Shown here: piece after piece, positions 1-30,200 of the stretch | Layout: the number at the start of each line of letters is the position of its first letter | Numbering within the stretch: position 1 is the first letter of the stretch | Source: a virus | UHGV virus genome: UHGV-0253090 | DNA: 30,200 bases | Reading direction: 5' to 3' (one strand) | The notes under the pieces: generated by a model | Told to the model about the DNA's origin: nothing | Databases searched by the model: none | Seen by the model: only the letters and a program-made list of their open reading frames with translations | Position numbers and translations under genes: made by a program

Positions 1-422
1 TCCAGCAGTTCATCAATCACCGGATCGTAACGACGAACAAAACCGTTGGTGTCCAGACAGGTATGAATGCCTTCTTTTTTGCAGGCGCGGAACCAGTCAC
101 GAACAAACTCAGCTTGTAGGATTGCCTCACCGCCGGATGCGGTAACGCCGCCGCCGGAAGCGTTCATAAAGTGGCGATAGGTCACCACTTCCTTCATCAA
201 ATCTTCAACGGTAACTTCTTTACCGCCATGCGTATCCCAGGTGTCGCGGTTATGACAATACAGGCAGCGCATCAGGCAGCCCTGGAAAAAGGTGATAAAG
301 CGAATACCCGGGCCGTCTACGGTTCCACAGGATTCAAAGGAGTGAATGCGACCAATAACTGACTTGGTAGCCCCCGCCGCAGCGGTATTTTCTGTTGTAT
401 TACAATTAGTTAAATTACTCAT
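1..422 (-). CDS. pflA: Pyruvate formate-lyase activating enzyme (radical SAM), 5' portion; gene runs off the window edge. N-terminus differs from canonical PflA.
   Basis: Own translation of the minus strand gives [20 protein letters not shown] followed by [44 protein letters not shown]...[17 protein letters not shown], matching E. coli PflA from residue 2 on, including the CxxxCxxC radical-SAM motif. Start ATG at 420-422 (minus). Confidence 0.85.
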
Positions 423-453
423 ATCGCTTCAATTGGCTCTAGTTAACTCTGGT

Positions 454-1449
454 TTATGGACGCATTATGGACATTCCTGACACCGGGTTAAGAGTCACAG
501 CATCTTGTAAGAAATCCGGTGCAAAGTGTGCGTAGGTCATAGTTTGCTGAATGTTAGAATGACCCAGGATGCGCTGCAATGTGATTATGTTACCTCCATT
601 CATTATAAAATGTGTGGCAAATGTATGCCTCAAAACATGCACTGCCTGTCCGTCAGGTAAATCGGGTTTTACTTCCCTGAGAGCGTTGCGCACTTTGTAG
701 TAACTGGCATTAAAAAGCCTGCCAGAATTTTTGGTTTTGATCCGTTTAATCAAGTCCTGCGAAACGGGAATTGTCCTGCGCTTTCCGTTTTTAGTTTTCA
801 TAAACGTAACCATCTGGTTAATGATGTGTTCAGCTTTTAAATTAGACACTTCACTCCAGCGTCCACCAGTAGAAAGGCAGACCAGAGTCGCATTTAATTC
901 ATCACCATCAAGCATGGATAACAGTCGCGTAATCTCTTCACTGGACAAAAAAGCCATTTCTGTAACAGCTTCACGTAACCGCTTAACCTCACGGAACGGG
1001 TTGTGAGAGTGGTATTCACCGGCGTCAATTAACTTGGTGAACATCCCGCTCATTATTGCCAGATGCCGATTTACGCTGGCTGGTTTTAGACCATCGTTCA
1101 TCATTACAACGCGATAATCAGTTATCGTTTTCTTTGTTAGCTGGTCAGCTCTGGACACTCCCATTTCTGCAAATTTGGCGATTATTGTCGTTAAACGCCC
1201 CCGTTCAATATCTCCACGCTCATGTGATTTTCCGTGATATATCCACCATCTGCCTAACAACTCTGTAAGAGTTCGGCGGTCGGCTGGTTTCTCCAGCCAC
1301 TCTTTGTTGTGGTAGTTAACCAGTACATGACGTTCGAATGCTTGAGCTTCACCTTTAGTTTTAAATTTCCGCCTGATACGTTTTCCATCTGCACCCTGCG
1401 GTCTGACGTCCACTTCATAACGACCATCATCGAGCTTTTTAATAGACAT
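454..1449 (-). CDS. int: P2-type tyrosine integrase
   Basis: 331-aa ORF starting MSIKKLDDGRYEV, with C-terminal HxLRHTFAT...LGH...Y catalytic region typical of P2/186 integrases. GGAGGG SD 4 nt upstream of the ATG. Lies next to the host junction. Confidence 0.92.
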   Translation of the reverse strand: MSIKKLDDGRYEVDVRPQGADGKRIRRKFKTKGEAQAFERHVLVNYHNKEWLEKPADRRTLTELLGRWWIYHGKSHERGDIERGRLTTIIAKFAEMGVSRADQLTKKTITDYRVVMMNDGLKPASVNRHLAIMSGMFTKLIDAGEYHSHNPFREVKRLREAVTEMAFLSSEEITRLLSMLDGDELNATLVCLSTGGRWSEVSNLKAEHIINQMVTFMKTKNGKRRTIPVSQDLIKRIKTKNSGRLFNASYYKVRNALREVKPDLPDGQAVHVLRHTFATHFIMNGGNIITLQRILGHSNIQQTMTYAHFAPDFLQDAVTLNPVSGMSIMRP

Positions 1450-1542
1450 AAAGCCCTCCGATGACGCTGTTTACTTCTACTACTTGAAAATTAATGCAAT
1501 TTTCTTTCGTACATTTACTACACACATATGCTGAATAAATCG

Positions 1543-1842
1543 TCAGCCAGTTTTCTGGTCTGAGTGGTGCAAGGTTGTTGAGTCTTGCCCAATGTGTGCG
1601 AGAGCCGGGGCTATTTGTCCAGCTGCTGGATCTGTTTCATCAAACATGAACCAGTCACGATACTTGCGAAAGCGTGGATGCTTAAACAGCTTCATACCTG
1701 CTTCCATAGGCATTTTTGATTTTCCTGATTCATATCCATGATATGTGTAGTAATTAATTCCAATTAATTCAGCAAGTTCCTTAGTTTTAAGGCGTTCGGA
1801 TTCACGGATGAGCTTTAGTTTTTCACTTTGTTCACTTGACAT
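1543..1842 (-). CDS. C: Immunity repressor C (P2 C-like, HTH)
   Basis: From the internal ATG the product is 99 aa (MSSEQSEK...GQIAPALAHIGQDSTTLHHSDQKTG), co-linear with P2 C (99 aa, MSNTISEK...GQIAPALAHFGQ...SGQKTG). The ORF track extends to 1860 using a TTG start. Confidence 0.85.
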   Translation of the reverse strand: MSSEQSEKLKLIRESERLKTKELAELIGINYYTYHGYESGKSKMPMEAGMKLFKHPRFRKYRDWFMFDETDPAAGQIAPALAHIGQDSTTLHHSDQKTG

Positions 1843-1935
1843 AATTTTGCTAATCTCCAATTATATTGCTACTTGGCAATTTGTGATTCACTCAAAAAGG
1901 CTCTAGAAGGCTCCAGTTGGTGAATCGCAAATCTT
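1843..1935. promoter_or_regulatory. Lysis/lysogeny switch region between divergent C and cox (Pc/Pe-type promoters and operators)
   Basis: Intergenic region between divergent repressor and cox genes. Contains a 13-bp inverted repeat (atttgtgattcac 1879-1891 / gtgaatcgcaaat 1920-1932), tandem 10-bp direct repeats (aaggctctag / aaggctccag, about 1897-1916) and a perfect TATAAT on the minus strand (1859-1864). Confidence 0.55.
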
Positions 1936-2307
1936 ATGGAGGATAGCAAAGTGACGACAAATGTAGAAATTTCTTGTCCAACTAGCGATGAGGCAAGTTT
2001 CGAAAATGAAGCCAAACGTAAAAGCATTCAGATTTCAGAGCGCCCATCTGATTTGCTGTCGAAAGAAGGTTTTGCTCTTTACATCGGTAAGACACCACGC
2101 GCGGTGGCTGAAATGGCTAAAGCAGGAAAGCTGCCAGCCTTCTACATGACAGACCCATTAAAACCAAGAGGGAAAGCTGAATTATGGATTAATCGCCGTG
2201 AGTGGGACAAGTACGCAGCCCAACTGGTTGATGAAGCTCCGACAGAATGGCATGACTGGAAAAATCGCATTAGTTACAGCAAATCAAGACATGGCCGTGC
2301 GGCTTAA
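1936..2307 (+). CDS. cox: Cox-like excisionase / transcriptional regulator; start uncertain (ATG 1936 or GTG 1951 after GGAGGA)
   Basis: Core YIGKTPRAVAEMAKAGKLPAFYMTDP aligns with the P2 Cox HTH region (LIGKSTGAVRRMIDKGKLPVIDMTDP). Divergent from C as in P2. The ORF is about 30 aa longer at the N-terminus than P2 Cox. Confidence 0.75.
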   Translation: MEDSKVTTNVEISCPTSDEASFENEAKRKSIQISERPSDLLSKEGFALYIGKTPRAVAEMAKAGKLPAFYMTDPLKPRGKAELWINRREWDKYAAQLVDEAPTEWHDWKNRISYSKSRHGRAA

Positions 2308-2317
2308 GGTGGAAAGG

Positions 2318-2488
2318 ATGAACGAGCCTCGTTGTATTGCTCAGTTATTGCGTAACGAAAGCCCCAGGGCGATTGACTTCACCATCACCCACGGAAAGGG
2401 TCGCAAGGGAATCATTATCCGCACCAAAAAACAGAGTCCGTTAAAAAAGGCTCTGACCTTTCTGAAAAGCCGGAGGGTCTGGAAATGA
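2318..2488 (+). CDS. Small hypothetical early protein (position of P2 orf78); start chosen at ATG 2318 behind a GGAAAGG SD
   Basis: ORF track frame 2198-2488. The internal ATG at 2318 has a good SD. Basic, 56 aa. Positioned between cox and B. Confidence 0.45.
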   Translation: MNEPRCIAQLLRNESPRAIDFTITHGKGRKGIIIRTKKQSPLKKALTFLKSRRVWK

Positions 2489-2985
2489 CAGTGATGACGC
2501 TCAATCTCGTCGAAAAACAGCCAGCAGCTATGCGCCGGATAATTGGTAAGCATCTTGCCGTCCCTCGCTGGCAGGAGACATGTGATTATTATAATCAGAT
2601 GATGGAGCGCGAACGGCTAACAGTTTGCTTTCATGCGCAGTTAAAACAACGTCACGCAACGATGCGTTTTGAAGAAATGAACGACGTCGAACGTGAACGG
2701 CTGGTTTGTGCAATTGATGAACTGCGTGGGGCATTCTCAAAACGCCGTCAGGTTGGCGCAAGTGAGTATGCATATATTAGTTTTTTAACAGTCAGTCAGC
2801 GTCGTACTTTATTTATGCATGCCGGATTGACTGAAAAAGAATTCAATCAGCCATACTGGCGAATTAATGAAGAGTCATGTTACTGGCGTGATGCTTTATT
2901 CCGTGCATTACGTGAACTATTCAGTCTGTTTGAGTATGCACCGACAATTCTGACGTCGGTAAAACCAGAGCAATATTTGCATTAA
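2485..2985 (+). CDS. B: Replication protein B (P2 gpB-like)
   Basis: 166 aa, same length as P2 gpB. GGAGGG SD 7 nt upstream. ATGA overlap with the upstream ORF. Position between cox and A. Confidence 0.85.
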   Translation: MTVMTLNLVEKQPAAMRRIIGKHLAVPRWQETCDYYNQMMERERLTVCFHAQLKQRHATMRFEEMNDVERERLVCAIDELRGAFSKRRQVGASEYAYISFLTVSQRRTLFMHAGLTEKEFNQPYWRINEESCYWRDALFRALRELFSLFEYAPTILTSVKPEQYLH

Positions 2986-3048
2986 ATAATTAACCAGAGT
3001 TTTTAACGCACTTAATCGTGCGGGGCTTCTTTTTGCCTGGAGAAAGTC

Positions 3049-3273
3049 ATGCATACAGTTTCTGAAAATCAGTGCGGTAAATACGCATTACTGCTGCAAC
3101 AGGCCAGAACCGAAGCACAGGCCGACGCTGCGACGCGCTTTTCTTCTCATCTTGACGCCATGATTCGCCATATCACAAAGGCGGAGTTATCCCGCGTGGA
3201 GATAGTCGAGCTGCTCAGTCAGGAGTCGGAAAAATTTCACAATATCGGATTGTCTCGCGGGGAGGTGCTTTGA
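3049..3273 (+). CDS. Hypothetical early protein (P2 orf80-like)
   Basis: 74-aa ORF with GGAGAAAG SD. First of four translationally coupled small ORFs upstream of A, as in P2. Confidence 0.7.
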
Positions 3274-3572
3274 TGTCCTGTTCTCATTCAGTTGTATTAC
3301 TGAATAACGCCTTAAAAATCGCCGTTATGGAAAATGGTGATTTGTCTCTTATTCAACTTTGTCTTGATAAAGAAAAACGCGACATAACTGAATCTGTTAT
3401 CGCGATTTATCAGAATGAATTAAACCTCCTGTCTGATGTGGTCAATTTACTTGTTAAACGCGCTGTGTTCTACAAGCAAATTTCCTCAGTGGATGAACTG
3501 ACAAAATTAACGACAGAACTCGCCAGTTATTGCGCTGATGTATCCAGGAAACTTAACGATAAAAGGAGCTGA
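3270..3572 (+). CDS. Hypothetical early protein (P2 orf81-like)
   Basis: 100-aa ORF, ATGA overlap with the previous ORF. Confidence 0.7.
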
Positions 3573-3574
3573 TA

Positions 3575-3799
3575 ATGCCGGACAACGTAGATTTTATTCA
3601 GGAACAACAGGCTGAATTACTGGAGCGCCAGATTAACGCGGCAAGGGTAAAACATTGCGGTGCTTCTGCGCTGGTTTGCGAAGAGTGTGATGCGCCAATA
3701 TCTGCTGCCCGTCGTGCGGCTTATCCGTCAGCCACGCGTTGTGTTTCCTGTCAGTCAGTCTTTGAAGCAAAAAACAAACATTACCGGAGAACGGCATGA
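3575..3799 (+). CDS. TraR/DksA-family C4 zinc-finger protein (P2 orf82-like)
   Basis: 74 aa with CGASALVCEECDAPI...RCVSC (Cx2C...Cx2C) in a DksA/TraR-like arrangement. AAGGAG SD. Confidence 0.8.
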   Translation: MPDNVDFIQEQQAELLERQINAARVKHCGASALVCEECDAPISAARRAAYPSATRCVSCQSVFEAKNKHYRRTA

Positions 3800-4071
3800 G
3801 TATTCGTATTGAAATTGGCGAACGTTATGTCGTTACCAGTGACAGCTTTCAGTTTATTCTCCACGAGAAAAAGAGAGCGGAAAGCGGTAAAAACGCCGGT
3901 CAGGAATGGCTGTCGGTGGTTGGTTATTACCCGAAATTAAGCCAGCTCGTTTCCGGCCTGATGCATCACGATATTCTGACCGGAAGCGCAAAATCTTTTG
4001 CCGATTTAAACGCGCAGGTTGAGCAACTCAGCAAGCGTTGTTCAGAGGCTTTTGGCTCATATGGCCGTTAA
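3796..4071 (+). CDS. Hypothetical early protein (P2 orf83-like)
   Basis: 91-aa ORF, ATGA overlap with the zinc-finger ORF. Ends overlapping the A start. Confidence 0.7.
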   Translation: MSIRIEIGERYVVTSDSFQFILHEKKRAESGKNAGQEWLSVVGYYPKLSQLVSGLMHHDILTGSAKSFADLNAQVEQLSKRCSEAFGSYGR

Positions 4072-6334
4072 AGCCTCCGGGCGTTTTGTCCCTCCGTCAG
4101 CATTTGCCGCAGGTACCGGTAAGACGTTTACCGGTGCTTATGCATGGAACGCGCCACGCGAGGCTGTCGGGCGCGAAAGACCCCTTACACGTGACGAGAT
4201 GCGTCAGGTGCAAGGTGTTTTATCCACGATTAACCGTCTGCCTTACTTTTTGCGCTCGCTGTTTACTTCACGCTATGACTACATCCGGCGCAATAAAAGC
4301 CCGGTGCACGGGTTTTATTTCCTCACATCCACTTTTCAGCGTCGTTTATGGCCGCGCATTGAGCGTGTGAATCAGCGCCATGAAATGAACACCGACGCGT
4401 CGTTGCTGTTTCTGGCAGAGCGCGACCAGTATGCGCGCCTGCCGGGGATGAATGACAAGGAGCTGAAAAAGTTTGCCGCCCGAATCTCATCGCAGCTTTT
4501 CATGATGTATGAGGAACTCTGCGATGCCTGGGTGGATGCGCATGGCGAAAAAGAATCGCTGTTTACGGATGAGGCGCAGGCTCACCTGTATGGTCATGTT
4601 GCTGGCGCTGCACGTGCTTTCAATATTTCCCCGCTTTACTGGAGAAAATACCGTAAAGGGCAGATGACCACGAGGCAGGCATATTCTGCCATTGCCCGCC
4701 TGTTTAACGATGAGTGGTGGATTAGTCAGCTTAAAGGCCAGCGTATGCGCTGGCATGAGGCGTTACTGATTGCTGTCGGGGAGGTGAATAAAGACCGTTC
4801 TCCTTATGCCAGTAAACATGCCATTCGTGATGTGCGTGCACGCCGCCAGGCAAATCTGGAATTTCTTAAATCGTGTGACCTTGAAAACAGGGAAACCGGC
4901 GAGCGCATCGACCTTATCAGTAAGGTGATGAGCAGTATTTCTAATCCTGAAATTCGCCGGATGGAGCTGATGAACACCATTGCCGGTATTGAGCGTTACG
5001 CCGCCGCAGAGGGTGATGTGGGGATGTTTATCACGCTTACCGCGCCGTCAAAGTATCACCCGACACGTCAGGTCGGAAAAGGCGAAAGTAAAACCGTCCA
5101 GCTAAATCACGGCTGGAACGATGAGGCATTTAATCCAAAGGATGCGCAGCGTTATCTCTGCCATATCTGGAGCCTGATGCGCACGGCATTCAAGGATAAT
5201 GATTTACAGGTCTACGGTTTGCGTGTCGTCGAGCCACACCACGACGGAACGCCGCACTGGCATATGATGCTTTTTTGTAATCCACGCCAGCGTAACCAGA
5301 TTATCGAAATCATGCGTCGCTATGCGCTCAAAGAGGATGGCGACGAAAGAGGAGCCGCGCGAAACCGTTTTCAGGCAAAACACCTTAACCAGGGCGGTGC
5401 TGCGGGGTATATCGCGAAATACATCTCAAAAAACATCGATGGCTATGCACTGGATGGTCAGCTCGATAACGATACCGGCAGACCGCTGAAAGACACTGCT
5501 GCGGCTGTTACCGCATGGGCGTCAACGTGGCGCATCCCACAATTTAAAACGGTTGGTCTGCCGACAATGGGGGCTTACCGTGAACTACGCAAATTGCCTC
5601 GCGGCGTCAGCATTGCTGATGAGTTTGACGAACGCGTTGAGGCTGCACGTGCCGCCGCAGACAGTGGTGATTTTGCGTTGTATATCAGCGCGCAGGGTGG
5701 GGCAAATGTTCCGCGTGATTGTCAGACTGTCAGGGTTGCCCGTAGTCCGTCGGATGACGTTAACGAGTACGAGGAAGAAGTCGAGAGAGTGGTCGGCATT
5801 TACGCGCCGCATCTCGGCGCGCGTCATATTCATATCACCAGAACGACGGACTGGCGCATTGTGCCGAAAGTTCCGGTCGTTGAGCCTTTGACTTTAAAAA
5901 GCGGCATCGCCGCGCCTCGGAGTCCTGTCAATAACTGTGGAAAGCTCACCGGTGGTGATACTTCGTTACCGGCTCCCACGCCTTCTGAGCACGCCGCAGC
6001 AGTGCTTAATCTGGTTGATGACGGTGTTATCGAATGGAATGACCCGGAGGTCGTGAGGGCGCTCAGAAGCGCATTAAAACACGGCCTGAGAAGACCAAAC
6101 CGTCAGCAAAGAAACGGAAGCCCGTTAAAACCGCATGAAATAGCGCCATCGGCCAGACTTACCCGGTCGGAACGAATGCAAATTACCCGTATCCGCGTTG
6201 ACCTTGCTCAGAACGGTATCAGGCCGCAGCGATGGGAGCTTGAGGCGCTGGCGCGTGGGGCAACCGTAAATTATGACGGGAAAAAATTCACGTATCCGAT
6301 TGCTGAAGAGTGGTCGGGATTTTCCTCAAACTAA
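4061..6334 (+). CDS. A: Replication initiation endonuclease A (rolling-circle Rep, P2 gpA-like)
   Basis: About 757 aa from ATG 4061 (MAVKASGRFVPP...), matching my recall of the P2 gpA N-terminus and length (761 aa). Contains a HxH-like PHHDGTPHWHMML and the conserved GYIAKYISK region of rolling-circle initiators. The ORF track start at 4019 is a TTG. Confidence 0.9.
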   Translation: MAVKASGRFVPPSAFAAGTGKTFTGAYAWNAPREAVGRERPLTRDEMRQVQGVLSTINRLPYFLRSLFTSRYDYIRRNKSPVHGFYFLTSTFQRRLWPRIERVNQRHEMNTDASLLFLAERDQYARLPGMNDKELKKFAARISSQLFMMYEELCDAWVDAHGEKESLFTDEAQAHLYGHVAGAARAFNISPLYWRKYRKGQMTTRQAYSAIARLFNDEWWISQLKGQRMRWHEALLIAVGEVNKDRSPYASKHAIRDVRARRQANLEFLKSCDLENRETGERIDLISKVMSSISNPEIRRMELMNTIAGIERYAAAEGDVGMFITLTAPSKYHPTRQVGKGESKTVQLNHGWNDEAFNPKDAQRYLCHIWSLMRTAFKDNDLQVYGLRVVEPHHDGTPHWHMMLFCNPRQRNQIIEIMRRYALKEDGDERGAARNRFQAKHLNQGGAAGYIAKYISKNIDGYALDGQLDNDTGRPLKDTAAAVTAWASTWRIPQFKTVGLPTMGAYRELRKLPRGVSIADEFDERVEAARAAADSGDFALYISAQGGANVPRDCQTVRVARSPSDDVNEYEEEVERVVGIYAPHLGARHIHITRTTDWRIVPKVPVVEPLTLKSGIAAPRSPVNNCGKLTGGDTSLPAPTPSEHAAAVLNLVDDGVIEWNDPEVVRALRSALKHGLRRPNRQQRNGSPLKPHEIAPSARLTRSERMQITRIRVDLAQNGIRPQRWELEALARGATVNYDGKKFTYPIAEEWSGFSSN

Positions 6335-6506
6335 TAATGATGTTTGACAAAGAGATGTTGATGAGACTAAAAATTTTATTTGTCTGTATAACCATTCGGT
6401 TAGAGTACAATAGTTCCGAGTGATAGGAATACAAATAATGACTAAGTTTTCAACATGCGATTGTTATGGGTTGAATTAAAGGTAAATAACTATGTTAAAT
6501 AATATA

Positions 6507-6539
6507 GGGCAAGAGGGTGTTCTTGCCCTTTGTTTATTT
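6507..6539. terminator. Bidirectional rho-independent terminator between A and the SIR2 gene
   Basis: Perfect 8-bp stem GGGCAAGA (6507-6514) / TCTTGCCC (6521-6528) with a 6-nt loop, T-rich on both sides. Sits immediately 3' of the minus-strand SIR2 gene stop (6538-6540). Confidence 0.6.
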
Positions 6540-9132
6540 AAGCGGCGATTTCAATGTTGCTTTTATATTTTAAGAGGGCGTTTTTGGGAACTGCTGGCCA
6601 GGCTGAGTATCTATAATAGTTCATATAATCTTTCTCTATCAGTGTTTTTAGCTGTTTGTTAGCTTGAACTTCATCACCAAGTAAAAAGAATGCACACATG
6701 GCCGTAGCCCCTTTTGAATTGTTATGTGCTAAAACTGAATTTATCTCATTCTTTTTAATGTCTTGCCCTTCTTTTTTCTTGGCAACTTCTCTATTGATTA
6801 TTAAAACATCTTTTTCCCTGTAATCTTTAATTTTTTCAAGGTTTTCATTAGCGATTTTAATTGTTTCTTTATAGTTTCCTGCAAGAAGATTGGTATAAGA
6901 TTTTCCTAAGATATAATCACTAAACCCGTAACCTTTTTCATAAGCTTCATCAAGAAGAACTATCGCTTTATCATAATCGCCGTTTAAAGATGCAATATCA
7001 GATTTTAATTTTAAAATGGTGATTTCTGATTTGTTTCTTGGCAGGCTATCAATAAACTCCTCTGCCAATTTGATGTTGTTTTTATCAATTAGTAATATGT
7101 CTACAATACTGTTTGTATGATTATTTTTCCACGGGCAGTTCATGGCTTCTTTGACTAATTCAATACCAGCTTTGATGTCCCTGTTGCAGCCTATCTCATA
7201 TCGAGCTTTAAATATAATGAAAGGAGCAATTCTTGCAATGTCGCTCTCTTCTTCATATTTATCAATAAAGCCTTTCATCAGGTTGGGAGTGTTTTCATCG
7301 AAGTCTGTTTCAAATAAAGATAGATGCAGTTGTGTTAAATATTTTAATATGTTTCTTTTTTTATTTTTTGATGATGTTTTGTAAGCGTTGGATAATGTAT
7401 CTATGCATAATAATGTATCTTCTTTCTTTTGCAATGTGCAGGTGAAATCAGTATATAACGACAAATATGTATCGTGAGTAGGGTTGACCTCTTTTATTTT
7501 GTCAAGCAGTTCTTGTATTAATTTATTACAATCTTTCTTATCATGGCTTGATTGATGTTTTGTCTTTATTGCGTCATATTTTATTCTCCATGCAAAATTA
7601 TCCAGATCACTGCTTTGGAGTAAGCTTTTATCAATTAAATCATGTATTTCATCAAAGGTTATTAATTCTTCATCATTATTTTCTAGATGTAGAATAGCAA
7701 TTCTGCTTAAATGATTCTTAAGATTTATGCTATATGGGAATTTTTCAAGCAATCCCTTAAGGTAATGTATTTTTGCCTTTAGATCTGTGAATATGTTTGC
7801 CCTTGAAAGGGCGTAATTTATATTAAATTCATCAAGAGCTATAAGATTATCACTAATTTCTAATGCTGACTTTGTGTCTTTTTGTTCTTCTTTTATTTCA
7901 ATTAGCCTACGCAGATATTTAGACTTTATATTGTCACTATCAGCGTTATTGATTAATTCATTCAGTTTTGACTCTGCGTTTAAATAATTTTTATTTCTAA
8001 TGAGGTTGTCAATGTATAACAAATTCTTAAAATCTTCTTCGGGGATCTTTTGATCGTCTAAATCACTTTGGGATAGCTCGTTTATTAATGACGATATGTC
8101 ATGTGTTAGAGTGTGTTTTTTTAATTTTGAGAGGTCAGATTTGATAATGCCATTTTTAGATAAGTTGTACTCATCTGTTATAAAGTTTTGGATCATCATC
8201 TCTCTTTTTGTGGATTTTTGATTCCCTCCAAAAGAGAGTGCGCAGCCTAATTCTAGGGCTAGTTCTGCCATCAATTCATCAAAACCTTCTATTTCTACCC
8301 AATAAACTTTATCTTGACCTAGAAGCCTAATAAGTTCTGGTGGGATGGAGTCATTTTTTCTAACGCACCAGTATACTCCATTTCTTAGGTAATCGTCCTG
8401 TTTTAATAAATGTTTTAAAACATCCATGATAGAGCTGTCATTGCCAGCATAACCAACAAAAATAATCCCGTATTCTTTAGTGAATTCAGTTAGTTTTTCA
8501 CGAGTGTTACCTTCTAATGACTCGGTTTCTTTTAAAGAGCTTTTTATGCTATCAAATAAATAATCACCATGTAATTTTATTATTTTTGGCCTTGAAGAAG
8601 TAATTGAGACGCCTTTAATTGATGAATCATGTGCACATAATAATGGTCTGTCAGAAGAAAATTGATAAAATGCTTCATTTATTAAATCGTCAAAATTTGT
8701 TGTGAAGACAGTATCAAAAAACTTTGATTCAAATAGTTCAACGAGATAAGCATATCCAATTGAAGGTAATTTTTTGTCTACTTGAAGCTCAACAAATCTT
8801 CTGCGTTGAGATGGAAGATCAAATTTCTTTTCAAAAAGAGATGAGTATTCATTGTTTGGGTCGTACCAGACTGGATGGTTTTTGGATAGCCATTTTTTAG
8901 CTTCTTCGGCATCGACATATTCTTGATTGGATAGTCTTGTGTATATCTCTTCTCTCCATTTCGCTACTAACTCTTGACCAGTTTTTATTCCAGATGTAAC
9001 GGATGCGCCAGCACCAAGAAAAAGTGAATAGTTAGGTGATGTACCTGATTTGATTTTTATATAATCAGCTAAATCTTTAACGGTTCTTTTTTTGGCAACC
9101 AGTTGTTCCTTGGTAGTATCACGATCAGACAT
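6538..9132 (-). CDS. SIR2-domain protein (predicted NAD+ hydrolase) with long alpha-helical, TPR-like C-terminal region; candidate single-gene anti-phage defence protein
   Basis: 864 aa. N-terminal about 300 aa carry SIR2_2-type motifs LFLGAGASVTSG (Rossmann GAGxS), TTNFDDL (catalytic N) and KLHGD (catalytic H), then IFVGYAGND. The remainder is K/N/D/E/L-rich helical repeat sequence with no Walker A motif. Strong GGAGGG SD. Markedly AT-rich compared with flanking phage genes. Sits in the P2 tin/old slot between A and cos. Confidence 0.8.
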   Translation of the reverse strand: MSDRDTTKEQLVAKKRTVKDLADYIKIKSGTSPNYSLFLGAGASVTSGIKTGQELVAKWREEIYTRLSNQEYVDAEEAKKWLSKNHPVWYDPNNEYSSLFEKKFDLPSQRRRFVELQVDKKLPSIGYAYLVELFESKFFDTVFTTNFDDLINEAFYQFSSDRPLLCAHDSSIKGVSITSSRPKIIKLHGDYLFDSIKSSLKETESLEGNTREKLTEFTKEYGIIFVGYAGNDSSIMDVLKHLLKQDDYLRNGVYWCVRKNDSIPPELIRLLGQDKVYWVEIEGFDELMAELALELGCALSFGGNQKSTKREMMIQNFITDEYNLSKNGIIKSDLSKLKKHTLTHDISSLINELSQSDLDDQKIPEEDFKNLLYIDNLIRNKNYLNAESKLNELINNADSDNIKSKYLRRLIEIKEEQKDTKSALEISDNLIALDEFNINYALSRANIFTDLKAKIHYLKGLLEKFPYSINLKNHLSRIAILHLENNDEELITFDEIHDLIDKSLLQSSDLDNFAWRIKYDAIKTKHQSSHDKKDCNKLIQELLDKIKEVNPTHDTYLSLYTDFTCTLQKKEDTLLCIDTLSNAYKTSSKNKKRNILKYLTQLHLSLFETDFDENTPNLMKGFIDKYEEESDIARIAPFIIFKARYEIGCNRDIKAGIELVKEAMNCPWKNNHTNSIVDILLIDKNNIKLAEEFIDSLPRNKSEITILKLKSDIASLNGDYDKAIVLLDEAYEKGYGFSDYILGKSYTNLLAGNYKETIKIANENLEKIKDYREKDVLIINREVAKKKEGQDIKKNEINSVLAHNNSKGATAMCAFFLLGDEVQANKQLKTLIEKDYMNYYRYSAWPAVPKNALLKYKSNIEIAA

Positions 9133-9444
9133 TTTCCCTCCATAAATTATGTGTGAGAAGTGAGAATAATCCTAGGTGTGGTTATTTTTACATGAAATTC
9201 AATGGGTTTTCGTTTTTCTTACATGCGTTTTGTGACTGAGATCAAGCTATGAGGGAGGAATGTTCTTTTATTGTTCGCTAGAGGCTAATTGGCTAATAAG
9301 CTTTTACTAATCGTTTATGATGTACCATAGCGTTGAATGATTTTGCATGCATTTGTCAGATGTTTACTGATGTTGTTATGTCAGAGCTGGTGCGCTTTAG
9401 GTTATTTCATGCAACTGCATTAAAACCACCACATGAAGCGGGCG

Positions 9445-9463
9445 GGCGAGGCGGGGAAAGCAC
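9445..9463. other. cos site (19-nt cohesive end region, P2-type)
   Basis: GGCGAGGCGGGGAAAGCAC matches my recall of the P2 cohesive end, and lies where cos is expected, next to the portal gene Q. Confidence 0.6.
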
Positions 9464-9605
9464 TGCGCGCTGGCGGTGGTGCTGATTTTATTTTTTCAGC
9501 GTCTGAGCGCGTCGTGATGGCGTTTAGATTGTTCGCCGGGGCGTTTGTGTGTCTGCGGGATGTTTTGTGCGGTGGTGAGCGTGTGAGGGCGTGATGGCGG
9601 GTTGT

Positions 9606-9626
9606 AAAAAGCCGCCCGTAGGCGGC
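9606..9626 (-). terminator. Rho-independent terminator downstream of Q
   Basis: Stem GCCGCC (9611-9616) / GGCGGC (9621-9626) with loop CGTA. On the minus-strand transcript it is followed by UUUUU (plus-strand aaaaa 9606-9610), a few nt after the Q stop. Confidence 0.6.
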
Positions 9627-9631
9627 GATGT

Positions 9632-10666
9632 TCAGCCGTTGTCAGTGTCCAGTGAGTAGTTTTTAAAGCGGATGACCTCCTGACCGAGCCAGCCGTTTAT
9701 CTCGCGGATCCTGTCCTGTAGCGGGATAAGCTCATTGCGGACAAAGACCTTTGCCACTTTCTCAATATCACCCAGCGACCCGACGTTCTCCGGCTTGCCG
9801 CCCATCAACTGAAAGGGGATGCGGTGCGCGTCCAGCAGGTCAGCGGCGCTGGCTTTTTTGATATTAAAAAAATCGTCCTTCGTTGCGACCTCACTGAGCG
9901 GGATAATTTTAATGCCGTCGGCTTTCCCATGTGGGGCATAGAGGAACAGATTTTTAAAGTTGTTGCGGCCTTTCGACTTAACCATGTTTTCGCGAAGCAT
10001 TTCGATATCGTTGCGATCCTGCACGGCATCGGTGACGTACATGATGTATCCGGCATGAGCGCCGTTTTCGTAATACTTGCGGCGGAACAGCGTGGCCGAC
10101 TCATTCAGCCAGGCAGAGTTAAGGGCGCTGAGATATTCCGGCAGGCCGTACAGCTCCTGATTAATATCCGGCTCCAGCAGGTGAAACACGGAGCCGGGAG
10201 CGAAGGCTGTCGGCTCGTTGAAGGACGGCACCCACCAGTAAACATCCTCCTCCACGCCACGGCGGGTATATTTTGCCGGTGAGGTTTCCAGTCTGATGAC
10301 CTTACCGGTGGTGCTGTAACGCTTTTCCAGAAACGCATTACCGAACACCAGAAAATCCAGCACAAAGCGGCTGAAATCCTGCTGGGAAAGCCACGGGTGC
10401 GGGATAAATGTCGAGGCCAGAATATTGCGTTTGACGTAAATCGGCGAGCTGTGATGCACGGCAGCACGCAGGCTTTTCGCCAGACCGGTAAAGCTGACCG
10501 GCGGCTCATACCATCTGCCGTTACTGATGCACTCGACGTAATCCAGAATGTCACGGCGGTCGAGTACCGGCACCGGCTCACCAAAGGTGAATGCCTCCAT
10601 TTTCGGGGCGCTGGCGGTCATTTTTTTTGCCGCAGGTTGCGGTGTTTTCCCTTTTTTCTTGCTCAT
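9632..10666 (-). CDS. Q: Portal protein (P2 gpQ-like)
   Basis: 344 aa, same length as P2 gpQ. Adjacent to cos and divergent from the O operon. ATGA overlap with P. Confidence 0.9.
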   Translation of the reverse strand: MSKKKGKTPQPAAKKMTASAPKMEAFTFGEPVPVLDRRDILDYVECISNGRWYEPPVSFTGLAKSLRAAVHHSSPIYVKRNILASTFIPHPWLSQQDFSRFVLDFLVFGNAFLEKRYSTTGKVIRLETSPAKYTRRGVEEDVYWWVPSFNEPTAFAPGSVFHLLEPDINQELYGLPEYLSALNSAWLNESATLFRRKYYENGAHAGYIMYVTDAVQDRNDIEMLRENMVKSKGRNNFKNLFLYAPHGKADGIKIIPLSEVATKDDFFNIKKASAADLLDAHRIPFQLMGGKPENVGSLGDIEKVAKVFVRNELIPLQDRIREINGWLGQEVIRFKNYSLDTDNG

Positions 10667-12438
10667 CAGTAAAACTCCAGAATGGTGGATGTCAGCGGGG
10701 TGCTGATACCGGCGGTGAGTGGCTCATTTAACAGGGCGTGCATGGTCGCCCAGGCGAGGTCGGCGTGGCTGGCTTCCTCGCTGCGGCTGGCCTCATAGGT
10801 GGCGCTGCGTCCGCTGCTGGTCATGGTCTTGCGGATAGCCATAAACGAGCTGGTGATGTCGGTGGCGCTGACGTCATATTCCAGACAGCCACGGCGGATA
10901 ACGTCTTTTGCCTTGAGCACCATTGCAGTTTTCATTTCCGGCGTGTAGCGGATATCGCGCGCGGCGGGATAGAACGAGCGCACGAGCTGGAACACGCCGA
11001 CACCGAGGCCGGTGGCATCAATACCGATGTATTCGACGTTATATTTTTCGGTGAGTTTGCGGATGGATTCAGCCTGGGTGGCAAAGTCCATGCCTTTCCA
11101 CTGGTGACGCTCAAGTATTCTGAATTTGCCACCGGCCACCACCGGCGGTGCCAGCACCACGCATCCGGCGCTGTCGCCACGGTGTGACGGGTCGTAACCA
11201 ATCCATACCGGGCGGGAGCCGAACGGATTCGCGGCAAACGGCGCATAGTCTTCCCATTCTTCCAGCGTGTCGACCATGCAGCGTTGCAGCTCCTCGAACG
11301 GGAACACCGACGCCTTGTCGTCAACAAATTCACACATGAACAGGTTTTTAAAATCGTCGGCGCTGTTTTCACGTTTGAGCTGCTCAATGTCGAACAGCGT
11401 GCAGCCGCCTTTCAGGGCATCCTCAATGGTGACAATCTGCCGCCACTGGCCGTCCGCACAGAGAAGCCCACCGGCAAGGGCGTTATGACTGACGTCGATT
11501 TCCACACGTTCGGCGGCGCTGGCGCGTCCCCGGTTAAACAGTTCACCGGACCAGAACGGGTAGGCGTCGTGCGCCAGCGTGGACGGGGTGGAGAAATAGG
11601 TCGAGCGCAGGTGACTCTGTGAGGCCATACCTGATGCCACCTTACGGAGCACCTGAAAATTCGGGATCCAGAAAATCTCGTCGACGTACAGGTCGCCGTT
11701 ATGGCTCTGCGCGGTGTTGGAGTTGGTGCCGAGAAAAATCAGTTTTGCGCCGTTATTGCCGAGGACAATTGGGTCACCGGTCAGGTCAACGTCAACCAGC
11801 CGGGCAAAGGCGATGATGTATTCGCGGAACACATACGCCTGCGTTTTACTGGCCGACAGAAAAATCTGGTTATGACCGGTTTTCAGGGCGCGCAGCAGCG
11901 CCTCGCGGGAAAAATAAAACGTCGCGCCAATCTGGCGGGATTTCAGGATATCGCGGATGCGGTGCTCAAGCCCGGCGCGATACCAGTGCAACTGATAGTC
12001 GAAAGACTGCTCAAAGAAAATCTGCTCCAGCTTTTCGATGGCTTCGTCACTGAAAAAATTCTTTTTCGGTTTGCGACGCCCGCCTTTGTTGCGGTTAGCG
12101 ACGTTCGGATTAAGGTCTGCCTCGTTGCCGGTCTGACTGTAGCGGTTGACCCGCGCCAGTCGTTCAATCTGGCGTCCCAGCAGGTCAATTTCCTTGAAGT
12201 CACCGCCGGTTTTCTGCGGTTTGATGATGAGCTGGGTCAGCCGCGCTTCCAGACTCATTTCGACACGGCTGATGGGGGCAACGCTGTCCCAGCCGTCGCG
12301 CTGTTTCCAGCTCTGCACCGTCGGGCGTTTCATCTGCAACATGGCGGCAATCTGCGGCACGGAAAATCCCTGCCAGTACAGCAGCGCCGCCTGACGACGC
12401 GGGTCGTGTAAAAGAGTGGTGTCTGTGGTGATGGTCAT
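10666..12438 (-). CDS. P: Terminase large (ATPase) subunit (P2 gpP-like)
   Basis: 590 aa from the internal ATG (MTITTDTTLL...), matching P2 gpP length. The ORF track start 10 codons upstream is probably spurious. Confidence 0.9.
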   Translation of the reverse strand: MTITTDTTLLHDPRRQAALLYWQGFSVPQIAAMLQMKRPTVQSWKQRDGWDSVAPISRVEMSLEARLTQLIIKPQKTGGDFKEIDLLGRQIERLARVNRYSQTGNEADLNPNVANRNKGGRRKPKKNFFSDEAIEKLEQIFFEQSFDYQLHWYRAGLEHRIRDILKSRQIGATFYFSREALLRALKTGHNQIFLSASKTQAYVFREYIIAFARLVDVDLTGDPIVLGNNGAKLIFLGTNSNTAQSHNGDLYVDEIFWIPNFQVLRKVASGMASQSHLRSTYFSTPSTLAHDAYPFWSGELFNRGRASAAERVEIDVSHNALAGGLLCADGQWRQIVTIEDALKGGCTLFDIEQLKRENSADDFKNLFMCEFVDDKASVFPFEELQRCMVDTLEEWEDYAPFAANPFGSRPVWIGYDPSHRGDSAGCVVLAPPVVAGGKFRILERHQWKGMDFATQAESIRKLTEKYNVEYIGIDATGLGVGVFQLVRSFYPAARDIRYTPEMKTAMVLKAKDVIRRGCLEYDVSATDITSSFMAIRKTMTSSGRSATYEASRSEEASHADLAWATMHALLNEPLTAGISTPLTSTILEFY

Positions 12439-12611
12439 GAATACCTCGCCGTGATGAATACACGGCAAGGCTACTGAGTCGCGCCCTGCGATTCGCTAAT
12501 GTGCTGTTGTGTCAGTGATAAGCCATCCGGGACTGATGGCGGAGGATGCGCATCGTCGGGAAACTGATGCCGACATGTGACTCCTCTAATCACTATTCAG
12601 GACTCCTGACA
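12439..12611. promoter_or_regulatory. Divergent late promoter region (expected Ogr-dependent promoters for P-Q and O-N-M-L operons)
   Basis: Position between divergently transcribed P and O, as in P2. No promoter motif could be confidently identified by eye. Confidence 0.35.
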
Positions 12612-13466
12612 ATGGCAAAAAAAGTCTCAAAATTCTTTCGTATCGGCGTTGAGGGTGACACCTGTGACGGGCGTGTCATCAGTGCGCAGGATATTCAGGA
12701 AATGGCGGAAACCTTTGACCCGCGAGTCTATGGTTGCCGCATTAACCTGGAACATCTGCGCGGCATCCTGCCTGACGGTATTTTTAAGCGTTATGGCGAT
12801 GTGGCCGAACTGAAGGCCGAAAAGATTGACGATGATTCGGCGCTGAAAGGCAAATGGGCGCTGTTTGCGAAAATCACCCCGACCGATGACCTTATCGCGA
12901 TGAACAAGGCCGCGCAGAAGGTCTATACCTCAATGGAAATTCAGCCGAACTTTGCCAATACCGGCAAATGTTATCTGGTGGGTCTGGCCGTCACCGATGA
13001 CCCGGCAAGCCTCGGCACGGAATACCTGGAATTCTGCCGCACGGCAAAACACAACCCCCTGAACCGCTTCAAATTAAGCCCTGAAAACCTGATTTCAGTG
13101 GCAACGCCCGTTGAGCTGGAATTTGAAGACCTGCCTGAAACCGTGTTCACCGCTCTGACCGAAAAGGTGAAATCCATTTTTGGCCGCAAACAGGCCAGCG
13201 ATGACGCCCGTCTGAATGACGTGCATGAAGCGGTGACCGCTGTCGCTGAACATGTGCAGGAAAAACTGAGCGCCACTGAGCAGCGCCTCGCTGAGATGGA
13301 AACTGCCTTTTCCGCTCTTAAGCAGGAGGTGACTGACAGGGCGGATGAAACCAGTCAGGCATTCAGCCGCCTGAAAAACAGTCTCGACAACACCGAAAGT
13401 CTGACCCAGCAGCGCCGCAGCAAGGCCACCGGCGGTGGCGGTGACGCCCTGATGACGAACTGCTGA
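12612..13466 (+). CDS. O: Capsid scaffolding protein (P2 gpO-like)
   Basis: 284 aa from MAKKVSKFFRIGVEGDT (P2 gpO is 284 aa). AGGA SD. The ORF track start at 12546 is an upstream alternative. Confidence 0.9.
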   Translation: MAKKVSKFFRIGVEGDTCDGRVISAQDIQEMAETFDPRVYGCRINLEHLRGILPDGIFKRYGDVAELKAEKIDDDSALKGKWALFAKITPTDDLIAMNKAAQKVYTSMEIQPNFANTGKCYLVGLAVTDDPASLGTEYLEFCRTAKHNPLNRFKLSPENLISVATPVELEFEDLPETVFTALTEKVKSIFGRKQASDDARLNDVHEAVTAVAEHVQEKLSATEQRLAEMETAFSALKQEVTDRADETSQAFSRLKNSLDNTESLTQQRRSKATGGGGDALMTNC

Positions 13467-13524
13467 CCGGCGTCAGCCAGTCCGGGAAAACCTTCACGAT
13501 TAACCCTTAATTTCAGGAAAAACT

Positions 13525-14598
13525 ATGCGCCAGGAAACCCGCTTTAAATTTAATGCCTACCTGTCCCGTGTTGCCGAACTGAACGGCATCGACGCCGGTG
13601 ATGTGTCGAAAAAATTCACCGTTGAACCGTCGGTCACCCAGACCCTGATGAACACCATGCAGGAGTCCTCTGACTTTCTGACCCGCATCAACATTGTGCC
13701 GGTCAGCGAAATGAAAGGGGAAAAAATTGGTATTGGTGTCACCGGCTCCATCGCCAGCACCACCGACACCGCCGGTGGCACCGAGCGTCAGCCGAAGGAC
13801 TTCTCGAAGCTGGCGTCAAACAAGTACGAATGCGACCAGATTAACTTCGATTTTTATATCCGCTACAAAACGCTGGACCTGTGGGCGCGTTATCAGGATT
13901 TCCAGCTCCGTGTCCGTAACGCCATTATCAAACGCCAGTCCCTTGATTTAATCATGGCCGGTTTTAACGGCGTGAGGCGTGCCGAAACCTCTGACCGCAG
14001 CAGTAACCCGATGCTGCAGGATGTGGCGGTCGGCTGGCTGCAGAAATACCGCAATGAAGCCCCGGCGCGCGTGATGAGCAAGGTTACTGACGAGGAAGGT
14101 CACACGACCTCTGAGGTCATCCGCGTGGGTAAGGGCGGTGATTATGCCAGCCTCGATGCACTGGTGATGGATGCGACCAACAACCTGATTGAACCGTGGT
14201 ATCAGGAAGACCCGGACCTTGTGGTGATTGTGGGACGTCAGCTACTGGCGGACAAGTATTTCCCCATCGTTAACAAGGAGCAGGATAACAGCGAAATGCT
14301 GGCCGCTGACGTCATCATCAGCCAGAAACGCATCGGTAACCTGCCGGCGGTACGCGTCCCGTACTTCCCGGCGGATGCGATGCTCATCACGAAGCTGGAA
14401 AACCTGTCCATCTACTACATGGATGACAGCCATCGCCGCGTGATTGAGGAAAACCCGAAACTCGACCGCGTGGAGAACTACGAGTCAATGAACATTGATT
14501 ACGTGGTGGAAGACTACGCCGCCGGTTGTCTGGTGGAAAAAATTAAGGTCGGTGATTTCTCCACACCGGCTAAAGCGACCGCAGAGCCGGGAGCGTAA
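13525..14598 (+). CDS. N: Major capsid protein (P2 gpN-like)
   Basis: 357 aa, same length as P2 gpN. Position after O. Confidence 0.9.
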   Translation: MRQETRFKFNAYLSRVAELNGIDAGDVSKKFTVEPSVTQTLMNTMQESSDFLTRINIVPVSEMKGEKIGIGVTGSIASTTDTAGGTERQPKDFSKLASNKYECDQINFDFYIRYKTLDLWARYQDFQLRVRNAIIKRQSLDLIMAGFNGVRRAETSDRSSNPMLQDVAVGWLQKYRNEAPARVMSKVTDEEGHTTSEVIRVGKGGDYASLDALVMDATNNLIEPWYQEDPDLVVIVGRQLLADKYFPIVNKEQDNSEMLAADVIISQKRIGNLPAVRVPYFPADAMLITKLENLSIYYMDDSHRRVIEENPKLDRVENYESMNIDYVVEDYAAGCLVEKIKVGDFSTPAKATAEPGA

Positions 14599-14601
14599 CC
14601 G

Positions 14602-15345
14602 ATGACGAGTCCCGCACAGCGCCACATGATGCGGGTCTCGGCAGCGATGACCGCGCAGCGGGAAGCCGCCCCGCTGCGACATGCAACTGTCTATGAGCAG
14701 ATGCTGGTCAAGCTGGCCGCAGACCAGCGCACACTGAAAGCGATTTATTCAAAAGAGCTGAAGGCCGCGAAAAAACGCGAACTGCTGCCGTTCTGGTTGC
14801 CGTGGGTGAACGGCGTGCTGGAGCAGGGCAAAGGTGCACAGGATGACATTCTGATGACGGTCATGCTGTGGCGTCTGGATACCGGCGATATTGCCGGTGC
14901 GCTGGAGATTGCCCGTTATGCCCTGAAGTACGGTCTGACCATGCCGGGTAAACACCGCCGCACCCCGCCGTACATGTTCACCGAGGAGGTGGCGCTCGCG
15001 GCCATGCGTGCTCACGCTGCCGGTGAGTCTGTGGATACCCGCCTGCTGACGGAGACCCTTGAACTGACCGCCACGGCTGACATGCCTGATGAAGTGCGCG
15101 CAAAGCTGCACAAAATCACCGGTCTGTTTCTGCGTGACGGTGGTGATGCCGCCGGTGCGCTGGCTCACCTGCAACGTGCGACACAGCTCGACTGTCAGGC
15201 AGGCGTCAAAAAAGAGATTGAACGACTGGAGCGGGAGCTGAAACCGAAGCCGGAGCCGCAGCCCAAAGCGGCCACCCGTACCCCGCGTAAGACCCGGAGC
15301 GTGACACCGGCAAAACGTGGACGCCCGAAAAAGAAAGCCAGTTAA
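14602..15345 (+). CDS. M: Terminase small / endonuclease subunit (P2 gpM-like)
   Basis: 247 aa, same length as P2 gpM. Basic C-terminal tail. Confidence 0.88.
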   Translation: MTSPAQRHMMRVSAAMTAQREAAPLRHATVYEQMLVKLAADQRTLKAIYSKELKAAKKRELLPFWLPWVNGVLEQGKGAQDDILMTVMLWRLDTGDIAGALEIARYALKYGLTMPGKHRRTPPYMFTEEVALAAMRAHAAGESVDTRLLTETLELTATADMPDEVRAKLHKITGLFLRDGGDAAGALAHLQRATQLDCQAGVKKEIERLERELKPKPEPQPKAATRTPRKTRSVTPAKRGRPKKKAS

Positions 15346-15444
15346 CAACCGAATGCGCCCCGCGCCAGGGCGGCACGCCGGTCAGTGAGGGTGAATCACC
15401 TGACGCTGTACCGGCGTCCACCGCCCGACTTTTCAGAGGTAGTC

Positions 15445-15954
15445 ATGATGACGCTGATTATTCCGCGAAAGGAGGCTCCCGTGTCCGGTGAGGGTACGGT
15501 GGTCATCCCGCAACCGGCAGGCGACGAGCCGGTGATTAAAAACACGTTCTTTTTTCCCGATATCGACCCGAAGCGCGTCCGGGAACGTATGCGCCTTGAG
15601 CAGACCGTCGCCCCCGCCCGTCTGCGTGAGGCCATCAAGTCAGGCATGGCGGAGACGAATGCGGAGCTGTACGAGTACCGCGAACAGAAAATTGCCGCCG
15701 GTTTTACGCGTCTGGCGGACGTTCCGGCGGACGACATCGACGGTGAAAGCATCAAAGTTTTTTACTACGAGCGCGCCGTGTGTGCGATGGCGACCGCGTC
15801 GCTTTATGAGCGTTATCGCGGCGTGGATGCCAGTGCGAAAGGCGACAAGAAGGCTGACAGCATTGACAGCACCATTGATGAACTGTGGCGGGATATGCGC
15901 TGGGCGGTGGCGCGTATCCAGGACAAGCCGCGCTGCATCGTGAGTCAAATCTGA
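15445..15954 (+). CDS. L: Head completion / stabilization protein (P2 gpL-like)
   Basis: About 169 aa from MMTLIIPRKEAPVSGEG, with GAGG SD. The ORF track start at 15385 is an upstream extension. Confidence 0.85.
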   Translation: MMTLIIPRKEAPVSGEGTVVIPQPAGDEPVIKNTFFFPDIDPKRVRERMRLEQTVAPARLREAIKSGMAETNAELYEYREQKIAAGFTRLADVPADDIDGESIKVFYYERAVCAMATASLYERYRGVDASAKGDKKADSIDSTIDELWRDMRWAVARIQDKPRCIVSQI

Positions 15955-16157
15955 TGAAGACCTTTGCGCTACAGGGCGACACGCTCGACGCCATTTGTGT
16001 CCGGTATTACGGGCGCACTGAGGGCGTGGTCGAGGCCGTGCTCGCCGCAAATCCGGGACTGGCTGAACTGGGCGCGGTGCTGCCGCACGGCACCGCCGTC
16101 GAACTGCCCGACGTTCAGACCGCGCCCGTGGCTGAAACTGTCAATCTGTGGGAGTAA
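15954..16157 (+). CDS. X: Tail protein X (P2 gpX-like)
   Basis: 67 aa from MKTFALQGDTLDAICVRYYG. ATGA overlap with L. Confidence 0.8.
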   Translation: MKTFALQGDTLDAICVRYYGRTEGVVEAVLAANPGLAELGAVLPHGTAVELPDVQTAPVAETVNLWE

Positions 16158-16160
16158 CGC

Positions 16161-16442
16161 ATGACAGCAGAAGAAAAAAGCGTCCTGTCGCTTTTCATGA
16201 TTGGGGTGCTGATTGTTGTCGGCAAGGTGCTTGCCGGTGGTGAACCCATCACCCCGCGTCTGTTTATCGGGCGCATGTTGCTCGGTGGTTTTGTCTCGAT
16301 GGTTGCCGGTGTTGTTCTGGTGCAGTTTCCTGACCTGTCACTGCCTGCGGTGTGCGGCATCGGCTCCATGCTGGGTATCGCCGGTTATCAGGTGATTGAG
16401 ATTGCCATTCAGCGCCGCTTTAAGGGCAGGGGGAAACCGTAA
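16161..16442 (+). CDS. Y: Holin (P2 gpY-like)
   Basis: 93 aa with hydrophobic transmembrane segments (VLSLFMIGVLIVVGKVLAGG...; FVSMVAGVVLVQFP). First gene of the lysis cassette. Confidence 0.85.
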   Translation: MTAEEKSVLSLFMIGVLIVVGKVLAGGEPITPRLFIGRMLLGGFVSMVAGVVLVQFPDLSLPAVCGIGSMLGIAGYQVIEIAIQRRFKGRGKP

Positions 16443-16939
16443 TGCCGGTAATCAACACGCATCAGAATATCGCTGCCTTTCTCGACATGCTGGCCGTGTC
16501 CGAAGGGACGGCGAATCATCCGCTGACGAAAAACCGGGGCTATGACGTGATAGTCACCGGACTGGACGGGAAGCCGGAAATCTTCACCGACTACAGTGAC
16601 CACCCGTTCGCACATGGCCGACCGGCGAAGGTGTTTAACCGTCGCGGTGAAAAATCCACGGCCTCCGGTCGCTATCAGCAGCTTTACCTGTTCTGGCCGC
16701 ATTACCGCAAACAGCTTGCCCTGCCGGATTTCAGTCCGTTGTCACAGGACAGACTCGCCATTCAGTTGATCCGCGAACGCGGTGCGCTGGATGACATCCG
16801 GGCGGGGCGCATTGAGCGCGCCATTTCACGCTGTCGCAATATCTGGGCGTCCCTGCCGGGTGCCGGTTACGGTCAGCGTGAGCATTCACTGGAAAAACTG
16901 GTCACCGTCTGGCGTACCGCCGGCGGCGTACCGGCTTAA
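16442..16939 (+). CDS. K: Endolysin (P2 gpK-like lysozyme)
   Basis: 165 aa, same length as P2 gpK. Overlaps the holin stop. Confidence 0.88.
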   Translation: MPVINTHQNIAAFLDMLAVSEGTANHPLTKNRGYDVIVTGLDGKPEIFTDYSDHPFAHGRPAKVFNRRGEKSTASGRYQQLYLFWPHYRKQLALPDFSPLSQDRLAIQLIRERGALDDIRAGRIERAISRCRNIWASLPGAGYGQREHSLEKLVTVWRTAGGVPA

Positions 16940-16953
16940 ACGGAGTAAACACC

Positions 16954-17379
16954 ATGAAGAAATTATCCCTTTCACTGACGCTGAACGTGTCGCTGGCGCT
17001 GATGCTGGCACTGTCCCTGATTTACCCGCAGAGCGTGGCCGTTAATTTTGTCGCCGCCTGGGCGATTCTGGCGACGGTTATCTGTGTGGTTGCCGGTGGT
17101 GTCGGCGTGTATGCCACGGAGTATGTACTGGAACGCTACGGGCGGGAGCTGCCGCCGGAATCGCTGGCCGTGAAGATTGTCACGTCGCTGTTTTTGCAGC
17201 CGGTGCCGTGGCGCAGACGGGCGGCGGCTCTGGTAGTGATGGTGGCGACGTTTATCTCGCTGGTCGCTGCCGGGTGGATTTTTACTGCGCTGATTTATCT
17301 CGTGGCGTCGCTGTTTTTCCGGCTGATACGCACGGCCTGCCGTCAGCGTCTTGAGGGGCGGGAACTATGTCAAAGCTGA
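16954..17379 (+). CDS. lysA: Lysis timing protein LysA (membrane protein)
   Basis: 141 aa, several hydrophobic helices. Same size and position as P2 LysA. Confidence 0.8.
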   Translation: MKKLSLSLTLNVSLALMLALSLIYPQSVAVNFVAAWAILATVICVVAGGVGVYATEYVLERYGRELPPESLAVKIVTSLFLQPVPWRRRAAALVVMVATFISLVAAGWIFTALIYLVASLFFRLIRTACRQRLEGRELCQS

Positions 17380-17792
17380 TGATTGCACTGGTCGTGTTGT
17401 TATCGCTGGCGGTGGCGGGGCTGTTTCTGGCGAAGCATGAAAACGCCAGCCTGCGCGCCTCACTGGACAGGGCGAACAACGTCGCCAGTGAACAGCAGGC
17501 GACTATCTCCATGCTGAAAAATCAGCTTCATGTTGCCCTCTCAAGGGCAGACAAAAACGAGCTGGCGCAGGTGGCACTGCGTCAGGAACTGGAGAACGCC
17601 GCGAAGCGTGAAGCACAGCGCGAGAAAACCATCACGAGGTTACTCAATGAAAACGAAGATTTTCGCCGCTGGTATGGTGCTGACCTGCCTGATGCTGTGC
17701 GCCGGTTGCACCAGCGCCCCGCATGCACCGACGCCAGTGATTGTCGCCAACGCCTGCCCGAAAGTGAGCCTTTGCCCGATGCCGGGCAGTGA
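17367..17792 (+). CDS. lysB: LysB, Rz-like inner-membrane spanin
   Basis: 141 aa with an N-terminal transmembrane segment (LMIALVVLLSLAVAGLFLA) followed by a coiled-coil-like region. Same size as P2 LysB. Confidence 0.8.
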   Translation: MSKLMIALVVLLSLAVAGLFLAKHENASLRASLDRANNVASEQQATISMLKNQLHVALSRADKNELAQVALRQELENAAKREAQREKTITRLLNENEDFRRWYGADLPDAVRRLHQRPACTDASDCRQRLPESEPLPDAGQ

Positions 17793-17937
17793 TCCGCAGA
17801 CGAACGGCGATTTAAGTGCCGATATCCGGCAGCTTGAGAACGCGCTGGCACGCTGTGCCAGCCAGGTAAAAATGATTAAACACTGTCAGGACGAAAACGA
17901 TGCTCAAACCCGACAGCCTGCGCAGGGCGCTGACTGA
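17647..17937 (+). CDS. lysC: LysC, Rz1-like outer-membrane lipoprotein spanin, embedded out of frame in lysB
   Basis: 96 aa from MKTKIFAAGMVLTCLMLCAGC, with a lipobox (LCAGC). Located in the +1 frame inside and beyond lysB. Confidence 0.75.
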   Translation: MKTKIFAAGMVLTCLMLCAGCTSAPHAPTPVIVANACPKVSLCPMPGSDPQTNGDLSADIRQLENALARCASQVKMIKHCQDENDAQTRQPAQGAD

Positions 17938-18367
17938 TGCCGTCACGGTGCTGAAAACCAGTCCAGAGATGCTTCGGATATTCGTGGATAACGGGAGTAT
18001 TGCCTCCACGCTGGCGACGTCGCTGTCGTTCGAAAAGCGTTACACGCTCAATGTGATTGTGACCGACTTTACCGGTGATTTTGACCTGCTCATCGTGCCG
18101 GTGCTGGCGTGGCTGCGGGAAAATCAGCCCGACATCATGACCACCGACGAAGGCCAGAAAAAGGGCTTCACGTTTTATGCAGACATCAACAATGACAGCA
18201 GCTTTGATATCAGCATCAGTCTGATGCTGACCGAGCGCACGCTGGTCAGCGAGGTTGATGGTGCGCTGCATGTGAAGAATATCCCGGAACCCCCGCCGCC
18301 GGAGCCGGTCACCCGCCCGGTGGAGCTTTATATCAATGGCGAACTGGTGAGCAAGTGGGATGAATGA
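17900..18367 (+). CDS. R: Tail completion protein R
   Basis: 155 aa, MLKPDSLRRALTDAVTVLK..., same length as P2 gpR. Confidence 0.88.
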   Translation: MLKPDSLRRALTDAVTVLKTSPEMLRIFVDNGSIASTLATSLSFEKRYTLNVIVTDFTGDFDLLIVPVLAWLRENQPDIMTTDEGQKKGFTFYADINNDSSFDISISLMLTERTLVSEVDGALHVKNIPEPPPPEPVTRPVELYINGELVSKWDE

Positions 18368-18812
18368 GTTTAAGCGTTTTGAAGACCGGCTGACCGGACT
18401 GATTGAATCGCTGTCACCGTCAGGGCGTCGGCGACTGAGTGCCGAACTGGCGAAACGTCTGCGTCAGAGTCAGCAGCGTCGGGTGATGGCACAGAAAGCC
18501 CCGGACGGCACACCCTACGCGCCACGTCAGCAGCAGAGCGCCAGAAAAAAGACCGGTCGCGTTAAGCGAAAAATGTTTGCGAAACTTATCACCAGTCGTT
18601 TTTTGCATATCCGCGCCAGCCCTGAACAGGCATCAATGGAGTTTTACGGCGGAAAGTCACCGAAAATCGCCAGTGTGCATCAGTTTGGTCTGTCGGAAGA
18701 AAACCGGAAGGACGGTAAGAAAATTGATTATCCGGCGCGTCCTCTGCTCGGCTTTACCGGTGAGGATGTGCAGATGATTGAAGAGATTATCCTGGCTCAC
18801 CTCGACCGTTAG
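18360..18812 (+). CDS. S: Tail completion protein S
   Basis: 150 aa, same length as P2 gpS. Overlaps the R stop. Confidence 0.88.
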   Translation: MNEFKRFEDRLTGLIESLSPSGRRRLSAELAKRLRQSQQRRVMAQKAPDGTPYAPRQQQSARKKTGRVKRKMFAKLITSRFLHIRASPEQASMEFYGGKSPKIASVHQFGLSEENRKDGKKIDYPARPLLGFTGEDVQMIEEIILAHLDR

Positions 18813-18844
18813 TTGTGCCATTCCCGACACCTCATCGTCACATT

Positions 18845-18866
18845 GCCGCCGGTATGACCCGGCGGC
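18845..18866 (+). other. Perfect 8-bp stem-loop between S and the V-like ORF
   Basis: GCCGCCGG (18845-18852), loop TATGAC, CCGGCGGC (18859-18866). Lies 13 nt upstream of ATG 18879. No clear U-tract. Confidence 0.4.
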
Positions 18867-18878
18867 ATCCTTCCCGTT

Positions 18879-19919
18879 ATGAACACTCTCGCAAATATTC
18901 AGGAACTCGCGCGCGCACTGCGCAACATGATCCGCACCGGCATTATCGTCGAAACCGACCTTAACGCCGGTCGCTGCCGTGTGCAGACCGGCGGCATGTG
19001 CACCGACTGGCTTCAGTGGCTGACCCATCGCGCCGGACGTTCGCGCACATGGTGGGCACCTTCCGTGGGGGAACAGGTGCTGATTCTGGCCGTGGGCGGT
19101 GAACTCGACACGGCGTTCGTTCTGCCGGGGATTTATTCCGGCGATACCCTGACGCTGGAATCCGAGCCTCTCGTCAAACTGCTGGAGGAAAATGCTTATC
19201 GTGAGCTTATCTGGCGTCAGCGTGTGAATGAGGCTGCACGGGCGGTGATGCTGGCCTGTGCCGCCGGTAATGACCTTGATGTGATTGGTGCCAATTACAA
19301 CACCACGCGCCTGACTATCACCCCGGCAGATGATTCGACCATCCCGCCGACACCGGCAGTGATGGAGTCTGACACCGATTATCGTCTGCGTATTCAGCAG
19401 GCGTTTGAAGGTTTAAGCGTCGCCGGGTCGGTGGGTGCCTATCAGTATCATGGCCGCAGTGCCGACGGGCGTGTCGCGGATATTTCTGTCACCAGTCCGT
19501 CTCCGGCCTGCGTCACTATCTCTGTGCTGTCACGTGAAAATAACGGTGTCGCATCCGAAGACCTGCTGGCCGTGGTGCGTAACGCCCTGAATGGCGAGGA
19601 CGTCAGGCCGGTGGCCGACCGCGTGACCGTGCAGTCTGCCGCCATCGTTGAATACCAGATAAACGCCACGCTTTACCTTTACCCTGGTCCCGAAAGCGAA
19701 CCCATCCGCGCTGCCGCCGTGAAAAAACTGGAAGCGTATATCACGGCACAGCACCGGCTGGGGCGCGATATCCGTCTGTCTGCCATTTATGCCGCTTTGC
19801 ATGTGGAAGGTGTGCAGCGTGTCGAACTGGCTGCACCGCTGGCTGACATCGTGCTCAACAGTACGCAGGCGTCTTTCTGTACCGAATACAGCGTCGTGAC
19901 CGGAGGCTCGGATGAGTGA
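18879..19919 (+). CDS. Baseplate ORF that appears to be an in-frame fusion of the gpV N-terminus (about 90 aa) to the gpJ C-terminal region; no separate gpW gene
   Basis: 346 aa. The first 90 aa or so (MNTLANIQELARALRNMIRTGIIVETDLNAGRCRV...LPGIYSGD) match my recall of the P2 spike gpV N-terminus. The rest (TLTLESEPLVKLLEENAYRELIWRQRV...) resembles baseplate J. The canonical V(211 aa)-W(115 aa)-J(302 aa) set is absent between S and I. Confidence 0.6.
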   Translation: MNTLANIQELARALRNMIRTGIIVETDLNAGRCRVQTGGMCTDWLQWLTHRAGRSRTWWAPSVGEQVLILAVGGELDTAFVLPGIYSGDTLTLESEPLVKLLEENAYRELIWRQRVNEAARAVMLACAAGNDLDVIGANYNTTRLTITPADDSTIPPTPAVMESDTDYRLRIQQAFEGLSVAGSVGAYQYHGRSADGRVADISVTSPSPACVTISVLSRENNGVASEDLLAVVRNALNGEDVRPVADRVTVQSAAIVEYQINATLYLYPGPESEPIRAAAVKKLEAYITAQHRLGRDIRLSAIYAALHVEGVQRVELAAPLADIVLNSTQASFCTEYSVVTGGSDE

Positions 19920-20523
19920 TTCGCGACTGCTGCCGACCGGCTCATCACTGCTTGAAGTTGCCGCCGCAAAAGCCTGTGCGGAAATTGAAAAAACGCCGGT
20001 CAGTATTCGTGAGCTGTGGAACCCGGACACCTGCCCGGCAAATCTGCTGCCGTGGCTGGCGTGGTCATTTTCGGTTGACCGCTGGGATGATAAATGGCCG
20101 GAAGCGACAAAACGCGCTGTTATCCGCGATGCGTATTTCATTCACTGCCATAAGGGCACTATAGGCGCAATCCGGCGTGTGGTGGAGCCGCTCGGCTATC
20201 TGATTGAGGTGAGGGAGTGGTGGCAGCTCAACGAGGAGCCGGGGACGTTCCGTATCGTTGTTGGCGTGCTTGAGCAGGGTATTACCGAAGAAATGTATCA
20301 GGAGCTGGAGCGCCTAGTTGCTGATGCAAAACCGGCAAGCCGCCATCTGACGGGACTGGCTATCAGTTTAAGTACAACCGGCAACATTTTTGCCGGTGCG
20401 GGATGCTATCACGGTGACGCCCTGACGGTTTATCCCTACACCCCGGAGGCCATTATTGTCGGAGGGGATTATTTCCCGGCCTCGGCCATTCATTTAATTG
20501 ATAACCTGAGAGTAAACGCATGA
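19912..20523 (+). CDS. I: Baseplate protein I (P2 gpI-like)
   Basis: 203 aa. GGAGG SD. ATGA-type overlaps with both flanking genes. Position before the tail fibre. Confidence 0.8.
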
Positions 20524-21704
20524 CAGTGAAATACTACGCCATTCTGACTAATCAGGGCGCAGCACGGCTGGCTAACGCGACGATGCTCGGCAGTAAGCTG
20601 AATCTGACGCAAATGGCCGTTGGTGATGCGAATGGTGTCTTGCCGACACCAGACCCGGCACAGACAAAACTGATTAACCAGAAACGCATCGCGCCGCTGA
20701 ATCTTCTGAGTGTTGACCCGAACAACCAGAGCCAGATTATTGCGGAGCAAATCATCCCTGAGAACGAGGGCGGATTCTGGATCCGTGAGATTGGGCTTTA
20801 TGATGATGAAGGCGTACTCATTGCGGTGGCAAACTGCCCGGAAACGTACAAACCGCAGTTGCAGGAAGGAAGCGGTCGTACCCAGACTATCCGCATGATT
20901 CTGGTTGTCTCGAATACCGAAGCCATCACGCTGAAAATCGACCCGTCGGTGGTACTGGCGACCCGTAAATACGTGGATGATGAAGTCCTGGAATTAAGGC
21001 TGTATGTGGATGACCAGATGAGAAACCACATTGCCGCACAGGATCCTCATACCCAGTATGCGCAGAAACATAATCCGACATTTACCGGAGAACCAAAAGC
21101 GCCGACGCCTGCCGCAGGAAATAACACCACGCGGATTGCGACCACTGCGTTTGTTCAGGCCGCTATTACCGCTCTGATTAACGGTGCGCCAGCCACGCTG
21201 GACACACTGAAAGAAATTGCCGCAGCCATTAACAATGACCCGAAATTCAGTACCACCATTAACAATGCGCTGTCAGGTAAGCAGCCACTGGATGAGACGC
21301 TGACTCATTTGAGTGGAAAGGATGTAGCTGGTCTTCTCGCATACCTTGGTTTGGGAGAAGCGGCAAAACGGAATGTGGGCACAGGAGATAATCAGATACC
21401 GGATATGGGAGCATTCGCTTCTGGTTCGGGATGGTTCAGGCTACCAGGTGGATATATTGTTCAGTTTGGCACTTTTTCAGGAAACACGACCCGCTTTATC
21501 AGTGGACACTTCCCTATACCATTCCCTAATCGGCCGATGGTTTCAGTCAGTGTTATGTCTGATGCCGTTCAGTCAGACCCGTCGAATCCTGCCCCGCAGG
21601 TTTTGTCTGTAAATTTTGAACATATCAGTAATTCAGCGTGGCGTATGGCAACCAGTGATATCTCATATCAATACAGATTCAGTTATATTTCGATAGGACG
21701 GTAG
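20520..21704 (+). CDS. H: Tail fibre protein: constant N-terminal part plus variable C-terminal tip (current orientation of the invertible segment)
   Basis: 394 aa. The N-terminal region resembles Mu S/P1 S-type tail-fibre constant domains. The recombination site at 21334-21359 lies inside the reading frame, at the LGLGE codons. Confidence 0.8.
21334..21359. repeat. 26-bp DNA-invertase crossover site (left, within the tail-fibre gene)
   Basis: TTCTCGCATACCTTGGTTTGGGAGAA, an imperfect palindrome of the hix/gix/cix type. Shares TTGGTTTGGGAGAA with the reverse complement of the site at 23165-23190. Confidence 0.7.
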
Positions 21705-21706
21705 AA

Positions 21707-22147
21707 ATGCAGAAATATATTTTCAGTGCCGATAAAAATGCGTTTTTCCCTGTGGAGCTTAAAATCGCTTATCAGGAATCCGGCGAATGGCCCGGTGATG
21801 GAATCGAAATTGACGACACTGTTGCCGCCGAATTTATGAAGGAAGCACCAGAAGGAAAATACAGAGGCGTCATCGACGGAATGCCTGCATGGATTGATAT
21901 TCCACCGCCAACTCATGAGGAACAAATTGCCGCAGCCGAACTGGAAAAGCAGCAATTGATTAATCAGGTCAACGAATACATAAACAGTAAGCAATGGCCT
22001 GGTAAAGCGGCGATTGGTCGCCTGAAAGGTGAGGAACTGGCGCAATATAATTTGTGGCTGGATTATCTGGACACACTGGAACTGGTCGATACTTCCGGTG
22101 CGCCAGATATTGAATGGCCTACGCCTCCGGCAGTTCAGGCCAGATGA
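21707..22147 (+). CDS. Tail fibre assembly protein (Tfa, G/U-like), active-orientation copy
   Basis: 146 aa. Directly follows the tail-fibre stop. Typical tail-fibre assembly size and position. Confidence 0.75.
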   Translation: MQKYIFSADKNAFFPVELKIAYQESGEWPGDGIEIDDTVAAEFMKEAPEGKYRGVIDGMPAWIDIPPPTHEEQIAAAELEKQQLINQVNEYINSKQWPGKAAIGRLKGEELAQYNLWLDYLDTLELVDTSGAPDIEWPTPPAVQAR

Positions 22148-22712
22148 CATCCGGCGCGGTGCTGGTATCTGTTACCGTCACCGCGTCAATGTAATCCAGC
22201 ACGGCGTTAAGTCGGGTTGTTTCTGCCTGCGTCAGCTTCCGTCCGGCCTGTAATTTCAGTTGAATCAGACTGATGGAAGCCATTGCAGCATCAATCAGCG
22301 ACTGGCGCTGTGCTTCTGCCGCGTCTACTGCGGCACTATGCTGTGCCTCAGTATCTGTCACCCATTTCTCACCATCCCATTTATCGTATGGCGTTAACGG
22401 TGAAAGCGTGACATAACCGTCTTTGATGGCACCGATATAATCCACTGTAACAGCTGCGCCATTTTCGATTGAGTAAACAGTCTCATTGCGGTGGTCTTCT
22501 TCATGGCTCCATCCCTTACCCGTAAATACTGCCACTTTCCCCGGAATGTATTCGCCCGGGTCAATACCAGTAGAACAGGCGGGCATACTTACGCCAGTAT
22601 TAATATATTCATCAGACCAGCCCGTATATTCAGACGTTACTGCATCATAATAAAAACAACGCATATCACCCGGCACTGTAGCCAGCCCATTTTCATCAAA
22701 AACAGGTTTCAT
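22119..22712 (-). CDS. Tail fibre assembly protein (alternative copy, inverse orientation)
   Basis: 197 aa on the minus strand inside the invertible segment. Its 3' end overlaps the plus-strand tfa 3' end by 29 bp. Confidence 0.7.
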   Translation of the reverse strand: MKPVFDENGLATVPGDMRCFYYDAVTSEYTGWSDEYINTGVSMPACSTGIDPGEYIPGKVAVFTGKGWSHEEDHRNETVYSIENGAAVTVDYIGAIKDGYVTLSPLTPYDKWDGEKWVTDTEAQHSAAVDAAEAQRQSLIDAAMASISLIQLKLQAGRKLTQAETTRLNAVLDYIDAVTVTDTSTAPDVIWPELPEA

Positions 22713-23190
22713 TATGCAGCCCTCACAATATAATTAAAGGCGATGTTACGTGGACGGTTTTCATTAGCTGTTGGCACGACACGAGAGGCGTCGAATCCAA
22801 GGTCATCGGTTTTGTCTATAGTAGTTGTGTTATTCGGCATTCTCGCTGATCGTGTTCCTGCATCGTAAAAAGCCCCTCTGATTGCATCAAAAGACATACC
22901 GATCCCGCCATCTGCGAATCCCTCAATATTTCTTATTGCATCCCCCTGTGAAGATAATAATTGTCGCCCGGCATCCACTCCACGTCCGTCATCCCAGCCA
23001 CGAATAAATTCACCGCGTAAATCAGGCAATTTATTTGTCGGATAAACCTTTGCCAGTTCCGGGTATTCTTCAGCAGAAAAAGCCGCACCATTGCATTTTA
23101 GCCAGCCTGTTGGCGGAGTGGCGGAAGGCCACGGGACAGGCACACCAACGGGTAATGCCGAACCTTCTCCCAAACCAACGTTTAAGAAAA
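22712..23190 (-). CDS. Alternative tail-fibre C-terminal tip (promoterless; expressed only after inversion fuses it to the constant H region)
   Basis: Minus-strand ORF reading ...LGLGEGSALPVGVPVPWPSATPPTGWLKCNGAAFS.... The LGLGE codons coincide with the crossover site, which preserves frame with H. The ORF track extends to 23218, but that part is junction sequence. Confidence 0.65.
23165..23190. repeat. 26-bp DNA-invertase crossover site (right)
   Basis: TTCTCCCAAACCAACGTTTAAGAAAA. Its reverse complement TTTTCTTAAACGTTGGTTTGGGAGAA is the inverted partner of the 21334-21359 site. Confidence 0.7.
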
Positions 23191-23245
23191 TGCAGAGATA
23201 GCGGCTAACTGGCATCATCTCCGGTTTTTATTCAGGGGATCCGTC

Positions 23246-23839
23246 ATGCTTATTGGCTATGTCCGCGTATCAACAAATGACCAGAACACGGAATTGCAGC
23301 GTAACGCACTGGAGTGTGCAGGATGTGAGCTGATTTTTGAGGACAAAATCAGCGGCACGAAGTCCGACAGACCGGGGCTGAAAAAACTGCTCAGAACATT
23401 ATCGGAAGGTGACACTCTGGTTGTCTGGAAGCTGGACAGGCTGGGGCGTAGTATGCGGCATCTGGTCATTCTGGTTGAGGAACTGCGCGAACGCGGCGTT
23501 AATTTTCGCAGCCTGACGGATGCTATTGATACCAGCACGCCGATGGGGCGTTTTTTCTTTCATGTGATGGGTGCCCTGGCTGAAATGGAGCGAGAACTCA
23601 TTGTCGAGAGGACACGCGCCGGACTGGAAGCGGCCAGAGCCAAAGGTCGTATTGGTGGCAGACGACCGAAACTCACCGCGAGTGAGTGGGAGCAGGCCGG
23701 GCGTTTGCTGGCTGCAGGGGAGTCACGTCAACGCGTGGCACTGATTTTTGATATTGGTCTGTCCACGCTCTATAAAAAATTTCCCTCATCAGCGACAAAG
23801 AATAAATTGTGTCATCCCTTAGCCAACCGGGACAAATAG
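23246..23839 (+). CDS. Serine DNA invertase (Hin/Gin/Cin/Pin family)
   Basis: 197 aa, MLIGYVRVSTNDQNTELQRNALECAGCELIFEDKISGTKSDRPGL...VVWKLDRLGRSMRHL..., nearly co-linear with e14 Pin / Mu Gin including the catalytic Ser in the VRVST motif. AGGGGA SD. Confidence 0.92.
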   Translation: MLIGYVRVSTNDQNTELQRNALECAGCELIFEDKISGTKSDRPGLKKLLRTLSEGDTLVVWKLDRLGRSMRHLVILVEELRERGVNFRSLTDAIDTSTPMGRFFFHVMGALAEMERELIVERTRAGLEAARAKGRIGGRRPKLTASEWEQAGRLLAAGESRQRVALIFDIGLSTLYKKFPSSATKNKLCHPLANRDK

Positions 23840-23898
23840 CCTGACATCTCCGGCACAACTGAAAATATCACTCACCCATTAACCACGGAGTTAAACGG

Positions 23899-25089
23899 AT
23901 GAGTGACTATCATCACGGCGTGCAGGTGCTGGAGATTAACGACGGCACCCGTGTCATTTCCACCGTATCCACGGCCATTGTCGGCATGGTCTGCACGGCC
24001 AGCGATGCGGATGCGGAAACCTTCCCCCTCAATAAACCGGTGCTGATTACCAATGTGCAGAGCGCAATTGCAAAGGCCGGTAAAAAAGGCACGCTGGCGG
24101 CATCGTTGCAGGCTATCGCCGACCAGTCAAAACCGGTCACCGTTGTTGTGCGCGTGGAGGACGGCACCGGCGACGACGAAGAAACGAAGCTCGCGCAGAC
24201 CGTTTCCAATATCATCGGCACCACTGACGAAAACGGTCAGTACACCGGACTGAAAGCCCTGCTGGCGGCAGAGTCGGTAACCGGTGTTAAACCGCGTATT
24301 CTTGGTGTGCCGGGACTGGATACCAAAGAGGTGGCTGTAGCACTGGCATCAGTCTGTCAGAAGCTGCGCGCTTTCGGGTATATCAGCGCATGGGGCTGTA
24401 AGACCATTTCCGAGGTGAAAGCCTACCGCCAGAATTTCAGCCAGCGTGAGCTGATGGTCATCTGGCCGGATTTCCTCGCATGGGATACGGTCACCAGTAC
24501 CACCGCCACCGCGTATGCCACCGCTCGTGCGCTGGGGCTGCGCGCTAAAATCGACCAGGAGCAGGGCTGGCATAAAACGCTGTCCAACGTCGGGGTGAAC
24601 GGTGTTACCGGCATCAGCGCATCTGTATTCTGGGATTTGCAGGAGTCCGGCACCGATGCTGACCTGCTTAACGAGTCAGGCGTCACTACGCTGATTCGCC
24701 GCGACGGTTTCCGCTTCTGGGGTAACCGTACCTGCTCTGATGACCCACTGTTTCTCTTTGAAAACTACACCCGTACCGCGCAGGTGCTGGCCGACACGAT
24801 GGCTGAGGCGCACATGTGGGCGGTGGACAAGCCCATCACCGCAACGCTGATTCGCGACATCGTTGACGGCATCAATGCCAAATTCCGTGAGCTGAAAACA
24901 AACGGCTATATCGTGGATGGCTCATGCTGGTTCAGCGAAGAATCCAACGATGCGGAAACCCTCAAGGCCGGAAAACTGTATATCGACTACGACTATACAC
25001 CGGTGCCTCCTCTCGAAAACCTGACCCTGCGCCAGCGTATTACCGATAAATACCTGGCGAATCTGGTCACCTCGGTTAACAGCAATTAA
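23899..25089 (+). CDS. FI: Tail sheath protein (P2 gpFI-like)
   Basis: 396 aa, same length as P2 FI. Confidence 0.9.
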   Translation: MSDYHHGVQVLEINDGTRVISTVSTAIVGMVCTASDADAETFPLNKPVLITNVQSAIAKAGKKGTLAASLQAIADQSKPVTVVVRVEDGTGDDEETKLAQTVSNIIGTTDENGQYTGLKALLAAESVTGVKPRILGVPGLDTKEVAVALASVCQKLRAFGYISAWGCKTISEVKAYRQNFSQRELMVIWPDFLAWDTVTSTTATAYATARALGLRAKIDQEQGWHKTLSNVGVNGVTGISASVFWDLQESGTDADLLNESGVTTLIRRDGFRFWGNRTCSDDPLFLFENYTRTAQVLADTMAEAHMWAVDKPITATLIRDIVDGINAKFRELKTNGYIVDGSCWFSEESNDAETLKAGKLYIDYDYTPVPPLENLTLRQRITDKYLANLVTSVNSN

Positions 25090-25101
25090 GGAGCCTGACC
25101 G

Positions 25102-25620
25102 ATGGCAATGCCGCGCAAACTCAAGTTAATGAACGTCTTTCTGAACGGCTACAGCTATCAGGGCGTCGCAAAGTCCGTCACGCTGCCAAAACTGACCCGT
25201 AAGCTCGAAAACTATCGCGGTGCGGGGATGAACGGCAGCGCACCGGTAGACCTCGGCCTTGATGACGATGCGCTGTCAATGGAGTGGTCGCTCGGTGGTT
25301 TCCCGGATTCGGTTATCTGGGAACTTTACGCTGCAACTGGTGTGGATGCCGTGCCGATTCGTTTTGCAGGCTCTTACCAGCGTGACGATACCGGCGAAAC
25401 GGTGGCCGTTGAAGTGGTCATGCGTGGACGTCAGAAAGAAATCGACACCGGCGAGGGTAAACAGGGAGAAGACACCGAGTCGAAAATCTCCGTGGTCTGC
25501 ACCTATTTCCGGCTGACGATGGACGGTAAGGAGCTGGTCGAAATTGACACCATCAACATGATTGAGAAGGTGAACGGCGTCGACCGGCTGGAGCAACACC
25601 GCCGCAATATCGGCCTGTGA
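25102..25620 (+). CDS. FII: Tail tube protein (P2 gpFII-like)
   Basis: 172 aa, same length as P2 FII. AAGGAG SD. Confidence 0.9.
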   Translation: MAMPRKLKLMNVFLNGYSYQGVAKSVTLPKLTRKLENYRGAGMNGSAPVDLGLDDDALSMEWSLGGFPDSVIWELYAATGVDAVPIRFAGSYQRDDTGETVAVEVVMRGRQKEIDTGEGKQGEDTESKISVVCTYFRLTMDGKELVEIDTINMIEKVNGVDRLEQHRRNIGL

Positions 25621-25627
25621 TTTTCAT

Positions 25628-25648
25628 CCGGTCAGCCAGGCTGACCGG
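25628..25648 (+). other. Stem-loop between FII and E (possible attenuator / mRNA processing or stability element)
   Basis: Perfect 8-bp stem CCGGTCAG / CTGACCGG with a 5-nt loop, immediately after the FII stop. No strong U-tract. Confidence 0.4.
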
Positions 25649-25675
25649 TAACCCCGATTCAGAAGTGAGAAAACC

Positions 25676-25951
25676 ATGAACAAAGAAAATGTCATTACCC
25701 TGGACAATCCGGTCAAACGTGGTGAGCAGGTTATCGAACAGGTCACGCTGATGAAACCCAATGCCGGGACGCTGCGCGGTGTCAGTCTGGCTGCGGTCGC
25801 GAACTCCGAAGTCGATGCACTGATTAAGGTGCTGCCGCGCATGACGGCACCGATGCTGACCGAGCAGGAAGTCGCCGCGCTGGAACTGCCTGACCTTGTG
25901 GCTCTGGCCGGTAAGGTGGTCGGTTTTTTGTCGCCGAACTCGGTGCAGTGA
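25676..25951 (+). CDS. E: Tail assembly chaperone E (P2 gpE-like)
   Basis: 91 aa, same length as P2 gpE. Ends just after a T TTT TTG slippery heptamer. Confidence 0.85.
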   Translation: MNKENVITLDNPVKRGEQVIEQVTLMKPNAGTLRGVSLAAVANSEVDALIKVLPRMTAPMLTEQEVAALELPDLVALAGKVVGFLSPNSVQ

Positions 25952-26103
25952 CGTTTCCGAAAAATCTCTCGGTCGATGACCTGATGGCGGATGTGGCTGT
26001 GATATTTCACTGGCCGCCATCAGAACTGTATCCCATGAGCCTGACCGAACTCATCACATGGCGCGAAAAGGCGCTCCGGCGAAGCGGAAACACGAATGAG
26101 TAA
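25676..26103 (+). CDS. E+E' tail assembly chaperone produced by programmed -1 ribosomal frameshift at TTTTTTG (25924-25930)
   Basis: My own translation of the -1 frame from the slippery site gives VAELGAVTFPKNLSVDDLMADVAVIFHWPPSELYPMSLTELITWREKALRRSGNTNE, ending at TAA 26101-26103 just inside the T start. Total length about 142 aa, as for P2 E+E'. Confidence 0.75.
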
Positions 26104-28543
26104 CAATGTAAAATTACAGGTATTGCTCAGGGCTGTTGACCAGGCATCCCGCCCGTTTAAATCCATCCGCACAGCGAGCAAATCGCTGTCGGGGGATATC
26201 CGGGAAACACAAAAATCACTGCGCGAGCTGAACGGTCAGGCATCCCGTATTGAGGGATTTCGCAAGACCAGTGCACAGCTCGCCGTGACTGGTCAGGAAC
26301 TGAAAAAAGCCAGACAGGAAGCCGCAGCTCTGGCTGTCCAGTTTAAAAATACTGAACGACCGACAAATGCACAGGCAAAGGCAATGGAAGCCGCGCGTAA
26401 AAATGCGTCTGAGTTACAGGCGAAATATAACAGCCTGAGATTGTCGGTACAGCGCCAGCGTCAGGAATTGAGTCAGGCGGGTATTAATACCCGTAATCTG
26501 GCGCATGATGAACGAGGGCTGAAAAACCGTATCAGTGAAACCACCACACAGCTTAACCGTCAGCGTGATGCGCTGGCGCGTGTCAGTGCGCAACAGGCAA
26601 AACTTAACGCAGTAAAACAGCGTTATCAGGCCGGAAAGGAGCTGGCCGGAAATATGGCCTCAGTGGGCGCTGCCGGTGTGGGGATTGCGGCGGCGGGAAC
26701 GATGGCCGGTGTTAAGCTGCTGATGCCCGGTTATGAGTTTGCGCAGAAAAACTCAGAATTGCAGGCCGTGCTGGGTGTGGCAAAAGACTCCGCCGAAATG
26801 GCCGCGCTCCGCAAACAGGCGCGTCAGCTTGGCGACAATACCGCCGCCTCGGCAGATGATGCAGCCGGTGCGCAGATTATTATTGCGAAAGCCGGTGGGG
26901 ATGTTGATGCCATTCAGGCGGCAACGCCGGTCACGCTGAATATGGCGCTGGCGAACCGTCGCACGATGGAAGAAAACGCCGCCCTGCTGATGGGGATGAA
27001 ATCCGCCTTTCAGCTTTCAAACGATAAGGTCGCTCATATCGGGGATGTTCTCTCCATGACGATGAACAAAACCGCCGCCGATTTTGACGGTATGAGCGAT
27101 GCGCTGACCTATGCCGCACCTGTGGCAAAAAATGCCGGTGTCAGCATTGAAGAAACCGCCGCAATGGTCGGGGCGCTGCATGATGCAAAAATCACAGGCT
27201 CAATGGCGGGGACGGGAAGCCGTGCCGTGTTAAGCCGCCTGCAGGCACCGACGGGAAAAGCATGGGATGCACTCAAAGAGCTTGGAGTGAAAACCTCAGA
27301 CAGCAAGGGAAACACCCGGCCAATATTTACCATTCTGAAAGAAATGCAGGCCAGTTTTGAGAAAAACCGGCTCGGTACTGCCCAGCAGGCTGAATACATG
27401 AAAACTATTTTCGGGGAGGAGGCCAGCTCAGCCGCCGCCGTGCTGATGACTGCCGCCTCAACCGGAAAGCTGGACAAACTGACCGCTGCGTTTAAAGCCT
27501 CAGACGGGAAGACCGCCGAGCTGGTAAATATCATGCAGGACAACCTGGGCGGTGACTTTAAGGAGTTTCAGTCTGCTTATGAGGCGGTGGGGACTGACCT
27601 GTTTGACCAACAGGAAGGCGCACTGCGTAATCTCACGCAGACGGCCACAAAGTATGTGTTAAAACTCGACGGCTGGATCCAGAAAAACAAATCACTGGCG
27701 TCAACCATCGGCCTTATTGTCGGTGGCGCACTGGCGCTTATTGGCATCATCGGTGCAATTGGTCTTGTAGCCTGGCCGGTTATCACCGGCATTAATGCCA
27801 TCATCGCGGCAGCAGGCGCAATGGGGGCAATCTTCACGACGGTTGGCAGTGCTGTTATGACGGCCATCGGGGCGATTAGCTGGCCGGTTGTGGCCGTGGT
27901 GGCCGCCATTGTCGCCGGGGCGTTGCTTATCCGTAAATACTGGGAGCCTGTCAGCGCATTCTTTGGCGGTGTGGTGGAAGGGCTGAAAGCGGCATTTGCG
28001 CCGGTGGGGGAACTGTTCACGCCACTTAAACCGGTTTTTGACTGGCTGGGTGAAAAGTTACAGGCCGCGTGGCAGTGGTTTAAAAACCTGATTGCCCCGG
28101 TTAAAGCCACACAGGACACCCTGAACCGTTGCCGTGACACGGGGGTCATGTTCGGGCAGGCACTGGCTGACGCGCTGATGCTGCCGCTTAATGCGTTCAA
28201 CAAACTGCGCAGCGGTATTGACTGGGTACTGGAAAAACTCGGTGTTATCAACAAAGAGTCAGACACACTTGACCAGACCGCCGCCAGAACTCATGCCGCC
28301 ACGTATGGCACCGGTGGTTATATTCCGGCGACCAGCTCTTATGCAGGTTATCAGGCTTATCAGCCGGTTACGGCACCGGCTGGCCGCTCTTATGTGGACC
28401 AGAGTAAAAACGAATATCACATCAGCCTGACGGGTGGTACTGCGCCGGGGACACAGCTTGACCGCCAGTTACAGGATGCGCTCGAAAAATACGAGCGGGA
28501 TAAACGTGCGCGCGCCCGTGCCAGCATGATGCATGACGGTTAA
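26096..28543 (+). CDS. T: Tail tape measure protein (P2 gpT-like)
   Basis: 815 aa, same length as P2 gpT. Coiled-coil-rich N-terminus and Ala/Gly-rich hydrophobic segments typical of tape measure proteins. Confidence 0.9.
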   Translation: MSNNVKLQVLLRAVDQASRPFKSIRTASKSLSGDIRETQKSLRELNGQASRIEGFRKTSAQLAVTGQELKKARQEAAALAVQFKNTERPTNAQAKAMEAARKNASELQAKYNSLRLSVQRQRQELSQAGINTRNLAHDERGLKNRISETTTQLNRQRDALARVSAQQAKLNAVKQRYQAGKELAGNMASVGAAGVGIAAAGTMAGVKLLMPGYEFAQKNSELQAVLGVAKDSAEMAALRKQARQLGDNTAASADDAAGAQIIIAKAGGDVDAIQAATPVTLNMALANRRTMEENAALLMGMKSAFQLSNDKVAHIGDVLSMTMNKTAADFDGMSDALTYAAPVAKNAGVSIEETAAMVGALHDAKITGSMAGTGSRAVLSRLQAPTGKAWDALKELGVKTSDSKGNTRPIFTILKEMQASFEKNRLGTAQQAEYMKTIFGEEASSAAAVLMTAASTGKLDKLTAAFKASDGKTAELVNIMQDNLGGDFKEFQSAYEAVGTDLFDQQEGALRNLTQTATKYVLKLDGWIQKNKSLASTIGLIVGGALALIGIIGAIGLVAWPVITGINAIIAAAGAMGAIFTTVGSAVMTAIGAISWPVVAVVAAIVAGALLIRKYWEPVSAFFGGVVEGLKAAFAPVGELFTPLKPVFDWLGEKLQAAWQWFKNLIAPVKATQDTLNRCRDTGVMFGQALADALMLPLNAFNKLRSGIDWVLEKLGVINKESDTLDQTAARTHAATYGTGGYIPATSSYAGYQAYQPVTAPAGRSYVDQSKNEYHISLTGGTAPGTQLDRQLQDALEKYERDKRARARASMMHDG

Positions 28544-28557
28544 GGAGGTGACGAAAA

Positions 28558-29037
28558 ATGATGCTCGCGTTAGGTATGTTTGTTTTTATGCGCCAGACGC
28601 TGCCACACCAGACCATGCAGCGTGAATCAGATTATCGCTGGCCGTCAAATTCCCGTATCGGTAAACGGGATGCCTTTCAGTTTCTCGGTGTTGGCGAGGA
28701 AAACATCACGCTTGCCGGTGTGCTTTATCCCGAACTGACCGGCGGCAAGCTGACGATGACCACGCTCAGACTGATGGCAGAGGAAGGCCGGGCGTGGCCG
28801 TTGCTGGATGGCTCCGGCATGATTTACGGCATGTATGTCATCAGCAGGGTGAGTGAAACAGGGAGTATTTTCTTTGCAGACGGCACACCCCGGAAAATTG
28901 ATTTTACGCTGTCGCTCACCCGCGTTGATGAATCACTGGCCGCGCTTTATGGCGATATCGGTAAACAGGCGGAATCGCTCATCGGTAAGGCTGGCAGTAT
29001 GGCGACTAAATTCACGGGTATGACGGGGGTGGGATAA
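28558..29037 (+). CDS. U: Tail protein U (P2 gpU-like)
   Basis: 159 aa, same length as P2 gpU. AGGAGG SD. Confidence 0.88.
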   Translation: MMLALGMFVFMRQTLPHQTMQRESDYRWPSNSRIGKRDAFQFLGVGEENITLAGVLYPELTGGKLTMTTLRLMAEEGRAWPLLDGSGMIYGMYVISRVSETGSIFFADGTPRKIDFTLSLTRVDESLAALYGDIGKQAESLIGKAGSMATKFTGMTGVG

Positions 29038-30200
29038 TGCCGGATGCGTTGACATTTGATGCAGGCAGTACGCTGACGCCGGATTACATGCTGATGCTCG
29101 ACAGCAGGGATATTACCGGCAATATCAGCGACCGTCTGATGAGCATGACCCTGACGGATAACCGGGGCTTTGAGGCTGACCAGCTTGATATTGAACTGAA
29201 CGATGCCGACGGGCAGGTCGGGCTGCCGGTTCGTGGCGCTGTCCTGACGGTGTATATCGGCTGGAAAGGTTTTGCCCTGGTATGTAAAGGGAAATTCACC
29301 GTTGATGAGGTTGAACACCGGGGCGCACCGGATGTGGTCACCATCCGCGCCCGGAGTGCAGATTTTCGCGGGACGCTCAATTCCCGCCGTGAAGGCTCCT
29401 GGCATGACACCACGCTCGGTGCGATTGTTGAGGCGATTGCCTCCCGTAACAGGCTGGAAGCCAGTGTCGCTCCGTCACTGGCCGGAATTAAAATCCCGCA
29501 CATCGACCAGTCGCAGGAGTCTGATGCTAAATTCCTGACCCGTCTTGCTGAACGCAACGGCGGTGAGGTGTCGGTAAAAATGGGAAAACTGCTGTTTCTC
29601 AAAGCGGGGCAGGGGGTGACGGCCAGCGGTAAAAAAATCCCGCAGATTACCATCACCCGCAGCGACGGCGACCGCCATCATTTTGCGATTGCTGACCGTG
29701 GAGCCTACACCGGTGTAACGGCAAAATGGCTACACACCAAAGACCCGAAGCCTCAAAAGCAGAAGGTAAAACTGAAACGCAAAAAGAAAGAGAAACACCT
29801 GCGCGCACTGGAGCACCCGAAAGCGAAACCGGTCAGGCAGAAGAAAGCGCCTAAAGTACCGGAAGCGCGTGAAGGTGAATACATGGCCGGTGAGGCTGAC
29901 AACGTTTTTGCCCTGACCACGGTATATGCCACGAAAGCGCAGGCCATGCGCGCCGCTCAGGCGAAGTGGGATAAGCTGCAACGGGGCGTTGCGGAGTTCT
30001 CCATCAGTCTGGCTACCGGTCGTGCTGATATTTACACGGAAACACCGGTTAAAGTGTCAGGCTTTAAGCGCGTCATAGACGAGCAGGACTGGACAATCAC
30101 TAAGGTGACACATTTTCTGAATAATAGCGGCTTCACGACGTCCTTGGAGCTTGAGGTCAGGCTTTCTGATGTGGAGTACGAAACAGAAGATGATGAGTGA
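29037..30200 (+). CDS. D: Late gene D product (tail protein, P2 gpD-like)
   Basis: 387 aa, same length as P2 gpD. Stop codon at the window end. Confidence 0.88.
   Translation: MPDALTFDAGSTLTPDYMLMLDSRDITGNISDRLMSMTLTDNRGFEADQLDIELNDADGQVGLPVRGAVLTVYIGWKGFALVCKGKFTVDEVEHRGAPDVVTIRARSADFRGTLNSRREGSWHDTTLGAIVEAIASRNRLEASVAPSLAGIKIPHIDQSQESDAKFLTRLAERNGGEVSVKMGKLLFLKAGQGVTASGKKIPQITITRSDGDRHHFAIADRGAYTGVTAKWLHTKDPKPQKQKVKLKRKKKEKHLRALEHPKAKPVRQKKAPKVPEAREGEYMAGEADNVFALTTVYATKAQAMRAAQAKWDKLQRGVAEFSISLATGRADIYTETPVKVSGFKRVIDEQDWTITKVTHFLNNSGFTTSLELEVRLSDVEYETEDDE

What the first reader, a model, noticed from the sequence alone, without database searches (positions are those of the whole stretch)
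1..456. Prophage insertion replaces the start codon and 5' region of pflA with a phage-encoded N-terminal extension
Read on the minus strand, the PflA frame matches canonical E. coli PflA from residue 2 ([15 protein letters not shown]...). The canonical Met codon is AAG here, and the frame continues upstream into phage-side sequence to an ATG at 420-422, adding about 20 aa ([20 protein letters not shown]). The int stop codon lies only 31 bp upstream on the same strand. So the attachment core overlaps the pflA start, the phage supplies a substitute start, and pflA may now be transcribed by read-through from the prophage C-int operon. That would couple an anaerobic-metabolism activase to the lysogenic promoter.
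Basis: partly seen in the sequence, partly recalled or inferred. Interest (0 to 1): 0.7.

Follow-up and report, generated by a model that had tools for sequence, protein, structure and literature searches.

The report
P2-like prophage fused to pflA start
A P2-like prophage sits at its already known integration site in the first codons of the E. coli gene pflA and replaces the gene's promoter, ribosome site and start codon with phage DNA carrying an in-frame start 20 codons upstream; the junction is real and common, but whether pflA is still expressed is untested.

Summary
On the minus strand, int ends at 456-454. An ATG at 422-420, 31 nt downstream, opens 20 phage codons ([20 protein letters not shown]). 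These run in frame into PflA residues 2-121, which are identical to the crystallised E. coli enzyme.

Comparing the window with prophage-free E. coli, the ogr-side junction and free phages shows a classical attP x attB exchange. The 13-bp core is GTCAGTTATTGGT (363-351) and starts at the G of the pflA ATG. The phage half-site gives AAG instead of ATG.

This is not new. The site matches the one published for phages PhiD145 and PhiD160, and for ECA29 of Pectobacterium. 405 of 5426 complete E. coli genomes carry the junction, and RefSeq annotates the 265-aa PflA.

My addition is comparative. Every junction sequence I recovered for this integrase family in six genera keeps an ATG exactly 20 codons upstream, with no stop and no indel. 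WPhi-type attP sites have no such ORF. Rahnella-type phages also keep an ATG and a Shine-Dalgarno sequence at the native position.

The only predicted int-sense terminator moves to the other prophage end on integration, so read-through from Pc is plausible. Transcription, translation and activity remain inferred.

The parts
1..350 (-). Host-only part of pflA, from Arg6 (350-348) to the window edge at about residue 121 of native PflA. It includes the radical-SAM CX3CX2C region.
   Evidence: Identical to PDB 3C8F residues 1-120. Pfam Fer4_12 and Radical_SAM. 98-100% identical to pflA of prophage-free E. coli.
351..363 (-). Recombination core GTCAGTTATTGGT (13 bp), shared by attB, attP and both prophage junctions. 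It covers the third base of the start codon plus codons 2-5 of pflA.
   Evidence: Alignment of the window, phages D8 and vB_YpM_46, the ogr-side junction and prophage-free attB. It occurs once in the window.
363..422 (-). Phage-encoded leader of 20 codons: ATG 422-420 through AAG 365-363, which replaces Met1. Peptide [20 protein letters not shown], fused in frame to PflA residue 2.
   Evidence: PGAP annotates the 265-aa CDS. The exact protein is seen on at least 1000 contigs. The ATG and open frame are conserved across lineages.
371..375 (-). GGGGG Shine-Dalgarno-like run, 5 nt upstream of the AAG at the native start position.
   Evidence: Duplex with the 16S 3' end is -8.6 kcal/mol. In Rahnella-type junctions the same element (GGGGG or AGGAGG) precedes a real ATG.
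401..412 (-). TAACTAATTGTA, conserved as TAAnnnnTTGTA in all lineages. It is a probable IHF-type bend site of the attP P arm and lies inside leader codons 4-8.
   Evidence: Invariant columns in the junction alignment. The assignment as an IHF site is my inference from the partial match to the IHF consensus.
423..453 (-). 31-nt spacer between the int stop and the leader ATG. It has no Shine-Dalgarno sequence and little structure.
   Evidence: SD duplex only -2.1 kcal/mol and local fold -2.5 kcal/mol. No unusual fold over 340-470, z = -1.0.
455..473 (-). Two direct arm-type Int-binding repeats, TGTCCATA (473-466) and CGTCCATA (462-455), overlapping the int 3' end.
   Evidence: Read directly. They match the P2-type arm consensus tgTGGaCa (reverse complement) given in PMC3448106. 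Conserved in all lineages.
464..491 (-). Sigma-70 promoter-like match, TTAACC-16-CATAAT, inside the int 3' end and overlapping the arm-type repeats. It is a candidate phage-side promoter for pflA.
   Evidence: 9 of 12 matches; the number of hits in the region is no more than expected from shuffles. The same hit is present in phage D8. The -10-like hexamer is kept in other lineages, but it is confounded with the arm sites.
454..1449 (-). int, a tyrosine integrase of 331 aa.
   Evidence: 99.7-100% identical to Int of phages vB_YpM_46, D8, 11W, 12W, P24E6b, pro483 and pro147.
1543..1842 (-). Immunity repressor C (99 aa), first gene of the C-int transcription unit.
   Evidence: ORF. Annotated as GpC in phage D8. 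Weak Pfam HTH_19 match, 24.6 bits, below the family's 30.2-bit cutoff.
1860..1887 (-). Pc-like promoter (ATCACA-16-TATAAT) reading into C, int and onward to pflA. It faces the Pe-like promoter on the + strand at 1836-1864.
   Evidence: 10 of 12 matches each. The face-to-face arrangement is that of the P2 switch.
1936..2307 (+). cox, on the divergent early strand. It marks the prophage as having a P2-type switch.
   Evidence: Pfam Phage_Cox, E = 3e-29.

Best explanation
The window begins at the int-side junction of a P2-like (Peduovirus) prophage of the PhiD145 integration type. It is inserted by Int-mediated attP x attB recombination at a 13-bp core (GTCAGTTATTGGT) that starts at the last base of the pflA start codon.

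Shown:
- Integration moves the native pflA promoter, Shine-Dalgarno sequence and the 'AT' of the ATG to the far (ogr) end of the prophage.
- Phage P-arm DNA now lies in front of pflA. This DNA reads AAG where the ATG was.
- It carries an ATG exactly 20 codons upstream in the pflA frame, 31 nt after the int stop.

Inferred:
- Lysogens make a 265-residue PflA with a hydrophilic phage-encoded 20-residue leader, translated from that ATG.
- Its mRNA comes from the phage side. The most likely source is the C-int transcript from Pc, which loses its terminator on integration. A weak promoter in the int 3' end may contribute.
- The open leader frame is a selected property of this attP family that keeps the target gene usable.
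- Native pflA is weakly and constitutively expressed and PflA acts catalytically (my knowledge). Low constitutive Pc-driven expression would therefore probably suffice, and lysogeny would change pflA control only modestly.
For: Anatomy
- Searches give attB, attP and both junctions.
- The free-phage attP carries the same ATG, which there opens a 27-codon ORF ending just past the core.

Identity of the site
- PMC3448106 Table 1 places PhiD145 and PhiD160 at MG1655 coordinate 950293 and gives ECA29 the same site.
- pflA starts at 951080 in NC_000913.3, which I take to be 950303 in the earlier version. That puts the published point inside the core.

Prevalence and integrity
- 405 of 5426 complete E. 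coli genomes carry the junction. PGAP calls pflA across it in all 40 sampled rows shown.
- The exact 265-aa protein is on at least 1000 contigs. 265-aa PflA proteins with this type of leader also occur in Klebsiella and Salmonella.
- 33 of 34 junction-bearing loci that extend far enough have an intact 265-codon ORF. The exception has homopolymer-type indels.

Conservation found without reference to the ORF (Int homology or a DNA pattern)
- Hosts are E. albertii, Scandinavium (3 species), Pseudescherichia, Rahnella, an E. coli variant with 86%-identical Int, and 32 metagenome loci.
- All have ATG, 20 codons, no stop and no indel. The other two frames carry 1-5 stops.
- A crude neutral simulation gives P about 1e-3 for five lineages on a star tree. 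With only two or three truly independent lineages it is about 0.01-0.05.
- WPhi-type and P88-type attP regions have no such ORF.

Transcription
- No terminator-like element lies on the minus strand between Pc and pflA.
- The only int-sense terminator of the free phage lies beyond the core and ends up at the ogr end.
- HK022/torS is an experimentally shown precedent for phage-side transcription of a host gene next to int (PMC6814406).
Against: - No transcript, protein or phenotype data were available.
- The leader ATG has essentially no Shine-Dalgarno sequence (-2.1 kcal/mol), so translation could be weak.
- The whole 146 nt from the int C-terminal motif to pflA Gly5 is free of indels, and part of the leader is a conserved DNA motif. 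DNA-level constraints of the attP arm therefore explain some of the conservation.
- Substitutions in the leader show no codon-position bias, so the peptide itself is not under selection.
- The lineages are related by descent, so the simulated probabilities overstate independence.
- The ECA29 insertion in Pectobacterium is described in a review as having disrupted pflA.
- It is unknown whether a 20-residue N-terminal leader is tolerated by the enzyme. The only hint is that some orthologues next to pflB are called with about 22 extra N-terminal residues.
Confidence: 0.65

Rival explanations
1. Integration simply inactivates or nearly silences pflA. The gene has lost its promoter, ribosome-binding site and start codon. 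The 265-aa ORF is an annotation artefact of an accidental upstream ATG, and lysogens are PFL-deficient or rely on other pathways.
For: - The native ATG is replaced by AAG, and the native promoter and SD are about 30 kb away.
- The leader ATG has no SD.
- A review lists ECA29 as disrupting pflA.
- One decayed remnant (L095) has a frameshifted pflA in its assembly.
Against: - The ATG and open frame are kept in all independently retrieved lineages, while the other frames are full of stops.
- attP sites with other targets have no such ORF.
- pflA is intact in 33 of 34 lysogen loci from several genera.
- The junction is present in 7.5% of complete E. coli genomes.
- Rahnella-type phages supply an SD plus an ATG at the native position. 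This only makes sense if expression of pflA matters.
Confidence: 0.15
2. pflA in the lysogen is transcribed from a dedicated promoter inside the int 3' end or P arm (TTAACC-16-CATAAT, 491-464), as in HK022/torS, rather than by read-through from Pc. Because the promoter overlaps the arm-type sites, Int binding could then modulate pflA.
For: - The promoter-like match is at the same place in the prophage and in the free phage.
- A -10-like hexamer with A2 and T6 persists in other lineages.
Against: - The match is weak (9 of 12), and the number of such hits in the region equals the shuffle expectation.
- The hexamer coincides with the conserved Int arm-type repeats, which alone explain its conservation.
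- The -35 is poorly conserved.
- This does not exclude read-through. Both could act.
Confidence: 0.3
3. A near-native PflA is made from a non-AUG start. Ribosomes would be recruited by the GGGGG Shine-Dalgarno-like run (375-371) and initiate at AAG (365-363) or at ATT (Ile4). The upstream ATG would then be irrelevant.
For: - The SD-like element is strong (-8.6 kcal/mol) and lies 5 nt before AAG.
- The homologous element precedes a true ATG in Rahnella-type junctions.
Against: - AAG is a very poor initiator in E. coli (my knowledge of the published all-64-codon measurements).
- ATT lies about 14 nt from the SD.
- The local region is more structured (-17.1 kcal/mol).
- This does not explain why the upstream ATG and frame are kept in AAG-type lineages.
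Confidence: 0.07
4. The open frame is a by-product of DNA-level constraints on the attP P arm (fixed spacing, an IHF-like site, Int half-site). The leader may be translated, but it has not been selected for pflA expression.
For: - There are no indels anywhere in the 146 nt between the int C-terminal motif and pflA Gly5, including non-coding parts.
- A conserved TAAnnnnTTGTA lies inside codons 4-8.
- Substitutions show no codon-position bias.
- The upstream frame stays open even in Rahnella-type phages, which have their own ATG at the native place.
Against: - Constraints on spacing do not protect against stop-creating substitutions or loss of the ATG, yet none occurred.
- The same AT-rich DNA carries 1-5 stops in each other frame.
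- WPhi-type P arms, which have comparable architecture, have no ORF.
Confidence: 0.2

Closest known systems
[quoted passage not shown]
   Same: - P2-type switch (C, cox) with a tyrosine integrase next to att.
- The published site corresponds to the first codons of pflA.
- P2-type arm repeats are present.
- ECA29 is reported to lie in pflA.
   Different: - I could not obtain the PhiD145 sequences themselves. Identity rests on the map coordinate and on the ECA29 link.
- The open literature I could search does not mention the in-frame phage start or the 265-aa fusion.
HK022 prophage upstream of torS (Carey et al. 2019, eLife 8:e49081, PMC6814406)
   Same: - The prophage is integrated at the 5' side of a host anaerobic-metabolism gene.
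- int is the last phage gene before the junction.
- The native promoter is separated from the gene.
- Transcription in the lysogen originates in the prophage.
   Different: - HK022 leaves the torS coding sequence and start codon intact and supplies only a promoter. Here the junction is inside the start codon, so the phage must also supply the start and adds 20 residues.
- Expression is shown experimentally for torS and not for pflA.
Target-gene reconstitution by phages that integrate into gene ends (tRNA 3' ends; e14 or phage 21 in icd). My knowledge, not tested here.
   Same: The phage integrates within a gene, and phage DNA at the junction completes the reading frame so that a full-length product is still encoded.
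   Different: - Those elements carry a near-copy of the displaced 3' segment, so the product is essentially unchanged.
- Here the 5' end is replaced, only 13 bp are shared, and the product gains a new N-terminus unrelated to the host sequence.

Membership tests
P2-like (Peduovirus) prophage of the PhiD145 integration type | P2-type lysis-lysogeny switch: small C repressor and cox transcribed face to face, with int downstream of C. | tested here: met
   C is at 1842-1543 (-), cox at 1936-2307 (+) with Pfam Phage_Cox, E = 3e-29, and int at 1449-454 (-). Face-to-face promoter-like sites are present.
P2-like (Peduovirus) prophage of the PhiD145 integration type | Tyrosine integrase adjacent to the attachment site. 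| tested here: met
   Pfam Int_N and Phage_integrase. 99.7-100% identical to Int of sequenced Peduovirus isolates. About 55% identical to WPhi/L-413C-type Int proteins and 56-61% to P88-type ones, consistent with a different site specificity.
P2-like (Peduovirus) prophage of the PhiD145 integration type | The same core sequence in attP, attB and both prophage junctions. | tested here: met
   GTCAGTTATTGGT is present in all four. The ogr-side junction was read in a genome whose int-side 700 nt are identical to the window, because the window ends in gene D.
P2-like (Peduovirus) prophage of the PhiD145 integration type | Direct arm-type repeats of P2 consensus tgTGGaCa on both sides of the core. 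| tested here: met
   TGTCCATA and CGTCCATA on the int side (473-455). CGTCCACA and TGACCACA on the ogr side of attP.
P2-like (Peduovirus) prophage of the PhiD145 integration type | Integration at the published PhiD145 site (MG1655 coordinate 950293). | tested here: inconclusive
   The coordinate fits the core if the 2011 paper used NC_000913.2. pflA starts at 951080 in version .3, and the 777-bp offset between versions is my own knowledge.
Prophage-driven expression of a flanking host gene (HK022/torS type) | The host gene is separated from its native promoter, with prophage DNA directly upstream on the same strand. | tested here: met
   There is no terminator-like element between Pc and pflA, and the terminator is relocated to the ogr end.
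Prophage-driven expression of a flanking host gene (HK022/torS type) | A transcript of the host gene starts inside the prophage. | not testable with these tools
   Needs 5' RACE or RNA-seq of a lysogen.
Prophage-driven expression of a flanking host gene (HK022/torS type) | Regulation or phenotype of the host pathway is altered in the lysogen. | not testable with these tools
   Needs PFL activity, formate or anaerobic growth measurements in lysogen and cured strains.
Gene-end reconstitution by a phage-borne duplicate (tRNA or icd type) | The phage carries a copy of the displaced gene segment, so the product is unchanged. | tested here: not met
   Only 13 bp are shared. Met1 becomes Lys and 19 further unrelated residues are added.

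The most novel reading that the evidence does not exclude
The attP P arm of the PhiD145-type integrase family may have been shaped by selection to encode a translatable replacement 5' end for its target gene. Lysogens in at least six enterobacterial genera would then make a phage-host chimeric PflA whose synthesis depends on the lysogenic promoter Pc, possibly modulated by Int or IHF bound at attL. That would put activation of pyruvate formate-lyase, and of the other glycyl-radical enzymes PflA serves, under prophage control. A further speculative point: the invariant Cys7 of the leader could matter for an iron-sulfur enzyme, although its codon lies in the conserved DNA motif.
Probability: 0.4. 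Interest if true: 0.5.

Novelty: already known. Interest (0 to 1): 0.33.

Why it matters
PflA is the sole activase of pyruvate formate-lyase, the central enzyme of mixed-acid fermentation. About one in thirteen complete E. coli genomes, including O25:H4 and O25b:H4-ST131 strains, have its promoter, ribosome site and start codon replaced by phage DNA.

If the chimeric gene is expressed from the prophage, this is a clean, widespread case of a phage that repairs the 5' end of the gene it integrates into and takes over its transcription. That goes one step beyond HK022/torS. If it is not expressed, these lysogens carry a hidden fermentation defect.

Either answer is cheap to obtain. It also bears on how the 265-aa 'PflA' entries in the databases should be read.

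Tried and rejected
- **PhiECO1 of E. coli HS.** Its coordinates are close to pflA, so I suspected the same site. It lies between rcdA and ybjL and is a 186-type prophage.
- **Protein search with the 60-aa junction peptide.** It returned almost only short fragments. It still yielded the Citrobacter and remnant variants. Because these were found through an open frame, I left them out of the conservation statistics.
- **IMG/VR loci.** Most are trimmed exactly at the int stop, so few give junctions.
- **Phage database.** It holds only the E. coli-type Int. The next relatives are 61% identical or less and have other targets.
- **The look-up of encoding contigs.** The 258-aa form (MTNESVAVTADKKPVIG...) therefore could not be examined at the DNA level.
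- **Literature.** Full-text searches for pflA with P2-like, integrase or prophage found no open-access description of the fusion. The Karlsson 2006 paper is not held. The Y. enterocolitica transcriptome paper mentions pflA only as differentially expressed.
- **Structure prediction.** Not run, because only the first 140 residues lie in the window.
- **Special RNA structure or terminator between int and pflA.** None found, z = -1.0.
Full report
**1. The observation**

Read on the minus strand, the window opens inside pflA and runs upstream into a prophage. The int ORF occupies 1449-454 (331 aa, stop TAA at 456-454). It has the Int_N and Phage_integrase domains. After a 31-nt spacer, an ATG at 422-420 opens the frame [39 protein letters not shown].... 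Residues 21-140 of that frame are identical to residues 1-120 of the crystallised E. coli PFL-activating enzyme 3C8F. The codon at the position of Met1 is AAG (365-363).

**2. Where the junction is**

Prophage-free E. coli has ...GGAGAAACACCGCAATGTCAGTTATTGGTCGCATTCAC..., with a 246-aa pflA that follows pflB and its terminator. The window reads ...GGGGGCTACCAAGTCAGTTATTGGTCGCATTCAC....

Free phages with the same integrase (D8, vB_YpM_46) carry ...GGGGGCTACCAAGTCAGTTATTGGTGACATTTTTTGATATCTAA... between int and ogr. In NZ_AP022326, whose int-side 700 nt are identical to the window, the ogr-side junction reads ...CACCGCAATGTCAGTTATTGGTGACATTTTTTGATATC....

This is a textbook attP x attB exchange. 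The 13-bp core is GTCAGTTATTGGT (window 363-351), and its first base is the G of the pflA start codon. In attP the core sits in the inverted repeat ACCAA-N8-TTGGT. This suggests that the phage half-site, and hence AAG instead of ATG, is fixed by Int core binding (inference).

It is not met.

**3. It is a known site**

Table 1 of Nilsson et al. 2011 (PMC3448106) places the P2-like coliphages PhiD145 and PhiD160 at MG1655 coordinate 950293. It gives prophage ECA29 of Pectobacterium atrosepticum the same site identity. pflA starts at 951080 in NC_000913.3. With the 777-bp offset to the earlier genome version (my knowledge), that is 950303. The published point is then 10 nt inside pflA, within the core. 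A 2026 review lists ECA29 as having disrupted pflA.

The arm-type repeats match the P2 consensus quoted in that paper. They are TGTCCATA and CGTCCATA at 473-455, and CGTCCACA and TGACCACA beyond the core.

The junction is common. The purely phage-side 135 nt (366-500) occur in 405 of 5426 complete E. coli genomes, and PGAP calls pflA across them in all 40 sampled rows shown. The 265-aa protein is a RefSeq entry and its exact sequence is seen on at least 1000 contigs. The same protein cluster holds 265-aa PflA proteins with this type of leader from Klebsiella and Salmonella.

I found no open-access text that discusses the phage-supplied start. The two papers most likely to do so, Karlsson 2006 and Mandali 2010, were not available.

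**4. Is the phage ATG there by accident?**

I collected junctions without using gene calls.
- Int homology in one-genome-per-species contigs gave E. albertii, three Scandinavium species, Pseudescherichia vulneris and Rahnella ecdela, with Int 76-100% identical.
- IMG/VR added a few more.
- A DNA pattern anchored on the int C-terminal motif and on pflA Gly5-Ser9, with a free gap of 131-161 nt, gave 32 metagenome loci.
- E. coli S42 carries a variant with 86%-identical Int.

In every case the gap is exactly 146 nt, an ATG lies exactly 20 codons before PflA residue 2, and there is no in-frame stop. The other two frames carry 1-5 stops each.

The leaders differ at 7-22 of 60 nt from the window's, with no codon-position bias. 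The peptide is therefore not conserved, only its openness. A crude neutral simulation gives about 1e-3 for five non-discovery lineages on a star tree. I would discount this to roughly 0.01-0.05, because the lineages share ancestry.

Two further variants (Citrobacter portucalensis, and a decayed remnant that keeps the leader although int has rotted) came from a protein search. They are biased towards open frames, so I did not count them.

As a control, the attP regions of WPhi-type phages (L-413C, fiAA91-ss) and a P88-type prophage have no ATG-started ORF after int.

Against selection for translation:
- The whole 146 nt is indel-free.
- Codons 4-8 contain a conserved TAAnnnnTTGTA that looks like the P-arm IHF site.

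DNA-level constraints therefore contribute.

**5. Two solutions in one phage family**

Rahnella-type junctions keep an ATG at the native position. It is preceded by GGGGG or AGGAGG (SD duplex -9.4 to -10.3 kcal/mol), and the upstream in-frame ATG is also kept.

The E. coli, Scandinavium, Citrobacter and Salmonella types have AAG there. In the E. coli type the SD-like GGGGG (375-371, -8.6 kcal/mol) is retained. The upstream ATG has almost no SD (-2.1 kcal/mol) but lies in an essentially unstructured, A/U-rich stretch (-2.5 kcal/mol over 60 nt).

That Rahnella-type phages supply a good SD plus an ATG argues that expression of pflA after integration matters to this phage family. In the AAG types the upstream ATG is the only credible start.

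**6. Transcription**

The native promoter region stays at the ogr end. There it now opens an 8-codon stub (MSVIGDIF, then stop) and runs into the ogr hairpin.

On the int side, promoter-like sites with the face-to-face geometry of the P2 switch lie at 1887-1860 (Pc-like, minus strand) and 1836-1864 (Pe-like, plus strand). No terminator-like element occurs on the minus strand from there to the window edge, and 340-470 has no unusual fold (z = -1.0).

In free phage D8 the only int-sense terminator-like hairpin lies just beyond the core. Integration moves it to the other prophage end. Since P2 int is co-transcribed with C from Pc (established P2 biology, my knowledge), the lysogenic transcript should run into pflA.

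A weak promoter-like match (TTAACC-16-CATAAT, 491-464) offers an alternative of the HK022/torS kind. In that system a phage promoter in the prophage drives torS, where int ends 73 bp from the junction. Here, however, the match coincides with the Int arm sites and is no better than chance expectation.

**7. State of the gene in lysogens**

Of 34 junction-bearing loci long enough to judge, 33 have an intact 265-codon ORF. The exception has homopolymer-type indels that restore the frame, typical of assembly error. This fits continued use of pflA, but insertions may be recent. Some PflA orthologues next to pflB are called with about 22 extra N-terminal residues. This is a weak hint that N-terminal extensions are tolerated.

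**8. Verdict**

The finding is accurate and its interpretation is reasonable. The element is a known phage type at its known attachment site, and the fusion is already annotated in thousands of genomes.

The comparative evidence is worth keeping: this attP family conserves a replacement start for its target gene, and integration removes the terminator between Pc and pflA. Expression and activity of the chimeric PflA are inferred, not shown. I put the full explanation at about 0.65, outright inactivation at about 0.15, and interest at about 0.33.

Noticed in passing
window 6538-9132 (-): An 864-aa protein with a SIR2_2 domain. Its best PADLOC matches are pAgo-associated SIR2 (Aga_SIR2) and PDC-S65 models. 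It lies in the P2 cargo hotspot next to replication gene A (4019-6334) and is probably a single-gene anti-phage defence cargo.
   Followed up: partly
window 20520-23839: An invertible host-range segment. Tail fibre H (20520-21704 +) and its assembly gene (21707-22147 +) are followed by an inverted alternative fibre tip (Collar domain, 22712-23218 -), its assembly gene (22119-22712 -) and a serine invertase (Resolvase + HTH_7, 23246-23839 +).
   Followed up: partly
L003 1310-1435 (ogr-side junction of NZ_AP022326, outside the window): The displaced native pflA promoter, SD and ATG now open an 8-codon stub (MSVIGDIF, then stop). They then run into the ogr hairpin, which scores as a terminator in the pflA sense too.
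   Followed up: partly
L012, L062-L070, L100, L105, L119-L130 (Rahnella-type junctions): These relatives keep an ATG at the native pflA start, preceded by GGGGG or AGGAGG. They also keep the upstream in-frame ATG. This is a second way the same phage family restores the pflA start.
   Followed up: yes
L095 1900-2300 (Logan SRR2175557): A decayed prophage remnant. Only a degenerate int 3' end is left, but the leader ATG and 20 codons in front of pflA are kept. In this assembly pflA itself carries a 1-nt frameshift.
   Followed up: partly
L136 1493-1793 (PV468777, P88-like prophage from an O25b:H4-ST131 strain): Another P2-like integrase type ends about 300 bp upstream of dmsA (DMSO reductase subunit A) on the same strand. 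This is a second anaerobic-respiration operon with a P2-like prophage at its 5' side.
   Followed up: no
L091 2494-2740: An Int 70% identical to the window's lies next to a gene whose product begins [40 protein letters not shown]. By my reading this is PyrE-like. It indicates a different target for a fairly close integrase.
   Followed up: no
P0133 (Salmonella enterica, 258 aa): A PflA with a shorter, different leader ([22 protein letters not shown]). It could be a lineage where the 20-codon start was lost or replaced. Its DNA context could not be fetched.
   Followed up: no
P0023, P0119; L097-L099: PflA orthologues directly downstream of pflB are called with about 22 extra N-terminal residues (MSTT...PPAT(F/L)GRIHSF). 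The P0119 type is frameshifted after about 48 residues on 11 contigs.
   Followed up: no
summary: Three of the 405 E. coli matches to the phage-side junction are on records labelled as plasmids.
   Followed up: no
window 422-29037 versus NZ_AP022326 (L002, L003): The prophage of the genome with the identical int-side junction is about 3.36 kb longer than the window's between the pflA leader ATG and the start of gene D. The two prophages therefore differ in cargo.
   Followed up: no

Follow-up and report, generated by a model that had tools for sequence, protein, structure and literature searches.

What is carried in the gpA-cos slot of a P2-like Escherichia coli prophage, and what might it do for the lysogen? 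The slot, which adjoins cos (Rousset 2022, PMC9122126), is an experimentally validated defence hotspot of P2 (PMC9122126, PMC9519451), and Rousset et al. (PMC9122126) confirmed that the P2 old-tin genes confer anti-phage immunity. We analysed a stretch of 30,200 nucleotides from a P2-like E. coli prophage (virus genome UHGV-0253090; this whole stretch is called the window below) in which replication gene A and cos/portal Q flank one AT-rich island. An earlier note on this DNA, made from the sequence alone, had read the island as horizontally acquired cargo in the P2 tin/old slot, carrying a single large gene for a SIR2-domain protein and serving as a self-contained defence module.

The island in the gpA-cos slot

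The island and its flanking features are as follows.

4061..6334, + strand: left flank, P2 replication endonuclease gene A (ORF list, RefSeq, homology comparison)
6325..9416, no strand: variable AT-rich cargo island in the gpA-cos slot, hotspot 1 (homology breaks and GC content)
9447-9465, no strand: right flank, 19-nt cohesive-end sequence cos, GGCGAGGCGGGGAAAGCAC (read from the sequence)
9611-9626: terminator belonging to portal gene Q (terminator scan)
9632..10666, - strand: right flank, portal gene Q (ORF list, RefSeq annotation, terminator scan)

The start of gene A is that of the RefSeq annotation of a 98.4% identical locus (L001), and the placement of the features from gpA to Q agrees with the RefSeq annotation of matching loci. 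The segment at 9447-9465, which we take to be P2 cos, was unchanged in all five loci or alleles aligned. With gene A ending at 6334, cos at 9447-9465 and Q at 9632-10666, the island does sit in the tin/old slot, as had been claimed.

The earlier note's impression that the island is more AT-rich than the phage backbone was borne out by counting. The GC content is 32.6% for positions 6335-9444 (32.2-32.6% for 6325-9416) versus 53.7% in the rest of the window; among the other 3110-nt segments (n = 418), the minimum was 43.5% and the mean 54.1%, with a standard deviation of 4.0. P2 prophages that carry other cargo are homologous up to 6322-6324 and again from 9378-9416, and the true variable segment therefore runs from about 6325 to 9377/9416. 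The right edge lies between 9377 and 9416, its position varying with the prophage compared. The island placed at 6335-9444 by the earlier note is thus real, but its right limit needs correction, since the true edge is slightly inside, at 9377-9416.

The backbone of cos and Q, counted as present at coverage of at least 80%, was found in 1558 of 5426 complete E. coli genomes; the island was found in 19. Four P2 backbones, sampled down the ranking, all had unrelated cargo in the slot: one an exonuclease and a HIRAN protein, another two methyltransferases together with an ATP-binding protein, the third a DEAD-box helicase, and the last a reverse transcriptase plus an HTH protein. The slot is therefore variable across P2-like prophages, as predicted, and the island is variable cargo and not phage core. 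Further, IMG/VR held 14 viral contigs with the gene of the island (the SIR2-TPR gene, described below) between gpA and gpQ, and these include divergent P2-like lineages with a gpA identity of 35-78%. A megablast search of the INPHARED phage collection with the island gave no match; no deposited phage genome therefore carries the island, while the prophage contigs of IMG/VR do.

The SIR2-TPR gene and its product

The 2.6-kb opposite-strand gene of the earlier note is the single long ORF of the island. The gene, its signals and the parts of its product are listed in the order of transcription.

9142..9377, - strand: upstream non-coding part of the cassette, presumed promoter/regulatory region (allele alignment)
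9136..9141, - strand: Shine-Dalgarno sequence GGAGGG, three bases 5' of the ATG (read from the sequence)
6538..9132, - strand: SIR2-TPR gene, 864 aa plus stop codon, ATG start (ORF list)
8233..9036, - strand: SIR2_2 NAD-binding catalytic domain, aa 33-300
8041..8232, - strand: conserved helical linker, aa 301-364 (invariant alignment columns, AlphaFold secondary structure, pLDDT)
6565..8040, - strand: all-helical TPR-like solenoid, aa 365-856, about 28 helices, presumed sensor
6506..6529, no strand: GC-rich hairpin terminator, bidirectional by prediction (terminator scan of both strands, RNA fold)

A 99.8% identical copy of the gene is labelled 'SIR2 family protein' in RefSeq. The sole other ORF of at least 60 aa in the island, an 80-aa frame at 7142-7384 antisense to the SIR2-TPR gene, is broken by stop codons in two of four divergent alleles and is therefore not a gene, in keeping with the claim that the island holds no other plausible ORF of this size.

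Codon usage, which the earlier note had suggested comparing along with GC content, also sets the gene apart. GC3 is 27% in the SIR2-TPR gene versus 55-71% in gpA, gpQ and gpP, and the codons ATA, CTA and TTA are strongly enriched. Relatives of the gene occur in many phyla, also outside P2 contexts. From its GC content, its codon usage and these relatives, the gene is of foreign origin, and the supposed horizontal acquisition stands.

Both expression signals attributed to the gene were found. The GG core of the Shine-Dalgarno sequence is kept in five of five alleles. The hairpin at 6506-6529, nine bases past the stop codon, has a predicted dG of -18.1 kcal/mol (z -7.1 versus shuffles) and is followed, on both strands, by T-rich runs; it would end the SIR2-TPR transcript and could end that of gene A too. 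Homology to the 75.8% allele starts at 6501, and the megablast matches of the 94.8-75.8% alleles start at 6498-6501. Upstream of the gene, a 21-nt block, ATGCATGCAAAATCATTCAAC, at 9332-9352 is invariant across all five alleles. A consensus sigma-70 scan of the coding strand upstream of the gene gave no match, and we therefore claim no promoter.

The presence of a SIR2 domain is supported by Pfam SIR2_2 (PF13289), which matches aa 141-261 with an E-value of 4e-15 and 56.6 bits versus a cutoff of 24.5. The SIR2 motifs are GAGAS (aa 40-44), TTNFDD, which includes Asn146, and KLHGDY, which includes His188; GAGxS, Asn146 and His188 are invariant among the 27 family members aligned, and in the alignment with the Geobacter Sir2 chain Asn146 pairs with N142. 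The catalytic SIR2 domain is intact and of the anti-phage type, and the SIR2-TPR protein would be an NAD+ hydrolase.

The linker that follows contains an invariant motif, D345-S347-I350-E352, which sits in a low-confidence stretch of the AlphaFold model, and its sequence entropy is between those of the effector and the solenoid. Two loops, aa 189-207 and 345-357, are invariant and poorly modelled. The solenoid comprises about 490 residues, and the AlphaFold model has no beta strands past residue 281. No Walker A motif, NTPase or APAZ domain was found in the SIR2-TPR protein.

Family, alleles and known relatives

The protein matches PHROG 14359 ('unknown function') over its full length (1612.9 bits, residues 1-864 versus profile positions 1-864); no NCBIfam model matches it, and PADLOC assigns it to no named system. 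At E<=0.001 to the full-length query there are 1734 clusters at 90% identity, some of which have only the SIR2 domain in common with it. Full-length members occur in Gammaproteobacteria, Betaproteobacteria, Bacteroidota, Verrucomicrobiota and Firmicutes, with their length held at about 865 aa. In a phmmer search with aa 365-864 against 1.84 billion representatives, at single-sequence sensitivity, no fusion of the solenoid to other effectors was detected. In full-length hits (about 850-915 aa) the solenoid was always at about residues 365-860, and the shorter hits that were checked were N-terminally truncated SIR2 proteins or had no recognisable N-terminal domain. The solenoid is essentially confined to the SIR2-TPR architecture of about 865 aa. 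No conserved partner gene accompanies this architecture: among 37 diverse loci, no neighbour family was found in more than five. Across these loci, the SIR2-TPR gene is a self-contained single-gene unit, as the earlier note had supposed.

Five alleles were found in E. coli, all intact at 864 aa, with identities from 77% to 99.5% and with most of the differences in the presumed sensor. Among the four divergent alleles, dN/dS is 0.06-0.15 overall, so the protein is functional, and the gene is under purifying selection. The dN of the solenoid is 2-3 times that of the SIR2 domain (in one allele the factor reaches about 8), and in the family as a whole the column entropy is 0.80 for SIR2 versus 1.9-2.2 for the solenoid. 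That the effector is conserved and the presumed sensor variable looks like the signature of an immune sensor.

By sequence and structure, the closest relative of the SIR2 domain is the Sir2-APAZ protein of SPARSA systems, e.g., that of Geobacter sulfurreducens (PDB 8jkz, 8in8, 8y80). The profile E-value is 9e-29 and that of PADLOC 2e-59, the top three Foldseek matches are of this kind, and the TTNFDD and HGD catalytic motifs align. The two differ in that the PADLOC Aga_SIR2 profiles match at positions 6-281 of 558 only, with no APAZ; the C-terminal two thirds of the protein is TPR solenoid, and no Argonaute gene is adjacent or fused. A similar picture was obtained with PADLOC PDC-S65, which is of the same SIR2 subtype (E 6e-26) but for which the match is limited to the SIR2 part, positions 32-341 of the 592 in the profile. 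SPARSA-type SIR2 proteins of 520-640 aa from Dehalococcoidia, Vibrio, Planctomycetota and an archaeon, retrieved through the motifs of the SIR2-TPR family, are 38-51% identical over aa 1-340; their first 340 or so residues match, but their C-terminal regions are unlike and shorter. We rejected the assignment of these relatives to Sir2-APAZ because those profiles match mainly the SIR2 part, and they therefore constitute a further unclassified set.

In its predicted structure, the protein has its closest analogue in DSR2 of Bacillus subtilis, which it resembles in being a single protein with an N-terminal SIR2 domain, a helical middle and a long C-terminal alpha-solenoid. Foldseek gave a full-length alignment with a probability of 1.0 and an E-value of about 7e-8, though with global TM-scores of only about 0.2. 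DSR2 is described as SIR2, MID and alpha-solenoid, with the solenoid binding the phage tail tube protein and thereby turning on the NADase (PMC11850899, PMC10973363); the mechanism proposed below follows this model. No sequence similarity to DSR2 was detectable: no PADLOC DSR match was found at E up to 1, and a PDB profile search, also at E up to 1, returned no DSR2 chain. Further, the matched DSR2 chains have 915-1002 residues versus 864 aa here, the SIR2-TPR repeats are TPR-like, and the SIR2 domain is in the SPARSA-like branch. The similarity to DSR2 is architectural only.

Other SIR2 systems differ more plainly. Avs5 (AVAST type 5) joins SIR2 to a STAND NTPase and a repeat sensor, whereas the protein studied here has no STAND NTPase and no Walker A, lacks beta strands after residue 281 and gave no PADLOC Avs match. 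For SIR2-TPR, neither the SLOG domain nor the ThsB partner of Thoeris ThsA was found, nor was the HerA partner of Nezha/SIR2-HerA. P2 old/tin shares with the SIR2-TPR gene the gene A-cos/Q slot and the character of AT-rich prophage accessory cargo, but the proteins of old/tin and of other hotspot 1 cargo are unrelated to it.

A proposed mechanism and its alternatives

We think it probable that the island is a mobile one-gene cassette in the cos-proximal slot of P2, encoding a stand-alone SIR2-TPR NADase that acts by abortive infection. The cassette would consist of the upstream region, the gene and the terminator, and its product would be a stand-alone immune protein. In the uninfected lysogen, the protein would be made at a low level with its N-terminal SIR2 domain kept inactive. 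On infection by a competing phage, the variable TPR solenoid at the C-terminus would bind a component that the phage makes, probably an abundant protein, and the binding would cause a change in conformation or oligomeric state that is relayed through the conserved linker (aa 301-364). The SIR2 domain would then be turned on as an NAD+ hydrolase, NAD+ would collapse, and the infected cell would no longer support phage growth, so that the lysogen population and the prophage would be protected. A sensor carried on the prophage must not fire on P2's own proteins, and we assume that this one does not. For the SIR2-TPR protein we predict NADase activity, a trigger, oligomerisation and phage resistance, and the expectation of anti-phage activity draws on its domain content, architecture and location.

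The protein might also be a defence NADase whose solenoid senses infection indirectly, by guarding a host component or by sensing a peptide, a small molecule or a nucleic-acid-bound state. Among the best structural matches to parts of the solenoid are TPR sensors of the Rap, PlcR and MalT type, which bind short peptides or small ligands, and the closest relatives of the SIR2 domain act in nucleic-acid-guided systems. We nevertheless consider indirect sensing unlikely: the strong variation of the solenoid, both among close alleles and in the whole family, is a better fit to a fast-evolving foreign target than to a metabolite or a conserved protein of the host, and no nucleic-acid-binding domain was detected by the domain search or in the AlphaFold model. 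It seems more doubtful that the SIR2 domain ADP-ribosylates or deacylates a specific phage or host target, or makes a signalling nucleotide, with no depletion of NAD+. The nearest characterised relatives, i.e., the Sir2 of SPARSA, ThsA, DSR2, Avs5 and the Sir2 of Nezha, are anti-phage proteins described as NAD+-consuming, and there is no conserved adjacent effector gene that would read a signal.

A role outside defence, as a lysogenic-conversion, regulatory or phage-fitness gene (acting, e.g., on host NAD metabolism or acetylation) or as selfish cargo, has some precedent in that the cargo of the P2 slot is not all defence, partition systems and cytolethal distending toxin being found there as well (Rousset et al., PMC9122126). 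Such a role is quite improbable for a gene with the traits of an immune gene, among them the domain type, the layout of SIR2 plus repeats, the variable C-terminus, the patchy distribution and the defence-gene neighbours; canonical deacetylase sirtuins, moreover, score below anti-phage ones. In a plain listing of neighbours, which is not a measure of enrichment over the genomic background, the genes found closest to it in other taxa include dGTPase, mad3, AbiD, DRT reverse transcriptase and type II R-M genes, as well as DarG, SoFic, PD-T4-2 and several PADLOC candidates. Finally, the best matches of the SIR2 domain in sequence and structure are pAgo-associated Sir2-APAZ proteins, but a SPARSA-like requirement for a partner, Argonaute-like or not, whose gene lies elsewhere in the genome is hardly credible when those matches cover the SIR2 part alone, the remainder is TPR solenoid and not APAZ, the island has a single gene, and the 37 loci share no conserved partner family.

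Beyond the abortive-infection NADase favoured for this locus, we suggest, more tentatively, a reading for the family as a whole. The SIR2-TPR proteins may be a large, uncharacterised, multi-phylum family of NTPase-free immune receptors, represented in E. coli by the protein described here, in which a SPARSA NADase module is wired directly to a TPR solenoid for the recognition of a phage protein. The family would join DSR2 and Avs5 as a third, independently assembled solution of SIR2 plus repeat sensor; its trigger would be new, and so, possibly, would its mode of activation via loops 189-207 and 345-357.

If active, the SIR2-TPR gene would extend the known range of NAD+-depletion systems by a compact one that needs a single gene, and would show that a SPARSA-type SIR2 effector can be driven by a TPR sensor without Argonaute or NTPase. 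With five natural alleles (77% to 99.5%) that differ mostly in the sensor, it would also offer a tractable system in E. coli in which to look for a new phage trigger. As one more prophage-borne barrier, it could matter for phage therapy where the target E. coli strains carry it.

The gene does not open a new category. Its hotspot, the chemistry of its effector and the logic of coupling a sensor to an effector are established. The P2 hotspot, SIR2-based single-protein defences and one allele, in the 2022 hotspot catalogue, were already known. No experimental reports on the SIR2-TPR family were found in the searchable literature, and the SIR2-TPR architecture does not come up in the DefensePredictor, language-model and domain-centric discovery papers. 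The family is absent from the validated systems of PMC9122126 and PMC9519451. The catalogued allele, WP_124831363, is listed as 'SIR2_2' in Table S5A of Rousset et al. and was apparently untested there (PMC9122126). The sole SIR2 system cloned in that study, pFR88, came from the P4 hotspot; its protein is a different one, which begins MPNNYHQYIEDV.

An AT-rich island in the P2 tin/old slot

The composition profile of the window has a sharp GC trough of 28-34% at 6500-9500, versus 52-60% on both sides. The earlier note had described an AT-rich island between replication gene A and cos, and this was borne out: GC content is 32.6% for 6335-9444 versus 53.7% in the remainder of the window, and across 418 equally long windows elsewhere the minimum is 43.5%. 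Codon usage also deviates. GC3 of the SIR2-TPR gene is 27% versus 55-71% in gpA, gpQ and gpP, and ATA, CTA and TTA codons are many-fold commoner than in those genes. A second lower-GC region (501-2000, 40-44%) lies at the left prophage end.

Features of the island, its flanks and the left prophage end
454-1449, minus strand: integrase, in or at the lower-GC region 501-2000
1936-2307, plus strand: cox, immunity/cox part of the lower-GC region
Ending at 6334: gene A, left flank
6506-6529, both strands: terminator hairpin, nine bases past the SIR2-TPR stop codon, T-rich runs on both sides
6538-9132, minus strand: SIR2-TPR gene, 864 aa, sole long ORF of the island
Three bases 5' of the SIR2-TPR ATG, minus strand: Shine-Dalgarno GGAGGG, read from the sequence
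9447-9465: GGCGAGGCGGGGAAAGCAC, right flank, the P2 cohesive end (cos), the same in every aligned allele
9632-10666, minus strand: portal gene Q, right flank, with its own terminator

The island thus holds a single opposite-strand gene with its own ribosome-binding site and hairpin, as claimed. An 80-aa antisense ORF at 7142-7384 was ruled out as a second gene because stop codons interrupt it in two divergent alleles (named here by nucleotide identity to the island); it was the sole other candidate of 60 aa or more. Folded as RNA, the hairpin has an energy of -18.1 kcal/mol (z -7.1 relative to shuffles), and since T-rich runs occur on both strands it could stop transcription from either side, rightward from gene A and leftward from SIR2-TPR. 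Upstream of the gene, a 21-nt block at 9332-9352 (minus strand ATGCATGCAAAATCATTCAAC), which includes the palindrome ATGCAT, is identical in all five alleles, even the 75.8% allele, whose neighbouring upstream sequence diverged; it may be a regulatory site. A consensus promoter scan of the coding (minus) strand upstream of the gene found none.

A megablast against 5426 complete E. coli genomes found the island in 19 of them with coverage of at least 80%, always chromosomal, at five identity levels (99.8, 94.8, 91.8, 86.6 and 75.8%) and always annotated 'SIR2 family protein'. In the annotated contexts the gene sits inside a P2-like prophage, in the interval from the replication endonuclease gene to the portal gene, which is the tin/old slot proposed before; attachment sites differ among these prophages, with pflA adjacent in one strain and yegR in a second. 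The adjoining cos+Q segment, at the same coverage cut-off, is present in 1558 genomes, so the SIR2-TPR gene is carried by about 1% of such P2-like prophages, no more. In four cos+Q backbones sampled down the ranking the slot was filled by unrelated cargo: in one a 3'-5' exonuclease plus a HIRAN protein, in another two methyltransferases plus an ATP-binding protein, in a third (E. coli CM IVRI KOL-1, locus L085) a DEAD/DEAH helicase, and in the last a reverse transcriptase alongside an HTH protein. The A-to-cos comparison therefore upholds the view of the slot as variable. Gene A of the KOL-1 prophage is split by an insertion of ISEc12 (IS21 family). The slot is the hotspot of Rousset et al. 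2022 (PMC9122126), with 1,650 arrangements among 18,150 loci, and was also described by Vassallo et al. 2022 (PMC9519451).

Homology of the window to the four other-cargo prophages stops at 6322-6324 and restarts at 9378-9416. For the 75.8% allele, homology sets in at 6501, immediately ahead of the hairpin, and the 94.8-75.8% alleles likewise start to match at about 6501 in the megablast. The breakpoints at 6501 and 9378-9416 point to a transferable unit of terminator, SIR2-TPR gene and about 245 nt upstream, and the left junction is itself variable. In the E. coli F5505-C1 prophage with the 75.8% allele (L002), gene A and the cassette are separated by about 546 nt that are unannotated and unrelated (7455-8000, equivalent to window 6325-6500), versus 176 nt in the window.

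In IMG/VR, 14 viral contigs carry relatives (61-100% identity) in the gpA-gpQ slot, part of them divergent P2-like phages with gpA merely 35-78% identical; more distant relatives lie on contigs without P2 genes. Among species-representative genomes, the majority of 37 full-length relatives examined are not beside P2 genes. The SIR2-TPR gene is cargo rather than core. No neighbour gene family is present in more than 5 of 37 diverse loci, which argues that the gene functions alone. Together with the GC and codon bias and the relatives outside P2 contexts, this agrees with the proposed horizontally acquired, self-contained module.

Domain architecture, family and selection

Pfam gave SIR2_2 (E 4e-15), with all TPR matches below threshold, and the NCBIfam search gave no match. 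The best PADLOC matches were Argonaute-associated Sir2 models (2e-59), over the SIR2 part alone (profile positions 6-281 of 558); the match to candidate PDC-S65 is likewise confined to that part. A 27-member profile aligned residues 35-297 with the Geobacter Sir2-APAZ chains of the SPARSA complex (E 9e-29), with TTNFDD and K(L/I)HGD matching and Asn146 equivalent to chain residue N142. GAGAS (aa 40-44), Asn146 and His188 are invariant across the SIR2-TPR family. The SIR2 subtype recurs in Sir2-APAZ proteins and in 520-640-aa proteins with other C-terminal regions, which suggests one effector type joined to several sensors. The 520-640-aa relatives (loci L064-L081; e.g. L068 7968-9821 and L070 7989-9563) are 38-51% identical over aa 1-340, occur in Dehalococcoidia, Vibrio, Planctomycetota, Balneola and a Thermoproteota archaeon, and match mainly the SIR2 part of the PADLOC profiles Aga_SIR2 and PDC-S65; they probably add to the SIR2 defence candidates that are still unclassified.

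The AlphaFold model (mean pLDDT 84.8) has a Rossmann-type SIR2 domain with strands as far as residue 281, a helical linker (308-355) and a solenoid (365-856) of about 28 helices, pLDDT mostly 88-96. Because the model has no beta strands beyond residue 281 and the 864-aa protein no Walker A motif, a STAND NTPase is taken to be absent. Stretches 189-207 and about 345-357 are invariant in sequence yet poorly modelled, and are candidate regulatory or interface loops. In Foldseek against the PDB, SPARSA Sir2-APAZ chains rank first, over the SIR2 domain only, followed by dozens of DSR2 chains across the whole length (E about 7e-8, probability 1.0; TM about 0.2, in line with flexible solenoids); Avs5 is also among the matches. 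By these matches, the protein joins a SIR2 domain of the anti-phage type to a genuine superhelix of the TPR class.

At E<=0.001, a word-indexed search gave 1734 clusters, of which the top 120 are nearly all 860-890 aa with full-length coverage, come from Enterobacterales, Aeromonas, Vibrio, Shewanella, Pseudoalteromonas and others, and, if named, are 'SIR2 family protein'. A genome scan added full-length relatives of 30-40% identity in Betaproteobacteria, Bacteroidota, Verrucomicrobiota, Firmicutes and SAR324, and PHROG 14359 ('unknown function') matched at full length. With the solenoid alone (aa 365-864) as query against 1.84 billion representatives, 108 matches were obtained, among which no effector swapping onto the solenoid was detected. 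The full-length ones (about 850-915 aa) all carry the solenoid at about residues 365-860, which ties it, as far as sequence can tell, to the SIR2-TPR architecture; the others are shorter proteins or fragments, the few of middle length being N-terminally truncated SIR2 proteins or having no recognisable N-terminal domain.

Conservation is concentrated in the effector: mean column entropy in the 27-member alignment is 0.80 for SIR2, 1.46 for the linker and 1.9-2.2 for the solenoid. Every E. coli copy is an intact 864-aa ORF, and overall dN/dS of 0.06-0.15 for the four divergent alleles indicates purifying selection. Among E. coli alleles, solenoid dN is 2-3 times the SIR2 value, the 91.8% allele reaching about 8 times. 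Four amino acids separate the protein of the window from that of the 99.8% RefSeq allele (A445T, F513I, T566A and V800A), all in the solenoid, where there are zero synonymous changes; either chance or selection acting recently on the sensor could account for this, a suggestive pattern in numbers too small to interpret.

Proposed mechanism and relation to known systems

SPARSA Sir2 acts by NAD+ depletion. In DSR2, binding of a tail tube protein to the C-terminal solenoid turns the NADase on (PMC11850899, PMC10973363). By analogy with both, we propose that the TPR solenoid would bind a component of the infecting phage, that binding would lift inhibition of the SIR2 domain, possibly via oligomerisation, and that NAD+ depletion by the freed domain would abort the infection. 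The analysis shows where the gene lies, that it is mobile and autonomous, that its catalytic motifs are intact, which fold it has, and that a conserved effector is paired with a variable sensor; NADase chemistry, trigger, mode of activation and phenotype are inferred. As a whole, this phage-sensing, NADase-releasing account seems to us fairly likely. Indirect or small-ligand sensing by the solenoid is unlikely. A different NAD-dependent chemistry is rather improbable. A non-defence role is more doubtful still. When the closest two ORFs to the left and right were compared with defence models (139 proteins, E<=1e-10), known or candidate defence families turned up repeatedly: dGTPase, mad3, AbiD, a DRT reverse transcriptase, type II restriction and methylase genes, DarG, SoFic, PD-T4-2, NsnA and several PDC candidates; as a raw count without background control, this is no more than supportive of an immune gene. 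Dependence on an unlinked Argonaute-like partner, which the PADLOC matches bring to mind, is very improbable.

Membership in DSR2, SPARSA, Avs5, Thoeris, SIR2-HerA and PDC-S65 was rejected, a defining feature being missing in each case. DSR2, probably the most similar in working, shares the overall layout of SIR2 plus helical repeat solenoid and aligns at full length in Foldseek, but at E up to 1 no DSR, Avs, ThsA (Thoeris) or HerA-associated PADLOC model matched. Avs5 shares the layout but has an added NTPase; with that proviso, it and DSR2 are the only characterised proteins so built. Sir2-APAZ of SPARSA is closest by profile, PADLOC and Foldseek, but solely over the SIR2 domain, and likeness to PDC-S65 is limited to the SIR2 part of its profile.

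The presence of the gene in the P2 hotspot was already known, since 'SIR2_2 WP_124831363', the 86.6% allele from strain EC3, has an entry in the table of P2 loci of Rousset et al. (PMC9122126). The allele is absent from the systems cloned in that study, whose sole SIR2 construct, pFR88, is P4-borne and encodes an unrelated protein. We found no paper in the openly accessible literature with an experimental test of the SIR2-TPR family. The gene makes a good defence candidate that would be easy to test; its family is broad, and its place and type are those a specialist would expect.

Invertible tail-fibre segment

A separate part of the window, 20520-23839, belongs to the Mu G / P1 C type of invertible tail-fibre segment.

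Genes of the tail-fibre segment
20520-21704, plus strand: tail-fibre gene
21707-22147, plus strand: fibre-assembly gene
22119-22712, minus strand: second Caudo_TAP gene
22712-23218, minus strand: 168-aa Collar-domain ORF, without the fibre N-terminus
23246-23839, plus strand: serine invertase, Resolvase and HTH_7 domains

Inverted repeats of 27 nt at 21334-21360 and 23164-23190, 81% complementary, flank the invertible part and look like the recombination sites. A 396-aa ORF (23899-25089) comes just after the segment.

Follow-up and report, generated by a model that had tools for sequence, protein, structure and literature searches.

In the analysed window, which is the whole 30,200-nucleotide stretch of UHGV virus genome UHGV-0253090, an E. 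coli prophage of the P2-like type carries, between the replication endonuclease gene gpA and the portal gene gpQ, a gene whose product joins an N-terminal SIR2 head to a C-terminal TPR-type tail (hereafter the SIR2-TPR protein; Table 1). The cassette lies next to cos, has a low GC content and an atypical composition, and contains this gene alone; no small ORFs were found in it. The ORF listing showed that the reading frame is real and intact, as the sequence-only reading had described, and the probability of 864 open codons arising by chance is ~4e-32 at a base composition of 32% GC. The terminator that follows the stop codon has a stem of 9–10 bp with a T-run on both strands and separates the gene from the convergent gpA. 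The promoter scan of the cassette gave a site count no higher than that of shuffled sequence.

Table 1. Positions of the SIR2-TPR gene, its predicted domains and motifs, and the neighbouring features in the window
Feature	Position	Strand	Basis
P2 replication endonuclease gpA, left border of the hotspot	4019..6334	+	Pfam Phage_GPA, E=2.5e-123; RefSeq "replication endonuclease"
Bidirectional hairpin terminator after the SIR2-TPR stop codon	6506..6529	.	Terminator scan and sequence read
SIR2-TPR protein, complete CDS including stop codon	6538..9132	-	ORF listing; ATG start, 864 aa
TPR-type alpha-solenoid, residues 365–857, predicted sensor/regulatory tail	6562..8040	-	
Linker, residues 296–364	8041..8247	-	AlphaFold2 secondary structure; pLDDT lower at 300–310 and 350–360
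SIR2_2 (SIRim-type) Rossmann domain, residues ~30–295, predicted NADase effector head	8248..9045	-	
KLHGD motif, residues 186–190, predicted catalytic His188	8563..8577	-	Aligns with KIHGD of 8jkz_A
TTNFDD motif, residues 144–149, predicted catalytic Asn146	8686..8703	-	Identical in the SPARSA SIR2 chain 8jkz_A
GAGAS nucleotide-binding loop, residues 40–44	9001..9015	-	Sequence read; aligns with GAGTS of SPARSA SIR2
Shine-Dalgarno GGAGGG, 3 nt 5' of the ATG	9136..9141	-	Sequence read
P2 portal protein gpQ, right border of the hotspot	9632..10666	-	Pfam Phage_portal; RefSeq "phage portal protein"
Terminase gpP, after gpQ	10666-12468		RefSeq "terminase ATPase subunit"

The exact protein sequence is present in NCBI/UniRef, and RefSeq copies with 77–99.6% identity, annotated as "SIR2 family protein," occupy the same slot. 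The E. coli alleles number ~250, and all those examined were intact and had exactly 864 codons, with dN/dS values well below 1 (0.04–0.16 between alleles, and 0.11–0.16 for the tail). These whole-domain values indicated that purifying selection acts on the gene, tail included, and gave no support for domain-wide positive selection in the tail. Full-length members of the family were found from Enterobacterales to Vibrio, Shewanella, and Pseudoalteromonas, and in several bacteria the gene was located among housekeeping genes, outside recognisable defence islands. The contexts in Shewanella, Aeromonas, Vibrio, and E. coli showed no conserved partner gene.

The N-terminal domain was assigned to the SIR2_2 group, as had been proposed from the sequence alone. 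Pfam SIR2_2 (PF13289) matched residues 141–261 with E=4e-15 and a score of 56.6 bits, the membership threshold being the gathering score of that family (24.5 bits). The Rossmann loop motif LFLGAGASVTSG starts at residue 37, and the GxGxS loop, the catalytic Asn, and the catalytic His occur in the order typical of SIR2_2/SIRim domains and are conserved. Across 39 homologues with identity as low as 38%, residues G40, G42, S44, T144, T145, N146, F147, D148, and D149 were invariant, as were K186, H188, G189, and D190. The head is predicted to be an NAD+ glycohydrolase. Alternatively, the SIR2 domain might be a protein-modifying enzyme, an ADP-ribosyltransferase or deacylase, to which the TPR tail recruits a specific host or phage protein as substrate. 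The SIR2-TPR protein would then act in prophage-host physiology, or in an exclusion that is targeted and non-abortive, with no bulk NAD+ depletion. However, the zinc-binding Cys module of deacylase sirtuins is absent from the head, the nearest characterised relatives in the SIR2_2 group have been reported as NAD+-depleting defence effectors, and the genomic slot is dominated by defence cargo, which makes a protein modifier unlikely.

In the AlphaFold2 model the chain passes directly from the SIR2 domain through a linker helix to the TPR tail. The linker includes a long helix (residues 328–354) and a conserved DISxLIxEL motif (345–353), in which D345, S347, I350, and E352 were invariant in the 39 homologues. 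The tail was modelled as ~25 regular helices over residues 365–857, with pLDDT mostly >90, and the family profile matched consensus TPR proteins in the PDB in four stretches (E=2e-8). The C-terminal part is rich in K, N, D, E, I, and L (K 12%, N 9%). The sequence-only reading had described this region as low-complexity helical repeats; its K/N/E/D-rich composition and TPR-type character stand, whereas a disordered, low-complexity segment is at odds with the confidently modelled helices. The missing NTPase Walker A motif was confirmed, since the pattern [AG]xxxxGK[ST] does not occur anywhere in the protein.

The tail matched no PADLOC defence model and no known sensor model, and a search of the BFVD viral structure library returned generic giant-virus TPR proteins only, with nothing at E<=1e-3. 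A profile of the tail run against 1.84 billion (1.84e9) proteins gave 404 matches, of which the best 150 were all SIR2 proteins of <=930 aa or fragments, with no STAND-sized proteins among them. Effector swapping on the tail, considered as a possibility, was not found among the matches listed, the shorter ones being N-terminally truncated SIR2 fragments. Since no other effector accompanies the tail among those matches, it could, instead of being a pathogen receptor, serve this SIR2 head alone as a scaffold for regulation or oligomerisation. On the other hand, identity among relatives is 64–89% in the head, 31–80% in the linker, and 25–70% in the tail, and a conserved head combined with a fast-diverging tail is the pattern expected of an effector joined to a sensor.

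A comparison with known defence proteins demonstrated that the head is closest to the SIR2 modules of SPARSA. The PADLOC model Aga_SIR2 (PDLC02419) matched residues 33–292 with E=2e-60, phmmer against the PDB matched 8jkz (E=1e-23; the SPARSA structures 8jkz, 8in8, and 8y80 served as comparators), and the top Foldseek matches were SPARSA SIR2 domains with ~24% identity over ~315 columns. The TTNFDD and HGD motifs are identical in the two groups. In the GsSir2/Ago system of Geobacter sulfurreducens, NAD+ depletion upon infection has been reported. The SIR2-APAZ proteins of short pAgo systems had been left out of the earlier comparison. The likeness ends with the head: coverage of the Aga profiles stops at ~280–297 of 558–1010 positions, short of the APAZ (PNTD) region, and the alignments with SPARSA chains in the PDB span only chain residues 18–300 of ~585. 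Moreover, SPARSA is encoded with an adjacent short Argonaute, whereas the SIR2-TPR gene has none, being the only gene between gpA and the portal gene.

The closest SIR2 relatives normally form heterodimers with a short pAgo, and the SIR2-TPR protein might accordingly depend on a partner whose gene lies elsewhere, such as a host Argonaute-like protein or another sensor, or the hotspot might carry it as a passenger that is decaying or has no function. Against a partner stand the unmatched APAZ part of the Aga profiles (coverage ending at ~280–297 of 558) and the finding that no pAgo-sized gene was adjacent in any context examined; against a passenger stand the intact E. coli alleles with their low dN/dS and the full-length conservation of the family described above. 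We regard this explanation as very unlikely. In place of APAZ/Argonaute, the SIR2-TPR protein has a covalently fused TPR solenoid as its putative sensor; the implied cue is a protein or peptide, in contrast to guide-directed recognition of nucleic acids. The tail could also be a receptor for short peptides or small ligands, like the RRNPP proteins Rap, NprR, and PlcR, in which case the NADase would be switched by a communication or stress signal and not by a phage structural protein. AimR is a receptor of the RRNPP type. We consider such a role for the SIR2-TPR tail quite unlikely.

The sequence-only reading had likened the protein to the DSR-type sirtuins. The architecture bears this out, but the affinity of the head does not (Aga_SIR2 E=2e-60 against E=7e-4 for Dsr2, with Dsr1 unmatched). 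DSR2 of Bacillus subtilis is likewise one polypeptide with an N-terminal SIR2 NADase and a C-terminal alpha-solenoid sensor, and it represents a functional analogy; in that system, direct binding of the phage tail tube protein sets off NAD+ depletion and abortive infection, and DSAD1 acts as an inhibitor. However, the Dsr2 HMM matched over ~50 residues only, with no sequence kinship past the SIR2 core, and neither the Dsr2 model nor the DSR2 structures gave a whole-length match. The DSR2 solenoid is also different (no rigid-body superposition, TM~0.2), and DSR2 proteins comprise ~1000–1200 aa compared with 864 aa here. Conceptually, the closest protein is Dsr1 (EcDsr1, WP_029488749.1), in which a SIR2 effector is joined directly to a TPR sensor, with no NTPase, and whose trigger is the phage major capsid protein recognised through a sensor shared with Avs7. 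The Dsr1 HMM (PDLC04166), which weakly detects another SIR2 protein, did not match the full SIR2-TPR protein at E<=1 or either of its halves at E<=10, and the SIR2 heads of the two proteins fall into different subgroups.

The sensors of the two proteins also differ. The Dsr1/Avs7 sensor is bilobed, comprises ~960 aa (residues 561–1523 in SeAvs7), and is a promiscuous module common to >20 effectors and STAND NTPases. In contrast, the SIR2-TPR tail has ~500 aa, well below the ~900+ aa of an Avs7-type sensor, and among the best 150 of its 404 matches the SIR2 head was its sole partner; EcDsr1 was compared here by profile and description. A divergent member of DSR1 or DSR2, to which the mechanism and the trigger (major capsid or tail tube protein) could be transferred, would explain the shared gross layout, the TPR sensor in Dsr1, and the end-to-end Foldseek alignment of DSR2 chains (E~1e-8). 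Nevertheless, HMM, PDB-profile, fold, and size comparisons all spoke against membership in DSR1 or DSR2, which is highly improbable. The earlier view of the protein as shorter than DSR1/DSR2, and perhaps distinct from them, is supported, the PADLOC profile lengths being 1227 for Dsr1 and 1222 for Dsr2. The P4-hotspot SIR2 protein of Rousset (pFR88), considered as a DSR1 control, corresponded to PADLOC PDC-S25 and not to Dsr1, and was rejected.

The other SIR2 systems were also distinguishable, in agreement with the sequence-only reading, which had set the protein apart from ThsA, SIR2-HerA, and Avs5. The HMM of Thoeris ThsA matched the SIR2 core only (E=3e-5), and neither a SLOG/Macro match nor a ThsB neighbour was found. 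For SIR2-HerA (Nezha), the SIR2(-HerA) model scored only E=0.03, and the single-gene cassette contains no HerA (DUF87) gene. Avs5 (SIR2-STAND) and the TIR/SIR2-NLR proteins of the P4 hotspot have a STAND NTPase, whereas the SIR2-TPR protein lacks Walker A and any NTPase match in Pfam or PADLOC. [quoted passage not shown]

The head type of the SIR2-TPR protein was shared by PADLOC PDC-S65 and by phage-borne short-tail proteins of 555–680 aa, which are also stand-alone prophage genes. PDC-S65 is itself a computational candidate only, and its match (E=6e-26) was restricted to profile positions 32–341 of 592, that is, to the SIR2 head and not the full length. A short-tail protein of a Vibrio prophage matched the SIR2-TPR protein by BLASTP with E=1e-83, and a SIR2+TPR protein of a Haloferax pleolipovirus showed 33% identity. 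The tails of these siblings (~270–380 aa) could not be aligned with the SIR2-TPR tail.

The position of the gene is the strongest circumstantial evidence for a role in defence. The gpA-gpQ locus is a published P2 defence hotspot dominated by defence cargo, and the SIR2-TPR gene has the location and composition of such cargo; this setting had been overlooked in the sequence-only reading. In Table S5B of Rousset et al. (2022), P2-hotspot system 60 (68 loci) is listed as "SIR2_2, likely a NADase," and it is the same protein (a close allele) at the same locus; SIR2_2+DUF87 is a separate hotspot system in that table. The entry for system 60 comes without tail domain analysis, family analysis, or experiment, and the system is missing from their table of tested (cloned) systems. 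Thus, the earlier suggestion of a distinct or undescribed variant was correct as to distinctness, but the protein is not wholly undescribed. A literature search for SIR2-TPR proteins or PDC-S65 by name found nothing.

Taken together, the most economical reading is a stand-alone protein combining a sensor with a NADase, and we consider it reasonably probable that SIR2-TPR is an abortive-infection NADase triggered via its TPR tail. In uninfected lysogens, the SIR2 head of the short-Argonaute type would be kept inactive, with the TPR solenoid taking the place of the APAZ/Argonaute sensor. On superinfection, the tail would receive a cue from the incoming phage, most likely one of its proteins or peptides, and binding of this cue would lift the inhibition, probably through an altered oligomeric state, as in characterised defence SIR2 proteins; activation by oligomerisation or filament formation is the pattern in SPARSA, Avs5, KomC, and FAM118B. 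NAD+ would then be hydrolysed and the infected cell would no longer support phage replication, an abortive infection that may shield the lysogen population and the resident prophage. A phage structural protein as the cue is a guess drawn from the parallel with DSR2 and Dsr1. An abortive outcome is not certain either, because with DSR1 in B. subtilis the NAD+ depletion was only transient and the culture did not collapse.

Most likely, SIR2-TPR is a variant of the known one-protein sirtuin defences and not a new kind of system; it adds no new category, as the combination of SIR2 with a repeat sensor, abortive infection, and P2 hotspot cargo are established concepts, and a supplementary table in the literature already describes the gene as "likely a NADase." More tentatively, single-chain defence sirtuins may have in it a third lineage that arose independently, in which a SPARSA-type SIR2 head, freed from APAZ/pAgo, has been joined to a compact TPR receptor of its own. 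Such a head would then belong to a modular "one head, many sensors" family, found on bacterial and archaeal phages with at least three unrelated tails (the ~500-aa TPR tail, unknown tails of ~330–380 aa, and a haloarchaeal TPR tail of ~270 aa), and its trigger would be unlike the tail-tube and capsid cues. If this possibility is true, the modular family links nucleic-acid-guided immunity with protein-pattern immunity.

If the proposed mechanism is confirmed, a compact, single-gene, NTPase-free sensor-effector of 864 aa joins the NAD+-depleting defences. It would also be shown that a protein-repeat receptor can take control of the SIR2 head used by short Argonautes, with implications for the movement of effector modules between nucleic-acid-guided and pattern-recognition immunity. 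Because the family is small and fixed in architecture, models confidently, and shows a clean head/tail pattern, it lends itself to the search for a new phage trigger and to work on the gating of a SIR2 active site by a TPR tail. PADLOC models currently miss the family, as does NCBIfam, in which no family covers the protein, and the gene is a cheap cloning candidate from a well-known hotspot.

The window was found to be a P2-like prophage of E. coli, a context that the sequence-only reading had overlooked. The gene of the SIR2-TPR protein stands alone in a sharply AT-rich island between gpA and gpQ (30-33% GC, versus ~55% in the flanks), and a search of the cassette for small ORFs beside it yielded no credible ones. 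This island is the hotspot that P2-like phages have next to cos, the slot that holds old/tin in P2 itself. A large and changing anti-phage repertoire has been demonstrated in the P2-like hotspot (Rousset et al., 2022; Vassallo et al., 2022). The hotspot flanks were matched in 2172 of 5426 complete E. coli genomes, and the SIR2-TPR cargo was present in only 19 of the 5426, at 77-99.7% DNA identity. Its copies were always annotated just as "SIR2 family protein," with "replication endonuclease" on one side and "phage portal protein" on the other. The mechanical ORF of gpA begins at TTG and encodes 771 aa; since the RefSeq homologue in strain GB089 is shorter (2274 nt, 757 aa), the true start probably lies ~14 codons downstream.

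Features of the prophage and of viral loci encoding relatives of the SIR2-TPR protein
Feature	Coordinates	Strand	Remarks
Integrase	454-1449		window
Repressor-like HTH gene			window
gpA replication endonuclease	4019-6334		window
Hairpin terminator	6506-6529		directly past SIR2-TPR stop codon
SIR2-TPR ORF	6538..9132	-	ATG start, 864 aa (ORF listing)
Shine-Dalgarno GGAGGG			3 nt upstream of SIR2-TPR ATG (sequence read)
Portal gpQ	9632-10666		window
Terminase gpP, capsid, lysis, tail genes			window
Tail-fibre assembly gene	21707-22147	+	bracketed by 27-nt inverted repeat
Second tail-fibre assembly gene	22119-22712	opposite to preceding	bracketed by inverted repeat
Tail-collar/fibre C-terminal fragment	22712-23218	opposite to 21707-22147	bracketed by inverted repeat
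Serine invertase (Resolvase + HTH_7)	23246-23839		adjoins inverted-repeat segment
630-680-aa proteins	L033:6004-7926, L046:5947-7929, L051:1622-3514		examples from IMG/VR loci L033-L051
612-aa protein, same SIR2 head	L007 5977-7815		Vibrio phage 10N.286.45.B12_PE001, PQ189330.1; BLASTP E=1e-83
555-aa SIR2 + TPR protein	L010 2062-3729		Haloferax virus Halfgib1, MW344766.1; adjoins integrase

The position, strand, and length claimed for the ORF were all verified, as were its three SIR2 motifs (LFLGAGASVTSG at residue 37, TTNFDD at 144, and KLHGD at 186), and a motif scan of the protein found no Walker A. At the composition of the gene itself (32% GC, GC3 27%), the probability of 864 codons remaining open by chance is ~4e-32.

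Searching with the whole protein detected full-length homologues, 860-890 aa long, in many Enterobacterales, as well as in Aeromonas, Vibrio, Shewanella, Psychromonas, and Pseudoalteromonas, all named no further than "SIR2 family protein"; NCBIfam holds no model for the family. A profile of the tail only (residues 300-864, built from 11 diverse sequences) matched just 404 proteins among 1.84 billion representatives at E<=1e-3. Essentially every full-length protein among the 150 matches listed was 840-930 aa long with the tail at ~300-860, and the shorter matches scanned were mostly N-terminally truncated SIR2 proteins. As far as the search reached, the tail never occurs apart from a head of the SIR2-TPR type. 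The sensor of Avs7/Dsr1, in contrast, is bilobed, spans ~960 aa (SeAvs7 residues 561-1523), and is common to STAND NTPases and >20 effectors.

The two parts also differed in their rate of change. Across a 39-sequence alignment, identity was 64-89% in the head and down to 25-70% in the tail, and invariant columns were dense to residue ~350 and sparse beyond. Among E. coli alleles, all of exactly 864 codons where examined, dN/dS was 0.04-0.07 in the head and 0.11-0.16 in the tail. Selection maintains both parts, with the tail changing ~3 times faster; that the gene is non-functional or depends on a partner was judged very improbable. Three stretches within the fast tail and linker (window 6562-8100) are invariant or almost so across the family alignment, at residues 345-353, 778-786, and 845-849: DISxLIxEL in the linker, INRExAKK, and a C-terminal WPxxP. 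They may mark contacts through which the tail is coupled to the SIR2 head, or sites of oligomerisation.

When peptides of the protein itself were searched against the supplementary tables that accompany Rousset et al. (2022), they matched an entry of Table S5B: system 60 of the P2 hotspot, named "SIR2_2," recorded 68 times and annotated "Likely a NADase." Both the gene and what it probably catalyses had thus already received a brief mention in 2022, and the sequence-only reading overstated the novelty. The table of systems that were cloned and tested does not contain the sequence. The SIR2 that was cloned in that study (pFR88; Table S1B system 39) is a different protein, a solo SIR2 of the P4-satellite hotspot; it corresponds to PADLOC candidate PDC-S25 (E=4e-85), is ThsA/LmuA-like in the core of its SIR2 domain, and represents a separate SIR2 lineage. 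Among the papers covered by the literature search, none describes a SIR2-TPR defence protein of the same type. The 2022 entry did not mention that the head is of the Argonaute type, that the TPR tail is dedicated to it, how far the family extends, or that there are relatives with swappable tails. The protein is a catalogued, uncharacterised, prophage-borne single-protein sirtuin defence candidate.

The outline proposed earlier, a SIR2 effector with a built-in sensor, was right, as were its separation from ThsA, HerA, and Avs5 and the remark that 864 aa is shorter than the DSRs. The earlier reading was wrong about the nearest relatives: the head is of the Argonaute type. Tested for membership of DSR1, DSR2, and SPARSA (short-pAgo SIR2-APAZ systems), the protein failed in each case. 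A divergent DSR1/DSR2 member is a very remote prospect. By analogy, the protein most likely works like these three systems. SPARSA, with the same head, is reported to deplete NAD+, and the triggers of DSR2 and Dsr1 are the tail tube and the capsid, respectively. The most economical reading, which we consider somewhat favoured, is that of an NADase acting alone in abortive infection. Its TPR tail would hold the SIR2 head inactive until a product of a superinfecting phage bound to the tail; the head would then hydrolyse NAD+, and phage replication would fail. Oligomerisation is plausible as the switch, since many structural neighbours form filaments or higher-order oligomers in their solved structures. 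It is unlikely that the protein is a sirtuin that modifies other proteins and uses the TPR tail as an adaptor, and slightly less likely still that it is an RRNPP-like switch gated by a peptide or ligand.

Relatives of the protein are encoded at 41 viral loci in IMG/VR. At 14 of these loci, the gene sits between portal/terminase and gpA, including P2-like phages with gpA just 36% identical to that of the window; 6 or 7 more full-length copies were on viral contigs in which no P2-type gpA or portal was detected. On the chromosomes of Shewanella, Aeromonas, and Vibrio, it was solitary, with no neighbours in common. One viral contig (IMGVR_UViG_2565956724_000008, 47,980 bp) has two copies of it, one near each end and in opposite orientation (reversed in the range 636-15227, the other in 32754-47345), and their flanks show the same identities; the probable cause is either an assembly artefact or a pair of neighbouring P2-like prophages in inverted arrangement.

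At ~20 viral loci, the same pAgo-type head (43-61% identity) belongs to stand-alone proteins of 630-680 aa, whose ~330-380-aa tails are unrelated to the SIR2-TPR tail and have no Pfam match; no Argonaute-sized gene was consistently adjacent. They may form a sibling family of candidate SIR2 systems that consist of a single gene, with a possible relationship to PADLOC candidate PDC-S65. The 612-aa protein is encoded in a P2/186-like Vibrio prophage between a cI-like repressor/PH-domain gene and the integrase; because this slot differs from gpA-gpQ, a second variable locus in the P2 family is occupied by the same effector head. The 555-aa protein of a haloarchaeal pleolipovirus, annotated merely as "tetratricopeptide repeat protein," joins a pAgo-type head (33% identity; PADLOC profile Aga_SIR2, E=1.5e-52; PDC-S65, E=2e-40) to a short TPR tail, so the SIR2-plus-TPR design is found on an archaeal virus too. 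Across these relatives, then, the head is the module that stays constant, and it is the sensor-like tail that varies.

Elsewhere in the prophage, a 27-nt inverted repeat (21334-21360 / 23164-23190; 81% complementary, spacing 1803 nt) brackets tail-fibre genes. With the adjoining invertase, this region (21334-23839) looks like an invertible tail-fibre segment and appears to be a host-range switch of the Gin/Cin type.

Follow-up and report, generated by a model that had tools for sequence, protein, structure and literature searches.

An in-frame deletion joining the baseplate genes V and J in a P2-like Escherichia coli prophage predicted to be tail-defective

In phage P2, each wedge of the baseplate consists of two gpJ and one gpI. 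The sheath initiator gpW sits at the core of the wedge, where it touches gpJ, gpI, gpX and the first sheath ring, and gpV forms the trimeric, iron-tipped spike beneath the gpD hub (bioRxiv 10.64898/2026.09.14.750843). V, W, J and I make up the minimal P2 baseplate, and in contractile systems the loss of a baseplate component blocks the polymerization of both tube and sheath (PMC4604203). Proteins of the gp6-like type touch the gp25-like protein with their N-terminal part (PMC4604203), and the triplex subunits' N-terminal regions form the core bundle, which is the binding place of the sheath initiator (PMC10996793). From these two studies we infer that the N-terminal segment of gpJ would likewise take part in a core bundle and contact the gp25-like protein. 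In R-type pyocins, the homologous baseplate parts are the spike PA0616, the sheath initiator PA0617 and the triplex proteins PA0618 and PA0619 (PDB 6U5B, 4S37). Pyocins are domesticated tails in which all baseplate genes were kept and the head genes were lost.

The locus described here shows the reverse arrangement, with intact head genes and a broken baseplate module. It lies in a 30,200-nt stretch of DNA (UHGV virus genome UHGV-0253090), hereafter called the window. Compared with the intact V-W-J module of Peduovirus members (P2, Wphi, pro483 and a sibling prophage in GCA_030006115.1), the gene order is the same, S-V-(W)-J-I-H, and the retained DNA is 97-98% identical to published P2-like phages and effectively 100% identical to the GCA_030006115.1 sibling. 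In the P2-like references, the interval comprises V (636 nt), W (348 nt) and J (909 nt). Accordingly sized products were found in six intact relatives: a V protein of 211 aa with the Phage_base_V and Phage_spike domains, a W protein of 115 aa with GPW_gp25 and a J protein of 302 aa. In the window, one chimeric ORF replaces the three genes (Table 1).

Different deletions abolishing W were found in two complete E. coli genomes. APEC O78 (NC_020163, locus 1722213-1727755) has lost 509 bp from the 3' end of V to the 5' end of J, out of frame, and its J is annotated as a pseudogene. WCHEC040047 (NZ_CP043295, locus 747907-753685) has lost 273 bp inside W and keeps full V and J genes; this loss is unflagged in the annotation. 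In both genomes, the breakpoints differ from those of the window and the prophage backbone is a different one. Both also have an additional 786-nt minus-strand gene for a "hypothetical protein" between S and V, which the window does not have.

Table 1. Positions of the features discussed, in window coordinates (window-equivalent coordinates for the sibling prophages)
Feature	Position	Strand	Basis or remark
int	454-1449	-
SIR2 cargo gene, 864 aa	6541-9132	-	P2 tin/old hotspot between A and Q; SIR2_2 domain at aa 141-261
Gene S	18360-18812	+	Flank of the fusion; Pfam Phage_tail_S
S-V intergenic region	18813-18878	+	Same as in the intact parent L012
V'-'J fusion ORF	18879-19919	+	ORF list, Pfam, 852-bp gap against references and L012
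Retained 5' part of V (gpV aa 1-89, OB-fold domain)	18879-19146	+	89/89 identical to reference gpV
Deletion junction, TA dinucleotide	19145-19146	+	Breakpoint scan; TA present at both parental breakpoints
Retained 3' part of J (gpJ aa 46-302, without the N-terminal 45 residues)	19147-19919	+	256/257 identical to reference
Gene I (gpI, triplex partner of gpJ), 203 aa	19912-20523	+	Pfam Tail_P2_I; 100% identical to L012
Invertible tail-fiber cassette, 1.8 kb, Mu G-segment-like	21334-23190		27-nt imperfect inverted repeats at 21334-21360 and 23164-23190
Invertase gene	23246-23839	+	Resolvase and HTH_7
L017 (SRR9887431), deletion of 12.7 kb	11563-24275		P to FI
L018 (GCA_053132315.1), deletion of 3.0 kb	9941-12924		Q/P/O
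L018 (GCA_053132315.1), deletion of 1.0 kb	15927-16937		X/Y/K
L019 (SRR30052581), deletion of 1.0 kb	15927-16937		X/Y/K
L019 (SRR30052581), deletion of 2.5 kb	18397-20914		S to H

The V-J reading frame and its prophage

The ORF list gives the fusion as a single ATG-initiated frame of 346 aa plus stop. Pfam recognized two domains. Phage_base_V (PF04717, OB domain) spans aa 19-86 (E = 4e-20); Baseplate_J spans aa 162-305, and this match is confined to positions 112-254 of the profile, its C-terminal half. The V moiety is identical to residues 1-90 of PDB 3QR8 (P2 gpV) and matches PA0616 at E = 2e-12, and the J moiety aligns to residues 39-295 of the R-pyocin triplex protein PA0618 (PDB 6U5B) at E = 8e-91. 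Of the gpV-type spike, the N-terminal OB-fold domain, by which the spike is docked beneath the gpD hub, is thus kept and residues 90-211 are missing from the window; the C-terminal beta-helical spike/iron-binding apex domain PF18715 (Phage_spike), present in the intact relatives, is absent from the fusion. Similarly, the gpJ-type protein (gp6-like triplex, Baseplate_J) is not full length in the window, which holds only gpJ 46-302. With PADLOC, the fusion protein matched no defense family. Partial V (64-88 aa) and J (217-258 aa) proteins share the 90% cluster of the fusion; they were rejected as further fusions, being contig-end fragments recruited for fitting inside the chimera.

We then mapped the missing DNA. 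A megablast search of positions 18300-20600 against 50,697 phage records gave 97-98% identity to P2-like phages, with the 2,301 query bases spread in two pieces over 3,153 bases of the reference, a shortfall of 852 bases. An ungapped left/right comparison against NC_041848 gave the same figure: the reference exceeds the window at V-W-J by exactly 852 bp (284 codons), 1019 of the 1041 retained bases are identical, and there is one best breakpoint, with equal scores at 19144-19146. Lost are gpV 90-211, the whole of gpW (1-115) and gpJ 1-45. None of these segments was found elsewhere in the window by tblastn in six frames (best E = 0.1-0.3, with 0.31 for gpW), and at the DNA level blastn detected neither W nor the C-terminus of V nor the N-terminus of J at any other place in the window. 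Furthermore, GPW_gp25 (PF04965) was absent from the Pfam calls of every called gene on the contigs identical to the window.

These results agree with the preliminary description, which had read the ORF as an in-frame fusion of V and J with no gp25-like W in the interval. Indeed, gpV 1-89 is joined in frame to gpJ 46-302 through the 852-bp deletion, and gpW is gone from the whole window as well. The junction peptide proposed there, GIYSGD/TLTLESE (the slash marks the joint), was also right; its position had to be corrected to 19145/19146-19147, which leaves a V part of 89 aa. The protein is not a full-length homologue of any one baseplate protein accompanied by a W elsewhere, but a chimera in a window devoid of W. 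Judged by these alignments, the 346-aa ORF is a V-J fusion created by one 852-bp deletion, the same that took gpW.

As 852 is divisible by 3, the deletion leaves a V-J chimera and keeps the downstream genes I, H and G in phase. The start of gene I overlaps the stop of the fusion ORF, as the J stop and I start do in intact P2-like phages. As the deletion is in frame and this overlap is kept, I, H and G should be translated normally. On the upstream side, positions 16948-19146, which include the region preceding the fusion, show 0 mismatches to the intact sibling L012 (GCA_030006115.1), and the expression signals of the V operon are therefore as in the intact phage. The S-V intergenic region contains a near-perfect 8-bp GC-rich stem (18842-18864; GCCGCCGG tatgac CCGGCGGC), located 15 nt before the ATG of the fusion and not followed by a T-run. 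Since it is identical in the intact parent, this stem is unrelated to the deletion; it may serve RNA stability or regulation.

The rest of the window follows the canonical P2-like (Peduovirus) order, as seen in the ORF map and the Pfam hits: int, C, cox, B, A, cargo gene, Q, P, O, N, M, L, X, Y and K, then lysA/B/C, R, S, the fusion, I, H, G-type assembly genes, invertase, FI, FII, E, T, U and D. All the other phage genes are of canonical length, in a colinear arrangement with NC_041848 at 96-98% identity, the V-W-J interval being the sole deviation. Except for this lesion, the window is a complete P2-type prophage. The reference NC_041848.1, closest to the tail module of the window, is recorded as "Escherichia phage P2" (O157:H43 T22) and is not the classical P2. 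At the hotspot where the window has its SIR2 gene, it has cdtABC (cytolethal distending toxin). In its annotation, the large terminase is divided between two overlapping CDSs (10013-11398 and 11358-11786), suggesting that a frameshift or sequencing error is present there; P of the window is a single 590-aa ORF.

Window bases 3-422 (minus strand) encode the N terminus of PflA, and in near-identical siblings pflB-focA come after ogr. Since the window starts with PflA coding sequence and the siblings have pflB beyond ogr, the element is integrated, apparently between pflA and pflB of E. coli. This site (window 1-453; L012 14106-14724) differs from the yegQ-side site of the relatives L008-L011 and L013. 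E. coli PflA has about 246 aa. The pflA ORF called beside int has 265 aa, so its frame would seem to continue upstream into att.

Sibling prophages, cargo and age of the lesion

Many E. coli assemblies encode a tape-measure protein identical to that of the window. Among them is L012, an intact sibling with V, W and J products of 211, 115 and 302 aa. It differs from the window by 2 mismatches over positions 16948-30200 (13 kb), and when the 852 bp are removed from it at the mapped position, the window ORF is obtained at 1041 of 1041 bases. The two mismatches and the exact reconstruction show a single event on an otherwise intact backbone, and the deletion is very recent.

To see how far the junction is distributed, two genome sets were searched. 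A 200-bp junction query gave 0 single-piece matches among 5,426 complete E. coli genomes, and a 27-nt pattern gave 0 matches among species-representative genomes, one each for 185,579 species (GTDB). Absent from both sets, the V-J junction is a private, recent allele and not a conserved architecture; it would be private to one clone.

Three further siblings, L017, L018 and L019, differ from the window by 4 SNPs over up to 16 kb, are integrated between pflA and pflB like the window, and share its 864-aa SIR2 cargo; the cargo is present in all retrieved siblings of this type by construction, as it was the query. All three have independent deletions of structural genes (Table 1), and the 1.0-kb X/Y/K deletion is common to L018 and L019. 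Compared with the window, their deletions are bigger or located elsewhere; the lesion of the window is the smallest, and the sole in-frame V-J fusion among them. The lineage shows the ordinary, ongoing decay of a vertically inherited prophage, with the window lesion as its earliest and smallest step.

The SIR2 cargo is presumed to have a defense function. Over its first ~350-380 aa, it is similar to pAgo-associated SIR2 proteins and the PADLOC candidate PDC-S65, in a PADLOC comparison that used coordinates offset by one codon. The remaining ~500 aa are without a recognized domain, and no partner gene adjoins. Records of the identical protein were found in 58 index blocks, and in the places shown it always belongs to the same prophage. 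Cargo of this kind is usual at the P2 hotspot (PMC9122126). The preliminary description had found the retention of an intact defense gene in a defective prophage notable in itself. We do not share this view, the cargo being standard at this hotspot (PMC9122126) and the lesion too recent for SIR2 to have decayed; for the latter reason, the intactness of SIR2 says nothing on selection.

The tail-fiber region contains an invertible cassette with its invertase gene. Flipping swaps the C terminus of the fiber protein H between a form of 394 aa with Gp53-like_C and a form of 430 aa with Collar, together with the matching Caudo_TAP assembly gene (146 aa or 197 aa). Contig L003 is identical to the window except for the flipped 1.8-kb segment, and the SPAdes contig L004 stops precisely at 21360. 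Both orientations occur among the relatives L008-L013 and, together with the flip between window and L003, this indicates that the tail-fiber switch is active.

The preliminary description had further proposed a domesticated, cryptic element. This proposal finds no support in our data. There is one recent lesion, the intact sibling is 2 SNPs away, the other genes have canonical lengths, the tail-fiber segment is still flipping, and nothing points to long-term retention or co-option. None of the signs of age was found either, be it multiple lesions, divergence or conservation of the defective form across strains, and the contigs that carry the junction are 100% identical.

Consequences for the virion

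We consider it very probable that a recent 852-bp deletion by illegitimate recombination, in an otherwise complete P2-like prophage at pflA-pflB, has left this prophage tail-defective on its own. By this reading, the loss of gpV 90-211 would take away the beta-helical, iron-tipped, membrane-piercing spike, and the disappearance of gpW as a whole would deprive every baseplate wedge of the gp25-like sheath initiator at its core. Residues 1-45 of gpJ would correspond to the N-terminal part that builds the triplex core bundle in homologous baseplates. With one essential protein gone and two crippled, the prophage should be unable to make tails unaided. P2 itself responds poorly to induction. Once induced, the element would still be able to excise and replicate, to fill its heads with DNA and to lyse the cell. 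Without nucleation by a baseplate, tube and sheath would not polymerize properly, and the products would be tailless, noninfectious heads. A co-resident or superinfecting P2-like phage could supply V, W and J and thereby restore tails.

A tail defect had also been suggested in the preliminary description, and of the consequences considered it is the best supported, given the known roles of gpV, gpW and gpJ. By analogy with these roles, the prophage almost certainly cannot build its own baseplate without a helper. The V-J chimera itself is most likely a nonfunctional by-product. As the breakpoints lie near domain boundaries (the end of the gpV OB domain and the end of the gpJ N-terminal segment), there is a small chance that it folds and acts.

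The possibility of a helper leads to another reading, in which a second P2-like prophage or a superinfecting phage provides V, W and J in trans, so that the element propagates as what amounts to a helper-dependent phage and the deletion is nearly neutral. Helpers would be available in principle, as P2-like prophages are very frequent and often occur several to a genome: 1,577 of the 5,426 complete E. coli genomes contain P2-like matches, and the number of matching places in each has a median of 2 and reaches 6. Furthermore, the genes for heads, packaging, lysis, tube, sheath and fibers are all intact in the window, and the in-frame deletion spares I, H and G from polarity. However, the carriers are metagenome contigs that give no evidence of a second P2-like prophage, and the restriction of the junction to one clone does not point to horizontal spread. 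The siblings at the same site, moreover, decay by larger deletions, which fits vertical inheritance better than active transmission. Overall, propagation through a helper seems improbable to us.

Very unlikely, in our opinion, is that the chimera is a selected, functional product, possibly a dominant-negative "poison subunit" directed against superinfecting P2-like phages or P4-type satellites. Such a protein would dock on the gpD hub via its gpV OB domain or join wedges via its gpJ body. The fusion is in frame and ends at or near domain boundaries, so both pieces could fold, its upstream expression signals are untouched, and independent W-removing deletions exist in the two other E. coli genomes and in L019. 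However, an in-frame outcome has a 1-in-3 chance, and no shared fusion product recurs, since APEC O78 has an out-of-frame deletion and L019 loses everything from S to H. The allele is found in one clone without sequence divergence and thus gives no sign of selection. Nor is the region a hotspot: small deletions between the query anchors flanking the junction amount to ~0.1% (2 among ~1,700 P2-like copies). We give equally little credit to the extended form of this idea, in which the chimera would act in superinfection exclusion beside the SIR2 cargo, expressed upon transactivation of the late operon, and the recurrent loss of gpW would reflect selection. Were it true, the chimera would block tail assembly of an invading P2-like phage or P4-type satellite.

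Authenticity, origin and meaning of the junction

The exact 346-aa fusion protein is on record on 3 contigs. Two carriers of the junction come from ENA, namely ERZ27318055, a 37.4-kb MEGAHIT contig (k141), and ERZ28529037, a 21.1-kb SPAdes contig with a coverage of about 13x. Over the shared DNA, both are 100% identical to the window except for the flipped 1.8-kb invertible segment. We had to consider that the junction is an assembly or sequencing artifact present in no real DNA molecule, as it is missing from the 5,426 complete E. coli genomes and the 185,579 species-representative genomes, and every carrier is a metagenome or Logan assembly. This is extremely unlikely, however. The same junction was obtained by two different assemblers in two analysis accessions, one of them at about 13x coverage, and its flanks are 100% identical to the prophage of a real isolate. 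A 2-bp overlap without flanking repeats cannot cause a mis-join in a de Bruijn graph; a k-mer graph would need reads that contain the junction. We therefore regard the V-J deletion as real. The identical carrier contigs validate the sequence, but they do not represent independent evolutionary events: they probably stem from one clone and may come from one study.

We finally examined the breakpoints for traces of the mechanism. The parental contexts are GGCGATA/ACCCCG on the left and GCCCGTA/CCCTGA on the right, and their overlap is only the 2-bp TA. Thus, the search for microhomology suggested in the preliminary description yields these two base pairs at a breakpoint placed at 19144-19146. No direct or inverted repeats of at least 9 nt were found within 60 bp of the breakpoints. 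The 8-mer CCCTGACG occurs at the right end and 43 bp inside the left end; the junction does not fall there. The most likely origin of the deletion is illegitimate recombination with 2-bp microhomology, for example by replication slippage or end-joining of a break.

Wild-type invertases of the Hin/Gin family are strongly biased against deletion. An off-target action of the Hin/Gin-type invertase of the prophage on pseudo-sites was rejected as having next to no likelihood: serine recombinases do exchange at a 2-bp core, the junction overlap is exactly 2 bp, and the invertase is intact and active in the lineage (both segment orientations were observed), but the breakpoint 26-mers match the crossover site at only 9/26 and 6/26 positions (background mean 7.1, 95th percentile 11), and the core dinucleotide is TA at the junction, whereas the two sites have TT and GT (top strand).

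Loss-of-function decay of prophages is well known, and the fusion matters little beyond annotation. In annotation, the 346-aa ORF deserves the label of a V'-'J deletion chimera (pseudogene) and not that of a baseplate protein, and the prophage should be scored as tail-defective in calls of completeness or inducibility. The locus offers a cleanly dated example of the first step in prophage decay, an 852-bp illegitimate deletion with 2-bp microhomology and an intact sibling 2 SNPs away. Together with L017, L018 and L019, the window forms a natural decay series for one prophage lineage, which could help to study the rates and mechanisms of prophage inactivation.

Follow-up and report, generated by a model that had tools for sequence, protein, structure and literature searches.

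The region between genes I and FI of this P2-like prophage, in its late V operon, very probably encodes a site-specific inversion switch of the Din type (Hin/Gin/Cin/Pin) that would set the tail-fibre specificity. The window, i.e. the whole 30.2-kb stretch of DNA that was analysed, is a P2-like (Peduovirus) prophage, 96–97% identical to P2 except for one 3.47-kb block. An invertible fibre cassette in a P2-like prophage is real, but it is common and has already been described in published work. Inversion in P2-like prophages has been demonstrated experimentally in EPEC (PMC4272514), and the Z/fun hotspot is often occupied by invertases (bioRxiv 10.1101/2024.10.15.618418). The invertase-FI junction was found in 581 of 5426 genomes. 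The ORFs of the 20520-23839 region were all found in the ORF list of the window as given in the preliminary description. The features are listed below in window coordinates.

19912-20523, + strand: gene I, baseplate/fibre-attachment protein, 203 aa (Pfam Tail_P2_I, E=1e-55)
20349-23818, no strand: replacement block, which supplants P2 12630-17571 (3′ end of I, H, G, Z/fun), defined by blastn against the P2 reference and junction alignments
20520-21704, + strand: fibre ORF, 394 aa (Pfam Phage_tail_fib and Gp53-like_C)
20520-21345, + strand: Sc, constant N-terminal fibre part (aa 1-275), P2-H type (PF12571 over aa 1-150, E=9e-63)
21334-21359, + strand: predicted left crossover site, TTCTCGCATACC TT GGTTTGGGAGAA, core TT at 21346-21347, within the fibre ORF
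21346-23178, no strand: predicted invertible segment, 1833 bp, between the cores of the two crossover sites
21346-21704, + strand: Sv, tip with a Gp53-like C-terminal domain (PF21882 over aa 307-394), the one expressed in this orientation
21707-22147, + strand: tfa1, putative assembly chaperone for Sv, 146 aa (Caudo_TAP, E=8e-34)
22119-22712, − strand: tfa2, putative chaperone for Sv′, 197 aa (Caudo_TAP, E=1.5e-26; 63% identical to e14 TfaE)
22712-23178 (ORF 22712-23218), − strand: Sv′, alternative tip, Collar domain (PF07484, E=4e-15; 60% identical to e14 StfE)
23165-23190, + strand: predicted right crossover site, TTCTCCCAAACC AA CGTTTAAGAAAA, core AA at 23177-23178
23246-23839, + strand: Din-family serine DNA invertase, 197 aa (Pfam Resolvase, PF00239, and HTH_7, PF02796)
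23264-23335, + strand: homologue of the recombinational (Fis) enhancer of P1 cin, coding sequence within the invertase gene (nt 19-90)
23802-23830, + strand: counterpart of the P2 pF activator (Ogr) binding site (P2 annotation 17555-17583, placed by blastn offset and alignment)
from 23899: FI, downstream of the invertase, with pF/FI intact (ORF list)

Co-linearity with P2 ends at window position 20348 (P2 12629), inside gene I, and returns at 23819 (P2 17572), in the pF activator site. Except for a 171-bp repeat, blastn found no DNA homology between P2 12630-17571 and the window. The right junction falls just within the counterpart of the Ogr site, and the last invertase codons extend into P2-derived pF promoter DNA. 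These breaks support the proposal of the preliminary description that an invertible fibre cassette and its invertase supplant the H (C-terminus)-G-Z/fun region of P2. The invertase was also correctly assigned to the Z/fun cargo slot, between the fibre genes and FI, where it lies just upstream of pF/FI. The GC content of the block is 50.0%, compared to 55–58% in its flanks. By part, it is 48.1% in the segment (21346-23178), 52.1% in Sc and 52.7% in the invertase gene, compared to 55–58% in the flanking tail genes. The stretch 21350-23220, which had been thought more AT-rich than the neighbouring tail genes, is indeed so (47.9% GC versus 55–58%). The lowest GC content in the window lies elsewhere, at 6325-9444 (32.6%).

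The product of gene I is 99.5% identical to pro483 I and 82% identical to P2 I, than which it is 27 aa longer; the 3′ third of the gene is non-P2-like from about 20349, P2 DNA homology stopping at 20348. In the V operon the PF12571 coding sequence follows immediately after gene I, as required of a P2-type gpH N-terminus. This domain is common to the fibre described here, P2 H and Fels-2 H, and is absent from Mu S, P1 S, e14 StfP and SKA5 Stf. Sc is 97.7% identical to the H protein of the T22 P2-like phage, 65.6% to Fels-2 H and 42% to P2 H. The BLASTP match between the fibre and P2 H is confined to fibre aa 26-280, and the sole P1 S match to the fibre is a repeat of 74–81 aa in Sc that is present in P2 H too. 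The fibre N-terminus, initially described as Mu/P1/e14-like, thus belongs to the P2-H type, with no BLASTP match of Sc to Mu S or e14 StfP.

Within the segment, two fibre tips, each with a chaperone gene, are arranged convergently. The chaperone genes tfa1 and tfa2 overlap by 29 bp, an overlap also seen in e14 and pro483. The tfa1 product is 55% identical to e14 TfaP, 67% to pro483 tfa1 and 96.6% to its homologue in Klebsiella phage Kp4845-2. In-silico inversion joins Sv′ to Sc in frame, giving a 430-aa fibre whose stop codon overlaps the tfa2 ATG. Neither tfa1 nor tfa2 matches P2 G by BLASTP at E<1e-3, and the best chaperone match to the Mu/P1 alleles is 30–31% over 73 aa, to U′. On these identities the tips and chaperones are e14-like (55–63%) and not Mu/P1-like. 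The Mu/P1/e14 affinity first attributed to the chaperones therefore holds for e14 (TfaP 55%, TfaE 63%) but not for Mu and P1 (31% over 73 aa to U′). The contrast then drawn for the fibre genes between Mu/P1 and P2 has to be reversed, since canonical P2 G is 93–94% identical to Mu and P1 U. The canonical P2 H C-terminus and G are the true Mu/P1 relatives, and the common E. coli variant found here is e14-like.

The 26-bp crossover-site pattern has exactly two matches in the 30.2-kb window, in inverted orientation, where shuffles give an expectation of 0. The pattern was validated by an identical scan that recovers the annotated gix boundaries in Mu and cix boundaries in P1. Both sites are imperfectly palindromic, lie 1–2 mismatches from the consensus and carry reverse-complementary 2-bp cores (TT/AA). 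pro483 and the T22 phage have exactly this left site, and the right site has one mismatch with the right site of e14. When flipped in silico, the segment matches 7 complete E. coli genomes end to end and in a single piece (96.7–98.7%); the present orientation matches 5 (96.7–97.5%). Breakpoints between the two orientations in complete E. coli genomes fall at the predicted cores. Moreover, the T22 P2-like phage holds a homologous segment in the opposite orientation. Because both orientations occur in E. coli genomes with breakpoints at the predicted cores, the segment appears to invert at the population level, the single sequence studied here representing one orientation.

The invertase matches the Gin structures 3UJ3 (E=1.6e-94) and 4M6F and retains Y5, R7 and the catalytic S9. 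It is 98% identical to the pro483 invertase, 86.7% to PinE, 85.8% to Fels-2 Fin and 79% to Gin and Cin. Judged from its sequence, the system belongs to the Din family, with the recombinase domains and the paired inverted 26-bp sites typical of Hin, Gin, Cin and Pin. An R64-type shufflon, which relies on the tyrosine recombinase Rci, multiple sfx repeats and several segments, was considered and rejected, as we find a serine recombinase, two sites and one segment. The label ‘shufflon-type’ given earlier to this two-site serine-invertase switch is a misnomer.

The enhancer homologue is identical to the annotated P1 enhancer at 58 of its 72 nt, and six invertase genes show no variation in its two end blocks. 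In 13 of 15 pairs, conservation of synonymous codons is higher in this stretch than in the rest of the invertase gene. Homology suggests that Fis may bind there, within a coding region where protein constraint confounds the conservation. No convincing sigma-70 promoter was found for the invertase, the promoter-like matches not being above chance.

In the proposed switch, Sc (aa 1-275) would attach the fibre to the baseplate and the exchangeable C-terminal tip would lie inside the 1833-bp segment. In the present orientation the Sc+Sv fibre (394 aa, gp53-like tip) would be made together with the chaperone Tfa1. The adjoining serine invertase would then act on the two inverted 26-bp sites, with recombination at the 2-bp cores, a reaction that presumably requires host Fis bound to the enhancer within the invertase gene. 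The flip would set Sv′, the Collar-domain tip, in frame behind Sc to give the 430-aa fibre, followed by the chaperone Tfa2. Since the flip would exchange both the fibre tip and its cognate chaperone, a lysogenic population could release particles of two receptor specificities. Host range would presumably change with orientation, and the switch would probably be active in this particular prophage.

An 848-bp deletion removes W and fuses V to J (fusion ORF, 18879-19919). With this lesion the prophage looks defective, and there may be no virion on which the switch could act. Complete E. coli genomes did not contain the deletion junction in a single piece, nor was it present in any GTDB representative genome, which argues for a private and recent lesion; it could also be an assembly artefact. 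The cassette might accordingly be a remnant in a decaying prophage, where inversion has been lost or, as in e14, goes on without consequence for any particle. Among classical elements, the nearest relative of the cassette is e14, which is a cryptic element. However, the e14 segment still inverts although e14 is defective (PMC4272514), and here the five cassette ORFs are all intact, both crossover sites remain within 1–2 mismatches of the consensus, the catalytic residues are kept and close relatives occur in both orientations. We consider such a decayed state rather unlikely. Another proposal, which would also accommodate a prophage apparently unable to build a baseplate, is that of a domesticated host defence. 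Inversion would make a chimeric fibre that blocks adsorption of other phages, to the benefit of the host and not of the prophage. A precedent has been reported in e14, whose P segment is flipped by PinQ to yield a chimeric StfE2 that blocks T2 adsorption (PMC12529663). Identity to e14 proteins is 60% for Sv′ (StfE) and 87% for the invertase (PinE), and a SIR2-domain defence-like gene is carried in the other hotspot of the prophage. We nevertheless regard a defence function as very improbable. Sc constitutes a complete P2-H domain for attachment to the baseplate, and the late operon in which it lies is otherwise of P2 type. Because such an operon needs Ogr activation, the cassette is expected to be silent in an uninduced lysogen. 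Moreover, the cassette is also found in phage records with complete V-W-J baseplate genes, such as pro483.

It is hardly credible that the block results from plain module replacement without any switching, the inverted tip and chaperone being leftovers of illegitimate recombination and the ‘invertase’ an unrelated resolvase or cargo gene. The Z/fun slot is a known cargo hotspot for many unrelated genes (bioRxiv 10.1101/2024.10.15.618418). However, the two 26-bp sites are placed exactly where the reading frame must join, and the flipped form is found in nature with its breakpoints at these sites, which were located by a scan that also recovers annotated gix and cix boundaries. Finally, the close homologues of the invertase are Gin, Cin and Pin, not the Tn3 or γδ resolvases. 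A Din-type inversion switch remains our preferred reading of the locus.

In a P2-like ancestor, the block took the place of H, G, Z/fun and the 3′ end of I. The nearest relatives of every part of it are other P2-family phages (pro483, T22 ‘P2’, Fels-2). The expectation of closest homologues outside the P2 family was thus not borne out (pro483 invertase 98%, I 99.5%), yet the block is not co-linear with P2, as had been supposed. The block itself is mosaic and combines three origins. Another Peduoviridae lineage contributed the 3′ end of I and Sc, whereas the invertase, the crossover sites and the C-terminal domains of the chaperones are of e14/Pin type. The third component consists of the two tip-plus-chaperone-N-domain modules, each swapped independently. 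The postulated exchange between unrelated phage lineages is supported by SKA5, a phage with a Mu-type baseplate that shares the segment (99.1%) between unrelated flanks. On either side, this identity ends only a few bases from the 2-bp core. Half-cassettes starting exactly at a crossover site are present in Gemsvirus 500465-2 and Klebsiella phage Kp4845-2. Since the SKA5 identity stops at the cores, with shaft and invertase (51% at the amino acid level) unrelated, we tentatively raise the possibility that the segment is a portable cassette for which the crossover sites themselves serve as points of recombination when it moves from one phage to an unrelated one. The route may be an invertase-catalysed exchange between the sites of two co-resident prophages, as opposed to ordinary homologous recombination; short-homology recombination in the 12–13-bp identical inner half-sites fits the data equally well.

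The region is best annotated as a single phase-variable fibre gene whose 3′ end exists in two versions, each with its cognate chaperone, and not as five ‘tail proteins’. Host-range prediction for this prophage family must cover both orientations. The locus offers a clean example of receptor-binding modules common to different phage families, with breakpoints at recombination sites; beyond the correct annotation of the region its importance is small.

The gene order I - H(Sc+Sv) - tfa - tfa′ - Sv′ - invertase - FI is the same in pro483 (KR073661; Peduovirus pro483) and in the ‘P2’ prophage of E. coli O157:H43 T22 (KC618326). Outside the cassette their DNA is 96–97% identical to that of the prophage described here; the left site is identical, the invertase 98% and I 99%. 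However, both tips and the N-terminal halves of both chaperones are other alleles (tfa1 67%, tfa2 64%, Sv′ 62%), DNA similarity being lost over 21409-21881 and 22401-22954. Unlike the present prophage, pro483 has intact V, W and J genes. The P segment of e14 (E. coli K-12) shares the cassette design and the convergent chaperone pair with its 29-bp overlap. Identities are 86.7% for PinE, 63% for TfaE, 55% for TfaP and 60% for StfE, the sites differ at 1–3 positions, and DNA identity is 90.7% across the central part of the cassette (21992-22400). In contrast, the StfP N-terminus is unrelated to Sc and lacks PF12571, the tips are diverged alleles, and the baseplate context is that of the Mu-gp48-like YmfQ.

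Salmonella P2-like phages of the Fels-2/SopE-phi type (Peduoviridae) likewise carry an invertible H/G region and the Fin invertase between I and FI; Fels-2 follows the gene order given above for pro483, and its fin inversion was inferred (PMC7953296). The H N-terminus is 66% identical and the invertase 86%, but Fels-2 belongs to another genus, its crossover cores are TC/GA instead of TT/AA, its tips are longer and unrelated, and its chaperones are only 29–30% identical to tfa1. SKA5 (OR670062), which combines a Mu-type baseplate with lambdoid early genes, has a 1833-bp segment of identical length and 99.1% identity. Everything beyond the crossover cores is unrelated, however, including the tail module; the constant part is a 215-aa StfP-like protein without PF12571, and the invertase is only 51% identical. 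Finally, the Mu G segment with Gin and the P1 C segment with Cin share mechanism and layout with the present switch: Sc is outside, Sv-U and U′-Sv′ are inside, and the invertase adjoins the segment. Their invertases are 79% identical to the one found here and the 26-bp site consensus is common to both, whereas Sc and Sv are unlike Mu S and the segments measure 3.0 and 4.2 kb, compared to 1.8 kb in this prophage.

By its sequence, the window represents a P2-like (Peduovirus) prophage. Three stretches are 96-97% identical to the P2 reference NC_001895:

Stretches of the window matching P2 by blastn
2304-6324: P2 cox to A
9445-18814: P2 cos to S
23819-30200: P2 pF/FI to D

The best overall matches in the phage collection were pro483 and the 'P2' prophage of E. 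coli O157:H43 T22, with 90-94% of 12000-30200 covered at 96-97% identity. The first 2304 nt (integrase, repressor and cox; 44.5% GC) are only 66-69% identical to P2, and the immunity and integration module therefore differs from that of P2. A very AT-rich insert (32.6% GC) at 6325-9444 fills the old/tin cargo slot between gene A and cos. The ORF at 6538-9132 on the minus strand encodes an 864-aa SIR2-domain protein, likely an anti-phage defence gene product, whose N-terminal 300-380 residues match the PADLOC SIR2/pAgo-associated and PDC-S65 models.

In the tail region, co-linearity with P2 stops at 20348 (P2 12629), within gene I, and restarts at 23819 (P2 17572), within the annotated pF activator-binding site. 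Therefore 3470 bp stand in place of the 4942 bp that in P2 carry the end of I together with H, G and Z/fun; the replacement leaves the pF promoter region and FI intact. The preliminary description had placed this block at 20520-23839, which is nearly right, the true limits being 20349-23818. The elements that it listed are all present as ORFs where it had located them; Pfam classes confirm them and PHROGs agrees.

Features of the fibre-invertase region
20520-21704, plus strand: fibre, 394 aa; Pfam Phage_tail_fib and Gp53-like_C
21707-22147, plus strand: chaperone gene tfa1, 146 aa; Caudo_TAP
22119-22712, minus strand: chaperone gene tfa2, 197 aa; Caudo_TAP
22712-23218, minus strand: second fibre C-terminus; Collar
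23246-23839, plus strand: invertase, 197 aa; Resolvase and HTH_7
from 23899, plus strand: FI

The 1833-bp invertible segment (21346-23178) is indeed more AT-rich than its neighbours, as had been proposed: it has 48.1% GC compared to 55-58% in the adjacent tail genes. The constant N-terminal fibre part (Sc, 20520-21345) has 52.1% GC and the invertase gene 52.7%. A search of solved structures returned no match for tfa2, and the sole match for the fibre was 64 aa of the tail-collar fibre 9D93.

A 27-nt inverted repeat resolves to two 26-bp sites of the Hin/Gin/Cin/Pin type:

Crossover sites
21334-21359: left site, TTCTCGCATACC-TT-GGTTTGGGAGAA
23165-23190: right site, TTCTCCCAAACC-AA-CGTTTAAGAAAA

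The site pattern had no other match in the 30.2 kb and none in shuffles. The same scan recovered the annotated boundaries of the Mu G-segment and the P1 C-segment, and found two sites apiece in e14, Fels-2, pro483 and the T22 phage. A multi-segment system, of the type of Min of p15B or of the three-repeat EPEC P2-like locus, was rejected because a third site is absent, both window-wide at up to 3 mismatches and in 20000-24000 at up to 5. When 21346-23178 was flipped in silico, Sc was joined in frame to the minus-strand tip (...LLAYLGLGE/GSALPVGVPVPWPS..., junction at the slash); the resulting fibre has 430 aa, and its stop codon overlaps the tfa2 ATG. The switch therefore has two states: Sc with Sv, the tip in the present orientation, and Tfa1; or Sc with Sv', the alternative tip, and Tfa2. 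Five complete E. coli genomes match the whole length in one piece in the present orientation (96.7-97.5%) and seven match the flipped orientation (96.7-98.7%). One complete E. coli genome, NZ_OY754349.1, carries two fibre-invertase blocks, one per segment orientation (1771507-1775058 and 4637473-4641024, each 96.7% identical to the window), and the homologous segment of the T22 phage is in inverted orientation. Inversion has been measured directly in EPEC P2-like prophages (PMC4272514) and described for Fels-2 fin (PMC7953296).

The minus-strand Sv' ORF runs 14 codons past the right crossover site (23179-23218), starting at an ATG just 27 bp away from the beginning of the invertase gene, and the same extension is present in e14 stfE and in pro483. 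The extension may merely follow from conservation of the site and the invertase leader, or a 168-aa tip protein may be expressed from it independently.

Identities of the invertase are 98% with its pro483 counterpart, 86.7% with PinE, 85.8% with Fels-2 Fin and ~79% with Gin and Cin. It retains Tyr5, Arg7 and Ser9 and matches the Gin crystal structures (E=1e-94). Nucleotides 19-90 of its gene are identical to the annotated P1 enhancer at 58 of 72 positions, with an invariant block at each end (gene nt 22-36 and 71-85), and in 13 of 15 pairwise comparisons synonymous conservation is higher in this stretch than elsewhere in the gene. From established knowledge of the invertase family, we infer that the switch would depend on Fis. 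A promoter scan of 20300-24000 gave 7 matches compared to 5.0 +/- 2.1 expected by chance, which is not above chance, and no promoter-like plus-strand site upstream of the invertase. Because the invertase ORF terminates in P2-derived DNA, the C-terminus of the protein is 13 residues longer than that of PinE. Homology to e14 pinE stops at 23784 and homology to P2 begins at 23819; the last ~13 codons thus consist of junction and pF-promoter DNA. The counterpart of the Ogr-binding site (23802-23830) ends shortly before the invertase stop codon.

Comparison with pro483 revealed high similarity up to 21408, beyond 22955 and, between these, at 21882-22400, where both chaperones have their C-terminal halves. 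Similarity is lost at 21409-21881 and 22401-22954, each comprising one tip and the N-terminal half of its own chaperone. Tfa proteins have a variable N-terminal domain that binds the fibre tip and a conserved C-terminal domain, as known from structural work on Mu Tfa. The pattern seen with pro483 is consistent with this division. Parts of the cassette also occur in three other phages. SKA5, which has Mu-type baseplate genes and lambdoid early genes, carries a segment of equal length at 99.1% identity, with unrelated 300-bp flanks (50% and 61% in global alignment) and an invertase 51% identical to that of the window. Gemsvirus 500465-2 has 21343-22753 in common at 96% and, separately, the 3′ end of I and Sc at 90%; the Fels-2-like Klebsiella phage Kp4845-2 has 21343-22400 in common at 97%. 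In all three phages identity begins at a crossover site. Therefore the proposed exchange of the cassette between unrelated phage lineages is well supported, the recombination sites forming the joints. The route may have been the invertase or short-homology recombination.

Upstream of the block, the window lacks 848 bp that are present in P2 (10578 to 11426; junction at window 19145-19149), a deletion that takes out the 3′ part of V, the entire W gene and the beginning of J. The resulting V-J fusion ORF (18879-19919) is in frame and encodes 346 aa with Phage_base_V and Baseplate_J. The junction had no exact match in 185,579 representative genomes (GTDB), and is absent in one piece from complete E. 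coli genomes. Probably the prophage is defective or the assembly is wrong at this point. A real deletion would leave the prophage unable to build a baseplate, and the switch may then flip with no consequence for particles, as in e14. For e14 StfE2, a role in defence has been reported (PMC12529663); a similar role for the switch of this prophage finds no support in the present data and is very improbable.

The reading of the fibre module as Mu/P1/e14-like and not P2-like was half right: tips and chaperones are of e14 type, but the N-terminus and the attribution to Mu and P1 did not hold. The fibre N-terminus carries PF12571, the gpH N-terminal domain, instead, and is 42% identical to P2 H, 66% to Fels-2 H and 98% to T22 H. 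Mu S, P1 S, e14 StfP and SKA5 Stf are without PF12571 and gave no BLASTP match. The sole similarity of the fibre to P1 is a repeat of 74-81 residues (aa 184-266), which P2 H has in common with P1 S. The tips and chaperones resemble those of e14 (TfaP 55%, TfaE 63%, StfE 60%), where the convergent chaperone overlap is also 29 bp. By BLASTP, they have no detectable relation to P2 G, and a Mu/P1 origin was rejected, U' of Mu and P1 being only 31% identical over 73 aa. In contrast, the protein of canonical P2 G (P2 14747-15274) matches the U proteins of Mu and P1 at 93-94% identity, and over the C-terminal half of canonical P2 H the identity to S of Mu and P1 is 46-53%. Thus it is classical P2 that is Mu/P1-like. 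The G-U identity among P2, Mu and P1 is far above the closeness of their remaining genomes, which underlines that the P2 fibre set was itself imported recently.

Of 5426 complete E. coli genomes, 1673 have some match to a probe for the invertase-FI junction (23640-24060), and about a third of these, 581 genomes, carry the junction at >=80% coverage; so do 7 of the 101 phage records with a match. According to a 2024 preprint (bioRxiv 10.1101/2024.10.15.618418) on phage hotspots, the Z/fun hotspot of P2-like phages often shows tail-fibre swaps and a DNA invertase, with inversion of adjacent genes. The fibre-invertase arrangement is a variant that is common in P2-like phages and has been described before.

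Follow-up and report, generated by a model that had tools for sequence, protein, structure and literature searches.

Both orientations of a tail-fibre segment in a P2-like Escherichia coli prophage point to a Pin-type inversion system

Does this tail-fibre locus contain a switch that still exchanges one fibre tip for another, and is there still a phage that such a switch could serve? The question arose from a first-pass annotation of the stretch of DNA analysed here, 30,200 nt of the virus genome UHGV-0253090 (hereafter the window), which had likened the locus to the Mu G, P1 C, and e14 P segments and placed it in a P2-type tail cluster. That comparison held, as every element of the arrangement was present and an intact invertase gene adjoined it. 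We consider it very likely that the locus is a site-specific inversion system of the Pin type (Hin/Gin/Cin/Pin) and that it lies in the operon for the tail fibre of a P2-like E. coli prophage.

The tail-fibre gene, of the P2 H type, lies on the plus strand at 20520–21704 and encodes 394 aa matching Pfam and PHROG tail-fibre families, with Phage_tail_fib spanning aa 1–150 (E = 9e-63) and Gp53-like_C spanning aa 307–394. Its constant part comprises aa 1–276 (20520–21347), and aa 277–394 form the expressed variable tip, Sv. The gene is followed on the same strand by the 146-aa chaperone for Sv (21707–22147; Pfam Caudo_TAP, E = 8e-34; phrog_188). On the minus strand, a silent alternative tip of the tail-collar type, Sv′ (154 aa, 22712–23176; Pfam Collar, E = 4e-15), is accompanied by its own 197-aa chaperone (22119–22712; Caudo_TAP, E = 1.5e-26; phrog_105). 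The two chaperone genes converge with a 29-nt overlap, and the C-terminal 80 aa of the Sv′ chaperone share 34% identity with the Sv chaperone. The mechanically called open reading frame of Sv′ reaches beyond the invertible segment as far as the ATG at 23218. In domain family, Sv (Gp53-like_C) and Sv′ (Collar) are distinct, and their phage relatives differ as well. While Sv′ matched PDB entry 9cuy, a "short tail fiber" (E = 8e-33), and T4 gp37 (E = 7e-15), a sequence search among solved structures returned no relative of Sv.

Two 26-bp sites in inverted orientation were found exactly where they had been placed, and both are pix-like. The left site (plus strand, 21334–21359; TTCTCGCATACCTTGGTTTGGGAGAA) has a 12-2-12 layout with a central TT at 21346–21347, and the right site (minus strand, 23165–23190; reverse complement TTTTCTTAAACGTTGGTTTGGGAGAA) has its central TT at 23178–23177, giving an invertible segment of 1833 bp between the central dinucleotides (21346–23178). 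The sites are identical to each other at 21 of 26 positions, the perfectly shared stretch being the inner 14–15 nt with the central TT included, and an inverted-repeat search ranked them first by length in the region (I1, 27 nt). When the window was scanned with the palindromic Gin/Cin/Pin consensus TTCTCNNAAACCNNGGTTTNNGAGAA, which has 20 specified positions, only these two sites were matched, at 19/20 and 18/20 positions. Thirty shuffles yielded a mean of 0.13 matches even at a threshold of at least 15/20, and the same scan exactly recovered the known gix sites at the Mu G-segment boundaries, the annotated cix sites of P1, and the pix sites of e14. The consensus scan of the 30.2-kb window found no third crossover site of the kind expected for a shufflon-like, multiple-inversion system.

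Both sites start at codon position 2 and hence share the same reading phase. Inverting 21346–23178 in silico preserved the frame, as the first-pass annotation had predicted, and replaced the 394-aa product with an intact, open fibre frame of 430 aa, behind which the 197-aa chaperone comes next; the variable parts are 118 aa and 154 aa. The proposed exchange of each tip together with its cognate chaperone was likewise borne out, since a separate Caudo_TAP chaperone gene follows each of the two tips. The claim that both sites fall on LGLGE codons stood in part: GLGE is common to both, but the leading L occurs only in the plus-strand gene (L-GLGE), and the silent copy reads V-GLGE.

The adjoining plus-strand gene (23246–23839) encodes an intact serine DNA invertase of the Pin/Gin/Cin family with 197 aa, a Resolvase domain (PF00239, E = 2e-52), and an HTH_7 domain (PF02796). 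Ser9 sits within the motif YVRVSTNDQ. Its identity is 86.7% with PinE of e14, 79.6% with Gin, and 79.8% with Cin, and it matched the chains of the Gin crystal structure (E = 1.6e-94). It carries the wild-type residues H106 and M114, while the crystallised Gin chains have V at position 114. The same invertase protein was found in 4932 blocks of a public protein collection.

Within the first part of the invertase gene lies a presumed recombinational enhancer (plus strand, 23264–23335); 58 of its 72 bases agree with nt 19–90 of P1 cin, where an enhancer is annotated. Predicted Fis sites, 15-mers matching the consensus KNNYRNNWNNYRNNM, occur at 23268–23282 and 23316–23330 with a spacing of 48 bp; these correspond to nt 23 and 71 of the gene, within the stretch annotated as enhancer in P1, and both recur, conserved, at the same points of the genes for Gin, Pin, and Cin. 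Synonymous-codon conservation was 0.50–0.58 in the first 108 nt and 0.32–0.58 elsewhere, with no clear excess over the enhancer, so the case for this element is made by homology and motif spacing. A sigma-70 promoter scan of 20300–24000 gave seven matches against 5.0 expected, which is not above chance. The scan therefore did not locate the invertase promoter and did not prove the absence of a promoter for Sv′, although the description of the minus-strand Sv′ frame as promoterless is plausible.

According to the mechanism that we propose, dimers of the invertase would bind the two 26-bp sites, and Fis, acting from the presumed enhancer, would assist synapse formation, so that inversion may be Fis-dependent, as the motif matches suggest. 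Both sites would then be cut at the central TT and the strands exchanged, flipping the 1833-bp segment. Since the promoter and the first 276 fibre codons lie outside the segment, each orientation joins them in frame to one tip: the gp53-like C-terminal tip in the orientation of the window and the tail-collar tip in the flipped orientation. In either case, the cognate chaperone gene lies directly downstream of its tip. We infer that Sv and Sv′ recognise different receptors and that the switch alters host range.

A close parallel among classic systems is the e14 P segment of E. coli K-12 with its invertase PinE, which shows the same order of constant fibre part, tip, chaperone, reversed chaperone, reversed tip, and invertase. 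Its left and right sites are identical to those of the window at 23 and 25 of 26 positions, with the same central TT; the 3′ parts of the chaperone genes are about 91% identical in DNA, and the segments are of similar size, with 1833 bp in the window and 1797 bp in e14 (PMC12529663). However, e14 is a lambdoid element with a Mu-like baseplate, whereas the constant fibre part and its neighbours in the window are P2-type; the tip sequences also differ, and the C-terminal tail of the window's invertase is 13 aa longer than that of PinE. The Mu G/Gin and P1 C/Cin systems share the mechanism, the architecture, the 26-bp sites, an invertase about 80% identical, and the gene positions of the Fis-consensus matches in the presumed enhancer, but their segments are larger (approximately 3 and 4.2 kb) and carry long S tips without DNA similarity to those of the window, and the central dinucleotide of gix is different. 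Shufflon-like, multiple-inversion systems, such as Min of p15B and the three-site P2-like locus of EPEC, differ in having at least three sites and more than two arrangements, compared with two sites in the window.

Among P2-like relatives, Escherichia phage pro483 has the order I, H, chaperone, reversed chaperone, reversed tip, invertase, and sheath, with an annotated invertase 98% identical and a constant fibre part 97% identical to those of the window, but its cassette pair is different and the segment aligns only in part. With pro483 and the prophages of enteropathogenic E. coli (EPEC), we group Fin of the Fels-2 prophage, a second invertase of Salmonella LT2, as invertase-bearing P2-like relatives. 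In the P2-like prophages of EPEC E2348/69, inversions of approximately 1.8 kb were verified by PCR in 2014 (PMC4272514); in one of the EPEC loci there are three sites, with four variants, unlike the two-site locus of the window. The same paper also cites Kutsukake (2006) for a second invertase in LT2. Escherichia phage SKA5 carries the same segment in the same orientation; the similarity starts at the left crossover site, runs on into the invertase gene, and amounts to 96.4% identity in DNA, and the fibre tip that SKA5 expresses is 100% identical in protein to Sv′. Its constant fibre part and whole baseplate, in contrast, are unrelated to those of the window (Mu-type and e14-like, of the Mup44–47/YmfQ type). 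That the similarity to SKA5 begins at the crossover site shows that the cassette moves as a module between phage lineages. In line with this, some matches in the search of complete genomes began at query position 436.

The element that carries the locus follows the P2 gene order, from the gpA replication protein, the Q portal, and the lysis genes through R-S-V-W-J-I-H to FI-FII-E-T-U-D, with Pfam matches to GPA, portal, Tail_P2_I, and sheath, and the annotation of a near-identical prophage in E. coli 1332KP (L001) agrees with this P2-like (Peduoviridae) order. The tail cluster around the switch is P2-type (R-S-V..J-I-H ... FI-FII-E-T), except at V, W, and J, where an 847-bp deletion has left one V::J fusion in place of three genes; it takes out the C-terminus of V, all of W, and the N-terminus of J, all baseplate genes. 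The deletion is rare, its lineage having been seen in only three contigs, which are 100% identical to one another. No tRNA gene was found across the 30.2-kb window, and thus no tRNA marks an attachment site.

Both orientations, proposed at the outset as a check on the switch, were found in silico. One metagenome contig (L007) is the same element: its 8482 nt upstream and 2756 nt downstream of the segment are 100.000% identical to the window, the V::J fusion protein is shared, and the invertase is intact, yet 21346–23181 is inverted, and the gene call for its fibre has 430 aa and includes a Collar domain. The E. coli 1332KP prophage shows the same flip at 99.6–99.9% identity, with an upstream flank 99.9% identical, and has lost most of the invertase gene. 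In both, the recombination joints lie within 21346–21360 on the left and 23164–23181 on the right. A Logan contig (L008) terminates at precisely 21360, where the sequence shared by the two orientations ends. Among complete E. coli genomes, the module was present in the native arrangement in 40 and in the flipped arrangement in 40, counting those in which at least 80% of the 2.8-kb query was present in the given arrangement. Comparison across separate genomes and contigs, as read from their assembled sequences, thus showed that the exact element exists in both orientations. Because L007 shares the deletion and the identical flanks but is flipped, at least one inversion took place after the deletion.

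A prophage with the V::J deletion most likely cannot make infectious particles on its own, although the switch most likely keeps flipping there. Since the deletion removes baseplate genes, host-range switching is probably vestigial in the window's copy, and there is probably no viable phage left for the switch in this deletion-bearing copy to serve. The host-range function is not usable at present by the deletion-bearing prophage alone.

Such persistence raises the question of whether the host has taken over the switch, either because the fibre made in one orientation blocks other phages or because the invertase acts in trans. A precedent exists on the homologous e14 P segment, where inversion driven by PinQ gives rise to StfE2, and StfE2 prevents T2 from adsorbing (PMC12529663). 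The similarity of the window to e14 (sites identical at 23/26 and 25/26 positions, invertase 87% identical to PinE) and the occurrence of an intact invertase in a baseplate-defective lineage that still flips are in its favour. If it were true, the locus would supply a receptor-masking fibre against superinfecting phages, or trans control of other invertible prophage segments. Nevertheless, the tips of e14 are not those of the window, and the three mutually identical contigs of the deletion lineage suggest that it may simply be too young for further decay. We therefore regard host co-option of the defective prophage as improbable, and equally doubt that the lineage retains an active invertase and both cassettes because its host uses them.

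Still less probable is a frozen relic, in which the sites and cassettes would be leftovers of an ancestral switch that has ceased to flip in this element. The prophage is decaying, as the V::J deletion indicates, and its close relative in E. coli 1332KP lacks most of the invertase gene, but the invertase of the window is intact and 99.5% identical to its counterpart in an undeleted relative, and L007, which shares the deletion and matches the window at 100% in its flanks, has the segment flipped. Finally, although inverted repeats allow RecA-mediated inversion and can mislead assemblers, we rejected, as having almost no likelihood, the explanation that RecA recombination at the short inverted repeats or misassembly produced the orientation differences without the invertase, because the shared core of 14–15 nt is shorter than RecA requires and far below the k-mer sizes in use (a MEGAHIT-style contig name begins with k141; Logan uses k = 31) and the joints fall exactly within sites matching the invertase crossover consensus, and it is also at odds with the equal frequency of both orientations in closed genomes.

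The arrangement described here, a Pin-type switch of tail-fibre tips, is already known and very common in E. coli prophages, and nothing about it is new. Its value as a discovery is small, as tail-fibre inversion by the Pin/Gin/Cin family is textbook biology, and inversion in P2-like E. coli prophages has been shown experimentally and is also annotated in public phage records. Its uses are practical. For annotation, the minus-strand "phage tail protein" frame should be read as a silent cassette and not as an independent gene; for assembly, contigs break at the crossover sites or vary there between assemblies. For the study of prophage decay, the locus offers a clean natural case of a switch that most likely still flips after the loss of essential baseplate genes.

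The invertible segment (21346-23178, 1833 bp) is bounded by two 26-bp crossover sites in inverted orientation, site L at 21334-21359 on the plus strand (TTCTCGCATACCTTGGTTTGGGAGAA) and site R at 23165-23190 on the minus strand, read as the reverse complement (TTTTCTTAAACGTTGGTTTGGGAGAA). The two are identical at 21 of 26 positions and share the inner 14 nt (TT GGTTTGGGAGAA), so that their inner half-sites are the same and their outer half-sites differ. In a repeat search of 20400-24000, this pair was the longest inverted repeat. When the window was scanned with the palindromic consensus for crossover sites of this class, TTCTCNNAAACCNNGGTTTNNGAGAA, only site L and site R were recovered, at 19/20 and 18/20 specified positions, and shuffled sequence (n = 30) gave a mean of 0.13 matches even when the threshold was lowered to 15/20. 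Mu, P1, and e14 served as positive controls: in each, the scan returned exactly two sites, which straddle the G-segment boundaries annotated in Mu, span cixL and cixR as annotated in P1, and form the pair flanking the P segment in e14. The e14 sites were the closest to those of the window (23/26 and 25/26, with the central TT in common).

Both sites start at codon position 2, and reverse-complementing 21346-23178 in silico left both 26-mers unaltered and the fibre ORF open, at 430 aa instead of 394 aa. The first-pass annotation was therefore right to place the 26-mer pair exactly here and to state that inversion keeps the reading frame; its claim that both sites encode LGLGE holds for one copy, the silent copy reading VGLGE.

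The P2 H-type tail fibre gene (20520-21704, plus strand) encodes a Phage_tail_fib domain at aa 1-150 and a Gp53-like_C domain at aa 307-394. Two genes with Caudo_TAP chaperone domain matches, at 21707-22147 on the plus strand and 22119-22712 on the minus strand, converge with a 29-nt overlap, and the similarity of their products is confined to the C-terminal 80 residues (34% identity). The silent alternative tip, Sv′, contains a tail-collar domain and is encoded on the minus strand at 22712-23218, its coding frame entering the segment via site R. A search of solved structures related Sv′ to the "short tail fiber" 9cuy (E 8e-33) and also to the collar region of T4 gp37 and gp12; sequence search of solved structures with Sv, the tip expressed in the window orientation, found no relative. 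Isolated phages such as vB_EcoM-683R1 and 500465-2 carry Sv at about 96% identity, and the isolated phage SKA5 carries Sv′ at 100% identity. The two tips would presumably differ in receptor specificity.

The silent-tip ORF runs 9 codons past the crossover site to an ATG-ATG (23192-23218, minus strand), where the sole Shine-Dalgarno-like motif, GGAG, directly abuts the start codon. Such ORFs are labelled "phage tail protein" or "gp53-like domain-containing protein" by PGAP in relatives, and the e14 counterpart stfE is annotated as a pseudogene in K-12. Such gene calls on silent cassettes are probably artefacts of annotation.

The invertase gene (23246-23839, plus strand) encodes a recombinase of the resolvase family that has an HTH_7 domain and the catalytic Ser9. 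Over its full length the enzyme can be aligned with the crystallised Gin chains (E 1.6e-94), and its sequence identity amounts to 86.7% with PinE of e14, 79.6% with Gin, and 79.8% with Cin. It retains H106 and M114, the residues at which Fis-independent Gin mutants differ from wild type; the crystallised Gin chains have V at 114. The Cin enhancer is annotated at cin nt 19-90 in the P1 record, and the homologous stretch of the window, 23264-23335, is identical at 58 of 72 positions. Two matches to the degenerate consensus KNNYRNNWNNYRNNM at nt 23 and 71 of the invertase gene are predicted Fis sites. Both are kept at the same gene positions in Gin, Pin, and Cin, and their 48-bp spacing is canonical for the Fis-site pair of the Hin, Gin, and Cin enhancers. 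Codon-level conservation over the putative enhancer added no independent support.

The switch most likely works by the Gin/Cin/Pin paradigm. Invertase dimers would bind the two 26-bp sites, a Fis-bound enhancer would lead to invertasome assembly, and cleavage of both strands at the central TT would be followed by subunit rotation and religation. The fibre promoter and codons 1-276 remain fixed, and each orientation provides one tip with its own chaperone directly downstream. The anatomy, the common reading phase, the family membership, and the existence of both orientations are established, and Fis dependence is predicted.

The flipped left junction, built in silico, matched E. coli 1332KP at 100%, compared with 98.1% at best for the native junction. 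The 1332KP prophage is 99.87% identical to the window upstream of the segment and carries 21346-23181 inverted at 99.56% identity, with breakpoints within the two sites. Its invertase gene has lost 411 bp between 11-bp direct repeats, CTGATTTTTGA, which lie at 23330-23340 and 23741-23751 in the window; the affected stretch is 8147-8254 in the 1332KP prophage and 23330-23751 in the window, and the putative enhancer and both crossover sites are still present. With its invertase truncated, the 1332KP prophage is locked in the flipped state unless a Pin-family enzyme from elsewhere can act on it in trans.

A look-up of the window's unusual V::J fusion protein, a single ORF joining baseplate gene V to J, yielded the metagenome contig L007 (ENA ERZ27318055). 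This contig encodes the identical fusion, has an intact invertase, and matches the window at 100.000% identity across 8482 nt on the upstream side and 2756 nt on the downstream side. Its segment is flipped, so that a 430-aa fibre with a Collar domain is called there. One clone-level element thus occurs in both arrangements, and the inversion is later than the V::J deletion. A Logan contig with the identical fusion (DRR171674_1401) stops precisely at 21360, the final base that the two orientations share, as expected of an assembly-graph branch from mixed orientations in that sample's reads, which is suggestive rather than proof. Among complete E. coli genomes matching a 2.8-kb query across the module at a coverage of at least 80%, 40 carried the native arrangement and 40 the flipped one. 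The E. coli genome NZ_OY754349.1 has two module copies (1772058-1774855 and 4637673-4640473), each 96.3% identical to the query, one native and one flipped.

The whole window is a P2-like prophage from integrase (454-1449) to gpD. Its V::J fusion (18879-19919, plus strand; 346 aa) has Phage_base_V at aa 19-86 and Baseplate_J at aa 162-305 and comprises the OB-fold N-terminus of gpV and the C-terminal two-thirds of gpJ. Relative to the 1332KP prophage (positions 3199-4046), 847 bp are absent, which takes away the C-terminus of V, the whole of W, and the N-terminus of J; the joint, near 19145-19149, shows a short microhomology. The identical fusion protein occurs on three public contigs. Since gpW is absent and V and J are truncated, P2 biology would lead one to expect no baseplate assembly; the prophage is probably baseplate-defective, and the host-range switch is therefore probably vestigial in this copy. 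StfE2, a receptor-masking fibre protein, is the product of a PinQ-driven e14 inversion (PMC12529663); that the switch of the window has been co-opted for a comparable function is a speculative reading of very low probability.

Between gpA and the portal gene, a P2 accessory hotspot, the minus strand encodes an 864-aa protein (6538-9132) with an N-terminal SIR2_2 domain (E 4e-15). The PADLOC matches, to pAgo-associated SIR2 proteins and PDC-S65, are confined to the SIR2 part, and about 500 C-terminal aa have no assignment. The protein is a candidate for an anti-phage defence moron that consists of a single gene.

The window system has every testable hallmark of Din-family inversion, its Fis-dependent enhancer being putative, and every testable one of the fibre switches of Mu G, P1 C, and e14 P type; it does not belong to the multi-site shufflons. 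This supports the fibre switch proposed in the first-pass annotation. As that annotation states, the setting is a P2-type tail cluster: P2 gpI lies upstream of the module and the FI sheath gene on its downstream side. The test proposed there, detection of both orientations, was answered in silico by L007.

Inversion switches in P2-type phages are already known and common. In the annotation of the P2-type phage pro483, the genes follow the same order and the invertase is 98% identical, and further P2-like phage records contain a DNA invertase. In EPEC E2348/69, inversions in two P2-like prophages were verified by PCR, one locus having three sites with inversions of about 1.8 and 2.2 kb (Goldberg et al., 2014; PMC4272514). 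Gene families enriched at programmed inversions include "tail fiber protein," "tail fiber assembly protein," and "Phage tail protein I" (Milman et al., 2023; PMC9881135). The exact window invertase protein occurs in 4932 blocks of a public protein collection, adjoining many different cassette pairs in either orientation. SKA5 (OR670062.1, 3501-5513) carries the same segment at 96.4% identity next to a Mu-type baseplate (Mup44-47, YmfQ), in contrast to the P2-type baseplate of the window; its similarity begins at the left crossover site, indicating that unrelated tail types exchange the cassette as a module. The segment also adjoins pinE-annotated genes in some E. coli genomes, where the match begins at query position 436, the left site. 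The occurrence of the segment in SKA5 and beside pinE-annotated genes agrees with the long-known modular exchange of such cassettes.
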